Positions 1 to 64,000 of a stretch of DNA of 64,000 bases are shown in pieces. Under the pieces are notes generated by a model that was not told where the DNA came from, ran no database searches, and saw nothing but the letters and a program-made list of their open reading frames with translations. The position numbers were made by a program, and so were the translations under genes. How positions within the stretch are numbered: position 1 is the first letter of the stretch; the number at the start of each line of letters is the position of its first letter. The DNA is from Amphiscolops sp. MND2022. Lineage: Eukaryota. The DNA lies in NCBI GenBank assembly GCA_964187785.1, contig OZ076409.1, positions 7,070,001 to 7,134,000 on the forward strand, given 5' to 3'.

Positions 1-715
1 AATAATTGACCAAAAGAGCGAATATAACTGGCTATAAGTAATTGCTCGAAACCCATTTACTTATATACCCATTATGGTTCAAAACTAGCTGGAATGACAT
101 TAGTTGGCGCCCCGTTTAAAGCTCAAAAAGCGCAAATTGCCTATGAGCATTTACTGGAAAACGTCACTTCTAAAAATATTCGAAAGAAGGACCCTTCGGA
201 CACAAAATGCCAGCTGACAAAAATATCCAAAAACCAGATTAAAAAACCAACAAAAAGTGATTTGATTTGTTCATTTTTAAAATTAGAAATGTCTTTTTCA
301 GTCGGCGTTGTTGTAGAAAAAGTACGACTCTTTCAGTGACTAGTTTTTTCTCCAATAGCTGTGATCCGTCCACATACGGAGCACAGATGGAACAAATATA
401 CAGTAAAGACCATTTGGCCTAGCCAGCACGCTGTATCCAATTTTTTGACGCTATATACGAAGTGAGTAACGTTTCACCAAAGAGAAGGCGGGGGTTCAAA
501 AATATTGCTCTTTTTTGACGTTATATCCAAACTATATTGCGTTTTTATCATTTTTGCGATAGCAGGAATAACATTGAAATCTCAATAATTCAACTATTTT
601 TTTCAGTTCGATTTTTGTCGTGATTTCGAGTACCTACTGAAAAATTTAGACAATTTGTTCGGCAGTGAGTGGTAAGCGTGAGAATTAAATTTCTCAAGCT
701 GCCGACCACAATTAG

Positions 716-1050
716 TTTCTCGTGCGATGGAACGAGTGAGTGGCAATCATGCATTCGTACGCCGAATTCATTGAGATGAAGCGAGCCAATGTTCGTAATT
801 GTTTTCGTACACCGAGTTATTGAAATGAAGCGAACGAGTGTTAATGATTCGTTCGCCGACAGCTTCGCCTGCATTCAATTGCGAATGCGAAACTTCCTTT
901 ACGCTTAGTAGTTATATTTTCTTTAGTCCGAGAAGAATTTAAGGCGATGTAATCTGGTAGAGTGATTAATTGTGCGCTATATAAATGATTAGGATATGTT
1001 TCTAATATTGAACATAAAAGCTCAAAAGCAGACATAATACTGTGCCCGCA
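716..1050 (+). repeat. Unclassified interspersed repeat, second copy at about 53559-53850
   Basis: Shared TTCTCGTGCGATGGAACGAG..GCATTCGTACGCCGAATT..TTAGTCCGAGAAGAATT..GTGATTAATTGTGCGCTATATAA. Confidence 0.75.
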
Positions 1051-1838
1051 GGTGCATATTTTACTGAGGAGGAGGCGGAGTTCAAAAACACTCTCCTTTG
1101 TTCCAGCACGCTATATCCGAATTGTGTCGTTATACCCAAAGTAAACTGCGTTTCACTTAGGAGGAGGCCGAGGTTCGAAAAAATATGTTTTTTTTTACTT
1201 TGCAGTATCATAACAAACCGGGAACGACCCAAGTCTGCGCCATATCTAAGGCTTAACTTAAGTCTCATTTTCTGAAGTGTCTTATAATAAACAAGACGCC
1301 AGCTGAGCACCGGGATATTTTCCGCTTCAACTGAGCCATATATGTTCAGGGTGCTCAGTTATAGCTATTTTAGTTATTTGACTATTTTAAAAATAGTCAA
1401 GTAGTTAATGGAGATCGTGGAGATTTGGCAGAATTTGGGAAAAAACGCAACACAGATTTTGATTTTCTTCCCCCATTATATGTGGGCGGAAAATAACAAC
1501 ACGGAATAAGTTATGCTGGCATGTGGATCTGACTAGAAATCATTGATCTACTTTAAATCTAAACTTCACATTCCAACAAATGGTAACTCTTTTCTATAAA
1601 TGGTCAAGAATTGTATTTTTGACTGCTGGGTTTTCAATTAATGACAGCTTACTGTCACAAAAACTATTACAAGAGTTCGGATCATTCGCCCTCGGTGATT
1701 TTGGAAAAAAAGTATCCAGAAACGTCGTATTTGCAATTACTTTCGCATGGCTTATTGTTTGTTATTTTCCGCCCCGACAACTTTTCTTTGTGAATGGGGA
1801 AGGAAAATCATAATCTATGTTGCGTTTTTCACCAACGC

Positions 1839-2637
1839 TTTTAGTCGGCGCTTCATGAAGTGAAACACGACTATTATAGTGGCTTTTTTTGCAATCCACA
1901 CGAACTGACCAAAATAGTTCTTAAAAGTTCTACAAAATATTATTGCACAAATTGCACCATTTGGCCTAGCGAACTGAACCAAAGTTTTTTCCTGTTTTCC
2001 CGCGTAACATACCACACCGGGCGAGACCCCCTTTCAATTTTTTTCGGCACTGCGAGACTTTTTCGGAAAAAAATTCCCAAAGGGTCCCCCTTCAATTTTT
2101 TTGCTGTTTTGCGACAGAATAGATGTTGAAAAATCCCAAAGGGTCCCCTTTCAGTTTTTTCGGCATTGTGAGATTTTTTTCCGAAAATAAAATTTTCTCC
2201 CCTTCAATTTTTTGATATTTTGCGACAGAATGGATGTTGAAAAATCCCAAAGGGTCCCCCTTTCAGTTTTTTCGGCATTGAGATTTTTTTCCGAAAATAA
2301 AAATTTTCCCCCCTCAGTTTTTTGATGTTTTGCGACAGAATGGATGTTGAAAAACCCCAAAGCGTCCCCCTTTCAGTTTTTCGGTATTGTGAGACTTTTT
2401 TTCCAAAATTTGTTTTTTCTCCAAAGGGTCCCCCATTAAACTGCGGCAAAAATGTTGACAATTTCGGAAGTGTCCCCTTTTAGCACGCCAGGGGCTCGCG
2501 CTAGCGGGCCCCGGCGCGCCACTCGGTCCATTTTTTTGGTGTTTCGATTCTCGAGTACTGTAAATTGACACTTGGAAGTCCTTTTGCTATTTTTGAGCCT
2601 TGGATATGGCGCCGACGTGGGGCGGTCCCGGCTTGTT
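1839..2637 (+). mobile_element. HINE-A: Helentron/DINE-1-like non-autonomous element, representative copy with tandemly expanded core
   Basis: Family consensus: T-run, sub-TIR AGTCGGCGC, variable tandem core (CCCCTTTCAGTTTTTTCGGCATTGTGAGA units), GCGCCGACT, short hairpin, TTGTT; no TSD. About 20 or more copies, e.g. 3578-4046, 7100-7551, 18163-18712, 21368-21913, 23416-23873, 24470-24840, 27959-28413, 33639-34058, 38720-39115, 40565-41080, 44360-44832, 45181-45591, 47851-48307, 49857-50474, 57263-57715. Confidence 0.8.
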
Positions 2638-5567
2638 TTACTTTACTTACCCTTGTAAAACCAACACAGTTTGAAAAAATCTGGTGTTTTTTTTGGAAAA
2701 ACTGAATGTTTGAGTTATCGTTCAATTTAAAAGCATGTTGAAGTTGAAAATTTAATAGTTTTTCAGAAAAAGCTTTTCAGCGAAATAGTGATTCTATTAT
2801 TAACGATTTATCGATTAGCGCAAAATTAGCTATGTCAAAACTCTGGCTGAAACATTCCCAAGCATCGACAACATAGTTCTTGGACTTTTTCGGACTTGAA
2901 AGCTGTTCGTTATTTCTGGAAATATCAAAATTTGACCCACTAGAATTTGACAAATGTTGGACGGACTACCGGTTTCTTTAATTTCATCTTCAATTGTAAT
3001 TCATAATTTCTGTGTAAGTTGTTTTTCTTCAAATTTAAATTTGTACACTGCCTTTTATAAGAAAAGCATTGTTTTTTCTTATATAAAGGAAATTCAGTGT
3101 TTTTTAGTTTTCAACAGTTTTGAACATTGCTGGAAAGATACAGATTTTTTCTCGCCCGGGCGAGCATTCTTGTCTCGTTTAGTTCAATTTTGGTTCACTT
3201 CCTCAGAAGGTCAAATTTCACCTAATGGGACAAATTGTACCGCGCTGTTTGACTAACTAGCAGAATTTGCAGCTGAATAGACCCGATTGGCGTAACTTGA
3301 TATCTCTTTAGCATTTGTTTGACGGCTCTGCTATTCGAGTGAAACCATTACTATCAATGAATGCCCGAATTCATCCCAGAATGTTAGACATTCATTCACC
3401 TTCCTCTGAAATTGAGTTCATTATCTTTTTCAATGCATTTTATAGCACGGTGTTCGTAATTTATTGGTGAAGCTTTTAGATTTTTTTTCAAAAAAATTGA
3501 AAATGTTGGATAATTAGTTGAACAGGCATGCAGAAGTTCTTTGCAGTTCGTAAGTATGTCAGTAAAAATGGCAGCTTTTTTAGTCGGCGCTTTTCTTAAG
3601 AAAAGAGTCGACTATAGTCATGGCTTTTCGTCATTTAAGACCACCTGAAGTGACCAAAATAGTTTTACCAAAAGTTCTACAAAATTTTGAGAAAACGCCA
3701 AATTGTACCTGTTGGCCCAAGGAATTGAACCAAAAAGGTTTCCCGCGTAACATTCAATACCGGGCGAGACTAAAGGTTCCCCTTAGATTTTTTAGGCACT
3801 GTGCCACTTTTTTTCAAAATTTTTTTCCACCAAAGGGTCCCCCTCCATTTTTTTGGAATTTTGCGACAGAATGGATGTTGAAAAATCCCAAAGGGTCCTC
3901 CCTTTCAGTTTTTTCGGCATTGTGAGACTTTTTAAATTTTTTTATCATAAAAGGTTTCAAATTCACCAAAACTTTGACATTTTGAAATCCTTTTGCTATT
4001 TTTGAGCCTTAGATATGGCGCCAACTTGGGCCGGTCCCGGCTTGTTATTGATTGAATTTAATGCAGTTGAAGGGACCATAGAAAGTCACCAAAGCCTATG
4101 ATCGGAAAGAACTAAAAAAAGTTCAAAGGCTCCGCAATTTCATTTTTGTCATTGCTTTCTGGACTTTGAATGATTTGATATTTTGCAACCACGAGGAAAA
4201 AATGAGATCTCAAACCCCTCCTCCCCCCCCTGATTCACTTAGCACTGTGTGGCTGTTATGAATTTTCCTCAAACATGCTCTGTAAACTTTGAAGATCCTA
4301 CGCTTCGGAGCCTTGAGTGTCGACAGAGAAATTTTATCATTTTTTTTCAAAAACGATGCAAGATGGCCTAAAGTGCTAGGTTGTTCTATAGGAATTCTGC
4401 TAGAAAGCAGGTTGCGGGTTCAAAACTTGCCTTTAGCCTAAAGTTTTTTTTTCATTTTGGAATTAAATGCTTCGGCGTTTTGAAGTATTGAAAAGGTGTC
4501 CCTTTTGAAGTACCTAATTTGAATTTATTGAGATTTTTTGGATTTTGAGAAACAACTAAGCTAATTTTAAAGAAGACTGTCTAAAGCTGATGACGATACT
4601 CGAAATGTAAAGAAAATTTTCATCTTGTTTCACGGAAATGCCATATTTATTTTTTGTAGTTGATGGAAACGGTAAGAACCCTAAGGTTTTGGCGGTCTTT
4701 TTGCATTGTCAAAAATATATGTTTATTTGGGCTGCTGAAACAGCTTTTGATTATGGCTTATAAATAGAGTTGAAATTTTATGTAATTCAAGGTATGTTTA
4801 TGTAATCTTGAAGCGCTTCCAAAACAAAAAAGCTTTTCACGATTTTCATACCATGGGCGTCCTTGAAATCTCATTTGAAAACGCCTCAGAATTTCTTCTA
4901 AGCTCAGTCATAATTGAATCTTCTGATCATGTTTGGCTTGGCAGTTGAAGAATTTGTATGAAGAACGTTGCTGACTTTTGCTACTCAAACACGTCACCGA
5001 TCGTAATTGAAAATCTTCGCAATTTTCACGTTTGAAGTGTCATGAAATGTCGAAATAAATCAAAAGTCAACGCAAATTTCCTAGATTAAAGCAAAAGAAT
5101 TGTGCTTCTGTCATTACAGTAAACGCTATTCTAAGCAAATTCAAATGCTTCCTGAATTAACACTTAACGGTAGCCCTTAGTGAGATTAGTGGAAGCGGAA
5201 AAGTGTTTGCATGGCCACTCATAGAGTCATTAATTTGCTCATAGTGTTGACTAGCTAAACGTTCATTTTAACCCTAATTGACCCGGGCGTTTTTGTTAAT
5301 TTTCAAGGAATCTGATTGAAATTTTTGAACCATTGATATCTCCACAACTACTGCTCATACCAGAGAGATGAACTATAGTGCGTTTAAAAGGTTTGGTATT
5401 GGGCTTTTATTTTGGCCAGGTAAGCCCTTGTCACTGTCCGCCAATGTGGCCAGTTGGGTCGCTTTTTTACGAACATAGTTTTGTTTTGTTCTATAATGTA
5501 TCATTGTCTATGTCACAAACGTCATGTCTGGAAATATCATTGACTCTTTCTGTACGCAATAAGTTTT

Positions 5568-6059
5568 GGCTCTTTTCTGCTTCCCCCCCCCCCCACCACC
5601 AAAATTTTTGAACGTAAATGTTCTTAAATATCTCAGACTAGCCTAATTAAAAGTAAAACTTTCTTTCATAACACGCCCCACCAAAAATTTTGAAAATAAC
5701 TTTCCTTAAAACTTTAGACTAGCCTAATTAAAAGTAAAACTTTCTTTCATAACAGGAAGTTAACTTCTATTAGAGTACTTTTCCGCTTGAACAAAACATT
5801 GTTCACACATTTTGATTATAATTATGCTCGTATTAAGTGTTTATTGATGACTCAAAACAGGAAGCTGTTGATTTTTTCATCAAAACGCGTGACTATATAG
5901 AGAAAAAGTGTGAACAACGTTTGTATCTCAATTATAAACTGTCACACGAAGAATAAATTTAAAATTAAAGCTTTCTTGTTTGTATTCAAGTCTTTTTATC
6001 AGATTTTCAGTTATTTTCCAAAAAATTATATGATGGTGGGGGGAAAAGAGAAGAGAGCC
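5568..6059 (+). mobile_element. GG..CC MITE (GGCTCTTTTCTG family), 8-bp TSD
   Basis: Imperfect long TIRs with poly-C/poly-G tracts; TSD TAAGTTTT/TAAGATTT; an internal tandem duplication at about 5620-5755. Confidence 0.85.
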
Positions 6060-6313
6060 TAAGATTTGAATGCTCATGTGTATCATCTCTGCTTTGACAT
6101 GGACTTTAAGAGAATAGAAAAGCTGCTCCTGTTATGTGTTCGACGATTGCTTGACGTGACGAACTTGGAATTTTCCAATATTAGTGTTTTTGGGTCATTT
6201 GGAATCAGAGTTTTGACATCGCTTATTTTTTCGCTGATCGCTAAACCTCTAAATTCAAAATCACTGTTTCGTGAAAACGGGTTTCTTGAAACTAATAAGT
6301 GTTCGACTTTTAA

Positions 6314-6903
6314 CCTTAACTTGACCAATGTGCCAAATTTGGCACATTTAGTTTCTGCAAATTCTTAACGCACCAGCTGATTGTATGGTAAAACAAACCC
6401 TTTTATAAGGGTTTTAGACGATATTGCATAGCATTCGGCGCCTTTTCACGGAATTTTGACGTGATGTCTCCAAAATTCAGAAAATGAGACGAAATAATCA
6501 AAAGAAAAAATAAGTGCAGATTTTCCGTTTTCCCAATTTTCGTTTGTGCCCTTTTATCCCACTGGTATCAACATTGGATCAAAGCGGCCCCAGCATGTTT
6601 TGAAATATGCTGAAAAGCAAGCAGAGACATGACGCGTGCAAAGTTTTGGCGGAAAGTTCGGAGCCAGTGTGGCGGAGCCGCACGCCAGCGGAGGACTCCG
6701 CGCAAAAAACTTTGCGCGCAAGGGACCCGCGCTAGCGAGGACCCAGCCCAGCAGTTTAAAAATTGATTTGAAAGCCGCGATGCTCCTCTTTTGAACGCTG
6801 TATAAATAGTTTGTCGGACTTGGATAGTTCAGGAGATATTGCGGTTTAAGGTTGAAGCACCCGATTTTTGGATGAAACAAGAATTTTGCTGGCCAAGTTA
6901 AGG
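6314..6903 (+). mobile_element. piggyBac-like MITE, about 590 bp
   Basis: TTAA|CCTTAACTTGACCA ... TGGCCAAGTTAAGG|TTAA. Confidence 0.9.
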
Positions 6904-9900
6904 TTAATACTGTGTGGGTTTGATGAGAGTGAGAGTTGAATTCTTCGAAATTCATTTTGAAACTACGAGACGTAGTCTGAGATAGTTTTAGGTGCCGCTA
7001 ATTCGAATCAGTAATGAAATCGCCTGGAAAATTTTGCACGGAAGCTAATTTGCTGAATTTCTCATTACCGATGACAAATCTCTGTCCGCAATTTATTTTA
7101 ACAAGCCGGGAACGACATAAGTCGGCGCTATATCTAAGGCTCAAAAATAGAAAAACGACTTCGAAGTGTCAAGTATTCTTTTACAGTACCCAAAAACTCA
7201 AAAGTCACCCGAAAATACCCAACCGTATTGGCACGCCCTTTCGGATTTTCAAACATCCATTCTGTTGAAAAATATCAAATAAAAATTGAAGGGGACCCTT
7301 TGGAGGCAAAAAAAAATCTCGAAAAAAAAATCGCACAGTGCCAAAAAAAAATGAAAGAGGGGACCCTTCATTCTCGTCCGCTTTCGCAAATGCTCGAAAA
7401 AGTTTCTGGCTAAAGCAGGGACTCGAACCCGTGACCGCTGGGTTCCCCGTAAACCGATTAAATTATGTACTAAAAAGGGTGATGTCTGACGAAAAAAAAA
7501 AGAAAACTATAATAGTCGGGCACTTTTCAATAGAAAAGCTCTGACTAAAAATGCGCCGCCTAAAATGGCAATTGGTCATGAACAAATACGACATAGGCAT
7601 GGCGAGTAGAAAATTGATCCAAAGACTTATGACCGTTGTCCCAAACCCAACAAAAATTCACACACAAGAAGAATGAGGATCACACTTCATTTTGTCCTAT
7701 TAGTTCCGATTTCCTGAAGGAACCGAAGATGATCCACGTCAATGGTTGTCAAATACCTCTCAAAAGGGAATTCAGCGGCACACCTTTGACTTTTGATGAT
7801 AATTGTTGACAGTTTAAAGCCACGGGCTATGGAACTTCAAACGATTTTATTTCCCTCATGATCATTCTTTTTTCTTAAAAGTTCACTTTAATGCAATTTC
7901 GGACTCTCAAGTAGCGATTTGCTTTCACTTTGTAGTGCTTTAATGATTTTTCCGGTTTCATTCAAAGTAAAAAACTAAAAGAATACGAGTCAATAAAAAT
8001 AGAATCAAAGCCAGAAAGAATCACAAAGGTATTTATTCCTAACAATGCATAGGCATTCCATCATTCAGGGAACTTTAAAAAGGCGCGCTAAAAGGGGGGA
8101 CCATTTCGGATTTTTAACATCCATTGTTGCAAAACATCAAAAAATTGAAGGGAGACCCTTTGGAGAATTTTTTTCGAAAACAGTCTCACAATGCCGATAA
8201 ACTGAAAGGGGGACCCTTTAGTCTCACCCGGTACTGTATGTCACGCGGGAAAACAGGAAAAACCTTTTTGGTTCAGTTCGCTAGGCGAAATGGTTCAATT
8301 TGACACCATAATATTTTGTAGAACTTTTGAAGAACTATTTTGGTCAGTTCGCGTGGATTGAAAAAAATTAGTCACTATAATAGTTGCGTTTCACTTCATG
8401 AAGCGCCGACGAAAAAGTGAAAGGAACCTGTTTTTTATTAATTTTGGGTGTTCATCATACTAGTATTAACACTGGTTTTCTTGTAGCAGTAACTGAATTT
8501 TGTTCGTAATAAGCGATCTTGAGCTAACTTGAGTAATTAAAAGTTCGCTCAGAGCTTTTCAAGGAATATTTGCTAACTAACAAAGGACCGTGCGAAGAGA
8601 CTATGGTTGTCTGCAACGGTAATAATAGCCCGGGGTTCATCTATAGGAATATTTGCAAATATTCTGTACCTTGCCTGTAGCATTATTATAGTTGTTCAAA
8701 TGTATAGAAGTTTTGTCCTTCGTTCAAGTAACAAAGTTTATTGTCTCAGATTTGGATATTTTCAGTGAATTTTATTTGGTCTGCAATTGTTTTGAGGATC
8801 TTAGCGAGAAATCAAAGTTTTAAAGAATTTAAAGTTTTAGGTTTCCAGCCTCCTACAGAAACAACAATTTATCCCTAAAAATTGTAATGACATTGTTCTA
8901 CCCATAGATCGAATCGATCAATATAATCAATTGACAACCATCATCATCAATATCACGTGTCGCTAACACACTTCGAGTCAAATCAAATCAAAATCATTTT
9001 ATAGCATATTTTGGATTGGAATTGTTATTTTCAAATGCAGTTAGGGGGAGGGAACCGAAGATCAAACGGTAGACAAATGAGAATGTTAGATGGCCGACAT
9101 TAGAACCGTTTTTCGTTGCTCTATAAACCATAAGTAAGCATCTAGAGAAGAGCATTTGTCGTATCTTACATGAAACAGCAAAATCATGCAGTTTTTTCGT
9201 TAAGTGGTTAGTATGGTCCTTAAAAACAAGTTTCTTAATTTGTACGCTGTTGTATCAGCAGCTAGTGCACTCTCAGTGGCAATTTTTGTCTGATCATGTT
9301 TAGCTACCCTAGGTTGAAAACAAGACGGGAGCGTCTCGATTCGGCGCTATATCTAAGGCTCAAAAAGCGCAGTTTTTAGAATATGCGTAGGACGGTTTCA
9401 TGAAAAACTCCTGTTTTCGAACCTCTGCCTCCTCTCTAATACGCAATGTAGTTCGGATATAACGTCAAAAGTTCGGATGTAGCGCTTTACTCCTGATATT
9501 GCGAGGGAGAATTTCAATAAAATCGAAGGGGGACCCTTTGGAGACAAAAGTTCAAAAAAAGTCGCACAGTGCCGAAAACAATTGAAAGGGGGGACCCTGT
9601 AGTCTGGTCCGTTTTTAGTCGGCGCTTTTATTACTGGGAAAGTGGGGGTGCTTTTTTCCGGGCGACAGCTCTCTCGTTTCAGCCCGCAAGTCGCATAGTT
9701 CAGGCGTTCGTGGTCTAGTGGTAAGACTTCCCCCCCCTTTTCGTCTTTGTGAGACAAAAAAGTCTCTTTTTTAAGAAAATTTTTTAATGTCCCCAAAGGG
9801 TGCCCCATTTTGCTTTTTTTGAAATATTTTGCAACAGAACGAATGTTAAAAAATCTCAAAGGGTCCCTTTTTTCAGATTTTTTAGCACAATGGGACTCTT

Positions 9901-10676
9901 TAAAAAATTTTCGAAAAAATGAAACATTTTAACAGTCTGTTAAAATGTTTTATTTTTTTTTCGAAAATATTTTAAAGACTCCAAAGGGTCCTCCCTTCAA
10001 TTGGTTTGATATTTTGCAACAGAACGAATGGTAAAAAATCACAAAGGGTCCCTTTTCAAAGATTTTTTGGCCTTATGAGACTGGTAAACTTTTTCGAAAA
10101 CAGAATTGATTGTTTTGCAACAGAATTGATGTTAAAAAATCTCAAAGGCCCCCCTTTACAGTTTTCGGCATTGTGAGATTTTTCAAAAAGAATAATTTAC
10201 GTCGCAAACTTAGGTTTTCTCCGGCCCAGCACCCTACATCCGATTTTTTTTCAAGACCGGTGTTTTTTCTACGCGACGGTTTTTTCTACGCGACTTTTTT
10301 AAAGAAATTTGTTTTCATCGAAGCCCCTCTTTAATTTTTCAAGAAACGAAATGTTTTGCGAGCGTAGAGGAATCCTCAAGGTTTTCGGCACTATGCGACT
10401 TACTGGAGACCTTCATCAAAAAAATTTCGAATTTTTTTTCCTCAATTTTCCGTGTTTTTTAGGCTTTCCGTTGAAAAAAATGGGTTTTTGCTGTTTCCAG
10501 TTGGGGAAGAATGGTTTTCGAGACTTATGTGCATCCCTTCAGGTATTTTTGGCGCTGTAAAATTGATGAAATTTTAACAATGTCCTTTTACCATTTGTTC
10601 TCTGTATGATATTGCTCATTTGGTTTTCTTCAAAAATCGCAAGTGTTTGCGAAGCACTGCTCCGCCTCTGTGTTAA

Positions 10677-11267
10677 CCTTAAGTTGGCCAGGAAAAATCT
10701 TGTTGCATCCAAAAATCAGGTGCTTCAACTTTAAACCGCAATATCTCCTGAACTATACAAGTCCGACAAACGATTTACACAACGTTCGAAAGAGGAGCAT
10801 TGGGGCTTTCAAATCAATTTTTAAACTGCTGGGTTTGGGTCCTCGCTAGCGCGGGTCCCTTGCGCGCAAAGTTTTTTGCGCGGAGTCCTCCGCTGGCGTG
10901 CGGCTTCGCCGCACTGGCTCCGAACTTTGCGCCAAAACTTTGCACGCGTCGTGTCTCTGCTTGTTTTTCAACATGTTTCAAAACATGCTGGGGACGCTTT
11001 GACTCAATGTTGATACCAGTGGGATAAAAGGGGCACAAACGAAAACTGGGAAAACGGAAAATCTGCACTTATTTTTCTTTTGATTTTTTCGCGTCATTTT
11101 CTGGATTTTGGAGACATCACGTCAATTTTCCGTGAAAAGGCGCCGAATGCTATGCAATATTGTCTGAAACTCTTATTAAAGGGTTTGCTTTACCATACAA
11201 TCAGCTGGTGCGTTAAGAATTTGCAGAAACAAAATGTGCCAAATTTGACACATTGGCCAAGTTAAGG
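10677..11267 (-). mobile_element. piggyBac-like MITE, inverted second copy (truncated third copy at about 32147-32570)
   Basis: TTAA TSD, same TIRs, full-length reverse-complement match to 6314-6903. Confidence 0.9.
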
Positions 11268-12200
11268 TTAATAAAAGAGCCCGACTATTACAGTCACTCG
11301 TTTTTTTAGACAGACTCGAAGCGACGAAATTTTTGTTCAGTTTGTTCAACTAAACGAATACGTGGGAAACGCATCTAAGTTATCGCAAAGGGTCCCCCTT
11401 TCAGTTTTTATTTTTTAAACGTAACGTACAAAACCGGATGAGACTAGAGTGTCCCCCTTTCAATTGATTTCGGCGCCGTGAGTTTCGAAATTTTCTATTG
11501 TCTTCAAAGGGTCCCCCTTCGATTTTATTGAAGTCCCCCTCGTAATTTCCGGAATTGAGCGCTATATCCGAACATTTGACGTTATATCCGAACTATATTG
11601 CGTTTTTGTAAGGAGGAAGCGGAGGTCCGAAAGCAGGAGTTTAAAATGGAATGAATGAAAAGGAGAACCCTTTGCACTAACTTAGATGTGTTTCTTTTGT
11701 AGGTCCTGTAGTTTAGTAGTTCTGTATAATGGAATGAATGAGAAGGAGAACCCTTTGCACTAACTTAGATGTGTTTCGCTTGCCGGTCCAGTAGTTTGAT
11801 AGTTCTGTGAAGTGTCCCTTACGTATACATTCTGTTATATGACGAAAAAACTTGCCACTGTATTAGTCGCGCTCATTTTCCACTATATACGCTGACTGAA
11901 AATGCAATTCTTGAACATATCACTGTTTCTATGTACATTCAAAGATAATAGCACTTGTACACGATGAAGACTTTGAAATTAGGCCGAAGGAATCTAAATT
12001 GACCATTGTTGTAAAACAATAATGGTTTAGGGCCATTATGGCCATATTTTGGTCTGCCATAATTGATTGGTGCTAAAACTAATATGGCAATAATGGATGG
12101 CTTCAGCAAGACAATTAGTGCCATATTAGGCCACAATGGTGGAACGTTCGCACTTATGGATTACGTAATTGTTGTGTTTGTTGACTAGTTTTAACTATGT

Positions 12201-12380
12201 TTGTTCAGTGATTTAGATAAGCAACTCGTCACTGATCGTTTCGAAGAACTCGTGGAAATACAACCTAGTGAACTCTCATTTGTGGACCGAACCCTTATGG
12301 CAAAGCGTGCAAAAACGGATAGTAAGAGCAATCTGGAATGGGTACCTTGTACAAGCAATATCGTAGAACGCTTATTTTCC
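12201..12380 (+). pseudogene. hAT-like transposase fragment cut by a HINE-B insertion
   Basis: Translation ends WVPCTSNIVERLFS, similar to the hAT C-terminal PxTSxxxERxFS motif. Confidence 0.55.
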
Positions 12381-13306
12381 GACCCACATTTTCAATGGGG
12401 CAGGAAAATCATCATCTGTGTTGCGTTTTTTTCCAACTTCTGCCAAAACTCCACTTTGTTATTTTCCGACCCACATTTTCAATGGGGGAGGAAAATCATC
12501 ATCTGTGTTTCGTTTTTTTTCCCAAATTCTGCCAAAACTCCACTTGGTTCAACTCCACTCCACTTACTCAGTCTCCCTGCTCAGCCTTCACTTCATCCTT
12601 CATACTGAAATGGGAATAATATCTAAAGTAATAATGGGATTAAGATCTAAAGGGAATAAGATCTAAAATCACTAAATTTTAGATCTTATTATTTGGATCC
12701 TATTCCCCTCCCAAAATAGCTATGGCTCAAGTGATGAAGGCGAAAAGGGAGGAAAATATCCCGGTGCTTAGCGGGCGGGCGTCTTGTTTAGCATTGTGCG
12801 TTACATGTTCAATGAAAACCAAAAACGAACAAACCCATTAAATTTGGAGTCGCAGATCTTCTTGAACGTAAACAAAACTCATTAGTATGTCAAAACCATC
12901 GAATCTTTCTTGCAAAACAATTGATGATTTGTGAATTTATTTTTTCACTTGGTAGTCTGTTTTTCCTTATTTTCCATAATATGGCCCTTATTGCTATAAT
13001 TTTTTTGCTAATGGGTCATAATGTTTTTCCAGGTTTCAATATTATGGCCATACCATAATTTACAACCCTGATAGGTACATCACCAACGTACATTGTTTTG
13101 GAAAAAAAACGGACAAAAACCAGTATAAAAATGATCATTTTCGACAATTGGTGAAGCGTTTGACTACGTTATCATAACTGTGATGTCTTGCAAGATTCTA
13201 ATTTCTCATCTTGCAAGATTTGTAAGAAACTTGCAAGATAAGTGCAAGATTTCAATTTTTTCCAAACTAGGGTATGCTCCGATAAAAATAGACGACTTCG
13301 CTTTTG

Positions 13307-13514
13307 TTATTTTCCGCCCACATATAATGGGGGAGGAAAATCATAATCTGTGTTGCGTTTTTTTTTTACAAATTTTGCCATTTAGTAAATTCTAGTCACC
13401 ATGGAGCAGTTGGTAGTGCGTATGCCTGGCAGATACGAGGTCGTGGGTTCGAACCCGTGCTGATTCGTTACATTTTTAGCCGAAAATATCCCGGTACTTA
13501 GCGGGCGTCTTGTT
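13307..13514 (+). mobile_element. HINE-B: second Helentron-like family carrying a tRNA-derived cassette
   Basis: TTATTTTCCGCCC start; end CTTAGCGGGCGTCTTGTT; A-box/B-box-like TGGAGCAGTTGG / GGTTCGAACCC. Other copies at 1290-1496, 12372-12789, about 17319-17480, 21916-22382, 46810-47049 and 63370-63600. Confidence 0.7.
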
Positions 13515-13633
13515 GAAATTGATTTGTGTTTATAAAGTGAGAAGCCAGAGATTAATCTGGATCCTTAACGTTGTCGCTGCAACAATCACTACGTTTTGCC
13601 TTCAATCAATTCTTGTATGTCTATTTCAGTTAG

Positions 13634-15580
13634 ATGACTGTCTGTGAAAATGCACAGAAAGAAAACGAAGACCAAAACAACAATGCGCATGTAAACAACC
13701 TGCAAAACACCCGTCCAACTTCTAACAGCTTTGAAAAAGGATTGGAACCCGGAGATGTGATTTGGGCCAAAGTGTCTCATACCAGTTTTTGGTGGCCGGC
13801 GGTTGTAATATCGGATTCTCAGTCAACGTCAGAAAAGGACAATGCTATCAATGAAATCACCAGCAAGCAAAAGCAGTACCACGTTTCAACATTAGGTGCT
13901 TCTGAAGACCCCCTGGAATTTCACTGGGTCAAACCCACTCAAGTTGTCAAGTACAAGTCGTCTTATGACTACCAGGCGCTCAGTACCAAATCACATAAGC
14001 TTCGCAACGAGAACGAAAGCACAGTGATTCCTAAAGAGTTGCGACAACGTTGGCGACGCGCTAATATTGATGCCATTGAATTGAAAAGCACGTTGGACCT
14101 CAAATGTCGGCTGGAGAAGTTCAAAGGTGGCTTCAAACAACGAAGATACGCTCTTCCCGAGGAGGCCGTGAAGACATTGCATTTCGAAAGGAAAACAGAT
14201 CAAGCGTTGCCATGGAGATGTCGGAAAAACTGTTCCTTGATACGAGCATTGCGCCATGTCCGCAAACGCAAGTACGGAGATTTGAACTCGGACAGTGCCG
14301 ATTCTTCCGCCGACGAGTCGTTGCAATGTCCTTCGCCCTCTGTTCGATCGGAAGTTTCAGATGACTACAGAAACCAAACGAGTGAAACTGAAACGGTTCT
14401 GAGTGACAACAGTTTGCTGGAACGAAAGAAGGCAAAGCGGAAACTCAAGTCACTGTCAACTGATCTCGCGCCTCAAGAAACTACGTCAACGTTGGAAGTG
14501 CTCTCCAAAGATCCGGAAATGCTGGAAAATGAAACCAAGAAAAGAGCCAAGTTTAGATGGCGCGAGCGCTCTGTCCTGGCATCTTACGAGTGGTCTGACT
14601 TCATCAAAGAGCCAAGCTCGTATAAAAATTGCGTCTGTAGGTTATGTGAAACGAAGGGGGACCTATTGTTATGCAAAACATGTGTCAGTTTCTATCATCG
14701 CAGTTGCTATAGTTTGACCTACCCGAAGAAAACAATTGGTGATGCGATTAGTTTTATGTGCCTAGATTGTCAGGAATCCTCAGTAGCTTGTTTTTCATGC
14801 GATGAATACATCACAGATCTCACACACGAAAGCGTCAAGCTCTGTTTAGTCAAATTCTGTCAGAAGGCGTACCACGAAAAATGCATTCAAAAGTATAAAG
14901 TGAAACTAGACAAAGATTTGGAAGATGCTCCAAGTGAGAAGAGTTCTAAGTTTGTTTGTCCAAGGCATGCGTGTGCCTCGTGCTACACCTCAGACCCGCA
15001 CGATTCCAACTTTTCTCAGGGAAAATTCATCAAATGCCACCGATGCCCTCTGGCATACCACACCAATAACGACGACATTTGCATTCCCGCTGGCTCCAAT
15101 ATCCTGTCAAGCACCTATTTGGTTTGCCCATTGCATTTTCCATCCTCAAGTGTCAAAAAAATCAACGTCAATTGGTGTTTCTTTTGTTCCTCGGGAGGCG
15201 ACTTGGTATGTTGCGAGTACTGTCCGGCTGCGTTCCACAGATCCTGTTTGCCTGAGGATGAAGAAATTCCAGACGCAAACCACTGGCTTTGTGAGAACTG
15301 TCGTTGCGGAAGCTTCCCGAAGTACGGAGACACTGTTTGGGCAAAACTTGGCCTCTACCGCTGGTGGCCTGCAAACATTTCCTGGCCTTGGTCTATTCCT
15401 AATTCTGTCATGCGCGCCCCAAACCACATGGGCCAATATGTCGTGGAGTTTTTCGGAACTCACAATTTTTCCTGGTTGCCCGGAGACCGTGTGTTTCTAT
15501 TCGAGGAAGACGACGAAAAGAAAACCAAGGTTGCAACTTCCTTGGGTCTTAACAAAAGCTTCGAAATTGGCATGAAGGAA
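13634..15580 (+). CDS. NSD: NSD/Mes-4-family histone H3K36 methyltransferase, coding segment 1 (PWWP1, PHD fingers, PWWP2)
   Basis: PWWP motifs GDVIWAKVSHTSFWWP and GDTVWAKLGLYRWWP...VEFFGTHNFSW; Cys/His PHD fingers (CRLC..CKTC..YHRSC; NVNWCFFC..GGDLVCCEYCPAAFHRSC). The ATG follows acceptor-like tttcagttag. Homology ends at the MITE starting at 15581; the exact donor is uncertain. Confidence 0.93.
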
Positions 15581-15934
15581 CAGAGTTTTGAATTCGTTGA
15601 TCAGCGATTCAGCGAATTAGCGGCGACGCAGAATTTTTTCAGCGATTTTACTAACGGTTCAAATTAGCGGCAACTGATAGGTTGTCCAAATACTAAATTT
15701 CCTCGAAAAATGGACTGTTTTAAAATGAATTTCCAAAAATTCCAACTCTTACACTTGTAAAACTCACACAAAGTGAGAAATTCTATTCTTTTTTTTCTTG
15801 CAAAAATTGGAATTTTGAAACATACTTGAATTCAAACACTTGATAGTTTGAAAAAAAGTTTTTTAGCGACATAGCGATTTTGATATTAGCGGATTTAGCG
15901 ATTAGCGACAAAAATTAGCGATATCAAAACTCTG
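15581..15934 (+). mobile_element. hAT-like MITE (family CAGAGTTTTGA) inside NSD coding sequence
   Basis: TIRs CAGAGTTTTGA / TCAAAACTCTG; perfect 8-bp TSD TGAAGGAA at 15573-15580 and 15935-15942. Confidence 0.93.
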
Positions 15935-15942
15935 TGAAGGAA

Positions 15943-16618
15943 ATAACTGCTGCTTACAAAGCGCAGTGTTTGCGAAACGAGGAAAAGGTTCTTGAGGTCC
16001 AGAGAAAACAAGACAACGCGTCCAGACCTGCGAGCTACCGATACCTGTCACAAAACAGGCCGGTTCATCCGGTGAAAATCCGGACGACAACTGTCGATGA
16101 ATCATCCGTATGTTCGTGTAAAGCCACCGACCCAAACCCATGCGGACCGGATTCGAATTGCATGAACCGGATAACCTACATAGAATGTCATCCGGCATCG
16201 TGCCCTGCTCTGGATAAATGCCAGAACCAGAGGTTCAGAAATTTCGAGTATGTGAACACGGAAGTCTTCAAGTCCACCAACAGAGGCTGGGGTCTTCGTG
16301 CAATGGTAGATGTCAAAACTGATGTGTTCATTGGCGAGTATTGTGGAGAACTCATAGATCGTGCTGAATGTTCTCGAAGAGTGACCCAACAAAATTTCAG
16401 CCAGAATTACAACTTCTATTTCTGTGAACTGGATAAAGACAGAGTGATTGATGCTTCGAAGAAAGGAAACCATCTGAGATTTTTGAACCACAGCTGTGAG
16501 CCCAATTGCACGACGCAAGTTTGGCTGGTTAATGGCGATTTCAGAGTCGGTGTTTTTACCATTCGCGACATCGGTGCTAACGAAGAGCTAACGTTTAACT
16601 ACAATTTTGAAGCTCTTG
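15943..16618 (+). CDS. NSD: NSD coding segment 2 (end of PWWP2 helix, AWS, SET domain)
   Basis: AWS CSC..CGPDSNCMNR..IECHPASCP..CQNQRF; SET RGWGL, FIGEYCGELI, RFLNHSCEPN, ELTFNY; canonical donor CTTG|GTAAGT at 16619 (phase 1). Start given as the base after the second TSD copy. Confidence 0.93.
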
Positions 16619-16784
16619 GTAAGTTGATGATTAACAATACTACTTTTCGTCCTACTACTAATATATATACAACCAGGCAAACTTAACTTTCACCGGTTTT
16701 TAGTTGTAGCTGTTTGAAATATAGACTAACTGTTATTGTGGATTTTTCTTCTTTTTTAAGGAAAAAAATTGGTTTGGTTGGAGC

Positions 16785-17107
16785 CAGAGTTTTGACACCG
16801 CTGAACGATTTTTTTTCACAATCACAATTCAAATTAGCGGCAACTAAAAGATTGTCCAAACTCAAAATGTCCTCACAAAGTTCCTGGAGTTTCAAAATGA
16901 ATTTCGAAAAATACCAACTGTTCATTTGTAAAAGACCCAGTATAAACTTCTTTCTCGTAAAAACTGAATTAAATTAATATATTATTTTAAAACATACTTG
17001 AAGTCTAAACGTTTAATAGTTTGAAGAAAAAGTTTTTCCGTGAAATTGCGATTTTGAAATTAGTGGTTTAGCGATTAGCGAAAAGAATTAGCGATGTCAA
17101 AACTCTG
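16785..17107 (+). mobile_element. hAT-like MITE, CAGAGTTTTGA family, intronic copy
   Basis: Same TIRs; TSD GTTGGAGC/GTTGAAGC. Confidence 0.9.
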
Positions 17108-19864
17108 GTTGAAGCTGCCAAAATAGGTCTTCACTAGAAATCCCATGAATCTCCGGCAGCCGTGGTATGATTGCCTAGTGATGAGAACATAATTTCTAGA
17201 CAGGTCTTTTTCAGTACTAAGCGCGTGCCATTCAAAAATTATTTTTCAAACCAAGGTAGCTAAGTGTTTCAAGTGCGAGGTTTCTAGACAGGTTATGGGC
17301 TCGACAGTTACAATGTTTAACAAGACGCCCGTCAAGCCAGAAAAATTCTAGGCTCTAGCCCGGGTTCGAACACGCCACCTCCTGTCTGCCAGGCGGACGC
17401 TTTACCAACTGGGCCACGATGACTAAAACATCCACAGACAATGGGGTGACAAAATGGAGATTTGGCAGAAAAAATGTATTGAATATGAGTTCTGTGCTTT
17501 TAACCATTTCATTTTTAAACGACTGAAGAAAATTCAAGTTGGATGTTCATTCCAAACATCAAATTCGTTTATTTTTCCGAAAACGATGATAATTATCATT
17601 AAAGTGTTCATTTTTTTCTTGCTTTTAAGCAATGTCTTTTTTTTTGGGGGGGGGGAGGCGTTTATCGTATAAGGTTGAATTAGTTAGAAGCTTTCAAGTA
17701 TATTCGAATCGGTCATTTGTGTTCATCGTAGGATGAGTGTTATCTAAGAGGTGGAAAACAAGAACTATAATATCGTTTCATGATTACTTTCCCTGGATCA
17801 TTTTCCTATCTAGTCATACTGTTTGCTTTGCTACCTTTGAATTAGATTTCATTCAAAACTCTTTCTCAAACGTTCCACTGAACCTTGGCTCTTTAGGTTT
17901 TCTGTTTTAATCCATTGAATGCTTTTCCTATCAATACCGAACTTGTTACATTGATGGTCAACTCTTGTTTGTTGCTTGTTTCCTGGAAATGGTGGTTTCT
18001 GTGCAAACTGGAGAATTTTTTCCCGTTTGTATTTCATAATATAGGAAAGAGTTTTTTCTCGGCCGGCGTTTTCCTGATTTTGCCTTAGTGTAATTTCATG
18101 CTCAAAAAGTTGAGTTTATTCGACAGAATTTATTGACGATCTAATTAACTAACGCGCACACTTTTTAGTCGGCGCTTTTCGAAGAAAAACGCAGACTATA
18201 GTAGTGACTTCTTTTTTTTAAGACCAACGAACTGACAGATTTTATAAAGAGTTAGCTGAGCTGACTTCACTGCACTAACAGTAACTGCAACGCTAGCTAT
18301 CACTGCTAGCACTTGGCATAGAGGTTAATTAAGCTTTTTGAGGTCTGCCAAGCAGAAGGACGTGGGTTCGAGTCCCGTCCTTGATCAAATTTTTTTGTGC
18401 AGGTTTTTTTCGGCTTTGTGAGATTTTTTCGCAAATTTTTTTAATGTCTCCAAAGGGTCCACCCTTCATTTTTTTTTCTATTTTGCATAAGAATGGATGT
18501 TCAAAACCTCCCAAAGGGCCCCTTTTACAATTTTTCGGCACTATGCGACTTACCGGAGACCAAAAAATTTCGAAAAAAATTCAAAAAAATTCGGATTTTT
18601 AAAAATTTTTCCTCACGCGGGTACTGTAGAAGAGAATACTTGACACTTTGAAGTCCTTTTGCTATTTTTGAGCCTTAGATATGGCGCCGACTTGGGCCGT
18701 TCCCGGCTTGTTTAGTTAACTGTGTCCAAGACTAGTATTTCCGTCCTATCGGCGCCTGCGTCTTATCGAACGGTTTTATAAATTCATGTTAACTAACTCA
18801 GTAACTGATGCGTTCCTACAAACAGTAATTATGAAACATTTGTATGTGAAACACGATTTTATGGACGGAGCATTAATTATGGATGTATCTCTTTTATTAG
18901 TTACTGAGTTTCGAACCAATTTAGAAAACAGCTGTGAACGGTTCCTTGTAAAGGTATCTTTCAATACATTTGAATCCGCCTAATTCGTATTGCTAGGGAC
19001 CGACTAAAATAGTACGAATAATGAGAAATACGAATTAACGGATGATACTACTTTGATAGTCGCGAAATGGGGATCTCTGATACATAGGAATCAAACGAAA
19101 ATCCGAATTATCCGGATACGAATATTCCGGAGTTGACTGTATTGAACATGGTCTCTAATGAGACAATTCGATTTTTGAGTTGACTTTTTTCATTGCAGAT
19201 TTTCCGAAAGCTGACCTTTTTGAGTACTTTAGGCCTTGTGGGGCTGATGAGAGTTTTCGCAATAATTTTGAAGTGCTGATAAGAGTTTTTGCTCGGCACT
19301 GAGCGACATTTTCTCGAAAATTTTCATCTTGTCTTGGCACCCCTTCACTTTTTATTACGTTATCGGCTTGAAAAAAGTGTTTTGCGATCTTGAAGGGTCT
19401 CATTTTGGGTTTTTCGGCACTGTGAGACTTTTTCAGAAAAAAAGTTTTTTCAAAATTTTGTGTTTTTGATGTTTCGAGTTAGGGAAAAAGCGGTTTCCGA
19501 GTCTTATGATTTCTGGTATTTTTCGGCACTGTAAATTGATGAAAAATTTCACTATGGTGTCTCTTTGCATATTCAAAGCTCTTTGCTCTGTTTCAACCTT
19601 GAGCGGGGCGCCGACTCGGGTCGCTCCCGATTTGTTTTAATTTTATTTGGCCTTGTTTTGTTTTGCTGAGATGGTCTCGCGCCACCATGGAGACTGCTTT
19701 TGTGACTACTTTGAGAAGTAATAGGTACTTTATCATTGTGTTGAGAGACTTTAAAGTCGCATTTCCATTATGTGTCTGCTGCATTATCAAAAAACGCTTG
19801 TGTGGCGGCGAACACTGATGCCAAAAACAGACACGATAAATAATAAAGCACTGCATAAAATATA

Positions 19865-20311
19865 CAGTCGTGGCAAAAAGTTCTCGTAGTGAAAATTGAA
19901 TTTGCCAATGACATCAAAAAAGTCGTTATAACTTTTTATTGGGTGAATGAAATAGAATGAAAATTTAAACAGAGATTAATAAAAGCTGGTACTACCACCA
20001 GCCTTAATGACAGATTCTATACAATTCGGCAACGAGGCAAAAAGTTGCTTGAGTTGCTTGAGCGATTCGAGGCATATCAAAAGTTGTATAAAGTTATTGA
20101 GATTGAAATTAATGCGTCCATAATTCAATAACATACTTTCAATGTTATGAAAAATTATTAATACGGAAGTTATAGCGGAAATAAAAAACTGAATGATATT
20201 GCATAGTGTACAGTTTGGTTCTGTGAATTCTCTAACTTCACAATGCCGGAAGCTTTGAGTCAGAAAATCGTTTTCCTTTTGTTTTTTTCCTAGTTTCAAA
20301 TATTCACCCAA
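19865..20311 (-). mobile_element. Tc1-like transposon remnant (far end not defined)
   Basis: TA|CAGTCGTGGCAAAAAGT Tc1-type terminus; the minus strand ends LFASLPNCIESVIKAGGSTSFY*, like a Tc1 transposase C-terminus. Confidence 0.65.
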
Positions 20312-23300
20312 GGTTTTTCTGACTGATAACTATGTTCAAATCATTTGAATGGAGTGGATTTTAGCCTTCTGTTTTTATTCGTGTGATAGATGGTCTAAAT
20401 GTTGCAATAATTGCGTAAATGTCCAAATTTGACTAACTCGTTTTTCTCAATTTTTCTTCTGTAATGATTTCAATTGATAGATAACTACTATTAGCATGAT
20501 TTGCATGGAATCCATGCTCGGGTTTTTTTCAGAAACAATTGCTCGAAAACAGGGATAATTATCGTCTTTTGACCTAATTTAGGATAGTTTTCTCATCGTT
20601 CCGCCCCTTTTGGAGATTCAAGGGGAATCCCGTTTCGCTTTGTTTTTAGTCGGCCATGCCGATAGAAATGCCGATTATAGTCGTTGTTTTTTTCAGACCA
20701 ATGAACTGACATATCTTTATGTTCTGTTAGTTCATTTTCATTATTTGTAGCAAACTTTTTTGGCCTAGCGGTTAACATGATTCTCCGGGTCTGGTGACGG
20801 GGTCTGAGAAGCATGAGTTCGTGGGTTTGAGTCCCGCACTGAAACAATTTTTTTATGCCCGTTAAGGTAGAGAAAAGACTTTTAGGTATTTTGTAGTCGG
20901 CGTTTTCGAAGAAAATGCACAACTCTTACAGTGGCTAGTTTTTTTTCGTCAGTTCAACGCGATCGGTCCACTTTTCTACATTGCACTTTTATCATAAGTA
21001 CTTAGTACTTCATTTTGAACCCATCCAAACCCTCTAACATGAAATACAAAACCATTCCCAAGCAGAAATGTCCTCTTTTCCACTTTTTGACACTATAGGA
21101 CTTCCCTTCTTTTTCGGCTTTGTGGGACTTTCTCGAAAGTTTTTTAATACCTTAAAAGGGTCCCGCCGTCAATTTCTTTTCAAATATTTTGCAACAGAAT
21201 GGATGTTAAAAAAATCTCAAAGAGTCCCCTCTTTCTGATTTTTCGGCACTTTTAGGCTGCTCAAATTTCTCAATTTTCGTGTGCTATTAGGTTTGCTCAA
21301 TACATATCTACCAATATTTTTTTCGGATAATGACTATCCGATTTTTTTTTCGGTACTATGCGACGTTTTTAGTCGGCGCTTTTCCATCCAGTTTTTTTTG
21401 TTTTTTTTTCTTCAGACTACAATCCTCACACTGATTGGTCCACATTTCTTACAATTCTTAGAATCTTGAAATCTTACAAAAAAGCTTGCCAAGTAGTATT
21501 TTAACATCATCTAAGAAACTCAAAGGGACCAAAGGTTACTCCCTTAGAGTACTTTCGGCTGTGAGACTTTTTTTTCGAAAAAAAAATTTTCCCCAAAGGG
21601 TCCCCCTTCAATTTTTTGGGAGTTTTCCGACAGAACGGATGTTGAAAAATCCCAAAGGGTTCCCCCTTTCAGTTTTTTCGGCATTGTGAGGCTTTTTCTC
21701 AAAAAAAATTTTCACCAAAAGTGCCCCTCCAATTTTTTTTATGATTTGCCACAAAATGGATGAAAAATCTCTGGTGTCCCCTCTGGTGCGCCAATTCGGT
21801 TCAACTTCTGGGTTTTTCCGGTACCGTAGAAGAGAATACTTTGACACTTTGAAGTCTTTTTGCTGTTTTTGAGCCTTAGATATGGCGCCGACTTTGGCCG
21901 TTCCCGGCTTGTTCTTATTATTTTCCGCCCATATTTCATATGGGAAAGGAAAATATTTAAATCAAACGGGTTTTTTTTTTTTTTTACAAAATTTGCCAAG
22001 ATTTTATTTATATTTAAATTTAAGGGTGTTACCCATAGAATTCAACCCACATAAATTTAGCTTCGTGCGATATGTATTTGTAGAGATTTTTGAAGTTTTT
22101 TTAAAAAATGACGAAAATGACGAAAATGACCCCTTAATGACAAAATGACCCCGAAAATGACAAAAATTCCCAAATTTCTCATTTTTAAACATTTTTATGC
22201 AATTTTTGCCATTTTTTGAGACACCGCGAATTAGAAAAATGGACAAGATGAATCGAAGCTTTCTTTTCTTCGAACTTCTCAGCGTTTTTATAGTGCATTA
22301 GTTATTCTTGAGCCTCAAATTTATGTAGTTGTAGAACAGTTCGGGGCGGAAAATATCCCGCTCCTCAGCGGGCGTCTTGTTTGTTTTTATCCCCCATTCG
22401 ATTTTTAGGCCTTGTGGGGCTCATGAGAGTTTCGGCACTGAGCAACTTTTTGCTCGAAAAAAAATTCATTTGGTCTCAGGGTACCCCCTTAATTGTTATC
22501 ACGTTTCCGACTTGAAAAAAAGTGTTTTGCGATCTTGAAGACACTATATCAGGAAAAAATCGTTTTTTTTTCAAAAATATTGTATTTTTTGATGTTTCGA
22601 GTTAAGGAAAAAGCGATTCTCGAGACTTATGGTATCATTTCTGTACTTTGCAACACTGTAAATTTGATGGAAAATTTCACACTATGTATATCCACTAGCG
22701 CCCCTTTGTATATTCAAAACACTTTTCTCTGTTTGAACCTTGAGCGGGGCGCCGACTTGGGGCGCTTCCGGGTTGTTTTAGTTGTCGCTTCCATTGATAG
22801 CAGTCTCGTCTGCGCCGATAGAAAGTGTCTGTAAAATAGAAGTTTTGATCTGACAAAGTGTCTGTAAAATAGAAGTTTTGATCTGACATGTGACATTTTC
22901 GAAAGTTGGGAGCTTTTAAAACGAAAATTTCCGCTTTACGAGTTTTCTGCCCTGATTTTGACACTATCCACTTTCTTTCATTTGTCAATTTTCCGAAGAG
23001 TTTTGGATCTTCCTAGCGATTTTTTGTTCTATTCTTGTCCTTTGTCTGGGATGATACTTTACAGGTAATTGCATTTGCTTTCATTGCCACGCGTAGGTGG
23101 GCGTGACTGAATTACGTCATTGGAGATGTCATTCATTTTTAATCCATCCACTAACGGAAGCTGTCCCAAAATTTGTTTAGGGTTTTTGTCTGATGAACTT
23201 CCTAATCCAAAACTATTTTGGGTTTTTGCCTGATGAATTTCCTAATCATTCGTTCAAACAGAACTGTTACATTTAAGATGAAATTCCGAGTAAAACTTTT

Positions 23301-26300
23301 TTTTACTTTTTTGGTCGGTGCGTCTATGAATTTTTGTCGTCACTTTCTTTTAGTCCCCTAGTAGTGACTAAAAGTTATACAAAGTTCTATTATTCACCTA
23401 AGATCTAAAAAGCCTAAGAACGTCTGAAGTCGGCGCTATATCTACTCTGTATAACTTTGTATAACTTCTATATACTTTGTATAACTTAGTAAGGCTCAAA
23501 AAGCGCAAAACATTTTTTTTGGAAAAAAAACTTGAAATTTTTGAATTTTTTTCTTTCGAAAAATGTCGCATAGTGCCGAAAAATGTAAAAGGTGGGACCC
23601 TTTTGGATTTATTAACATACATTCTGTTGCAAAATATCAAAGAACGAAAGGGGGACCCTTTAGGCACGCCCGGTTTTGTAGGTTTCCTTGAAAAAGTAAA
23701 AAATGAAAGGGGACACTTTGGACTAAGTTTGCCTTGGCCGGACTTGGCCTTAGGTGGTTTCAGGAATTTTTCTAAAAAGTGGACCGATCGGTGTGAGGAT
23801 TGTAGACTGAAGAAAAAAAGTTCACTGCTATAGTCGGGCATTTTTCCTTAAAAGGAAAATGCGCCAACTAAAAATACAAATTTTTCAGATATTTCTCAAA
23901 ACAACGTAAGCATATTTTTAAAAAGCCTTCTGATTCGCGATCGGAGCACCGACTAATGGCCCTTCCGGCTTGTTTCACTTATTTCAATCAAATCAGCTAT
24001 TATGTCATATAAGATAGCTCAAACTATAGGTTTTTGGGGACTTTGTTTTTTACCCATCTCCAATTTATTTTGGTCCAATGAGATAATTGATGTCAACATA
24101 GTTCTGCATTGATTGACAGTTGAAAGTTACAAATTACGGATGTTATAACGGATAAATTTTGCGTTCGAATAGGGGCCTTATACAATTCTGACTTGTTTGA
24201 GACGTGAAAATTTGCTCTTTTGAAGAACAATTTTAAAAAATTAGGGTGATTTTTGCTGTGAGTGTCAAAACAGCTGTAGATACAATCCTCTAAGTATTTT
24301 CAACCGTATCAAATGCTTTCATTCGTGCAAGAATTTTTCAAGAATAATTTTTTCGTGTTTGGGGGAGGAATAAAAACAATGTTTATCTAGGGGGCGAGTA
24401 GAAAACGTATTCCGGTTTTCGACACAATATCCGCAAAGTATCATAATTTCAACTTGTTTCTTATCGACATTTTTAGTCGGCACTTCATGAAGTGAAACAC
24501 GACTATTATAGTGACTCTTCTTTTTCAATCCACACGTACTGACCAAAATAGTTCTAAAAGTTCTACGAAATTTTATGGTATCAAGTTGAACCATTTGGCC
24601 TAACGAACTGAACCAAAAAGGTTTTTTTTCCGCGTAACATACAGTACCGGGTGAGACTAAAGGGTACCCTTTCAGTTTTTTTCGGCATTGTGAGACATTT
24701 TTCTGAAAAAAATCCCTAAAGGGTCCCCCTTTTAGCGCACCAATTCGGTCGAACAGTAAAAGAAAACTTGACACTTTGAAGTCCTTTTGGTATTTTCGAG
24801 CCTTAGATATGGCGCCGACTTTTGCCGTTCCCGGCTTGTTACTTACTCCAAACTGTTAATTTGGGCCGTTGAAAATTTACAAACTGACATCCAAATTTCC
24901 GAAATCAGCGTGATTTCACATTTTTGATTCCAGCTGGCGAAATCCAACAATTAGACAATGAAAAGTAACAAAATAGACATTCAAGATTAGCTTACGCTAT
25001 ATAATATTTTACAGAACAGGTAAAAGGTAGAAAGAATGATAATGCTGCCGCAAACTTTCTGTATGCTAGCAGTGGTCCCCCAGGGATTAGTAAAATTGAA
25101 TGTCGAATTGTGAATTTCGGATGTATTTCTAGAAAATTTAATCTTTCATCTGATTAGTTCAGGAATTTTGAATGTCGTTTCGCAAATTTTCAACGTCCTA
25201 CGCTGTAATTATTACTAATTGACGACTGATTACTGGGAAAATAGTAATGACAGAAGTATTTTAAATTTTAGAAATCAATTCTGTATATGATGCTTCAAGT
25301 TGATAGATTTTTTAATTGGAGTTCCGTTGTACATATAAATTAATAGGAAGTAATTTATATTACTGAATTTGATTTTTCAATTGTGATGGATCTTTTGCCG
25401 CAATGAGCTTGCTCCCACTGTTTGATGGGCTTCAAACTTCTATAGAGTCTTAATTCGAAGTAGCGTTTTTGAGGCTTCGAGCGAGCGAAGCGAAGCGACG
25501 AAGTCTCTATTGTTCCGCGTTTACTAGCGTTTTGGTTTTTTTTCGCGTGACATACCCTCTGCATTTGTATTAATTGAAGGCTATTTTCTCAGAGCCTATT
25601 TTTCCGCGACCATCCAAACTTTCCAAAAAGAAACGCAACTTGATGCTCTTTCTAACCGTGTAAAAACTTTCCGAAAATTTTCCACCGGCGCGATTTTATT
25701 AGCTTCGAAAGCGCGAAATTTTCGAAAATTTTTAGGGTTTTTGTCGATTTTGCTATTTTTCTTTTCGCAAACCACAGCGAATTGGCCCGATGTAGGTACT
25801 AACCGACGTAAAACGATGTTTTCTTTAATTTGGTGAAAGTTTTTTTATCCTAGAATTATTGGGCTTTGCGAAAATGACCATTAAAAATAGGAAAAATTTT
25901 CGGTTTTTTTGCGTAAAAAATTTCCCAACCTATTTTCAAGTAGCAATCAGTTCTAATCCAAGCAGTGGTGTTTCTACTCGACGACAGGTCTGCTTAGCTG
26001 CCCAAAGTTAGAAATTGGAAAGTCACAACATTTACGTCGGACAGATAGAGACAAAAAAGTTTTCAAATTTTTTGAATTTTTGATAAATTGCTCTCTTTAT
26101 TCAATTTTGTAAAAGTTTTGGCCTATTTTCTCGGAGCCTAATACTTCGAGACCATCCAAAAACTCAACAAATTGTTGGAACTGAATTTGTTGGTGAAGAT
26201 TTAAATGTTGTTGGATTTTCGGGCAGTTCATTGTATATTATACAAATTGTGCTTTACTACGAATCTTGAAATAAATGAATATTTGATCTTTCAATTTTTA

Positions 26301-27536
26301 ATTATTCATTTTCCAAACTAATCTTAGGAAGGAGTGAAATAGACGAAGTTACCGGATCGGTCTTGTAAAAATGCATAGATTGCGGTCTGATTACCCCTAG
26401 TAACCCTCCTACTGTCTTATTTGCACGGCTGTTGTTAAAAATGCTGACTTCATCCTTGGAAGGTTTTTATTTATTTATACTGCTAGTAGAAAATGTAAAA
26501 ATGCTCGAAGACCTATCGGCAATGTACATTGAATCATATACTCCATAATTGCTCCTTGATTTGCTTTGTCTCATGCCTGTAAAATTTTCGGTGAATAGTT
26601 TTTTTGTCCATTTTTGATGTCGGAAACCAAAGTTTTTTTCAGACCTCTCGATGTATGGGTTTTCGAGAGTGAGATCATATTGGACCACTGGAGTACATAC
26701 TCACCGTTAGTTATTGATGATGTGGTTGTTTGAAGCGTAAAACCGCGAAATTTCCGTTCTTAACGTATTCTATCCAGTGAATATCTGCACAGAAGGTATT
26801 ATGCATTACCGCAATATTCCTGAGAGATTTGATGTCATATGCAACGATTAAATCAAGACAACACTAAGTTATATTCACACCTCGCTGTGCAATGATATTC
26901 AACTACGTTGTATTGAAAACAAAAATGATTTCGGATCTTTTCGTGATTTTGCCCCATTCGCAAATTTTAACAGGTTATTCATCCTCTGGTGCCCACTGAT
27001 GCTGGAAGGTTGTTTGATGCACAATTCAGCTAATTTTTAGAACTGAAAGTATACTTGCTAGTGATGGCACGTATCAACCGTCCTATTGATAACTAGGGCA
27101 GCCCTTCCTTTTATATAGTGGTAAAGGCCGAAAAAGTTATGCTTCATAGGATTAATACCCGCAATTCTTTTCAATTTCATTGTATTTTGAGCATTCTCGT
27201 GCCGTATATAACCTTAGCTATACGTCATAACTAATAACTTGGTAATATGGTTCAAATGCACATGATGATAGTCAATTATGGCTGCGGGACCTGTCGCTCG
27301 AAGCCGTGCGCAAATTCCTTTGCGCCTATGTTTTTGTTTAATTAACTTCCGAGGACTTAAATGACAAGCTGCTTTTTAGTTCGTTTTTGCCGACCTCCCC
27401 ATCTGTATTTTATTATAATAAAAAATAATGAAAAAAAATGAAAAGAATGGATTTTACTGGAGGAGAACTGTTGAAACTCTTGAACGTTTTCCGTCTCTAA
27501 TTTGACCTCTAGTTTTGATATTCATGGTCAAAAGTG

Positions 27537-27850
27537 AATACTGTCTCAATCTTCCTGATGAAAAGGACGAAACTGGCGCTGGCGATATCAGTGAAACTTC
27601 GCATTCGAAACAGGGTTCGCATGTTTAAAACATGCCGTGTTTTAAACGCGTTTTAAACATGTTTTAAACAGAGTTTTAAACATGACAAAAACCTTCATTT
27701 CTTTCAATTGTTTGTAGTCGGCGCTTTTTGCTTTTAAGGAAAAATGCCCGACTCTTACAGTGACCTTTTTTCTTCAGACTACAGACCTCACACTGATCGG
27801 TCCACTTTTTAAAGAAACTACTGAAACCACTAAGGCCAAGTCCGGCCAAT
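27537..27850 (+). repeat. Local duplicate of NSD exon end plus adjoining MITE/HINE (copy of 29583-29899)
   Basis: Near-identical sequence from AATACTGTCTCAATCTTCC to GGCCAAGTCCGGCCAAT. Confidence 0.92.
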
Positions 27851-28452
27851 TATTTTCAGACCTGAATCTTACTTTAATTGAAAGTAACTTTAATGGAACA
27901 ATGATGACAGTTGAAAGAAAAATGAGAAACTTCCTGCATATATTTTCAAGGGTTGAGAAACAAGCCGGGAACGGCATAAGTCGGCGCCATATCTAAGGCT
28001 CAAAAATAGCTAAAGGACTTCAAAGTCAAGTATTCTTTTACAGTACCCAAAAAACCCAAAAGTTGAAGCGAATTAGCGCGCCGGGGGCCCGCCAGCGGGC
28101 CCCTGGCGCGCTAAAAGGGGAACCCTTTCGGATTTTTTAACATCATTTGTTGCAAAACATATTCCAGAAAAATGTCTCACAATGCCGAAAAAACTGAAAG
28201 GGTGACCTTTAGTCTCGCCCGGTACTCTATGTTAAGCGGAAAAACAGGAAAAACCTTTTCGGTTCAGTTCGCTAGGCCAAATGGTTCAATTTGGCACCAT
28301 AAAATTTCGTAGAACTTTGTAGAACTATTTTGGTCAGTTCGTGTGGATTGAAAAAAAGAGTCACTATAATAGTCGCGTTTCTTCGAAACTTCATGAAGGG
28401 CCGACTAAAAAAAACAGGACGGAGTCCCGCATTTTGAGTTTTTTTGTTTCAG

Positions 28453-28755
28453 GTGAAACGAAGATCCGTTGTTTTTGTGGTGCCGAGAGCTGTTCGGGAT
28501 ACATCGGCAGCAAATCAAAATCCACTGCTGACGCTTCCGCTCCTGTTGCTCAACAGCGATCAAACCCGAGAGGCAGAAAACCGAAGCTGAAATCGTCCAG
28601 CATCACGAACAGTAGTTCAAACGCCTCGTCTGCTTCGTCAACCAATGAGAGTGAAGATGTTTGTTTCCGATGTGACGAGGGCGGAGAATTGTTGATGTGC
28701 AGTAAGCCGAAGTGCTCCAAAGCTTACCATTTGGAGTGTGTCGAAATGAAGGAAG
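28453..28755 (+). CDS. NSD: NSD exon (post-SET, PHD5 N-part)
   Basis: Acceptor tttttgtttcag| with phase 1 matching the 16619 donor; CFCGAESCSGYIG post-SET; EDVCFRCDEGGELLMC..CSKAYHLEC; proposed GC donor AAG|GCGAGT at 28756. Confidence 0.9.
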
Positions 28756-28774
28756 GCGAGTGTGTCGAAATGAA

Positions 28775-29418
28775 GGACCATGTCATCTATCCCCCCCAGG
28801 TACACCTTGTTGGGAATCCCCCCCATCCAACACGAAAGCACATTTTGTTCTTGAATAAAAATATTTCACTAATAAGAGAATATCATATGAATGTATATAC
28901 AGTCAAACTCGGATAAAAGAAACTCATTGGGCGGTTAGAAAAGTGTTTTTTATTCATAGTTCCTTTTATCAGTTGTCATATTAACGTACGTAGAAAGTTT
29001 GTCTTGCATAAAAAAGGAGTAGTGAAAACAATGCTTATATCCGAATGTTTCTTTTATCCGTGTTTCTTTTATCCGAGTTCGACTGTACTTAGAGGATTGT
29101 CTCTACAACTGTTTGGACACTTCATGTAAAAAATTACCATAATTTTTTGATATCATTGTCCAAAATAGCAGAAATTCACGTTTGGAACAAGCGAAAATCG
29201 TATAAAAAGCCCCTATTTCAGCGCAAATTTTATCCGTTATAAAATCTAATGAGCAACTTTTAATTGACAGTCAATGTAATGGATAGGATTATGTCGACAT
29301 CAAGTATTTTATTGGACCAAATTTTCAACGCAAGCGGTGTCGACATAATGGTATTTGAACCTTCTGTCTTATTTCCCCCGCCTCAGTTAGGGGAGGGGAG
29401 AAATAGGTGACATGGTCC
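28775..29418. mobile_element. GG..CC-terminated MITE (GGACCATGT family) forming most of an NSD intron
   Basis: TIRs GGACCATGTCATCTAT / ATAGGTGACATGGTCC (15/16 match); internal sequence matches the reverse complement of 52315-52767. Confidence 0.9.
28900..29085. mobile_element. TA-TSD Tc1/mariner-pogo-like MITE nested in the 28775-29418 element
   Basis: TA|CAGTCAAACTCGGATAAA ... TTTATCCGAGTTCGACTG|TA; the empty site is visible in the 52315-52767 copy. Confidence 0.9.
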
Positions 29419-29420
29419 AG

Positions 29421-29660
29421 GCGAGGTTCCCAGAGGTCGATGGGACTGTCCCTGGCACTATTGCGACATTTGCGGGGCCAAATCTGTGTACCATTGCAGT
29501 AGCTGTTACAACTCAGCATGCGATCAACATTACAAGGGTCTCATTATTGTCAGCGATCTGTCAACAGGGGTGCTACAATGCAAATACTGTCTCAATCTTC
29601 CTGATGAAAAGGACGAAACTGGCGCTGCCGATATCAGTGAAACTTCGCATTCGAAACAGG
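29421..29660 (+). CDS. NSD: NSD exon (PHD5 C-part and C5HCH)
   Basis: After ccag| the frame reads (G)EVPRGRWDCPWHYCDIC..YHCSSCYNSACDQH, the NSD PHD5-C5HCH signature; proposed donor CAGG|GTTCGC at 29661. Confidence 0.88.
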
Positions 29661-30114
29661 GTTCGCATGTTTAGTACATGCCGTGTTTTAAACGCGTTTT
29701 AAACATGTTTTAAACAGAGTTTTAAACATGACAAAAACCTTCATTTCTTTCTTCAATTGTTTTTAGTCGGCGCGTTTTCCTTTTAAGGAAAAATGCCCGA
29801 CTCTTACAGTGACCTTTTTTCTTCAGACTACAGACCTCACACTGATCGGTCCACTTTTTAGAGAAACTCCTGAAACTGATAAGGCCAAGTCCGGCCAATG
29901 CAAACTTAGTGCAAAGGGTCCACCCTTTCATTTTTTACTTTTTAAAGGTAACCTACAAAACCGGAAAAACTAAAGGGTCGATTTTTTCGGCACTATGCGA
30001 CATTTTCCGAAAGAAAAAATATTTTTAAAAATTTGAAAAAAAGTTTTGCGCGTTTTGAGCCTTAGATATAGCGCCGACTTTAGACGTTCTCGTCTTGTTT
30101 TATTCCGAACCCTG
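29657..30114. mobile_element. hAT-like MITE (CAGGGTTCG family) inside NSD coding sequence, with nested HINE at about 29762-30099
   Basis: TIRs CAGGGTTCG / CGAACCCTG; perfect 8-bp TSD ATTCGAAA at 29649-29656 and 30115-30122. Confidence 0.9.
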
Positions 30115-30123
30115 ATTCGAAAG

Positions 30124-30437
30124 ATGGCAACTTGGACGTTGATGAAATTGCTAAGAAGTGTTTGAACAGTTTGTCCGAGAGTCTCATCAATATGCTACAC
30201 TTGAACGTGAACTTGAACGATTCTAAAGAGGCTGGTGCTACTGAAAAGAAGGCTAAAGAGTTTTGCATCGATTCAGACTCCGAACCTGATTGCGACAATG
30301 CTCCAGAGACGGAAAATGAGTCACCCGCCGAGAAAACATTGGTCGAAGCTGCTGCTGCAAAATCAGCCGGAACTGAAAATCTACGCTCCGAGGAAACTGA
30401 GCTGAAAGCAGAAACTTTATTGAGCCCAGAGTTTTGA
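30124..30437 (+). CDS. NSD: NSD probable terminal coding exon (acidic tail)
   Basis: In frame with the previous exon once the 29657-30114 MITE and one TSD copy are removed (..SHSK/DGNLDVDEIAKK..); acceptor AAAG|AT phase 1; stop TGA 30435-30437. Confidence 0.72.
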
Positions 30438-30737
30438 CACCGCTAATTAGCGAATTAGCGGTCTTGCAGAATTTTTTCCTGGAAAAAAATTTGAAAATTC
30501 CTCGGAAAATACACGGAGTTTCAAAGTGAATTTCATAACATTCCAATTCTTACCTCTGCAAAACCCACACAGTATGAAAAATTTTGGTCTTTTTTTCTTG
30601 CAAAAACTGAATGAAGTCATTTTAAACATTCTTGAATTAAACGTTTACTAGCTTGAAGAAAAAGATTTTCAGCGAAATAGCGATTTTGAAATTAGCGGTT
30701 TAGCGATTAGCGAAAAAAATTAGCGATGTCAAAACTG
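30427..30737 (+). mobile_element. hAT-like MITE, CAGAGTTTTGA family, overlapping the NSD stop codon
   Basis: TIRs CAGAGTTTTGAC / GTCAAAACTG; TSD ATTGAGCC/ATTGAACC. Confidence 0.88.
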
Positions 30738-33700
30738 ATTGAACCCATGAGAAAGATCATCTTCAACTTCTAATATCAAGTTTTAATATCGTTGAAAACT
30801 TCTTTGTTTTTGCTCTTTGAGTTTTTATCGCGTAGCATCGTTTTTTGAGGCATCTTAGCATTGTCTTTGTTATACAATTTCTGTGATTAATCTTTGATGC
30901 GTTTGTTCAATTTTTGCATCTTGTTTTTGTACGTCTTACATCTGTAATTATCTTAATTTACTCTCTCGATCGAACAGTGTTTGAAAATGGAGCTAGGTAA
31001 AAAGTAGTCGAGCTTCGAGATTTTATCGATGTGATGCACGCTATTTATTATTCAAGTGTCTCTCTGAAAGCGTTTGTTATCTAAAAAGTTTTGATGATTT
31101 CTAAAATCCAATTTCATAGATTAGTGATTTAGTGGTATCAAGTAAGCCGTCAGAAGATTTGGAGAGTCTTGAGTCTCAATTCTGTTTCGACGATTAAAAA
31201 TGTCTGGGTCCGAAGCTTCGAGAAAGAAATCTTCCGTCAGTGTTAGAGACGTAAGTCGTTATTATTGGTGAATAATCTTTTTATGAAGTGTTGAGTGGCT
31301 TGGAGCGATTTCACGCCTAATGGTTTTATGAGCCCCATAAATTTTACTTCGATGCAAACTTGTAACATTCAAAGTAATAGATATATAAAATTTTCTGCGT
31401 TTAAAGTTTGACAAAATTATAACAGGATTATGGCAGACGATGGAACTACTACGTCTGAGGTTAGTGGGATTAATTTTGTTGCAAGATTTTGATGATAAGA
31501 GAAGGAAGTTCAAGTTAAACGTTCACGAATTTCGAGTAGTGCCCTTGCGATTTTTAAATCCCGATATACTCGGCTTTTTTGAACAGACAGATGAGAGCAG
31601 CTCCGTGGAAGTTGACAAACATTGCGTAAAGCAACAATGCGTCCCAAGATCTAAAAAACAACAATTCGTCCCAAAATCCAAAAAATAATAAATTCGCCCC
31701 AAAATCAAGTCGTTAAAGATCTTATCCAGTATCTTGATCGGAAATGTTGATTGTGAGATCGTCGACTTCGTAAAATCAATCCTTCCAGTTGCGAGGGTCC
31801 CTTCATCTTACCTAGTATTAGATACGAGCTGCAACGGTCCAATTACTGGTATCTTACCTGCCATCGTGCGAATTTGATATGGAATAAATTGTGTTTCTGG
31901 AAAACAGAAGGACTAAAAGGAAGAATTCTGAACCTTTGGATTATTTCAATAAAGCTTTTAACGACCAGTCAAACCTGCACCTGAACTTTCATTTGTCTAT
32001 GTAACTTTTGTCGACTTAGAAATCCCATCCCAGAACTCAACATTGTGTCATTTTGGGAGAAATCTTTTCGCTCATGCGTAAATTCTTGGAGATAATAGTA
32101 AAATCCAAAAAAGCGACAATTCGTCCCAAGCATCTATTCGTCCCACTTTGTGGTAAAGAAAACTCTTGAAAAAGATTTTCAGACGATACTGCATAGCATT
32201 GCATGCCTTTTCACGGAATATTGACATGATGTCTTCGAAATCAAGAAAATGGGACCAAAAAAGCAAAAAAATGAGCGCAGCTTTTCCGTTTTTCCTGTTT
32301 TCGTTTCTGGCCCTTCTATATCCCATTGGTATTAACATTGGGTCAGAGTGGCCCTAGCATGTGTTGAAGCATGCCGAAAAGCAATCAGAGACACGACGCG
32401 TGCAAAGTTTTGGCGCAAAGTCCGGAGCCAGTGCGGCGAAGCCCTGATTCTTTTCTTTCGAACGCTTTATAAATCGTTAGTCGGACTTGAATAGTTTAGG
32501 AGATATTGGGGTTTAAAGTTTAAGCACCCGATTTTTGGATGGATCCAAAATTTTCCTGGTCAACTTAAGGTTAATACTTTTGTAATAATGAATCCGGAAC
32601 TAATATTTCATTTAGAGGGAGGCGAATTGCTACGAATTGTCGCTTGGGATGAATTGTCGCTGAACCAAAACATTGCTCGCTATTGGAGACCGAAAATCCT
32701 CAATGATCTTGAATAATCCTACAGAATGATCGTTTGTGGAGTCAAAACAACAAGCTTGCTGGATAATCCCAAAACTATTTTGTATATTAACTAGCACTTG
32801 ATGGACTCTTTTCAGATCGCCATTAGTCAGTTTCACGGACTAAAATTGTTTTTATTAAACTAAAGGCAGTATGATGTGTTAGAACATTCGGTCTTTACTG
32901 GGGCGGTAACAGGTTCGAATCTCTCAACAACTCACCATTGTTGTGCCTTGAGTAAGTCCTTCCCATTGATCGGCCTTGACCAAATTTAGCGGAGAAAAGC
33001 AAAAACAAAAAGGGCAATGGTGAGCAGTTAGAACTTTGCGTTCTTGAGCAAGTGACTTCAAGCCGACCATTATATGGCTGCAAATATGGTACCATAGCTT
33101 GCTATAGGGAGTATTCAAAAGAGCGCAGACTTAGAAAAGTAGAACTGCTAATTCGACATCCACCCTGCTGAATTGGGAAAATGAACTTGTCGTCGAAACC
33201 ATGATTTCACCGAGTGCTCTTGCATAGAAAAGAGTATAATCAAATTTTCAATGTTTTGCAAATTTTGATTATATAAAAAGTATTAGTTTTCAATAAAGAA
33301 AAGTTTTGTAACGTCAGGAAGTAACTTTCGTGCTTCAGATTCATTTTCTATCAACTCCAGGTTTAGCGTTGGATTATTATTCGTAAAAGGCGTTACTTAT
33401 ATTTCATTTACTCTTAACCAGCCGTGGTAATTTAATCACCAAGTCATTCATTCGTGATTCATGAAATCACCATCGCACTGTAACATTCCGGGAACAGCAT
33501 AAATCGGTGTTTCTCTTGAGGCTCAAAAAAACGTACTTCAAATTGTCGAGGAACAACTGTTTTTGAGAAAAATCTCGAAATCTCAGCTTGTCTCAAAAAA
33601 TAACTATGGGAGTACGCTTTGGACCTAAAACAACTTTCAACAAGACGGGAACGTCTAAAGTCAGCGCTATATCTAACGCTCAAAAAGCGCAAAGTTTTTA

Positions 33701-34252
33701 AAATTGTAAAAGGCGGACCCTTTCGACTTTTTGAAAATCTAGTTTGTTGCAAAATATCAAAAAACTTGAAGGGGGACCCTTTGGCGACAAAAAAAATTTC
33801 GAAAAAAAGTCGCACAGTGCCGAAAAAAAATCAAAGGGAGACCCTGTAGTCCCGTCCGGTTTGGTATCTTTCGTTAAAAAATTGAGTACACGAAAGGGGG
33901 GCCCTTTACACTAATTTAGATGTGTTTCCGCTTGCCGGTCCAGTAGTTTAGTAGTTCTGTAAAAAAAGCCCACTACGCATACATTCTGTTGTCTGACGAA
34001 AAAAAAGTCACTGAAATAGTCGTGCTCATTTTGTTGAAATGCGCCGACTAAAAAAAAAGCTAAAAGGCTGTTTTTATGAAGTTTCTGAAAAATCACACAG
34101 TGCCAAAAATATCCCTTGGGCTTTCCTTTTGCTTTTCTGGAGACCGTATTGACAAAAAAGACAAAAAGCCACTAATAATAGTCGAGTTTTATTTACTGAA
34201 GCGTCGACTAAAAATGAAAACTGCGGTGATCTGATATACTTCAACTTGAGTT

Positions 34253-34619
34253 TAGGGGTGCACCGGACATTAAGTACGGTCCGGTATCCGGCAGGATTTC
34301 AGAAAAATGTCCGGCCGGACAATTATCTCAGCAATTGATCGCTTATCTCAGATGAAAACTTTTGAAATGGTCAAATTTTTTTTCGAAAATTTCCTGAATT
34401 TCAGTGTTGAAAAAAATGTCGAATAATTTTTCTCACTATTTTAGAATGAACCTTTACTTTGTTTTTCGTTATACTCACTCATTGCCATATTATGAAAACA
34501 GTCTTACATCGCTTGTCTTGTTACATCGCTTGAATGTCCGGTCTGGCCGGTATCCGGTTTCAAACAATCCTGACCAGTTGTCCGGCCGGACGGAACTTTG
34601 CCTGTACTGTGCACCTCTA
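34253..34619. mobile_element. hAT MITE with TAG(A/G)GGTG(C/T)AC termini and CCGG-rich subterminal repeats
   Basis: TSD CTTGAGTT/GTTGAGTT; homologous to 57773-58179. Confidence 0.85.
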
Positions 34620-34678
34620 GTTGAGTTTCAAACTCAGAAAGCATTTTGGGTCGAGTGAGACGCATATTTATTGTTCAG

Positions 34679-34856
34679 CAAGTAGCAGCCCTCACCCCGG
34701 AACAGATAGCAGACTTCAGAGTGGCCTTCGACACTTTCGACGTTGATGGATCCGGGTCCATAGACGCAGACGAGCTCAAGACAGTCATGAGTTCCATGGG
34801 CAAAGAGATGTCCAAGAAGGAAATCGAGGAACTCATCAAAAACGTCGACGAAGACG
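34679..34856 (+). CDS. Calmodulin-like EF-hand protein, exon (EF1, start of EF2)
   Basis: ttgttcag| then QVAALTPEQIADFRVAFDTFDVDGSGSIDADELKTVMSSMG..IKNVDEDG; donor G|GTTAGA phase 1. Confidence 0.9.
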
Positions 34857-34866
34857 GTTAGAAATA

Positions 34867-35526
34867 CAGTCGATCTCGGATAAACAAGACGAGAACGTCT
34901 AAAGTCGGCGCTATATCTAAGGCTCAAAAAGCGCAAAACATTTTTTTGGGAAAAAAACTTGAAATTTTCGAAAATTTTTCTCTTTCGGAAAATGTCGCAC
35001 AGTGCCGAAAAAAGTAAAAGGGGGGACCATTTTTGATTTATAAACATGCATTCTGTTGCAAAATAAAAAACTCAAAGGGGGGACCCTTTGGGACATTAAA
35101 AAATTTTCGAAAAAAAATCGCTCAATGCCGAAAAAAATCAAAAGGGGGACCCTTTAGTCTCGGCCGGTTTTGTAGGTTACGATAAAAATGGACTAACTGA
35201 AAGGGGGGACCCTTTGCACTATCTTAAATGCGCTGCCAGTATATTAGTAGTACTGTAATTAGTAGTTGAACGTTAATTTTAACGTTCGTCGCTTCGAGTC
35301 TGTCTTAAAAAAACGAGTCACTGTAATAGTCGGGCTCCTTTATTAATAAAAGCGCCGACTAAAAAACACGGGTAAAAGAAACATTCGGATATAAGAAACG
35401 TTTTCACTTCTCCGCTTTTATGCAAGACAAACTTTCTACGTTTATAGGACAACTGATAAAAGAAACTATGGATAAAAGAAACTCTTTTCTTACCGCCCTA
35501 TGGGTTTTTTAATCCGAGTTTGACTG
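34867..35526. mobile_element. Same TA-TSD MITE family, interrupted by a HINE (about 34883-35366)
   Basis: TA|CAGTCGATCTCGGATAAA ... ATCCGAGTTTGACTG|TA. Confidence 0.85.
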
Positions 35527-38364
35527 TACTATTTGATCTATCTAAACATCTAAACACCAGAGTTTTGACGCCGCTAATTAGCGGCCGCACAGAATATTTC
35601 AGCGATTCTGTTGGTGATTCAAATTAACGGCAACTAATAGTTGTCCAAATTCGATTTTTTTTCGATATGAAAAAAAATATTTTCGAAATTGTGAAACTTT
35701 TTTGACAATTTTTCAAATCCAAAAGGCCGCATTTATACGAGTTGCGTCGACCAGAAGGACTTTTTCAGGCTTGTTCTATCTGTCTTGAGATTCCCAAGGT
35801 TACAAAAATCACAACTCTTGCATAATTCTCACAAAAATTTTTGTAAGATCTTGTAAGAAAATAGATTTTTAGAATCTAATTCTTGCAAAAATCCTGCAAG
35901 ATTTGCATTTTTCTGCTCAGAAGGTTACAAAAAATGCATAAATTTTACAAATTTCATGCAAAAATTGCATTTCCTGCCTCGAAAAAAAAATTTAACGGCT
36001 GCGAAAAAAATTTATGGCTACAGCTTCATTTATTTCTCAACACTCGTATTAGAATGTTTATCGCTGAACGACGGCAACATGTTTCATCTTACAGAATTCT
36101 ATCATAATTCGAGCAAATTGTCTTTTATGGAAAGTTTATTATAAAGGACGCTAATAAAACCTTTTGAGCTGTCGGATATAATAGAAAAGAAGTCGATTTT
36201 TGATTACAATGAATCAGACTCGATGGAACATATAACATTTCATGTCTCCTCTAATTGGCTAATTTCAAATTTCAAACATCTGCTAGCAAAAAATCTTCCA
36301 CGAATTTACAGCGTCTTTCAGAAATTATGCACCAAGTTTAACTTCAATTATTCCAATAAGTACTATTCAGAACGTAACTATTTTTCAACAGATTTTCAAC
36401 AATATATGGAACTTTTGTTTTTGATACATTAATAGTTTATTCATCTACATTAGGTGCTGGAAATGACCTCGTTTCTGATCTTCACACAGCTGTGATCGCT
36501 TCCGAATATTGATAAGTTGGATCATGACCGGAAAGAGCAAGTGTGAAAAATTGAAATTTGCACTCAACAACAAAATTGAGCGAAACAAAAAACATCAATC
36601 AAAAGTTCCAATGTTTCGCTATAAAACCTTAAAAGACATTCTTGTTACATTTGACCAATTTCTCACAATTTGAAGATAGGTTTGACACATAACTTCTGAA
36701 AGACCCTGTAATTGAACTGGCAACAACTCCCAATAGGCAGCGTAGCATATTCAGTAATTTGTTCGCATTTTTGCATATGCTGGCTTTAACTGTGAGAGAA
36801 TCGAGAACTTTGATATTTAGCGAAACGTTTGTTTTACACTGAAAAATCATTTCAATTTTTTTCATTTTATTCATTTTTCTTCATTCGCAAAACTTTATTC
36901 AAAGAGCCTCTTTGAATAAAGTTTTGTGAATGAAGAAGAATTCGAGCCGAATTCTGAGCTGAACAAAGCTCCACAATGTTTATTCGATTTTCGAATAGCC
37001 AGCCTGACTGATAGTAGAACTCAGAGAATAAATGTGAATTTATTTCCTACACGGTGTCAGGACATTTCGCCCGAAGACAGTTCGCCAAAAGCGGATTTTA
37101 CGCCCAATAATTATGGTGCGGTAAAATACCTCTAGTGCTCTGAACGCAGGAGCGAAGCGTAACGACAACCCATTCCCGGTCAAGTGACTGGTTTCGACGA
37201 AATCGACCTGAAGTCGTACCCGGGGAGTTTTCGAGAAAATCGAAAAAAGTCCAAAAATTAAACATGGTCATTTTTAATCTGCGCTTCATGAAGTGAAACG
37301 CGACTATAATAGTAACTTTTTTCAATCCATACGAACTGACCAAAATAGTTTTACTAAAAGTTCTACGAAATTTCCAGCGACCAAATTATACCTTTTGGCA
37401 CAGGGAGCTGAACTATAATAACTGTCCCTTTTTTATCGTAACATACGAAACCGACGAGACTTAAGGGTCCCCCTTTCGATTTTTTTTGGCCCTGCTAGAC
37501 TTGTTTTCGAAATTTTTTAAATGTCTCCATAGGGTCCCACTTTCATTTTTTTGATATTTTGCAGCAGAATGGATGTTAAAAGTCCCAAAGGGTTTCCCCT
37601 TTCAGCGCGCCAGTTCGGTCCTGTGGGTTTATCGGCTAGTGTGGAAGAGAAGACCCGAGACTTTGCGATTTTTGAGCCTTAGGTATGGCGCGCAGACTTA
37701 TGCTTTTCCCGGTTTGTTCAATATATTGGGCGTAATGTCATAGAACCTCCTTACACTTTTGTACTTCTTGAGATGCTCTCAGCGAAGTATTTTTTTGCAA
37801 CCCGGTGAATGGAGAAATTTAGTTCTGTTATTTCATCAGATCTGACCTAGTGCTCGAATTAGTTCTCCTCGGTAGTTTTTGTTCAGACTAGAATATTGTG
37901 AAAACTTTTTGGACTTTCGCAAATAATGCGAGCGGACTCCTATGTTTAGCGTTCTTTCATTGACTCGTACAGACAAAAGCGCCCCAATCAAAAGCGCCCA
38001 TTTTACACAGTCATAAGCGCCCCAGTCAAAAGCGCCCCAATGCAAAACGTCCTACTAATTTTGTAGTTGATTTCACCGCCTCTTCTTAAACCTAATTGGA
38101 GGTGTTTAAAGACAACATTAACCCTCTGTATTCACACCTTAAAAATCTCAATTGGAAACGATTTAAACTGCTAATTTTGGCATTTCTGAAGAAACTATGT
38201 CATTTTGTTAATGAATCAGTTTGTCAATGCACTGGTTTGAGATGAAATACTGATCATTATTTAATTGGAGTGAGGACGTAATATTGATGGTTGAAAAGAG
38301 TGAGCAAATCCTCTGTAGTCTTTGACTCTGGGCGCTTTTGTATGGTAACCTATTGACTATTTAG

Positions 38365-38506
38365 GATCGGGTTGCATCGAGTTTGAGGAGTTCTTGGAAA
38401 TGATGGTTCTGCAAATGCAAGACACGTCAGAGGAAGAGGAGATTGAGCGCATGTTCCAGGTGTTCGACAAAGATGACGACAAGTTTGTCTGTGTCGGAGA
38501 ACTCAA
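38365..38506 (+). CDS. Calmodulin-like protein, middle exon (EF2-linker-EF3); absent from the ORF track
   Basis: tatttag| (G)SGCIEFEEFLEMMVLQMQDTSEEEEIERMFQVFDKDDDKFVCVGEL(K) |GTGAGC; phases 1 and 2 fit the neighbouring exons. Confidence 0.9.
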
Positions 38507-39831
38507 GTGAGCAACCCACTCTACTCTCAGACACTTTTTACATGCACTTTTGAAGCACGCAGGCTAATTTTTCATGAAACATACAAAATTCAGGGACTCT
38601 GCATGCAAAATTCATGTAAAACTTTCCTGCAACTTGGAAAACCTTGGCAGCATTTTTCTGTGCTTTGAAAGGAGTTTAGGCAGCCTGAAGAATATTAAAA
38701 TATTCATGCAGGCCATTAATTTTTAGTCGGCGCTTTTCGAAGAAAAACGCAGACTATAGTAGTGACTTTTTTTTTAAGACCAACGAACTGACAGATTTTA
38801 TAAATTTTATAAGTTGGCACTAAACCGGCACTAACTAAACTGTGTCACACTACTTCACTGCCACTTGGCCACTACGGCTTTTTCGAGGTCTGACAAGCAG
38901 AATGACATGGGTTCGAGTCCCGCCATGACCAAAATTTTTTCAAAAAATCTGATTTTTCAAAAAAAATCGGATTTCAAAAAAATTTCAAAAAAATCGGATT
39001 TTTTTCAATTTTTCCTCAAACGGGTACTGTAGAAGAGAATACTTGACACTTTGAAGTACTTTTGTTATTTTTGAGCCTTAGATATGGCGCCGACTTGGGC
39101 CGTTCCCGGCTTGTTTGCATTGAAAAACGGCATTTGTCGAAGCCTGAATCGCACTGATTCATGTAGAAAAACAGATCCTGTTTCGCAGTAAACCTCCTGA
39201 AAAAGTAATGCTGAATCGAAAACGTCCATTTTAGCGACGTTTCAGCCTTCACTTTCTTAATCTTGAAAAAAATGCTCAGAATCTAAAAACTAGTCCTTAT
39301 TCACTAGTGAATATTTTCCTCCCAGTGCTTTTGTATGCAATCTGTATGTTGCTTGCAAATTGCCATTTTTGCGTGAAACACAAAGATGTTGAAATATGAC
39401 GTATGCTATCGGAAGTGTTCAAAATAATGACCAAGTCGTGTTTTGTGACGTCATTCAAAACGCCCGCCTTCAAACACAAGCTGCACTTTCTGAACTAAGT
39501 CCGCCCTTTGGAATAAACAACAGACAGGACAGGGCGGCTTCTTTCATGTTCTCGGTGGAGAATTTCTCTCGGTAGGTGTTTTTCATGTAATCAACAAATG
39601 CATTTTTTCGCCTCTGGTTCTTTTTAAATCTCAGAGAATGCCCCGAGAGAATAAAATTTGGCATTGAGTCCAAAAGGAAGGTCTTTTCCTGACAAATCTC
39701 AACCTACAATATCCCTCATGCTGAAAAAAAGGAGATTCCTCATGCGAGAACAGAAGTCTCGACTTGGAGACCTCAAGAGAGAAAAACAAGCAATAGTGTT
39801 TCTTTCAAGTATGAGACAACTTTATTGCAAC

Positions 39832-40084
39832 CAGGTTTTGACATCGCTATTTTTCGCTAAACCGCTAATTTCAAAATATATATTTCGCTGAAATACGTTT
39901 CTTCAAACTATTAAACGTTCGACTTCAAGTGTGTTTTAAAAGAACGAAGTTTTGCGAGAAAAAGGACTAGAATTTTTCTTACTTGGTGGGTTTTACAAGG
40001 GTAAGAGTTGGAAATACAAAGATAAGAAAAATTCTGCGCGGCCGCTAATTCGTTAAATCGCCGCTTAGCGGTGTCAAAACTCTG
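39832..40084 (-). mobile_element. hAT-like MITE, CAGAGTTTTGA family (partial copies also near 2640-2846, 35559, 40258)
   Basis: TIRs present; TSD ATTGCAAC/TTTGCAAC. Confidence 0.8.
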
Positions 40085-41507
40085 TTTGCAACTGTATAGT
40101 TGCAAACAGAGTTTACGTGAACAATATATTTACGTTAAAATTGGGGGAAACTTATCCGGAATTATGTGAGTTTTTGGAAAATCTGGATGATAAACGGTCA
40201 ATGAGAGAATAGTTCTTCAGATGCGTTCCGAAAAGGTGTCATAACTTCATTGAAACCACAGTTTTGACACCGCTAATAACGGATTTAGCGGCCACGCAGT
40301 ATTTTTGCAGCGATTTCATTAGCTATTCGAATTAGCGGCAACTGAATAGATTGTCCAAATTCAAGATTTCCTCGGAAAATACACTTCGAAAAATTCCAAC
40401 TCCCACACATGTAAAACTTATACAGTATGAGAAATTTAACTTTTTTTCTTGTAAAAAATGAAGTAAGTGGTCATTGAATTTGGAAACGTACTTGAATTCA
40501 AACATTTAATAGTTTGAAGAAAAGCTTTTCAACGAATTTTGCGATTGCTCAACGAATTTTGCGAAACAAGCCGGGAACGGCCCAAGTCGGCGCCATATCT
40601 AAGGCTCAAAAATAGCAAAAGGACTTCAAAGTGTCAAGTATTCTCTTCTACAGTACCCGAATGGGAAAAAAATTCCATTTTTTCGATTTTTTTAAGTCTC
40701 CAGTAAGTAGCATAGTGCCGAAAAATGTAAAAGGGGGGACCCTTTGGGATTTTTTGAACATCCATTTTATTCAAAATAGAAAAAATTGAGGGGCTCTTTG
40801 GAGACATTAGAAAATTTGCGAAAAAAGTCTCACAAAGCCGAAATAACCTGCAGAAAAAAATTGACCAAGGGCGGGACTTGAACCCACGTCCTTCTGCTTG
40901 GCAGACATCAAAAACTATCCTAATTAACCTCTATGCTAAGTGGCAGTAGAAGTTACAAGTGTGGCAGTTAGTGGACGCAGCTTATAAAGCTTATGAAATC
41001 TGTCACTTTGTTGGTCTTTAAAAAAAAGAAAAAGTCACTACTATAGTCTGCGTTTTTCTACGAAAAGCGCCTACTGAAAATCGCGAGGAAGATCCAAGAC
41101 TCTTCGGAAAATTGACAAATGAAAGAAAGTGGATAGTGTCAAAATCAAGGCAGCAAACTTATAAAGCGGAAATTTTCTCCGCGATAAAATCTAATGAGCA
41201 ACGTTTAAACCTTTAACTGGCAATCAATGTAAAAGATAGGATTATGTTGACATCAATTATTTTATTGGACCAAATTTTTAACGCAAACGATGTCGACATT
41301 ACTAATAGTATGGTGGGGGAATAAGACGCATGGTCCAACAAATCAACTAATGAAAATACTAGATAGATTAGATGATTTTTCAAGAAGCTTTTATTTCTGA
41401 TGTTTTTCAAAATTTTCCACCGATTTCAAGAAAATGGATCATCCTAAATTCCCTCGGGGATGTTTTTCTTTCAATCACTGTACTGTATTTGGTGATTTTT
41501 GTTGCAG

Positions 41508-41634
41508 ACTGATCTTCTTGAAGATGGGTGAAGATGTGAGCGACGAAGAGATAGAACAGATGATCCGAGTGGCCGACAAGGATGGAGACGGCAAACTCGG
41601 CTGGCAAGACTTCCACGACATCATGATGTCATGA
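41508..41634 (+). CDS. Calmodulin-like protein, last coding exon (EF4)
   Basis: ttttgttgcag| (K)LIFLKMGEDVSDEEIEQMIRVADKDGDGKLGWQDFHDIMMS*; the three exons total 447 nt (148 codons plus stop). Confidence 0.9.
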
Positions 41635-44600
41635 TTCTTCGCTATGACGTCATTCTCGTAAATGCGCCGTTACTTCCTCAAACTTTGAGCTGTCAAACTT
41701 TTTTTAATAGTTAAAAAACTGCGGCTGTCAAGCTGTTTTAAAAGCTATAAAACTGCTACGTGTACTTAAACTTCTATTTTTATGATTTTTTATCTTTCAA
41801 TTGCGTTGAAATCTTTCTGCATACCGCCCCCTTTTTTGAATGAGAATTCGCTTCTAAGCTGTCATTTCTACTTTTTTTACTGGTGTCAATTGCTTTTTCT
41901 GAAGGTACCGAGTTTCTTCAAAATTTTAAAATTTTGCTCCCTAATTTGTTGGACGAACTACTTGTTCTTGATTTTAAGATAAGAAAAAGGACTTGTTCAA
42001 GTTGACATGTTTTTTTTTGCTAAAAAATAAAAAGGTTTCGTATTTTTTGGAATCATGTTTCTTCAAACTGCGCTAATACGAGATAACACACAAATATCGA
42101 TCAAAATTTGATATAATGCTTACCCGGTGAATTTTCACATCCTAGAATAATGATAAATCCACTACAAATTCAAACCGCTGCTTAACCCTAAATAGTTTAA
42201 ACCCCCTAAAGGGTTAAATAGCTAAACCCTTTTAAGCTTTTTTCAACTTCTGATTTGTTTTGCCAGTAGCCCATATTCTCTAGCACATTTTTTTCAACAA
42301 TTTGTTGGTACCGTGTTTGATTTGAACGGCACATGCCTTTGGAAAAAAAGACTGTCTCCAAAACTGCGAAAAATTGGTTACTTTTCCAAAATTCCCTTTT
42401 TGGCAAAATCAAATTTTCTCAAAAGTCCTTGACCCATAAAGAAAGACAACCCAAATCCTTTTTAAAGCAAGACATCCTTTTCACAACAAGACCTTGTGCA
42501 ACAAAACCTAATAATATGCTGTTGTTACTACAAGCTCCCGCGAAGCGCTAACGGAAAAAAACTGAATAATGGGGGGCGCGGCGCCGAGGGCTCACCTGAC
42601 CAAAATGAAAGCCCAATACCAGACATTTCAAACGCGCTATAGTTCATGTCTTTGGTATTCCTAGTTGTGGAAATAATAATCAATAGAAATTTTTAATCAG
42701 GTTTTTCAAAAATTCGCAAAAACACTCAGGTCAATTAGTGTTAAACTGCCGAATCATTCAATTTTCGTTTTAAATCATCAATTTTAACCGATATGCTATC
42801 TGCTATTTAAATGAATAGCTAAATATCATAATTCAACCAAGCAGTCGAGTTCATAGTAGCCTTGTGTGTTGTAGGTAGTCTAGACCAATTGAAGCGCCCG
42901 TGAAAGTTTCAGCGTTTATCTTGCCCAAAATAGCCCTCAAACTTCCAAAGTCTGTCAATCATTTTTCCAACTAATTATCTCTCAGCTTTTTTCATACAAA
43001 ATTGCTTCCTGTATTTCAATCAGCGCTCGCAGTGCTTGATAAAATCAGCCCAAATTTTAAGCAGAAACAAATTAAATTAACGTCTGTTTTGTCTAGTAGC
43101 TTTTAGAGCTGTTCTCGAGATCAATTACTTCACGTTTTCTTCTCTTGGTGAACGAGAAAGCAGCAGTTTTGAATTGTGTTCACGCGGTGCTGAAACGTGA
43201 CGCTGTCATTCAAACGCCTCTCGAAACCAGTTGTTTTGAATTAGCTTCTATTCTTCTCTGACAATCAAGAATAAAAGTTTCACTTTATTTTCATGGGTGC
43301 TGTTTCTAAGACAAAAATTACGTTTTGAACTAGGAACTTCATATTGTCACTTAAATTCGGAAACGTGCTGCTTGTTTTTTGCATCATTTTTGTTTTTTTT
43401 TGCGAAAAAAATCTACTTTTGTGTTCTCAGTTTTCTTAGTTTGATTGTTTTGACTTGGATCGAAAATTTATGTTCGATTCATTCAAAAATATTCAACTTC
43501 ATGCATACATGATTGTTTTCACTGAATTTGTTCGCCTCTGTGGTGACAAGTTTGTTATTTATGTACATTCTTGTAAATATTTGATAGGCTTCAAGTTGGA
43601 ATAAAATTGTCAAAAAACAATTGCTTCAAAAAGGTTTTTAATAATGAAAATCTGAAATTTTTTTCATCAACTCATGGATATTTCCATTATTTTTATCCAC
43701 AGTTGTGGCAATTCAAAGGCAACTAACAATTGGAAGTGTTAATATTTATTATTATATACATGTATTTCGGATTATTAATTAGGCATCAATTCATGAAACT
43801 ACGGGAGTTCAATATCATTCAAGTTTAAGAAGTGCTTTTCACTGTCAAAAACAATATTGAAGCTCATGGCCCTTTTGGTGAGCATAAACATCAAAAATTT
43901 TCAGTTACAAAGGATAAATTGATTTCTGCGACGGTATTTTGAACTGAATTCTTGGCCAAAGAAAGCGAAAAGATATTGGGCACTTTTTCTGTTCGTTTTT
44001 AATAAGGTAAAAGTAGATTTTTCATCAGTCGAGAGTTCGTTTGAACTCGATGAGATCCAAAGTAACATAGCAGAGCGTAATGAAACGCAATACTGTTAGG
44101 CGTGGCACTAAATTATAGCCTGTGACAAATTTAGCTAAACATTTCGACATTTGATCTGGTTAACAAAAAGCGTCCAGGTAATAGGAGGACAAAATGTCGT
44201 GGGTGCAAAAGCATTTCTGTAGATTTATAATTGAACTTTTATCAGATTTTTCAATTGACGCGAATCAACGCGATTTCTGTTCAATATAGACATGCTTTAT
44301 GCAGTGATGACCCTCTACTGAAAGAAATACGACACCTTTTACTGATTTAGACATTGGAAAACAAGCCGGGAACAGCCCAAGTCGGCGCCATATCTAAGGC
44401 TCAAAAATAGCAAAAGGACTTCAAAGTGTCAAAGTATTCTCAAAACTAGCAAAAAAACTTCAAAATGTCAAGTATTGGTGAATTGGGGACTCTTTTATGA
44501 AAAAAGTCTCTCAATCCCGAAGAAAACTGAAAGGGGGGACCCTTTGGGATTTTTCAACATTCATTTTGTCGGAAAATATCAAAAAATGAAGGGTGGACCC

Positions 44601-46062
44601 TTCGGTGAAAAAAAGTCTCACAGAGCCGAAAATACTCTAAGGGAGTACCCTTTGGCCCCGTTGAATTTCTTAGATGATGTAAAAATACTACTTCGTAAGC
44701 TAAGTAAGAATTGTACGAAATTGAGAAATTGTAAGAAAAGTGGACCATTCAGAGTGGATCGTCAGCTGAAAAAAAACTACCCACTGTAACAGTCAGGCTT
44801 TTTTCCTTAAGGGAGAAGGCGCCGACTAAAAATGATGTGCTAAAACCTTTTTGGCAGTGAACTGTTTGTTGATCGACGATTTTTAGGAATTCGGTAAAAT
44901 TTTCGAAGTTCATGTTCGGGTTACATGTACTACTGTTTTTCGCTGGACATTTTTCTGACTTTTCTTTCGAATTTAACTTCGCAGATATTTGGTTTCAGGG
45001 GTAATAGTTTCATGCACGCAAGAAGCACCGGTGCCAATAAGTTTCCTTTCATTTTTGTTGCAATTTGACTGGCTAAATTTCCACGATTTCTCTTTTTAAC
45101 AGTGATATCCCGCTGTGGTGGAACGCTTCAGTGTCTTTACCATTCATTTTTCCCAAGTCTTTTGCACTACGGGTTCCTGATTTTAGTTGGCGCTTTTAAA
45201 ATAGAAGAGCCCCACTAAAACAGTCACTCATTGTTTTCTTTTTCATTTGAGACAGACTCGAATGCGACGAAATTTTTTACTTTTTAAACGTAACATAACC
45301 GGACGAAGAGGACGAAACCTCCTTCCGATTATTTCGGCACTGTACGACTTTTTTCGACTTTTTTGTTTCTAAAGGGTCCCCCTTCGATTTTATTGACGTC
45401 TCCCCTCGTAATATCCAGAATGAAGAGCTATATCCGAACTTTTGACGTTATATCCGAACTATTTTGCGCTTTAGTAAGGAGGCTGAGGTTCGAAAACAGG
45501 AGTTTTTCATGAAAACGCCCTACTCGTATTTTAAAAACCGCTTTTTGAGTCTTAGATATAGCGCCGACTTTAGACGTCCCGTCCCGTCTTGCTCGAAATT
45601 GTAACTACTTTTTGATTTTCTAACAGGCGCATTTTATGAGACAATATGCTCGACTTGACTTTTTTGAACATACTTCCTGCGGCAAAGTCCCGCCATTTGG
45701 ACTAGTGGTCATGATACCTGCTTCGCAAGCAGGAAGCCGCGGGTTCGAATCTCTCAAAACGTTTCCCTTATTTTTAAATCTAGACGGATCAAACGGTCCG
45801 CCTTCGGATTTTTTTGATACTGCGACTTTCCTGCAATTTTCCATTTTTCACTAAAAACCCCTTTTTCAATTTTTTAATGTTACACTTTTGGCAATATGTG
45901 TTTAGAGCGTTTCTCAGTACTGAACTATTTGTTTACGGAAAAAATTGATGAGTTTTTGATTTTTGTTTGGCGTTTCGATCAGAGAAAAGCGTTTTTCGAG
46001 TCCGAAAGACAGACCCCCCTTTGGATATTTTTCAGTGAGATTTCCTATTTTAGTGAGATTTT

Positions 46063-46471
46063 GGCTCTTTTCTGTTTTCTCCCCCACCACCAAAAGTTTT
46101 TGAAAGTAAATTTCCTTTAAAAAAGTTCAGACTAGCCTAATTAAATGTAAAACCTTCTTTCATAATCGGAAGTTAACGTCTATTAGAATAGTTTTTTGTT
46201 TGAACAAAACAATTTTCAAACATTTTAACTATAATTACGTTCTTATTCACTGTGTTTAGTCACTTAAAACATGAAGTTGTTGATTTATTCATCAAGAACG
46301 TGACTTCATACGCAAAGGTAGTGTGAACAAAGTTTGTATCTCAGTTCCAAACTGTCACCCTGTAAATAAATTTAAAATTGAAGGTTTCTGGTTTGTATTT
46401 AAGTCTTTTTTGTTATAATATTTCCACTAGTTTTCCAAAAAAATTGGTGGTGGGGGGATCAGAAAAGAGCC
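46063..46471 (+). mobile_element. GGCTCTTTTCTG-family MITE
   Basis: Same TIRs and interior; TSD GAGATTTT/GAGATTTG. Confidence 0.85.
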
Positions 46472-49400
46472 GAGATTTGCTTGGAGGGCTCTTAAGCGGG
46501 GCGCTGACTTTAGACGTCCTCGTCTTTCTTTGATGCAACAGTTAAAATGAAATTTCACAGAGTTACTTGATCCGAGAAACTTTCCAGCAATTTGAGTAAC
46601 TTGGTGATAAGTGGAAAGTATTAGCGATGTTGAAACATGAAAAAATATATATTTTGCTATAGATGGCTACTCTTTAAAAGATGGCTAAAAATGGGTTCTC
46701 TTTGATTCTTTATGAAAGAAAAGGTTAACCGGTCGATCTGTTTACAGGTGAACGTTTTCTTAACCGATCTCAGAATCAGTTACTGTTTTGTTTAACAGGA
46801 AACCTTTAAAACAAGACTTTAAAACCGCTAAGCGTATTCCCACGGGGTATTACCGCCAAAAAAATATTAGAGTCTAGCCCGGGTTCGAACCCACTACCTC
46901 CTGTCTGCCAGGCAGACGCTCTACCAACTGGGTCATGGTGGCAGAAACATCCATATAGTTAATGGAGAGTTAGCGGAATTTGAAAAAAAAACGCTACACA
47001 GATGATGATTTTCCTCCCCCAACACAATAAATTGTGGGGCGGAAAATAATGATTGAATAATTGAATCGCGTCAATATACTGGGATTACATCTAAAATGTT
47101 ACGGTTACATTTCAACCGTTTCTCCAATGTCATAAGCCTTCAACTCAGTTTTGACACTATTGCAATTTTGTCGTTAGCTTCTGTTGAGTTTTTTTGTTCT
47201 TTTCAAAATGTTCGTGAAAATTAATATATAGGTTTATCCAGTTAACCGGTTGATTTTGTTTTGACTAATCGATTCATAATTCATCGATTCTTAATGAAAG
47301 ATATTTGCACAAAACTTTGTGACTTGAACTTTCAACCAAGCTCAACAAAAAGTATGAACTTTCCTCAACTTTAACGGTTTTGAAGAAATGAACAAGAAAT
47401 TAAAGTTGGTTTTCTAATTTAGTTTTCAAACACGAATTCAAAGTTAAATGTGTCCTAAGGTTGACTAGGTTTTGTTAAAATTCCGACTTCGTTGCTCTGA
47501 ACCCAAAAGTGAAGGCTAATTTCTTGCCAATCAAGCAGTGTATATTTTTACAGCAAGTTGTGGCATTAAAATTTCAATTTCCTTTCCCTTCAATAATTCA
47601 GCCCCAAAAAAGGAAAACCAGGTAATTTCCATAATAATGAAATCAAATTCTCCAATTTTGCTGTTAATTGAATTTTCAACTTCCAAAATCACTTTTCTGA
47701 AATCAATTGAGCAAGTCACGAATTCTTCTTTTATGGAAAATGGTGGTTAATTAGGCTTCAAATGAGGAAAAACCACTTTTCATGCTTTCGAATGTGGGAT
47801 GAGCACAAAAAGAAGGCACGAAGAGCACATTTTGAATCTGAGAGACCTATTTTTAGTCGGCGCCTTTTCCCTTAAGGAAAAAAGCCCGACTATTACAGTG
47901 GGTAGTTTTTTTCAGCCTACAATCTCTCTCTGAATGGTCCACTTTCCTTACAATTCTTACAATCTTGAAATTTTCACAATTCTTACTTAGCTTACGAAGT
48001 AGTGTTTTTACATCATCCAAGAAACTCAACGAGGCCAAAGGGTACTACCTTAGAGTATTTTCGGCTCTGTGAGACTTTTTCGAAAAAAAATTTTACCAAA
48101 GGGTCCCTTTCAATTTTCTGATATTTTCCGACAGAATGGATGTTGAAAAATCTTAAAGGGTACTACAGTTTTTTCGGCATTGTGAGACCTTTTTTTCAAT
48201 TTTTTTCATAAAAGGGTCCCCAATTCACCAATACTTTGACATTTTGAAGTCCTTTTGCTATTTTGAGCCTTAGATGTGGCGCCGACATGGGCCGATCCCG
48301 TCTTGTTAGTGAGAAACATTAATCTGAATCATGATGCATCCGAGAATGAAGCATGGAATTCGAAATCTAGCGGCACTGAACGAAAAAAAACATTTTTCAC
48401 TCATTATTTCTCACTAAAAAGATCAAAATGCAGGCAGCCTATTTTTTTGATAACAACTAAACATGGGAAACTTTTTTTTCAAGCCCCGTTCGTGCGATGG
48501 GCCTGAAATGTCTTTACATATGACAGTTATGGAGTATTGTAGTAATATTTCCGCCCATATTTCCATTGGCGAAAAGAAAACGTACTAGTCGGAACAAAAG
48601 TAAGGAGCACTAAGATCATTGTGACCCAGAGCAAGTCACTTCGAGATCGTAGCTTCAAGTCAACAAACTCCGTACCATTTGGCTGCAATATGGTACCGTA
48701 GCGAGCGTTTTATGGGTATTATCCAAAAGAAGCACCGTTTTCATTATTTCTGATTTGGCTGAAATTTTATAGAAGCCGTATATGTGATTTTCAAGATATA
48801 ATTAGCAACTTTTTTAGTTGGAGTTTTTTTAGAAAAGAGCGACTATGGCTTTTCGTCAGTTTTTTGTCGATACGCCTGAACTGTCCAAAATAGTTTTACC
48901 AAAAGTTCTTCAATTTAATTTTGGCAATGTTCCTTTTGGCCATCTACATACTACATTTGAGCTGTAAAGGAGTCTCCTTCGACAATAACACAACCCATAC
49001 CGGATTTAACGCAATCCTGATATAACGAATTCCGGATATAGCGAATACCGGATATAACGTTTCTTGGAGAATTTTTCAATGTCACAAAGGGCCCCCTTTT
49101 GAGATTTAGGATATTTAGAGTTGATACAAAATCATTTGAAGCCGAAAGGTCCCTCATTTGTTTTTTTTTCGGTACTGTGAGACCTTATTCTTTTTCAACT
49201 TAACCGAACAGCTGTTTTATTCTCAAAACTTTATCATACTTTGTTAAAGCTTTTTGGCTCTGTGCCTTTAGAGGTCACATGAATAAAAGAGACCGTTGTT
49301 GGTAAAGAACTTTTTACAGCCCCTTTTGTACATTTCAGTTGGTACAATTATATTACTTGAGAATAGATTGTTATGGACAAAAGTAATTTTTACGTAGAAT

Positions 49401-52314
49401 AGAACAAATAAAAAATTTAAATACCTAATTTTCAATGTTCCACACTTATGCACATTTCTGGTACCTACAATGTAGCATATGGCACTGATAGCTCACATTT
49501 GGTCTAGCGCATTCTGAAAAGAAAATGCTAAAAGTCAACAAATATTAATGCTGACAAAACGGCATCGGTCCAATTTGGTACCACACTGAAAGTTCTATAA
49601 GCTGGATGTAGTTCAAATTCTCGAAGAGCAAATTTTTAAAATCATTCTGAAAAAGAAATCCACAGTTCATGTCTGAAGAGGGACCTGTGAGAATCACGAA
49701 AGTCTTCTATAAACAGCGAAAACCTCTTTGTTACCTCCCTAAAATTGCTTCTTTTTTTCGCTTCTCAAAACTCACGAATTTCTACACAACGCTCAGTTCG
49801 GAAAAATTTTCAAATTGGTCTTTTCGGTGCCATTCGGTTTGGTGACTGAGAAATATAACAAGACGGGAACGTCTAAAGTCGGCGCTATATCTAAGGCTCA
49901 AGAAGCGCAAAGTTTTCTAAATATGCTCAGGACGTATTCATGAAAAGCTTTGAAAACACTTTCGAGACACCCAAAGTGTGCCTTTCATGCTCGATATGAC
50001 TGGAAAATCACTGTTTCCCGACTGGGAACAAAATTTGAAAAATTTTTTGAAAAACTTTTTTTTGAAAAAAACTTCGAAAATGTCGCATAGTGCCGAAAAA
50101 TGAAAAGGGGGGACCCTTTGGGATTCATTAACATACATTCTGTTGTAAAATATCAAAAAACTCGAAGGGGGGACTCTTTTGAGACCTTAAAAAATTTTCG
50201 AAAAAAAATTTCGCACAGTGCCGAAACAAAATTGAAAGGGGGGACCCTTTGGTCTCTTCCGGTTTTGTAGGTTACGTAAAAAAGGTAAAAATGAAAGGGG
50301 GGACCCTTTGCACTAAGTTTCCATTGGCCTGACTTGGCCTGAGTAGTCTTATCAGTTTCTGTAAAAAGTGGTACATACGCGATGAGCTCTGTGGTCTGAC
50401 GAAAAAAGAAAAAAAATCTAGCCACTGTAATAGTCGAGCTTTTTTCCTTGAAGGAAAAGGCGCCGACTAAAAAAGAACTAATTGTAACATTGTCAAAGAC
50501 AGGCGGTGACAAAAACCACAACCCAGAGTTTTTTGAACTGATGTTTTTCATGAAACTGCAGGTATAGCATGAAATCGAATGCACTAAGCAAGGCCAGGAA
50601 ATGCAAAAGCAAAATGGAGCTCAACATTGTAACATCAGATTTTTGGAAAACGCACATTTATTTCCTCCGTTGTCGTTGTTAAGTGCGCTATAACTGGCCC
50701 CTGATAACTTGGGAAATAATTCGCTTAGAGAAAATAACTTCCGAAGGACTTTGCAAATAACGCCCAAAACTACTTGTATTATTGAAATTGAAGTCTACAG
50801 AATTGATCTGAAAGTAAAAACCGATTGAAAAATTTATTGTATAACTGGGAGACCCTCATTTTGAGGCGTTTTGCGCCCCTCCAGGTCAGTCTTAGTCAAA
50901 ACCAGTCGCAACTCAAATAATGGCACGTCGCTCCGTTCCGCTTCGCTCCTATTTTGGTTACTAGAGCATTACGATACATGAGCCGCAAAAGTGAATTTTT
51001 ATCATCAAGTGTAGTATGTTTTCAGTGTAAAATAGTCTCCAACCGTATTTTAGTCAAGGAGTGTAACGTGTATCAGCTGTTTTATTGCGTATTTCAGTCA
51101 AGCAGTGTAACGCAGATTCACGAATTTCAGTCATTAAGTGTAATTCGTAAAAAGTGTATTTCAGTCAAGAAATTGTGTCAAGTGTAAATCAGTCAAACTT
51201 TAACTAGAATTCACTTTTTGACGAATTCAGAAAGTAATCTCCTCAAAAAGTGGATAGTAGTCAAAGTTTGACTACTTTACACTAATTCATTAATACTAGA
51301 CAATTTCTTGCTGACGCTTTAAATTTGAATTCACTCAGTAACAACTTTGATTGTTTTACGCTGCTTAACTTGATTGATTTACACTATAGTTTGATTGTTT
51401 TACACAGTTTTACAAAATGTGGTATTTAACCGTGGGAGACCCTTATTATCTTTTTAGGTTATTCTTTCTTAAGACGTTACTTGCCGCTATCGAAAATTAT
51501 TGGTCTGAATTCAATTTTTTGTTCGGGTGGTCTTGAAGAAGCCACAGCCGTAATCCACATTTTAAAAACAAACAAAAAGTGCCAAAAATGAACCTTTTCT
51601 CACCACAAATGTGTCAAGAACGGATTCCTATTCCAGTTGATTGTGTCGACGAAAATCTTTAAATTTTATCTAGAACAAAATTTTTGTTCCTTTCCACTGA
51701 CACTAATTCACGCAAACAGCTGCGAACTGAAACTCACATTTTTCTACATTGCTATAAAATTTGAAGAATCAGAGGAAATTCCTCTTTTTCACATATTCAA
51801 AAATTCCAAAAACTATTTTCTGTCCGGTTATCGATTTCGCCTTTTTGCTCAGAAAACCCCATTCTTCTAGTCACGAGACTTTTTTTGCATTCGATTACGA
51901 TTCGAATTAGATTGTATAATTGAAGAAGTCCCAAAATTTGAGAGCCCATGCACTCGACTGAATCAATTATCTCAAGGGATTTCAACTTATGAAATGATTC
52001 GATAATCTGTATAAGCTTGGATTGGCGAGTCGAGATGCGAACTAGGATTTCAGCAGAAGACGTTCTTTTTCAATAACTTCACAAGTTTTCAACATCTCGG
52101 CATTAGAGAAAACCACTCCCCTTTTTGCCATCTTTGGAGGCTGGGGAGTATTATCTGTTACATTGTCATGTGGTGGGATTTCTTAGATGTCTGTACATAC
52201 ATTGTTCATACTTTTCCACTGCCGCAATATAATACCACCGCCTTGTAGCATAATAAAAAAGTATACCATGTTGACTTTGATAAATACTAAGCCATGTTTA
52301 TGGTTTGTTTTGCG

Positions 52315-52767
52315 GGACCATGTGTCGTATCCCCCCCCAAGCGGCCGCGGGGGGGGGGGGATAAGACACAAGGTTCAAATACCATTATGTCGACATCGTT
52401 TGCGTTGAAATCAAAAATAATTGATGTCGACATCCTATCCATTACATTGACTGTCAGTTAAAAATTGCTCATCAGATTTTATAGCGGACAATATTTGCGC
52501 TGAGACAAGGGCCTTTTTATACGATTTTAGCTTGTTCCAAGCGTGAATTTCTGCTATTTTGGGCAATAATATCCAAAAATTATGGTACGTTTTTTGCCTG
52601 CAGTGTCCAAACAGTTGTAGAGACAATCCTCTAAGTATTTACGTTCATATGATATTCTCTTATTAGTGAAATATTTTTTATTCAAGAACAAAATGTGCTT
52701 TCGTGTTGGGGGGGGGGGGGGTAATTAGCAACAAGGTGTACCTGGGGGAAAATAGAACACATGGTCC
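52315..52767. mobile_element. GGACCATGT-family MITE, intergenic copy (possibly Merlin-like)
   Basis: TIRs GGACCATGTGT / ACACATGGTCC; 8-bp TSD GTTTTGCG/GTTTAGCG; partial copies near 24040-24360 and 41180-41337. Superfamily inferred only from GG termini and the 8-bp TSD. Confidence 0.85.
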
Positions 52768-53930
52768 GTTTAGCGTATAGTTTACAACTTTACAGCGTGT
52801 CATGATGTCTTGAATAAATAATGCCAGGGACGGAATTGGCAAAAAATAGGCCGAAAGTAAATCTTCGTTATTAGAGGGGTGTGGACAATTAGTAGGGCGC
52901 CGCCCTTGCGTTGAATTTAAAAAGGCAAGATATAATGAACCTAATAACTTTTTGCAGAACGGGAAATGAGAAAACGGACGCGGACCCCACAATTCTGCTA
53001 AATAGTCGCCTCGGTTGACAAATTCGCAATTTGGTGATTAGCGGCTTATGTCCAAATGCAAAATAAGGTGTCCCCGCATGGTCTTCATTGTATATAGGTA
53101 GCAAATGTGGAGTCAGGTTACTTCTAGGGGGAAATTGGGTCAGAATGAAAATGAGATGAAAACTCGCCTCGACGAGTAGGTTAGAGGTGCAGAGAGAGGA
53201 GAAAGGGAAAGGGAACATTACGTCATTTGATGGGAGCATGCATGTATGAGCCGTTTTCTATTGACTACCCCACCCCCCTCAGTAACTGGTTCATCCCCTC
53301 AACACTTTTAAGACAGAGCGTTTGAGACAATAACCATGGTCGTCTCAAAATCTTTCAAAGAAAGTATTCGTGAAATGATACCATTGAAAGAGGCAGTTTA
53401 CATTTTTATTTTTTCTGCGATAGGAAAAATAAAACAGAAACCGGGGAAGTTTTTTTCAGCAGAGTGTGTTCGTTAACCGAGTATCTTTTGAAAAAGATTC
53501 AGACATTTGGCTGGGAAGTGAGCATAAGCCTGAGATTTAAGTTTTCCAGACAATTCCATTCTCGTGCGATGGAACGAGCGGGTGGAAATTATGCATGCAT
53601 TCGTACGCCGAATTATTGAGATGAAGCGAACGAGCGTTAATTATTTGTTCGCATGCATTCAAATCCGATTCGAAGCTTCGTATAGGTTTAGTAGTTCCCT
53701 TTTTAGTCCGAGAAGAATTAAAGGCGGTGTAAACTGAGACAGTGATTAATTGTGCGCTATATAATGATTAAACAGGAGTGTATAGTTATTCCTGATATGC
53801 TTCAATTATTGATCATGAAAGCCTAAAGCAGAGTTAAAACTGTGCCCACAAGAGCCCCTTTTTTGTTTTTAGGTGCTTTGGAACTTTTTTTACAGAGCAG
53901 GTTATTTTCTAAACGATTAGAGAAGAATTT

Positions 53931-55323
53931 AACAAGCCGGGAATGGCATAAGTCGGCGTCATAGTTAAGGCTCAAAAATAGGAAAAGGTTATGAAAGTGT
54001 AAAAAAACTCAAAGTATCAAACTCACAAAAAGTATCAAACGTACGAAAATCCCAAACGACCGAACTGGCGCGCCAGGTTACAGCTAGCGCGGGCCCCTGC
54101 CGCGCTAAAGAGGGGACTCTTTCGCATTCTTTAACATCCCTTGTTGCAAAACATCAAAAAATTGAAGGGGGACCCTTTGGTGAAAAACGATTTTCCCATA
54201 AAAAGTCTCACATTGCCAAAAAAACTGAAAGGGAGGACCCTTTGGGATTTCTCAACATCCATTCTGTCACAAAACATCAAAAAAAATTAAGGGTGGACCC
54301 TTTGGTGAAAAAAGAGTTTCCCATAAAAAGTCTCACAATGCCAAAAAAATTTAAATGGAGGACCCTTTGGGATTTCTCAACATCCATTCTGTCACAAAAC
54401 ATCAAAAAAATTAAGGGTGGACCCTTTGGTGAAAAAAGAGTTTCCCATAAAAAGTCTCACAATACCGAGAAAAACTGAAAGGGGGATCCTTTAGTCTTTC
54501 CCGGTATTGTATGTTACGCGGAAAAAGGAGGAACATTTGGGATTTTTCAACATCCATTCTGTCGCAAAACAGCAAAAAAATTGAAGGGGGACCTTTTGGG
54601 GAAAAAATTTCCCGAAACAAAGTCTCGCAGTGCCGAAAAAAATTGGAAGGGGGACCCTTTGGTCTCGCCCGGTATGGTATGTTACGCGGGAAAACAGGAA
54701 AAACCTTTTTGGTTCAGTTCGCAAGGCCAAATGATTCAATTTGGGACCATAAAATTTCGTAGAACTTTTAAGAACTACAGTACTGTGATTAAGAAAACGT
54801 CCCCCGGGCGTTTTTAGGCTCGATTTTCTCAAAATCGGTTGGAATTTTTGAAAAACATCAGAGATAAAAGTTTCTTAGAATTTCATCTAGTTTACATTAG
54901 TATTTTTTTAAAATTTCTGAGACAAAAATTGAGAAAGTTACAAATAGCTGATTTTGAGCAAGGTTGTGACCTTTTGCCGTTTTTCTTATTTTTGACCGTT
55001 TTATCCACAGTTTTTTTTGACAAATTTTATGCTCATTTAACTCTCAAAAATCTACTGAATTGATAGATATACTTTGAATTCAAAAATGATCAACCGTTTC
55101 CGAAATATCAGGTTCAAAAGGTAAAATTTCCTAAATTTACGTGAATTTCTCTTCATGTGCCAATCAGAATTGAAAGTGAGAGCAAATAAACAATTTTGAT
55201 TGGCTGAGAACGTCACAGGGGGACGATTTCTTATTCACAGTACTGTATTTTGGTCAGTTCGTGTGGATTGAAAAAGAAGAGTCATTATTATAGAGTCGCG
55301 TTTCACTTCATGAAGACTAAAAA
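53931..55323 (-). mobile_element. HINE-A long copy with about 120-bp tandem core units and a nested MITE
   Basis: AACAAGCCGGGAATGGCATAAGTCGGCG start; repeated GGACCCTTTGG..AAAAAGTCTCACA units at about 54150-54660. Confidence 0.8.
54778..55245. mobile_element. TA-TSD MITE nested in a HINE
   Basis: TA|CAGTACTGTGATTAAGAAAACGTCCCC ... GGGGACGATTTCTTATTCACAGTACTG|TA; removal restores the HINE consensus AGAACTATTTTGGTC. Confidence 0.9.
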
Positions 55324-57772
55324 TGACCAAAAAATGCCAATTTACATTCATGAATGAAGGACGAGAATGCAATTCAAGCATATTTGCTTTGAAACTTGTG
55401 TGATTTCAATAGCTGATTATTGTCAAAGTTTGTTAATTACTATGCTTTTCTGATAATTTTCTGAAACCAATTGGCTTTCGAAATCGGCCTTTCCTAACAT
55501 TTGTCTATGAAACTTTCTCTGGTAGTTCTTCAAAGAAGCAAATGGATCGATTTCATGTAATTTTTAAATTTATAATTCGTTTCCTTGGTGCTTCAAAGAA
55601 AAATCTAACTGATCGTGTCTTTTTTCCGGGGATCTGTACGTTTCAGTCAGACAGAAAATAGAATACATGAGATTGAACATTGAAGTCTGGAAAACCAGCA
55701 AAAAGTTCGTCACAATTTGTTCGGGAGGAACGTTTCATACTAAATTTTTTTTGAAACAAGCCAAAAACGCCTCAATTCGGCGCCCCTTCTAAGGCTTTAG
55801 AGGAGCAAAGGTTTTTGAATGTGCTCGAACTTAAGATACTAACATTAGTCTCAAAGTGCCAAAAAAACAAGGCAGACACGAAAAATGGTGGGTTTCCTTT
55901 AAAAACCTTCCAATTTTTTTTTCGAAAAGTCACGAAGTAACAATAAAACCCAACAGGGAACCATTCAGCCGTTTCTTGACCAAAAACATTGAAAACTCAA
56001 AAGGGGATTCTTCGGTGGTTTAAAAAAAAGTTTTTGAGAGAACTCGCGCAGTGTCGAAAAGAAGCCAAAAAACTATTAGAAATAGTCTATCTTTGAAATC
56101 ATGATGTTGCCACCCTTGAAGCTTAATAAGCACAACGTCTCAATTATGCTCACAGTGGCTTCAAGCAACTTTTCATGACTTGAAGAGATGCGAGAATTTA
56201 AAGAGGCACCCTGCAGCCTTCAAAAGCGCATTTCTCAGACTTAAATTATCCAAAAACACCAATTTGGTATTAAAAAATCAAAACAAATTTTTTTCTTGTA
56301 GCGAAAATGAGGGAAAATCTTGAATTATTTTCCCGAAGTTGAAACAGTGTGAAAACTGAAGGGAAGTGAGAACGGTGTGAGAACTGAATATTTTTTTTCG
56401 AAGAAAAGCTGCACAGAGGCGAAATACCGCAATGGGGGAGTCGTTGCTTCTTTCTAGTTTTGACGATGTTTCTAGCTAATGGTCCTGAATATATTTTAGA
56501 CTGGCTTCTCAATTATATGCAACTGGAAATGAACGAATTGATGAAAAAAGTTAACCATTCAGAAATGTTGCCGATGTAAGCGTCGGAACGATTTGTATTT
56601 CTGTTTTAAAGTACTTTAGAGTATTTGACTGTTTCGAATTATTGAAATACTCACAGAGAAATCAACAAAGAAACAAACAATTAGCTATCCAACATGTTTT
56701 TTGTGGGAATCTTGTGTTGTTTTCAAAATGCCCCCAATCATAACTTTCTGGGATTTCGTATGTGTTCTGCATATTTTGTAGGAGACTGTTTTCGAGATTC
56801 AATTTTTGCTTTTCGGATATGGTTTCGCGGACTTTACCTTTTTATGAGTATCAAAAACTAACAGTATACAACAACAAACGATAATGTAGATTCCTACTAA
56901 AATACTAATTTATAGAAAACTATGAAGTTTTTCTGAAAAAAGCTTAAAACGAACCAAATTGTGTCGAAATTGATCGAAAAAGTTCGAACAACTTTCTTTT
57001 AGATTTCTTTTTACTTTGTTTGATTTCTTTACTCACTGTTGTTTTACTTTGCTTTTTTGTAGATTTCGAAAGTGTTTGCGGGTTTGCGTGTTATAATTTA
57101 TTCAAACAATAATTTTTGTTTTCAGTTTTGGGATCTTGTTGTGGTGGTTACAGTATTAGTTGCAATATCAGGTTGGCTCCCCTCAGTTCTCTATTGTTGG
57201 ACTTTGAGCAAGTCTTCGTCCCTAGTCGGCTCTTTCAAAACAGTAGAACACATTTGGTGATGAACAAGCCGGGACCGGCCCAAGTCGGCGCCATATCTAA
57301 GGCTCAAAAATAGCAAAAGGACTTCAAAATGTCAAAGTAGAAAAAAAATTTCAAAAAAAGTCTCACAATGCCGACAAAAACTGAAAGGGAGGACGCTTTG
57401 GGATTTTTCAACATCCATTCGTTTGCAAAACTCCAAAAAAATTGAAGGGGGACCCTTTGGTGGAAAAAATATTTTGAAAAAAAGTCGCACAGTGCCGAAA
57501 AAAATCTAAAAGGGGGACCCTTTGGTCTCGTCCGGTATTGTATGTTACGCGGAAAACCTTTTTGTTTCAGTTCCTTGGGCCAACAGGTGAAATTTGAAGT
57601 TTTGTAGAACTTTTGGTAGAACTATTTTGGTCACTTCAGGTGTATCGGAAAAAAAACACTGACCAAAAGCCATGACTATAGTCGGCTCGTTCCAGGAAAA
57701 GCGCCGACTAAAAAATAAGAGCAAAGACGAACAGTCAAATCTTTGTGACCTTAGTGAGCAAGTCGTTAGAAG

Positions 57773-58179
57773 TAGAGGTGTACCGGACAACAAGTCCGGT
57801 CCGGTATCCGGCCGGATTTCAGGAAAATGTCCTGTCCGGTATCCGGCCGGACTTTTTACAATGTCCGGCCGGATATTATCTTAAAATAATAATCTTAAAT
57901 TATCGGAATATCTAACTTAGAAAAAGTGTATGTGCATCGAAAAATTGAATTTGTGACTGTGAATCAAAATTCAGTAAATTATGGCGGAGGGAAAATAGTT
58001 TTTCACCGCTCTGCGGTAAAAGCCTGCTTCGTTTTTTGTAATCCTCATTGCCCAATTGTGAAAACAGCCCTTCGTCGCTTACAATTGAGGATAATGTCCG
58101 GTCCGGCCGGTATCCGGCTTCAATCAGTCCTGTCCGGTTGTCCGGCCGGACGGAAATGTTTCTGTCCGGTGCACCTCTA
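57773..58179 (-). mobile_element. hAT deletion derivative retaining a transposase C-terminal remnant
   Basis: Perfect TSD GTTAGAAG; TIRs TAGAGGTGTACCGGAC / GTCCGGTGCACCTCTA; the minus strand reads LFSQLGNEDYKKRSRLLPQSGEKLFSLRHN, resembling the hAT dimerisation motif. Confidence 0.88.
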
Positions 58180-59723
58180 GTTAGAAGTAACAACTTCAAT
58201 TCGACCATTGTTTTTCCAATTGGCTGTTAATATGGTGTAATGGCTTATTATGAGGAGATAGTATCCGAAAAGGCACCGACCTAAAAAAATCAGAAATGCT
58301 TCTGCGGCGTCCATCCTCGGAATGGAGTAAATTCTGAATCTCACGTCCTTCTGAATCTCAAACTTAATGGTTTCATGCAACTCATTCACATTTCTTGAAT
58401 GTTTTGTGGGTTTGAGTATCCACGGAGTTCAGCAACATATCGATAATCTAGTTAGCATTTTCCTGTCAGAAATTTTGACGTTTGATCCTCAGCGGGCAAG
58501 GAAATTTTTTGAAAGAAAGCTCATGAATCTGTCCGAAGGCGTGTGTCTATTTTCTTGCCGTCTTTCTTGCAGCAAGTGCCGATTAATGTTGATGTTTCTG
58601 CAGTGAAAACATCTGTTCTGTTTCTTTGTTGACAAAAATTTTCAGTCGATAAAATGGTCTTCGCTTTGGTTTGTGGTCTTTGGTGGAAAAAAGCAGAAAA
58701 ACTGGGAAACTTTTATGTTTTTTGAAGTTTCTGATGAGAATAAAAACCCCTTTTAGGTACAAAAGACCCCCTTTGGGCTTTTTTAGTAGTGTGAAATTGA
58801 TATTTCTTTCAAAAAAGAATCCTTGATGCTTTGAAGGAAGTACTTTTGCTTTTTGGAGACTTAAGCGGCCGCCGACTTATAATTTTCTTGGGTTGTTATG
58901 CTGTAACCAAGGAGAAAAAACTTGTTTTCGGTTCCACTTCGTTTCCATGAAGAAAAGATACAAAAAAGATTGAAATTATGGGGTCAGGAAGCATGTATTC
59001 GGGGATACCGACAACTCTTGAATACTAATAGTGCTTAAGCTATGGCTTTGAGATATATACAATTGCTAATACTCATCTCATTGTGAAAACAGTCATTTTC
59101 ACTGCAACGAACATGATGCTGAGTTTCACTCGAAAAAAAAACAAGCGAATTGGAAAATTCATAAAACATGTAATAAAAACCAGGGTGAAACTATTTTGGT
59201 ATTGAACAGACGCCCACAATTTAATTGGGTAGTTTTTGGGTTCAGGTTTGGCCAGTTTCATAATTCAGTGACGTCATCATTCCTTTTACATTCCAAAATG
59301 AAAATTCCATTGAAAAGTGTTATACTCTGAAATTGTCAATCAGTGTCTTCATTACTACGAAACTGTTTTTGAAGAGTAGAGTGTATCTAAATGTTTTTTT
59401 AAAAAAAATTGAATGATTAAACGGAGAAAGACTCATCTTATACGTTAATTATTACGTCATTGCATCATCCATTTGTTCAAAGGCAAAAGTAAACACAGAA
59501 ATGTTGAAATGCAAAACGGCAGAACTCCAATAAAAAACCTGTCTGTTTCTGCCTGTTTCTGCCTGTTTTTTCTTCACAATTGCTCTCATGAAGCAACCAT
59601 GTCTTTTGTGATATAAAAGTTTGAAAAACGACTCAATGTAATTTTGAGATGACCTTTGCCCTGGAGTTACTACTCAATTGACCCGATACTCTTGCCTTTG
59701 AATATAGAGTGACCTTATAAGCA

Positions 59724-59877
59724 ATGAGGTCATCTTTGCCTCGACTCGAAAGTGGTCTCACTGACATGGCACTGGGCGATGCCGGGGACAGAACTATGAC
59801 GTCATCACAAGCAGTGACGTCATCGCAGTCACGAGTGGATGTTACGTCATCTGAGAGCCAAAGGTTTACGTCATTAG
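59724..59877 (+). CDS. Possible first coding exon of an unidentified gene (Ser/Thr-rich)
   Basis: Non-repeat, GC-richer stretch about 110 bp downstream of TATAAAA (59612-59618); MRSSLPRLESGLTDMALG..; possible donor TAG|GTCGTG. No recognisable domain and no downstream exon found. Confidence 0.3.
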
Positions 59878-60053
59878 GTCGTGTCAAGGACAAAGCAGAG
59901 ACAGTTCGTTCAGAGTTAGAATTTTGGACTATTACAAACCAGTTTGGGTTTCTGTCGAAAAGCGCAAAGAGCGAATATGCTCAGGACGTTTTTAAAAAAA
60001 CTCACAAAAATGTTTTGAAACACCCGAAGGAAGCCTTCAGTGCTCGAAAAACG

Positions 60054-60489
60054 GGTTATTTTCTGTCCCCCCCCCACCACCAAAATTTTTTTCGGAGAAT
60101 TAGTGAAAATCTTATAGCAAATAGACTTGAATCCAAACCAGAAAGCTTCAATTTTAAACTAATTCTCAGGGTGATCGTTTAGGATTCAGATACTTTGTTC
60201 ACACTTTTTCAATATGTAGTCACACCTTTTTTTGATGAAGAATTCAACAGCTTCCTGTTTTGAGGCATCAATGAACACTCAATCCGAGCATAATTATAGT
60301 CAAAATGTGTGAACAATTGTTTTGTTCAAGCGGAAAACTACTCTAATAGAAGTTAACTTCCTGTTATGAAAGAAGGTTTTATTTTTAATTAGGCTAGTCT
60401 GAAGTTTTTAATGAAAGTTAAGGAAGTTGTGAGGAAAGTTTTCAAAAATTTTGGTGGTGGTGGGGGGGGGGAGGTAACAGAAAAGAGCC
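60054..60489 (-). mobile_element. GGCTCTTTTCTG-family MITE inserted in a HINE
   Basis: Perfect 8-bp TSD GAAAAACG at 60046-60053 and 60490-60497. Confidence 0.88.
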
Positions 60490-63400
60490 GAAAAACGCTT
60501 CAGAAGTTCAAAAGTAGTGTGCTGAGACCAATGCGAGCGCTTTTTTCGATCCTATTGTTCCTTCTCAGTAAAACGCAAATAATTTCGGATAAAACGTCAA
60601 AAATTCGGATATAGCGTGCTGGGACAAATAGGATTGCTTGTCTTCGAATCTGTGCCTCCTCTTTAGTAAAACGCAATATAGTTCGGATATTACGTCAAAA
60701 ATTCGGAGATAGCGCAATATTTTCGAACCACCACCTCCTAAATTCGGATCGTATTGAAAATTTATCGAAGGATGTTTTTTGAGAAAACCTAATATCAGAC
60801 AAAAATGAAAATTTTGAAGTCTCATAGTGCCGAAAAAATGTGAAATTCGGGACCATTTGGGATTTTTTAACATCCATTCTGTTGCAAAATTTCAAAAAAA
60901 ATTGAAGGAGGACCCTTTGGTGTAATCAAAAAATTGTAGAAAAAAGTCTCCTAGTGCAAAAAAATCTCAGTAAAAATCACCAAGATAGCCAAAGGGGATC
61001 CATAGTAGGTTTTCAAGGTTCTGGACGTCGGATTTGTTTTGGACAGGGTTCTGACGTTTCCAGTATGTTTTCGACATCCGTAGTTCAGGTTGCATGAATG
61101 AACAAAAAAGTGGACCATACGTGGCTAAAAAACTACCCACTGAAAGAGCCGGGCACTTTTTTTCTTCAAAAGCGTCGATCAAAAAACTTTCATCTTTCTC
61201 CTTCTTCTATTAGTCTACAATTATACGTGATAGAGACCAGGTTATATCTACACATTACAACACCGACTCTCTTCGATTTCGCAGAATATCAAACACCTCG
61301 AAGAACGAATTTGTCATGACAAAAGATCCTTTGGACCTTCAAAAACTCAAAACTGAATCTGTTGTTTTTTTTCTGTTTTCGTAAATACCTTGGAGCAACA
61401 AATACGAAACAAGAGCAAAAGGTGTTATTGTGTCAAGAATTCTAAAGAGCAATCTTAACGTTTTTGATTCCATGTCAGTACATGCCATCTAATTTCTCAG
61501 TAAAAGCCTTTTGAAAATCTTGGTTAGGGCACAAAAACGCAAATATCTCGATAATTATAAAGAACCCGGTTTTGAGAATAATCAAAACAGTCGCAAAAGT
61601 GTCAAAACGTTGAAAGTAGGAACATTTGGGATTTCTTTGCTTCATTAAAAAAGATATTGAAATCTTTGTTTTGAAAAGTGCAAACTAACGATGCCGCGCT
61701 CTGCTGTAATGTAAGGCTAAGTACTAAGAAAAGAGGTTTGTTACTAATTATAGCCTTCTGTACCGCCGTATAACACAACGTTTTCTGACCTATGCAGAAT
61801 CTCACTTTAACATGGTATAAAAATAATTGTCAAATGTTCGAAAAATCATTGGTCATTGTGATCCGAGGTTTTTTCAATCACCGCATTTAGATGTCCGCCC
61901 GTTGTACTCATAACGATTTTCTTTTTTTTCGACCACATATTGAGACTGAATGGTTCACTTGTTACATATTTCGTTTTCGCAGCATGCCGCAATTTGACGT
62001 TAATGTGAGTGCTTCGGAAGCATGAGGTCGTGAGTTCGAATCCCACTCATAGCTAAATTTTACAAAACCAGATGATACCAAAAAGTCTGATCGGTTTTTT
62101 CAACGACACTTGCAATTTTTCGCAAAGTTTTTCACCTGAAGGGTTCCCTTTATGACTTTTTATCATTTTGATTTTAAAAAAGCATCGTTCAACTACTGAA
62201 GGTCCGTCTCTCTTTTGAGTTTCTGACACTGTGCAGTGTTTTAGAAATTTCCTCTCTTACTTGAGTTTTTTGTGTTTTGAGCTATAGAAAAGCGTGTTTC
62301 GATCCGTGCGGGTAGTTTCTGGCTATCTAAGGTTGTCAGAAGACATCTTCCAACATATTTAAAAGAGATGAAAGTTTTCGAGCGTTGATAACATTACCGA
62401 TTGTAAGCGTGTCCGTCTTGTCAATTTTTGTTTACTGATATTCGGTAAACATATATATTATAACACCTGATGATTGAACGCAACTAAAGACTGGAAAAAT
62501 TCGTGTTGCAGTTTTATTTGAACTTCCGAAGTTAGAAAAGAATCTGCAAAGAATCTCATCCGCGGTCTTCTTGTCAGAAACCTCAGTCCGAATGAAACCG
62601 GATCTCCTTTTTTAAACCTTGTGATTTTTTTACACTGAACACTTATCTCAACATTTTTTGTGCACTTCGAGGGAATTGAAACTAGTCCGACAGAAAACCA
62701 CTACGAAAGTTGCCTTTGCTTTCATTATAATAGTATGGTATCCCAAAAAAGACAGGAAAAGACCTTTTCAGCTCGTCTAGTACCTGCCCTGCAAAACAAT
62801 TCTTTCGTTTCCAGCTAATGGTAGCATTTCCTAGCAATCAGAGAAATAATTCGAAAAGATCCACGTAGAGTGTGCCACGTAGAGTGTATCCAGCGTTCTA
62901 ACGTAGTTTTTCGTTTGATTATCTGATTGTTTCAATAATTTTGAGGGTATCAAATCATTCGCTTTCAACTAATTGTAACATTTGTTTAGAGCATTTCCAA
63001 ACTTCATTACAGTCCGGTCGGTGGTTGCTGCTAAAAGGTGTTATGTAAAAAGGTGTTAGGTAAAAAGTTATTTTCTTGTGGCTTTTTCAAAATTATTTTA
63101 ATGCAATAGATTTTCTTGACTAATTTTCCGGTAAAAAGTTCCCATTTTAGATTTGTACTCAATCCGAAACTCTTTTCCGGAATATTGTAGCAACGCCCTA
63201 TTCTAATTGCATCATATTGAGTTGGTTTGCGTAGAGGAAGGACAAAAATTATTTGTGTAGATGGAGGAAAATCAGCAACTTTGCTGCATTTTTTGATACA
63301 AATTCTGTCAAAAAGCCACTTAGTTATATAATCCATTTAGATACTGTATAGTTACTGCAACTGTCACAAATTGCAGCACGTCCGCCTGCCAGTGAGTAGG

Positions 63401-63601
63401 TCGTGCTTTCGAACCCTGGCTGTCGCATGAAATCTTTTTGCAATAAGAGTGTGGCGCAAACTATCCCGCGCTTAGCCGGCGTCTTGTTATTTTCCGCCCA
63501 CATAAATGGGGGAGGAAAATCATGATCTGTGTTGCGTTTTTTTTCTCCACTTTTATTTACTCCATTTAGTGAACTAGTCACCGTGGCACAGTTGTTAGTG
63601 C

Positions 63602-64000
63602 GTCTTCGAATCTGTGCCTCCTCTTTAGTAAAACGCAATATAGTTCGGATATTACGTCAAAAATTCGGATATAGCGCAATATTTTCGAACCACCACCTCC
63701 TAAATTCGGATCGTATTGAAAATTTATCGAAGGATGTTTTTTGAAAAAACCTAATATCAGACAAAAATGAAAATTTTGAACAGTCTCATAGTGCCGAAAA
63801 AATGTGAAATTCGGGACCATTTGGGATTTTTTAACATCCATTCTGTTGCAAAATTTCAAAAAAAATTGAAGGAGGACCCTTTGGTGTAATCAAAAAATTG
63901 TAGAAAAAAGTCTCCTAGTGCCAAAAAAATCTCAATAAAAATCACCAAGATAGCCAAAGGGGATCCGTAGTAGGTTTTCAAGGTTCTGGACGTCGGATTT
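63602..64000 (+). repeat. Near-identical duplicate of 60640-61035, running off the window end
   Basis: Direct sequence match from GTCTTCGAATCTGTGCC onward; the corresponding ORF-track peptides are nearly identical. Confidence 0.9.

Follow-up and report, generated by a model that had tools for sequence, protein, structure and literature searches.

The window, a 64,000-nucleotide stretch of the genome of the acoel Amphiscolops sp. MND2022, holds an NSD-type gene whose coding sequence is interrupted by MITEs. In window coordinates, the coding pieces and the large intron are the following.

13634-30437, + strand: NSD-type gene with MITE interruptions
13634..15580, + strand: coding piece 1, 649 codons, with PWWP, PHD fingers and a second PWWP (ORF and Pfam)
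15943..16618, + strand: coding piece 2, AWS and SET domains (ORF and Pfam)
16619..28452, + strand: conserved phase-1 GT-AG intron (GTAAGT .. TTTCAG), 11.8 kb through repeats
28453..28755, + strand: coding piece 3, ending at a putative GC donor, with post-SET and the beginning of the last PHD finger (Pfam)
29426..29656, + strand: coding piece 4, C5HCH domain (ORF and Pfam)
30123..30437, + strand: coding piece 5, C-terminal tail with a motif shared with Convolutriloba and the present stop codon

A Pfam search of the exon pieces identifies PWWP, four PHD-type fingers, AWS, SET and C5HCH; an earlier note on this DNA had already read the SET, AWS, PWWP and PHD motifs as intact, and C5HCH is added here. 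The domain order (PWWP, PHD fingers, AWS-SET-postSET, C5HCH) is that of the NSD / Mes-4 type H3K36 methyltransferases. An NSD-like protein of Convolutriloba can be aligned to the gene, and comparison with a protein atlas returned NSD-like features only. Judged by its sequence, the locus is a real NSD-type gene, coding for a putative H3K36 methyltransferase. When 362, 665 and 466 nt are cut out, 1158 codons and a stop follow each other in a single frame, close to the 1159 amino acids or so announced before; this frame has no stops or frameshifts and is colinear with the relatives, the element and one duplication being removed per site.

Anatomy of the inserted elements

The inserted elements and the features around them are listed below; the exon-intron borders of the candidate introns are marked ^.

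15581..15934, + strand: E1, 354-bp hAT-like MITE, TIR CAGAGTTTTGA / TCAAAACTCTG
15573..15580 (left) and 15935..15942 (right): E1 target duplication TGAAGGAA, 8 bp, perfect
15578..15939, + strand: hypothetical non-canonical GA-AG interval, AAG^GAACAG .. TGTGAAG^G, sole exact-length option for E1 removal
27537..27849, + strand: duplicate within the intron, comprising 74 bp of exon and 242 bp from the start of E3, nested repeat included
28756..29420, + strand: putative TE-born GC-AG intron, 665 nt, AAG^GCGAGT .. GGTCCAG^G; removal restores ..LECVEMKEGEVPRGRWDCPWH.. exactly
28761..28774: 14-nt filler between the left target duplication and E2, copied from 28737-28750
28775..29418, + strand: E2 MITE proper, TIR GGACCATGTCA
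28900..29085: Tc1/mariner-like MITE nested in E2, TA duplication at 28898-99 and 29086-87
29649-56 and 30115-22: E3 target duplication ATTCGAAA, perfect 8 bp
29657..30114, + strand: E3, 458-bp hAT-like MITE with its core replaced by nested repeat R, TIR CAGGGTTCG / CGAACCCTG
29661..30123, + strand: putative weak GT-AG intron, 463 nt, AGG^GTTCGC .. TCGAAAG^A, adding one codon (Q)
~29760..30082: abundant repeat R nested in E3, ends approximate, inverted termini AGTCGGCGC / GCGCCGACT
30428..30745, + strand: E4, the fourth MITE (E1 family), inserted a single base ahead of the original TGA, duplication ATTGAGCC / ATTGAACC

The NSD coding sequence appears to have received four independent insertions of high-copy MITEs. 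The earlier note had recognized three TIR elements that break it, and these stand; the total was short by one, as E4 at the original stop changes the C-terminus from ..LLSP-stop to ..LLSPEF-stop. The three families had been called unrelated, which is not fully so, since E1 and E3 have a terminal CAGGGTT and an 8-bp duplication in common. Short TIRs beginning CAG or TAG are typical of hAT elements. With termini CAGAGTTTTG and CAGGGTTCG, sizes of 318-471 bp and no coding capacity, E1, E3 and E4 are best classed as hAT-like MITEs.

All three families make 8-bp target duplications. In the E1 family, 15 of 20 duplications are perfect, four have one mismatch and one is unclear; in the E3 family, an 8-bp duplication was found at all seven copies examined (20 retrieved). 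All three are ordinary high-copy MITE families, for which at least 3422, at least 3198 and at least 254 candidate copies were counted. Two of them had been said to recur in the window, and the E1 and E2 families are indeed found elsewhere there; the other copy of E3 in the window is only a local duplicate.

The duplicated exon sequence said to bracket the inserts is a perfect 8 bp at E1 and E3. At E2, the bracket (AGGCGAG at 28754-60 and 29419-25) covers 7 of the 8 bp expected for the family and is not a simple duplication: filler is added on one side, from which the 20-bp exon repeat (28734-53 and 28758-77) results. This filler may stem from templated repair. The bounds first assigned to the E2 insert, 28756-29420, are in fact those of the GC-AG interval, and the TIR element lies inside them.

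Nested later insertions are present in two inserts, as claimed: the Tc1/mariner-like MITE in E2 and repeat R in E3. No scored copy of the former is more than 93% identical to it. The E2-family copy at 52351-52767 and 39/39 other scored copies lack this nested MITE, so that the composite is unique among the copies scored. Without the nested element, E2 differs from its family consensus by 4.7% and is as diverged as the rest of the family. E1 is 14.3% different from its own consensus, and its nearest scored copy is 84% identical. By these figures, the inserts do not look like freshly made copies.

The intronic duplicate of E3 differs from the original by one mismatch in the exon part and by 10 substitutions and one 3-nt indel in the TE part. 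As it carries the exon/E3 joint itself, it is ruled out as the source of E3, and it indicates that E3 was already exonic about 4% pairwise divergence ago.

Candidate splice sites

Of the ordinary introns, six could be followed from end to end; all of them have GT-AG ends and a T-rich acceptor, and the acceptor of a seventh is of the same kind. The putative acceptors of E1, E2 and E3 are all devoid of a pyrimidine tract. No exact-length removal option has AG-AC or AG-AT ends, and no plausible U12-type AT-AC pair was found among the candidate splice pairs for the three inserts. The weak or GC donors by which the inserts had been supposed to leave the RNA are seen at two of them, namely a consensus GC donor at E2 and a weak GT-AG pair at E3; E1 has no canonical pair.

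E2 most likely represents a new GC-AG spliceosomal intron with sites derived from its own 8-bp target duplication. The left copy of the duplication AGGCGAG(G) provides an AAG^GCGAGT donor and the right copy an AG^ acceptor, so that splicing would restore the original mRNA exactly. The 3474-nt coding sequence contains exactly one AGGYRAG heptamer, and E2 sits there; only 2 of 3474 target windows (0.06%) could give this geometry. AGGY occurs in none of the 14 recognisable duplications of other E2-family copies.

E3 may be removable as a weak GT-AG intron, with a donor in the TIR (CAGG^GT) and an acceptor made of the duplication and one exon base, at the cost of one extra codon. At E1, no credible canonical in-frame splice pair lies near the element ends, and the best generic splice scores are about 0, whereas the real intron of the gene scores 9.0 and 4.9. 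E1 would have to be removed by an unusual route, through the exact GA-AG interval or a weak distal site, or else be a recent knock-out.

Relatives, paralogues and other copies

Introns are absent from the insert sites in P0004, P0006 (Convolutriloba), P0008 and the two in-genome paralogues, which answers the earlier suggestion to compare intron positions with NSD relatives. At the E1 site, the exact-excision product aligns without gaps to P0006 and to both paralogues. These comparisons support a lineage-specific insertion of the elements into coding sequence. When one outgroup is used, the window gene has 83 unique residues and the Convolutriloba protein 58; for the second outgroup, the figures are 65 and 82. 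Where the other three sequences agree, the window gene departs at 26/234 sites and the Convolutriloba protein at 17/225. On these protein alignments, long-term neutral decay of the window gene is excluded.

A second, non-identical database sequence, P0005, comes from another contig of 327,501 bp. It matches at 673/677 residues and shares both the tail encoded by E1 and the open frame; the window allele has L in a PHD finger where P0005 and P0006 have S. A search of the protein collection with exon 1 and the exon-3/E2 ORF returned no spliced product and no empty-site allele: the matches are the gene's own unspliced ORFs P0003 and P0009 (the latter a cluster of one member), one relative and repeat-derived fragments.

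The earlier note had proposed a genome that generally tolerates exonic MITEs and, with it, a multi-family introner system. Neither proposal found support. Among the E1- and E2-family copies most similar to those of the window, 0/20 and 0/16 lie in a credible ORF spanning the excision joint, four further E2 loci having been dropped for unclear ends and the three longest ORFs across excision joints having been called non-coding by eye only. A scan of 144,732 bases, of which 36,058 lie in ORFs of at least 200 aa, gave no further exonic MITE, and both NSD paralogues in the genome are free of MITEs. Together, these results argue against a genome-wide introner system: the locus, with ordinary MITE families and a single gene affected, is a single-gene case.

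Two scan matches were low-complexity false positives: L069 (79 bp, GCTGCTGC) and L080, which is Ala/Gln-rich and whose ORF reads into the supposed element. A 362-bp insert suspected in a kinase-domain match with internal stops (C7:49.179 Mb) turned out to be an ordinary intron that has GT-AG ends and matches no repeat.

Readings of the locus

The best reading, on which we stand about evenly divided, is that the gene was kept under selection after at least some of the insertions because its RNA can lose the elements; splicing and continued function are what we infer here. A somewhat lower, still substantial probability goes to a redundant paralogue that was recently disabled. The genome has two further NSD genes, and beside them the window copy would have lost constraint, MITEs would accumulate, and point mutations would not yet have broken the frame; E2 may have been tolerated or spliced earlier, and E1 may be a later killing hit. 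The lack of usable canonical splice sites at E1 and the unlikeness of the putative acceptors to ordinary ones point this way. The MITE load peculiar to this gene also fits relaxed constraint: four MITEs, two nested elements, a filler and a local duplication are gathered here, with none in the paralogues or in the 36 kb of long ORFs. In addition, the 11.8-kb intron has a counterpart of only 220 bp at the same position in the chromosome-10 paralogue, and the L of the window allele stands where both P0005 and P0006 have S.

The age of the insertions bears on both readings. If the 1527 nt downstream of E1 evolved neutrally, the chance that they stay open is 0.004-0.02 at 3% divergence and <4e-5 at 8%; at 1% divergence it is 0.15-0.28, and the open frame is then unremarkable. 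Dating E1 by its divergence was judged unsafe, because old singleton members of its family (L007, L009) keep perfect duplications and an old copy may thus have moved recently. Divergence can therefore overstate residence time, and a disabled paralogue might carry some MITEs that are perhaps old copies re-mobilised by cut-and-paste. Against such a paralogue stand the 1158 codons free of stops and frameshifts, the open frame of P0005, the lack of a long-term rate acceleration, the exonic residence of E3 for about 4% pairwise divergence and an E2 divergence equal to that of its family. The position of E2 on the sole AGGYRAG of the coding sequence is also unexplained if the gene was neutral.

Very improbable is removal without the spliceosome, either by somatic DNA excision, as for ciliate internal eliminated sequences, or by a structure-guided RNA route, as for euglenid introns. 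Neither mechanism is known in animals. At E1, only the exact cut of the element and one duplication restores colinearity, as this explanation would have it; however, the predicted RNA fold of E1 and its flanks leaves the ends unpaired in the minimum-energy structure, with a z-score of only -2.2, and the ordinary introns are canonical (six in full, a seventh by its acceptor). According to PMC11282704, the non-conventional introns of euglenids carry inverted CAG..CTG ends and, at their borders, repeats like target duplications; the termini and borders of the elements here resemble these. Their removal needs an RNA structure that pairs the ends, for which E1 shows no predicted pairing, and they belong to a protist lineage. 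Slighter still is the chance of an assembly artefact, or of a somatic or haplotype oddity private to the specimen. The assembly contains only one copy of the locus, but P0005, from another contig, has the same E1 read-through, and real transposition is favoured by target duplications of the proper kind and by ends typical of the families.

Exonic hAT-type elements with 8-bp duplications, maize Ds and dSpm, were reportedly found around 1990 to be spliced out through cryptic donor and acceptor sites close to the element ends, often imprecisely. Those cases are said to be mutant or laboratory alleles of recent origin whose function is leaky, whereas the present insertions would have resided long in a conserved gene. 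Another parallel is found in introners, the intron-generating DNA transposons of Micromonas, Aureococcus, Symbiodinium and others (PMC9860276, PMC12130899). As these sources describe them, introners, like E1, E2 and E3, are short non-autonomous TIR elements in coding exons. They take splice sites from element and target duplication, as E2 and E3 would, with an exact mRNA (E2) or one codon more (E3), and several families can coexist in a genome. In some families, as many as 50% of copies have GC donors and as many as 40% have GA donors, and the 2022 survey lists introners in only two animal groups (PMC9860276). Introner families are, in these accounts, many similar spliced introns in genes, in contrast to the 0/36 sampled copies in credible ORFs here; for E1, E2 and E3, moreover, splicing is putative, all cases lie in one gene, and the host is an animal. 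In the tunicate Fritillaria borealis, MITE-derived species-specific introns coexist with GT-AG introns at conserved positions (Henriet et al. 2019, via PMC11282704). The conserved intron of the window gene is likewise GT-AG, but the Fritillaria introns, as reported there, mostly end in AG-AC or AG-AT throughout the genome, and the spliceosome is altered, whereas the ordinary introns here are canonical.

It is doubtful that all three ordinary families have each given a working intron within a single conserved bilaterian gene, GC-AG for E2, GT-AG for E3 and exact GA-AG for E1. If they had, intron birth would be in progress in an acoel, and the acoel spliceosome would accept a GA donor and acceptors without a pyrimidine tract. 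Intron gain in animals is rare and poorly documented, and a literature search for introners in acoels found no related report. Should the elements instead be retained in RNA, the locus would show a redundant chromatin gene decaying by transposon load before point mutations; either outcome bears on one gene only. If the 28755^29421 junction is real, E2 would show cleanly how the target duplication of a generic MITE can make an exact GC-AG intron out of that element, and the place of E2 on the only consensus donor heptamer of the gene would be a survivorship signal visible in the DNA.

Anatomy of the interrupted NSD gene

The window has about 37% G+C, is eukaryotic and rich in repeats, and belongs to an assembly of 1.07 Gb with 13 large contigs. 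The pieces of its NSD-type gene encode a PWWP domain, four PHD-type fingers, a second PWWP, AWS, SET, a further PHD and the NSD-specific C5HCH. Five interruptions break the coding sequence: one ordinary intron, three in-frame transposon inserts (E1 to E3, non-autonomous terminal-inverted-repeat elements, or MITEs) and a fourth MITE, E4, at the stop codon.

Features of the NSD gene
13634, + strand: start of the NSD-gene ORF, by open-frame reading
15581-15934, + strand: E1, 11-bp perfect TIRs, perfect 8-bp duplication TGAAGGAA
16619-28452, + strand: ordinary phase-1 intron, GTAAGT..TTTCAG
28775-29418, + strand: E2 proper, from element end to element end
29657-30114, + strand: E3, ends CAGGGTTCG / CGAACCCTG, perfect 8-bp duplication ATTCGAAA
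30428-30745: E4, of the E1 family, one base before the original TGA

Taking out 362, 665 and 466 nt leaves a single frame of 1158 codons. The three TIR inserts that the earlier note had seen in the coding sequence are borne out, and are sharpened by the element ends, the duplications and this restored frame. An adjustment concerns E2, a TIR insert as claimed, but narrower than the 28756-29420 assigned to it. The repeat around it is limited to AGGCGAG (28754-60 and 29419-25), and a 14-nt copy of the immediately upstream exon separates the left AGGCGAG from the element. This templated filler (within 28734-28777) is flanked by GAG and GGA microhomologies, has turned donor position +6 from G into T, and resembles the trace of a break mended at the element end. 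We infer a normal insertion at AGGCGAGG, after which a break at the left end was mended with the filler.

Two inserts do carry nested later insertions, as had been noticed. In E2 this is a Tc1/mariner-like MITE flanked by a TA duplication; its joint with E2 is present in one of the 40 scored matches, the window locus itself, and the 39 others end at the joint. The core of E3 was swapped for an abundant repeat, R, which has AGTCGGCGC termini and whose copies reach 99% identity over its first 70 nt. E4, with one mismatch in its duplication and two bases gone from its 3' terminus, changes the C-terminus from ..LLSP-stop to ..LLSPEF-stop, and the 3' UTR now begins within it. A very abundant repeat also occupies many sites of the window (e.g., 9398-9928, 24319-24855 and 53969-54817), with frames reading ..KGDPLGFFNI..KKSHNAEKTERG.. 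in tandem-like units.

Splice sites at the inserts

Every frame-keeping GT/GC..AG pair near each insert was listed, together with near-exact options using other dinucleotides. For E2, the putative intron 28756-29420 (AAG/GCGAGT .. GGTCCAG/G) would give an exact mRNA, and its donor fits the consensus throughout except for the C at +2. The coding sequence contains one AGGYRAG heptamer, which E2 occupies; the E2 geometry is allowed by 2 of 3474 target windows, and AGGY is absent from all 14 recognisable E2-family duplications. Such a position is the expectation if only spliceable insertions survive in a needed gene. For E3, the putative intron 29661-30123 (AGG/GTTCGC .. TCGAAAG/A) is in frame with the gain of one glutamine, a kind of fit that is not rare by chance. 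For E1, none of the options within a few codons is canonical. Its sole exact option is GA-AG (15578-15939), and the others have very poor donors or lose at least 16 residues of a conserved stretch. The proposal that the inserts are spliced out through weak or GC donors finds candidate sites at E2 (exact GC-AG) and E3 (weak GT-AG), but no canonical ones at E1. A pyrimidine tract is missing at all three putative acceptors; the six ordinary introns that could be read from end to end have GT-AG borders and T-rich acceptors, and the acceptor of a seventh is alike.

Introns born from transposable elements are established. In introners (intron-generating transposon families) with TIRs and target duplications, the duplication supplies one of the splice sites or both, splicing restores the mRNA or adds a few codons, and the donors are GC in up to 50% and GA in up to 40% of copies (PMC9860276). 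Intron birth is described as possible from "seemingly any variety" of element (PMC12130899), and a review lists MITE-derived non-canonical introns in Fritillaria and TIR-paired ones in euglenids (PMC11282704). The window locus would be a sporadic animal case of the same kind; it falls outside the family-level definition of introners.

Element families and related genes

Copies of the three MITE families in the Amphiscolops assembly
E1 family: at least 3422 first-look candidates; 39 full or near-full-length scored copies 80-84% identical to the window copy, two partial matches 67-71%
E2 family: at least 3198 first-look candidates; 39 full or near-full-length scored copies 88-93% identical, four partial matches 80-89%
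E3 family: at least 254 first-look candidates; scored copies 89-96% identical

These families are ordinary MITEs. Other E1- and E3-family copies confirm the element ends, and the 8-bp duplication is perfect in 15 of 20 E1-family copies and present in all seven E3-family copies examined; of 16 E2-family duplications, nine are perfect, five have one mismatch and two lack a clear reading. There are three families, as claimed, but not wholly unrelated ones: E1 and E3 have terminal CAGGGTT in common and may therefore depend on related transposases. At least two young E1 subfamilies, each ~96-98% identical internally, were seen among the sampled copies, besides old singletons ~12-14% off the consensus whose 8-bp duplications are still perfect. 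This hints that old copies are still moving by cut-and-paste.

No sign was found of the genome-wide introner system that the earlier note had proposed. A credible ORF across the excision joint was present in none of the 20 sampled E1-family copies (the longest three frames, of 63/67, 55/70 and 63/44 codons, are non-coding as judged by eye) and in none of 16 E2-family copies, from 20 loci fetched and four left out for unclear ends. A de novo scan for TIRs, an 8-bp duplication and an ORF across the joint recovered E1 and E3 in the window, and no real case in the 144,732 bases of 25 other loci, which hold 36 ORFs of at least 200 aa covering 36,058 bases. The test is modest, because the loci were picked via kinase-domain or NSD matches and irregular cases like E2 escape the scan. 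It does show that an insert density like that of the window gene, with two cases within reach of the scan in 3.5 kb, does not hold in general. Many kinase domains in the assembly lie within single ORFs of 500-2500 codons; very long exons are frequent, and exons are therefore large insertion targets.

Within the protein collection, the nearest relative is P0004 (941 aa, 47% identical), which is uninterrupted at the E1 site and stops precisely where the conserved intron lies. P0006, from the cluster of P0004, is NSD-like, 1221 aa long and named for the acoel Convolutriloba macropyga; by this match the host would probably be an acoel. In C. macropyga, the E2 and E3 sites are spanned by one ORF (P0008). 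The Amphiscolops genome has two further NSD paralogues. That on chromosome 10 has the conserved intron and no interruption at the E1 and E2 sites; that on chromosome 1 is one 1774-codon ORF. At the E1 site, the exact-excision product aligns without gaps to P0006 and both paralogues, and the motif 3' of E3 is common to the window gene and P0006. These comparisons indicate that the MITE insertions are lineage-specific.

Age of the inserts and state of the gene

The reading in which the gene is still needed and at least E2, probably also E3, is removed as a TE-born intron appears about evenly balanced between true and false; that all three inserts are spliced is rather unlikely. The earlier interpretation as a whole is partly supported. 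The window gene could instead be a recently disabled paralogue, which we consider quite possible, if short of an even chance. The position of E2 on the sole AGGYRAG would be unexplained if the gene had already been dead, and the residue counts speak against long-term neutrality: unique residues number 83 in the window gene vs. 58 in Convolutriloba with one outgroup, and 65 vs. 82 with the other. Where the other three sequences agree, the window gene has a different residue at 26 of 234 sites, and P0006 at 17 of 225.

A simple decay model gives the chance that a frame stays open under neutral divergence. For the 1527 nt downstream of E1 it is 0.15-0.28 at 1% divergence since the insertion, 0.004-0.02 at 3% and <4e-5 at 8%. 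The 543 nt that follow E2 have a chance of 0.04-0.12 at 4.7% divergence. Dating is the weak point of this argument for E1. The element is 14.3% off its family consensus and about equally far from every sampled copy, but old singletons keep perfect duplications, so an old copy may plausibly have been re-mobilised by cut-and-paste, and the arrival of E1 could be recent. E1 is not confined to a single haplotype or assembly, since P0005, a second, non-identical database sequence from another contig, shares 673 of 677 residues, including 28 encoded by E1. E2 is 4.7% off its consensus (other family copies, 3.1-7.1%), and its nested MITE has a best identity of 93% to any scored copy.

E3 also speaks against the disabled-paralogue explanation. 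A 313-bp segment (29583-29898) is repeated in the same orientation in the big intron, 2 kb upstream (27537-27849); it holds the last 74 exon bp, the opening stretch of E3 and a portion of the nested repeat. The exon part differs at 1 of 74 positions, and the TE part by 10 substitutions and one indel over 242. As the duplicate includes the exon/E3 joint at such divergence, E3 was in the exon that long ago.

The conserved post-SET intron (16619-28452) is 11.8 kb long and nearly all repeats; in the chromosome-10 paralogue (L067 7065-7284) it measures 220 bp. Just downstream of the NSD gene, at 31203-31250 and beyond, a short ORF with an ATG start runs up to a GTAAGT donor and is a possible first exon of a neighbouring gene.

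Follow-up and report, generated by a model that had tools for sequence, protein, structure and literature searches.

A non-autonomous Merlin transposon that inserted into the PHD5 exon of an NSD-type H3K36 methyltransferase gene of the acoel Amphiscolops sp. MND2022 is probably spliced out as a GC-AG intron, whereby the two copies of the target duplication would serve as donor and acceptor and the reading frame would be restored exactly. The window analyzed here, the whole stretch of 64,000 nt from contig OZ076409.1 (positions 7,070,001 to 7,134,000), carries the gene on the forward strand with PWWP, PHD1-4, PWWP, AWS-SET, post-SET, PHD5 and C5HCH domains in the usual order, as assigned by Pfam and ortholog alignment. 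Its best relative is the ortholog XP_075262920.1 of Convolutriloba macropyga (P0004), and two further NSD paralogs exist in this genome (G000). Protein searches returned no full-length annotated protein of the gene. Removal of three elements and one old intron leaves an open frame of 1,158 codons that is colinear with P0004. The layout is as follows:

13634..15577, forward strand: exon 1 (PWWP1, PHD1-4, PWWP2), from Pfam and alignment to ortholog P0004; an additional 5′ exon is possible
15578..15939, forward strand: predicted intron 1, with a 354-bp CAG...CTG element (15581-15934) and a perfect 8-bp duplication (15573-15580 / 15935-15942)
15940..16618, forward strand: exon 2 (AWS, SET), from Pfam and ortholog alignment
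16619..28452, forward strand: intron 2, ordinary GT-AG, at a position common to the ortholog and one paralog
28453..28755, forward strand: exon 3 (post-SET, linker, start of PHD5), from Pfam and alignment
28756..29420, forward strand: predicted GC-AG intron 3, 665 nt, splicing predicted from sequence
29421..29660, forward strand: exon 4 (end of PHD5, C5HCH domain), from Pfam and alignment
29661..30123, forward strand: predicted intron 4, with a 458-bp CAG...CTG element (29657-30114) and a perfect 8-bp duplication (29649-29656 / 30115-30122)
30124..30437, forward strand: exon 5 (C-terminal tail), with the stop codon inside a fourth element (30427-30737)

Elsewhere in the window lies a calmodulin-like EF-hand gene (34680-41634), with exons at approximately 34680-34855, 38400-38500 and 41508-41634 and GT and AG at the intron ends that were seen. 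The features that bear on intron 3 are these:

28734..28753, forward strand: exon stretch that is the template of the filler, first copy of a 20-nt repeat
28754..28760, forward strand: 5′ copy of the target duplication (7 of 8 bases, from sequence comparison), holding the predicted donor AG|GC (28755|28756)
28761..28774, forward strand: 14-nt filler, a copy of 28737-28750 that stands in place of the eighth duplication base and supplies the T at donor position +6
28775-29418, no strand assigned: non-autonomous Merlin element with GG...CC ends, composite, 644 bp, identified by its ends, its duplication and its transposase-bearing partners
28900-29085, no strand assigned: nested second element, 186 bp, with a TA duplication, inside the Merlin element
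29419..29426, forward strand: 3′ copy of the 8-bp target duplication, forming with the final CC of the element the predicted acceptor CCAG| (29420|29421)
52315-52767, reverse strand: sister Merlin copy, 453 bp, without the nested element, with an 8-bp duplication containing 1 mismatch

A first-pass annotation made from the bare sequence had pointed out a 20-nt duplication with copies 24 nt apart, and this repeat is exact (28734-28753 and 28758-28777) and far beyond chance. It consists of the 14-nt filler, 3 nt that the filler's template has in common with the target duplication and 3 nt in common with the terminal repeat of the element, which gives the filler a 3-nt microhomology at each end. 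The annotation had also held that the 8-bp target site duplication, which it correctly saw at the sister copy, is missing at intron 3. Directly at the left end of the element there is no copy (8 of 8 positions mismatch), but 7 of the 8 bases are found 14 nt upstream, moved off the element by the filler. On comparison of the bases the duplication is displaced rather than missing, and the AG|GC at both predicted intron ends derives from it. The 7-mer at 29419-29425, noted as a repetition of 28754-28760, is the Merlin target duplication itself; the proposal that both splice sites stem from duplicated AG|GC exon sequence therefore holds, without any separate exon duplication. The same displacement of the duplication by filler occurs in a non-coding copy of the Merlin family (L142), and the filler at 28761-28774 fits templated end joining. 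The 665 nt of intron 3 are fully accounted for by 5 nt of the 5′ duplication, 14 nt of filler, 644 nt of the element and 2 nt of the 3′ duplication, with no remainder. Cutting out 28756-29420 in silico, with the GC donor and the CCAG acceptor as originally proposed, yields the in-frame peptide that had been claimed.

The terminal inverted repeats of the element are located at 28775-28797 and 29396-29418, with arms of 23 nt that are 83% complementary. The first reading as a MITE was right about the inverted repeats and the extent but missed the nested 186-bp element, which may be Tc1/mariner-like. Members of the family are approximately 455 bp long; a first look gave 4863 candidates in this genome, of which 40 were scored, and none of these 40 covers the nested part, so the nested element was likely inserted later. 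Among the 39 two-ended copies obtained from 57 loci (18 loci had none), 19 are flanked by perfect 8-bp duplications, 11 by duplications with one mismatch and 2 by duplications with two mismatches, while 7 show none; thus 32 of 39 lie within two mismatches of 8 bp. The element itself encodes no transposase. Of 20 loci matching PF12762 (DDE_Tnp_IS1595), 8 are elements 1.15-1.3 kb long that have these same ends and 8-bp duplications. Merlin elements are defined, in the part of PMC8101967 drawn on here, by terminal GG, duplications of 8-9 bp and an IS1595-type transposase, with a published range of terminal repeats that begins at 24 bp. By its GG ends, 8-bp duplication and same-ended partners with IS1595-type transposase the element is a non-autonomous Merlin; it differs from the Merlin descriptions in that part of PMC8101967 in being non-autonomous, composite and a predicted intron. 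This copy departs from the column majority of the family (33 copies from 45 loci) at 18 of 449 sites, with 6 gaps. Several of the 1.15-1.3 kb Merlin elements (L176-L180, L188, L193 and L195) have perfect duplications, some with open frames of ~310 codons, and the family may have been active recently.

The first-pass annotation had singled out an ordinary intron at this position in relatives as one observation that would refute its reading, and the relatives lack such an intron. A genomic frame of the closer relative (P0134, 71% identical) runs straight through the site of intron 3, as do the genomic frame P0006 of C. macropyga and both paralogs. Across the junction, the predicted spliced product aligns with P0134 without a gap, with 51 of 62 residues identical and all Cys, His and Trp residues retained. 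The Merlin element is also present on another contig that we read as the second allele (P0133). There, the exon 4 protein is identical to that of the window, and 2 of 48 element codons differ, both of these amino-acid differences being in the terminal repeat and one of them removing a stop. Searches for an exon-3 product matching this second allele found none.

To judge the splice sites, we derived a profile for this genome from its CCT, adaptin and cullin genes, using 47 ordinary introns placed by script from the DNA alone. In this census 56 gaps were examined, skipping those with missing exons; 55 were called and 5 doubtful ones dropped, which left the 47 ordinary introns and 3 transposon introns. 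Another 7 introns of the Sec1 family were judged by eye (6 ordinary, 1 ambiguous). Ordinary donors in this genome carry A at -2 and G at -1 in 39 of 47 cases each, are loose at +3 and begin with GC in 3 of 47. The GC-AG introns in CCT7 (L106-L107) and adaptin (L123-L124) genes look ordinary; this frequency of 3/47 exceeds that in vertebrates, where GC-AG introns make up roughly 1%. With this profile, the pair 28755|29421 ranks first among 418 site pairs. The donor scores 8.3 bits, above 53% of ordinary donors, and AAG|GCGAGT pairs with the genome's U1 at 9 of 11 positions (2 of them as G-U), the best of 7 donors tested. The acceptor is weaker, with 5.1 bits, above 11% of ordinary acceptors; it has the CAG and lacks a U-rich tract, and a rival acceptor 13 nt downstream scores 4.2 bits and is out of frame. 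Because the acceptor has no such tract and the rival is so close, splicing may be leaky. We also noticed at least 21 U1 snRNA genes above the cut-off (L196-L207), of two or more sequence types. The 5′ end is the usual one in 7 of 12 copies and a variant in 5 of 12, and an altered U1 was rejected as the cause of the host's tolerance on account of the 7 usual copies.

The sequence of events that we propose would begin with a Merlin insertion into the PHD5 exon that duplicated an 8-mer target beginning with AG-GC. At insertion, or upon a later break at the left end, repair would have slipped 24 nt backwards at a 3-nt microhomology, used 14 nt of the exon as template and rejoined via the 3-nt microhomology in the terminal repeat, as in templated end joining. 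The U2 spliceosome would then use AAG|GCGAGT and CCAG|, and the second element would have landed inside the new intron afterwards. The host may tolerate such insertions because its donors depend largely on AG|G at the exon side, a motif that a duplication of this kind copies to both ends.

The first-pass annotation had gone further and proposed that the rearrangement rescued splicing, which implies that the plain insertion was spliced too poorly and that the 14-nt filler was selected for improving the donor through the T at +6. GC donors usually need strong flanks, and the filler does lift the donor from 6.6 to 8.3 bits and extends the pairing with U1 to positions +6 to +8. Yet at 6.6 bits the donor would still outscore 34% of ordinary donors and fall within their range, and a GC donor of 3.0 bits is found in the CCT8 gene described below. 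Moreover, the non-coding copy L142 with its filler and the 7 of 39 family copies without a clean duplication indicate that such junctions arise without selection. Selection for a rescued donor is therefore unlikely; by the scores, the filler strengthens the predicted donor and is not needed for it to be spliced.

A second alternative is that the intron is poorly spliced, so that the protein ends after SET or the transcripts are degraded, and that the PHD5-C5HCH end is decaying under cover of the paralogs. The low rank of the acceptor, the existence of two NSD paralogs and the accumulation of four insertions within one coding sequence all agree with this. We simulated neutral decay as the chance of acquiring no stop or frameshift, either at the element's measured rates or at more cautious ones, given that G/C runs, and one 2-nt gap made by excising the nested element, push the measured indel rate too high. 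Exon 4 alone would stay open with a chance of 0.047 at measured and 0.42 at cautious rates, which makes it a weak test of selection, and exons 4 and 5 together with a chance of 0.0005 and 0.17, respectively. Everything downstream of the intron-1 element stayed open in 0 of 3000 runs at measured rates and with a chance of 0.007 at cautious rates. That element differs from its family majority (29 copies) at 49 of 351 sites. The gene clearly survived the insertion of the intron-1 element, and a whole-gene pseudogene was rejected since the frame is open despite this 14%-diverged element; the evidence that the gene survived the Merlin insertion is fair, not strong. Against decay of the C-terminal end, exons 4 and 5 are open with every metal ligand retained, the exon 4 protein is the same in both alleles whereas 2 of 48 codons differ in the neighboring element, this element has diverged by 4% from the majority of its family and is old enough to have taken a nested insertion, and weaker duplication-derived sites occur in the single-copy CCT8 gene. 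We therefore consider poor splicing quite improbable. The two paralogs together with the share of transposon-made introns, 3 of 4 here versus 3 of 57 elsewhere, fit relaxed selection on the gene.

Splicing of the element by its own internal sites (GT at 28799|28800 and CAG at 29386), which would leave 26 extra codons in the PHD5 loop, is very unlikely. These two sites are in frame with each other, the second allele (P0133) has no in-frame stop in the 3′ terminal repeat, and one paralog has a long loop at this very place. However, the product of the window allele meets a stop in the terminal repeat, and the acceptor at 29386 scores 0.1 bits because tracts in this genome are U/G-rich rather than C-rich; for this stop and this weak acceptor the internal sites were rejected. 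In addition, the loop measures 10 residues in 86 of the 89 homologues that span it. The GT donor at 28800 reaches 6.3 bits and is out of frame with the acceptor at 29421. Finally, in many fragments of animal NSD genes, intron-like sequence gives way to coding sequence at the Gly that precedes K/R-W-x-C-P-W-H (among 147 proteins, 58 are without the upstream half, and most of these show it). This point corresponds to 29435|29436 here, 15 nt from the acceptor. An ancestral intron that slid upstream over these 15 nt and took up transposons afterwards is scarcely credible and largely refuted, since such an intron is missing in this genome and its relatives, the two acoel relatives as well as the two paralogs are continuous across both positions, and duplication, filler and element explain all 665 nt.

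A Merlin-derived intron 3 would not stand alone. Beyond what the first annotation had seen, the coding sequence of this NSD gene contains another three TIR elements flanked by 8-bp duplications. Those of introns 1 and 4 have perfect duplications; intron 1 is missing in P0002 and intron 4 in both P0134 and P0006. Precise removal of the element from intron 1 requires a GA donor of -1.2 bits, below all ordinary sites, which makes it a candidate GA-AG intron. The alternative GT donor at 15530 has 6.1 bits and loses 16 conserved codons of the PWWP2 helix that match the ortholog. Intron 4 would use a GT donor inside the element and an acceptor of -7.7 bits, again below all ordinary sites, and add one codon. 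The fourth element (30427-30737), of the same family as the intron-1 element, has an 8-bp duplication with 1 mismatch and lies directly before the stop codon; read-through there alters just the last few residues. A separate duplicate of 314 bp (95.6%) links 27537-27850 in intron 2 with 29583-29899, where it covers the last part of exon 4 and the left portion of the intron-4 element, and it is also present on the contig of the second allele (P0229, P0283).

Among the 57 introns of housekeeping genes, 3 are of the duplication type (in CCT8, CCT4 and a CCT5 duplicate), made by transposon families other than Merlin. The CCT8 intron (L101, L170; contig C8 of G000, ~57287.7-57288.1 kb) consists of a 369-bp MITE plus one copy of the duplication, and its GC donor of 3.0 bits is the best open and the only precise solution. 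The CCT4 intron (L100:3052-3637, contig C13) stems from the same MITE family; its donor copy reads GT and its acceptor copy GC, which suggests an improvement from GC to GT or the reverse change in the exon. In the CCT5 pair (L111:1166-6856, contig C3; L113, contig C1), the two copies are 98-99% alike; the L113 copy is intronless, and L111 contains a TIR element of 5.7 kb, flanked by an 8-bp duplication, with the frame intact to its left and right. CCT4 and CCT8, of which we found one copy each, encode subunits that are essential in eukaryotes, so that sites as weak as theirs very likely function in this genome. Three introns (NSD intron 1, CCT4 and CCT8) come from the CAG...CTG family, whose elements are presumably hAT-like. 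Nevertheless, only 1 of 12 AGGC-flanked CAG...CTG copies lies within an exon (that in CCT8), and no further Merlin copy was found in a recognizable coding exon in 57 loci, 28 of which had been chosen for AGG by the end, as judged on two-ended copies by frame length and by eye; neither family is a dedicated introner. A blind scan for TIRs plus duplications gave many false pairs in the repeat-rich DNA, and of its output we used only what a gene model supported. Introns in CCT6 (L109), a cullin (L130) and a Sec1-family gene (L219:1250-1673) are possibly older ones of transposon origin, as they show a direct repeat of 9 nt spanning the intron ends, an acceptor without a tract, or short inverted repeats close to the ends.

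The route to the intron is a known mechanism. In gain at a proto-splice site, as presented in the part of PMC3443670 drawn on here, a transposon inserts into an exonic AG|G and the duplication provides donor and acceptor, leaving the coding sequence unchanged. The predicted intron 3 resembles this in its AG|G target and in drawing both sites from the duplication, and departs from the textbook AGGT in that the target is AGGC, which gives a GC-AG intron, and in that a 14-nt templated filler separates the 5′ copy from the element. The table of cases in PMC3443670 lists rice, fly, Oikopleura and maize, and acoels are not in it. Introners are likewise non-autonomous TIR transposons whose target duplications accompany their becoming introns (Gozashti et al. 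2022, PMC9860276; 2025, PMC12130899). In some families, among them that of Florenciella (legend of Fig. 2E in PMC9860276), donor and acceptor both derive from the insertion site, and one-codon additions are described, as predicted here for NSD intron 4. Introners as characterized in these sections form families of many similar introns, whereas the Merlin family is almost wholly non-exonic in our sample and the new introns are single and from different families. Tolerant spliceosomes with common GC donors have been described, in the portion of PMC11282704 considered, for the MITE-derived introns of Fritillaria borealis and the GC-AG introners of dinoflagellates. Our host would similarly tolerate the weak or unusual ends of its predicted transposon introns, but, unlike those systems, its introns are mostly GT-AG, acceptors stay AG, U1 is usual in 7 of 12 copies and transposon introns are a small minority. 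Our literature searches, which covered openly accessible papers, found no report of such introns from Merlin or in acoels; in PMC12130899, neither 'Merlin' nor acoel names occur in the main text, and acoel names do not occur in supplements 1-12 of 14.

Few animal intron gains show source, empty site and mechanism together, and at this locus all three can be read. It would add Merlin to the known sources, in a genome where other transposons seem to have taken the same route in genes expected to be essential. The interest lies less in one junction than in the recurrence across transposon families within an animal genome. We tentatively suggest that the acoel lineage is now gaining introns from several unrelated, non-introner transposon families by means of a spliceosome that reads AG|G. 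If this were true, any 8-bp duplication holding AG|G would suffice for a functional intron, essential genes included, whether the donor is GT, GC or even GA and although the acceptor lacks a tract, and approximately 1 intron in 20 in housekeeping genes as well as 3 of 4 in the NSD gene would have arisen in this way. This genome could show how weak newborn splice sites may be and whether GC donors turn into GT, as CCT4 suggests, and it raises the question of whether the tolerance of the host, rather than special elements, drives intron gain.

Follow-up and report, generated by a model that had tools for sequence, protein, structure and literature searches.

The host gene and its insertions

The 64-kb window, by which we mean the whole stretch of DNA that was analysed, contains a gene for an NSD H3K36 methyltransferase, with the PWWP, PHD, AWS-SET-post-SET and PHD-C5HCH arrangement of that family (Table 1). 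Its closest named relative was XP_075262920.1 (P0030) from the acoel Convolutriloba macropyga, which was 67% identical over the SET exon and makes an acoel the probable source of this genome; protein searches returned no protein of the host species itself among their matches. There were also two NSD paralogues with long open frames, at 42% to P0030 versus 56-62% for the host gene. The intron after exon 2 appears to be common to the relatives of this gene.

The last coding exon is interrupted by an element of 458 nt, which is flanked by an 8-bp target duplication (TSD) and bounded by 9-nt inverted ends (TIRs), and three other insertions were found in the same gene. All of the Pfam domains lie upstream of the element. 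When the insertions were removed, the gene encoded 1159 aa with no internal stop and could be aligned along P0030. Two gene calls, P0032 and P0036, taken as single genomic frames, run uninterrupted across the insertion site, and the tail after the element was identical to P0036 at 48 of 101 residues, including an 18-residue identical run. Because these relatives are uninterrupted and the tail is homologous, an intron made by the element would most likely represent a gain.

Table 1. Positions, within the window, of the NSD exons, the insertions and the predicted splice features
Feature	Position	Strand	Remarks
NSD exon 1	13634..15580	+	PWWP, PHD fingers, PWWP by alignment
Family B MITE	15581..15934	+	inside NSD coding sequence; CAGAGTTTTGA ends, TSD TGAAGGAA
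NSD exon 2	15943..16618	+	AWS, SET; ends at G/GTAAGT donor
Partial duplicate of exon-4 end and element start	27537-27850	+	in intron 2; 303/317 identical
NSD exon 3	28453..28755	+	post-SET, PHD
Predicted GC-AG intron	28756..29420	+	holds third element, GGACCATG...CATGGTCC, 28775-29418
NSD exon 4	29421..29660	+	C5HCH, Pfam E=1.6e-7
Left TSD, ATTCGAAA	29649..29656	+	exonic
Left TIR, CAGGGTTCG	29657..29665	+	CAGG remains in exon; predicted donor GT 29661-29662
Family A 5' part (element 1-109)	29657..29765	+	94% to typical copy
Predicted new intron	29661..30123	+	463 nt, phase 1; predicted from ends, intact gene and frames
HINE/Helentron-like repeat replacing MITE interior	29761..30099		abundant repeat
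Family A 3' 22 nt	30093..30114	+	T-rich tract and right TIR
Right TIR, CGAACCCTG	30106-30114		within 3' 22 nt of family A
Right TSD, ATTCGAAA (30115-30122), plus one base	30115..30123	+	predicted acceptor AG 30122-30123, 9 bases past element
NSD last exon, acidic tail	30124..30437	+	LDVDEIAKKCLNSLSESL also in uninterrupted relative
Family B MITE just before old stop	30427..30737	+	provides present stop codon

The first family B insertion, which is 14.6% diverged from the majority sequence of its family, breaks up a conserved stretch. Candidate splice sites for it are an acceptor at 15918 or 15939 and, as donor, a GT at 15530, a GT at 15596 or a non-canonical GA; of the in-frame solutions, none was clean. 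Removal of the predicted GC-AG intron restores MKEG-EVP, with no indel versus P0036; the element that this intron holds is one we take to be Merlin-like, from its GG ends and 8-bp duplications. A 20-nt direct repeat, GAGTGTGTCGAAATGAAGGA, was present at 28734-28777, directly before the GG-ended element, and puts a stronger GC donor (AAG/GCGAGT) at a place where one would expect a simple target duplication. The donor side of the element in a second host gene, UTP25, also shows a short duplication of this sort (L169:54-70 and 841-857).

With neutral divergence set at 5%, 0.25% of simulation runs kept the whole coding sequence free of stops, and at 3-5% divergence the tail alone was open by chance in 46-62% of runs. 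Selection has thus probably acted on the gene from its oldest insertion onwards, which would mean that the interrupting elements are removed by splicing; for the element in the last coding exon, the tail by itself does not prove this.

Composition of the element

Judged by its sequence, the element in the last coding exon is a chimera, in which the ends of a ~450-bp hAT MITE family, here family A, surround a Helentron-like repeat. The family A 5' part had 3 differences in 97 columns versus the family majority. The central ~330 nt belong to another repeat, which had been missed in a sequence-only reading of this DNA, with a AGTCGGCGC / GCGCCGACT subterminal inverted repeat, a 3' hairpin at 30082-30095 and T-rich flanks. 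These three features are also described for the HINE/DINE-1-like Helentron derivatives in PMC4067079, but compared with the mite HINEs of that source the inverted repeat of the inner repeat is shorter (9-11 bp versus 12-15) and nearer the 3' end. The HINE-like repeat family accounts for most dispersed repeats within the window. The earlier reading had also missed the partial duplicate in intron 2, which already holds the inner repeat and therefore postdates the replacement of the interior.

Exact left ends of family A were found 132 times in the genome, versus 0 for a reversed control pattern. A perfect 8-bp TSD was present in 24 of the 28 other copies first fetched (27 of the 28 with at most one mismatch) and in 63 of the 94 copies of a larger set. 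These perfect duplications, together with the lack of reversed-control matches, indicate that the TSD in NSD is not due to chance. The CAGGGTTCG TIR was found at both ends of family A, which thus has the 8-bp TSD and short TIRs of hAT MITEs, whereas in the NSD copy a second repeat has taken the place of the interior; the ends presumably fit the hAT end consensus. A 1.6-kb element with family A ends and the TSD CCCCTAGA (L298:4656-6255) contained a broken transposase remnant, which matched DUF659 (E=1.3e-18) and, below the cut-off of 21.4 bits, Dimer_Tnp_hAT (E=0.0023, 18.1 bits). The family A MITE aligned to the first 114 and last 335 nt of this element, which is likely to be its parent. A PDB search with the transposase remnant gave no match, and no intact transposase was found for family A. 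By these features family A is classed as a hAT-type MITE, derived by internal deletion.

Predicted splicing of the NSD element

In the mechanism proposed here, a non-autonomous hAT-type transposon would have inserted in the last NSD coding exon, supplying the donor GT from its inverted end, and the acceptor AG would lie on the border of the target duplication. The element reads CAGG/GT inward from each end, so that four element bases would be kept in the exon; with the 8-base duplication added, the net change in length would be 12 minus j, where j is how many bases past the element end the AG lies. An insertion with j=9 (NSD, one added Gln) or j=12 (length-neutral) would keep the frame and survive, and other exonic insertions were presumably purged. 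The interior would have been replaced later by the Helentron-like repeat.

The predicted NSD acceptor AG consists of the last TSD base and the base that follows, in the context AAG. The junction of 29660 with 30124 gives ...SHSKQDGNLD..., which is open to the stop at 30435-30437, and the empty site reads ...SHSKDGNLD..., a difference of one extra Gln. In the unspliced frame the sequence reads SKQGSHV and ends at an in-frame TAG (29672-29674); typical family A copies have TAA at the corresponding codon. The AG-free run before the right end of typical copies had a median length of 79 nt (n=71), which would make the AG at the TSD edge the first available acceptor. The TIR donor is weak, with 4.5 of 9 pairs to the 5' end of the genome's standard U1, and five presumed natural donors had 5-7.5. 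A changed U1 as the explanation for the weak donor was not supported; the U1 5' end was standard in 8 of the 11 copies seen. At least 21 matches to U1 exceeded the Rfam cut-off (L286-L297), many of them on C12 and some with changed 5' ends.

The sequence-only reading had given a phase-1 donor in the TIR at 29661, a phase-1 acceptor at the TSD edge at 30123, converting SKDG to SKQDG, and the unspliced stop at 29672-29674; all of its coordinates were reproduced. The element is very probably spliced out as an intron, and splicing at 29660/30124, which would make the TIR donor and the TSD-edge acceptor the ends of a new intron, is probable. The claim of intron gain is well supported, if indirectly, by the uninterrupted relatives, the intact gene and four like exonic copies, with splicing itself as a prediction from sequence.

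Survey of family A in the genome

The survey covered most family A copies among the matches listed, which included 100 of the 132 exact left ends. A total of 102 distinct insertions with a paired duplication were kept, 89 of which were found regardless of AG. The 76 of 271 ends that had no strict partner were checked by relaxed pairing and downstream frames, and insertions were assigned to exons with the help of a small Markov model, Pfam and inspection by eye. Among the matches listed, five of the 102 paired insertions were in coding exons, so that ~95% of copies were not in exons. The five hosts were NSD, UTP25 (C4, near 86,195,820-86,197,024), a DHFR-like gene (C4, near 4,838,960), the last exon of a MAPK-type kinase (C4, near 84,039,380) and a gene of no assigned family (L204; C3, near 92,545,500).

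The four exonic copies besides NSD were found independently, and all had CAGG/GT geometry with the AG at j=12. All four would stop within 20 codons if unspliced, and the predicted change after splicing was none, Q to R, T to Q and K to Q. Among the 168 non-exonic background ends, 36 had an AG at j=3/6/9/12 and 17 at j=12, a distribution from which the four exonic copies differed (Fisher P=0.0026 for j=3/6/9/12 and 0.00017 for j=12). The pair that was anchored by Pfam at the site, the only two copies of which this was true, gave P=0.049 alone. When three loci with open frames, no AG and no Pfam match (L045, L060 and L085) were counted as exonic, the result was 4/7 (P=0.052); a further locus, L083, had an open frame and j=12 and was outside the five counted as exonic. 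Over all copies, a frame-restoring AG was not enriched, being found at j=3/6/9/12 in 18 and 24 of 94 ends versus 19-25 in shifted controls. Non-exonic j=12 was mildly raised (17 versus a mean of 9.2; P=0.013, uncorrected), which may reflect target preference or missed exons.

The usual predicted outcome in exons is length-neutral (AG at +12), from which NSD departs with one added codon (AG at +9). The strongest case is that of UTP25. Positions 15-114 of the Pfam domain Utp25_C lie before the insertion and 116-190 after it, the gene was a single match in the genome, and the spliced peptide would be identical to the empty site, the protein being truncated otherwise. The donor side of this copy has been remodelled by nested insertions, and UTP25 is presumably essential, from yeast. 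The exons next to the kinase copy matched Pfam Pkinase only, and we take the gene to be MAPK15-like. No relative of the L204 host gene was found by protein search. The NSD, DHFR-like, kinase and L204 elements were mutually similar at E<1e-30; the UTP25 element shares their ends and did not reach E<1e-10 versus the other four.

Several other candidates were rejected as gains: L069 sits in a natural donor, L149 lies upstream of an EMC6 domain, L179 has a natural acceptor inside the TSD, and L165, L183, L236 and L255 are intronic or in a UTR. Family A ends were also seen directly before the natural acceptors of a SIS-domain gene and a WD40 gene (L227:1500-1530 and L255:1500-1530), where such an end appears to be tolerated at the 3' side of an intron.

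Family A would make introns by luck and selection and not by targeting, with most copies outside exons. The suggestion that it is predisposed to create introns therefore holds only as an opportunistic property, given that 5 of 102 paired insertions were exonic and that AG was not enriched overall. The enrichment in exons with frame-restoring AG positions that had been proposed as a genome-wide check was seen in part: the four independent exonic copies were all at j=12, but overall there was neither concentration in exons nor enrichment of in-frame AG.

Family B and other loci

For family B, 30 loci were examined of 76 matches, and a TSD partner was found for 15 and not for the other 15. The 15 TSD-paired copies, chosen for an AG at +12, included none that appeared exonic, and family B was thus not found to be a frequent introner among these loci. 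One aldehyde dehydrogenase exon is split by a family B MITE in which family A and HINE-like copies are nested (L243:607-2018, minus strand); an AG is present there at j=7 (GC donor, exact) and at j=12 (TIR donor, length-neutral). Exonic intron-like insertions of family B are sporadic. The calmodulin-like EF-hand exon at 34625-34861 was rejected as a transposon-end splice, as it has an ordinary G/GTTAGA donor.

Alternative explanations for the NSD element

That one added codon is the outcome, as had been claimed in the form of exactly one codon, is likely, although the donor has only 4.5 of 9 U1 pairs and a second in-frame pair, 29668/30084, would add 17 codons. This pair joins CAT/GTTTAG (29668) to a TAG acceptor (30083) in the inner repeat, and another route would join TCA/GTGAAA (29636) to 30124 with a short deletion. 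Both routes are in frame, the frame from 30084 to 30437 is open, and the donors, with 4 of 9 U1 pairs, are near the TIR donor. Splicing by such a route, alone or mixed with 29660/30124, is nevertheless improbable, in that the T-rich tract between 30083 and 30123 favours the later AG, the four other exonic copies favour the CAGG/GT donor, and the AG at 30083 arrived with the inner repeat and so cannot account for the first survival of the insertion.

Retention of the element is rather less probable still. NSD would then end in SKQGSHV, having lost a dispensable acidic tail after its last folded domain, which would agree with the upstream position of all Pfam domains, with a stop in the last exon and with an open tail being expected by chance about half the time. 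Against retention, only 36 of the 168 background ends have a frame-restoring AG and the tail has the 18-residue run identical to P0036; nor does retention account for UTP25, which is interrupted inside its domain. It is highly improbable that NSD is a young pseudogene or defective haplotype whose role is covered by the two paralogues with long open frames. The coding sequence of 3.5 kb does have as many as four insertions, and none of the splice routes for the family B insertion is clean; yet 1159 codons are without stop or frameshift, with the oldest insertion already 14.6% diverged from its family's majority sequence, and exact or near-exact splice solutions exist for two of the three insertions that interrupt the gene.

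Comparison with known introners

With splicing at 29660/30124 as the preferred reading, family A is an opportunistic hAT introner family, the mechanism of which is known. The introner-type geometry recognised in the sequence-only reading matches introners described in PMC9860276 and PMC11282704, where TIR/TSD introners have a donor brought by the element and an acceptor co-opted from the TSD or the neighbouring exon. On the predicted introns, family A reaches the four genes of the definition available from PMC12130899, that is, at least four similar introns in non-paralogous genes, with the similarity extending to the boundaries and not into the exons. Concentration in exons with frame-restoring sites, which marks an introner in the strong sense, was not found for family A.

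Transposon-made introns are known but rare in animals. Family A would show a stage before the specialised introner, an ordinary hAT MITE with a donor in its end, in which the rule of 12 minus j filters the exonic survivors and predicts exact junctions in five genes. The family lets one gauge how weak a donor can be and still be accepted by an animal spliceosome, and how far ordinary transposon traffic contributes to intron gain where a genome is rich in repeats. More tentatively, this acoel lineage may gain introns from several unrelated DNA-transposon families simultaneously, with three of the four NSD introns transposon-made; CAG(G/A)GT hAT ends would act as ready donors, a target-site bias for AG at +12 would offset the four kept bases, with a length-neutral outcome even in a core gene such as UTP25, and the weak donors would be taken by standard U1.

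The 2022 survey reported introners in two animal groups (PMC9860276), and in the accessible portion of that source Hofstenia appears only among the genomes of its table. No acoel is named in the introner main texts searched or in 12 of the 14 supplementary files of PMC12130899. No paper joining hAT and introner, or on intron gain in acoels, was found among the papers listed in the literature searched, which had subscription journals outside its coverage. The lineage is probably new, intron gain of this kind being apparently unreported in acoels.

A family described from Aureococcus sp. (Fig. 2F of PMC9860276) has an 8-bp TSD, as does family A, and leaves four element bases in the mRNA, as is predicted for family A. 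In the Aureococcus family both splice sites lie in the element and 12 nt are added, whereas in family A the AG comes from the target and 3 or 0 nt would be added; family A is also small, with ~95% of its copies outside exons, and has an animal host. The introns described for Fritillaria in PMC11282704 have non-canonical ends, while those predicted here are GT-AG or GC-AG. The introners of tunicates and sea urchins, as presented in PMC12130899, are transposon-made introns in marine animals, as is predicted here.
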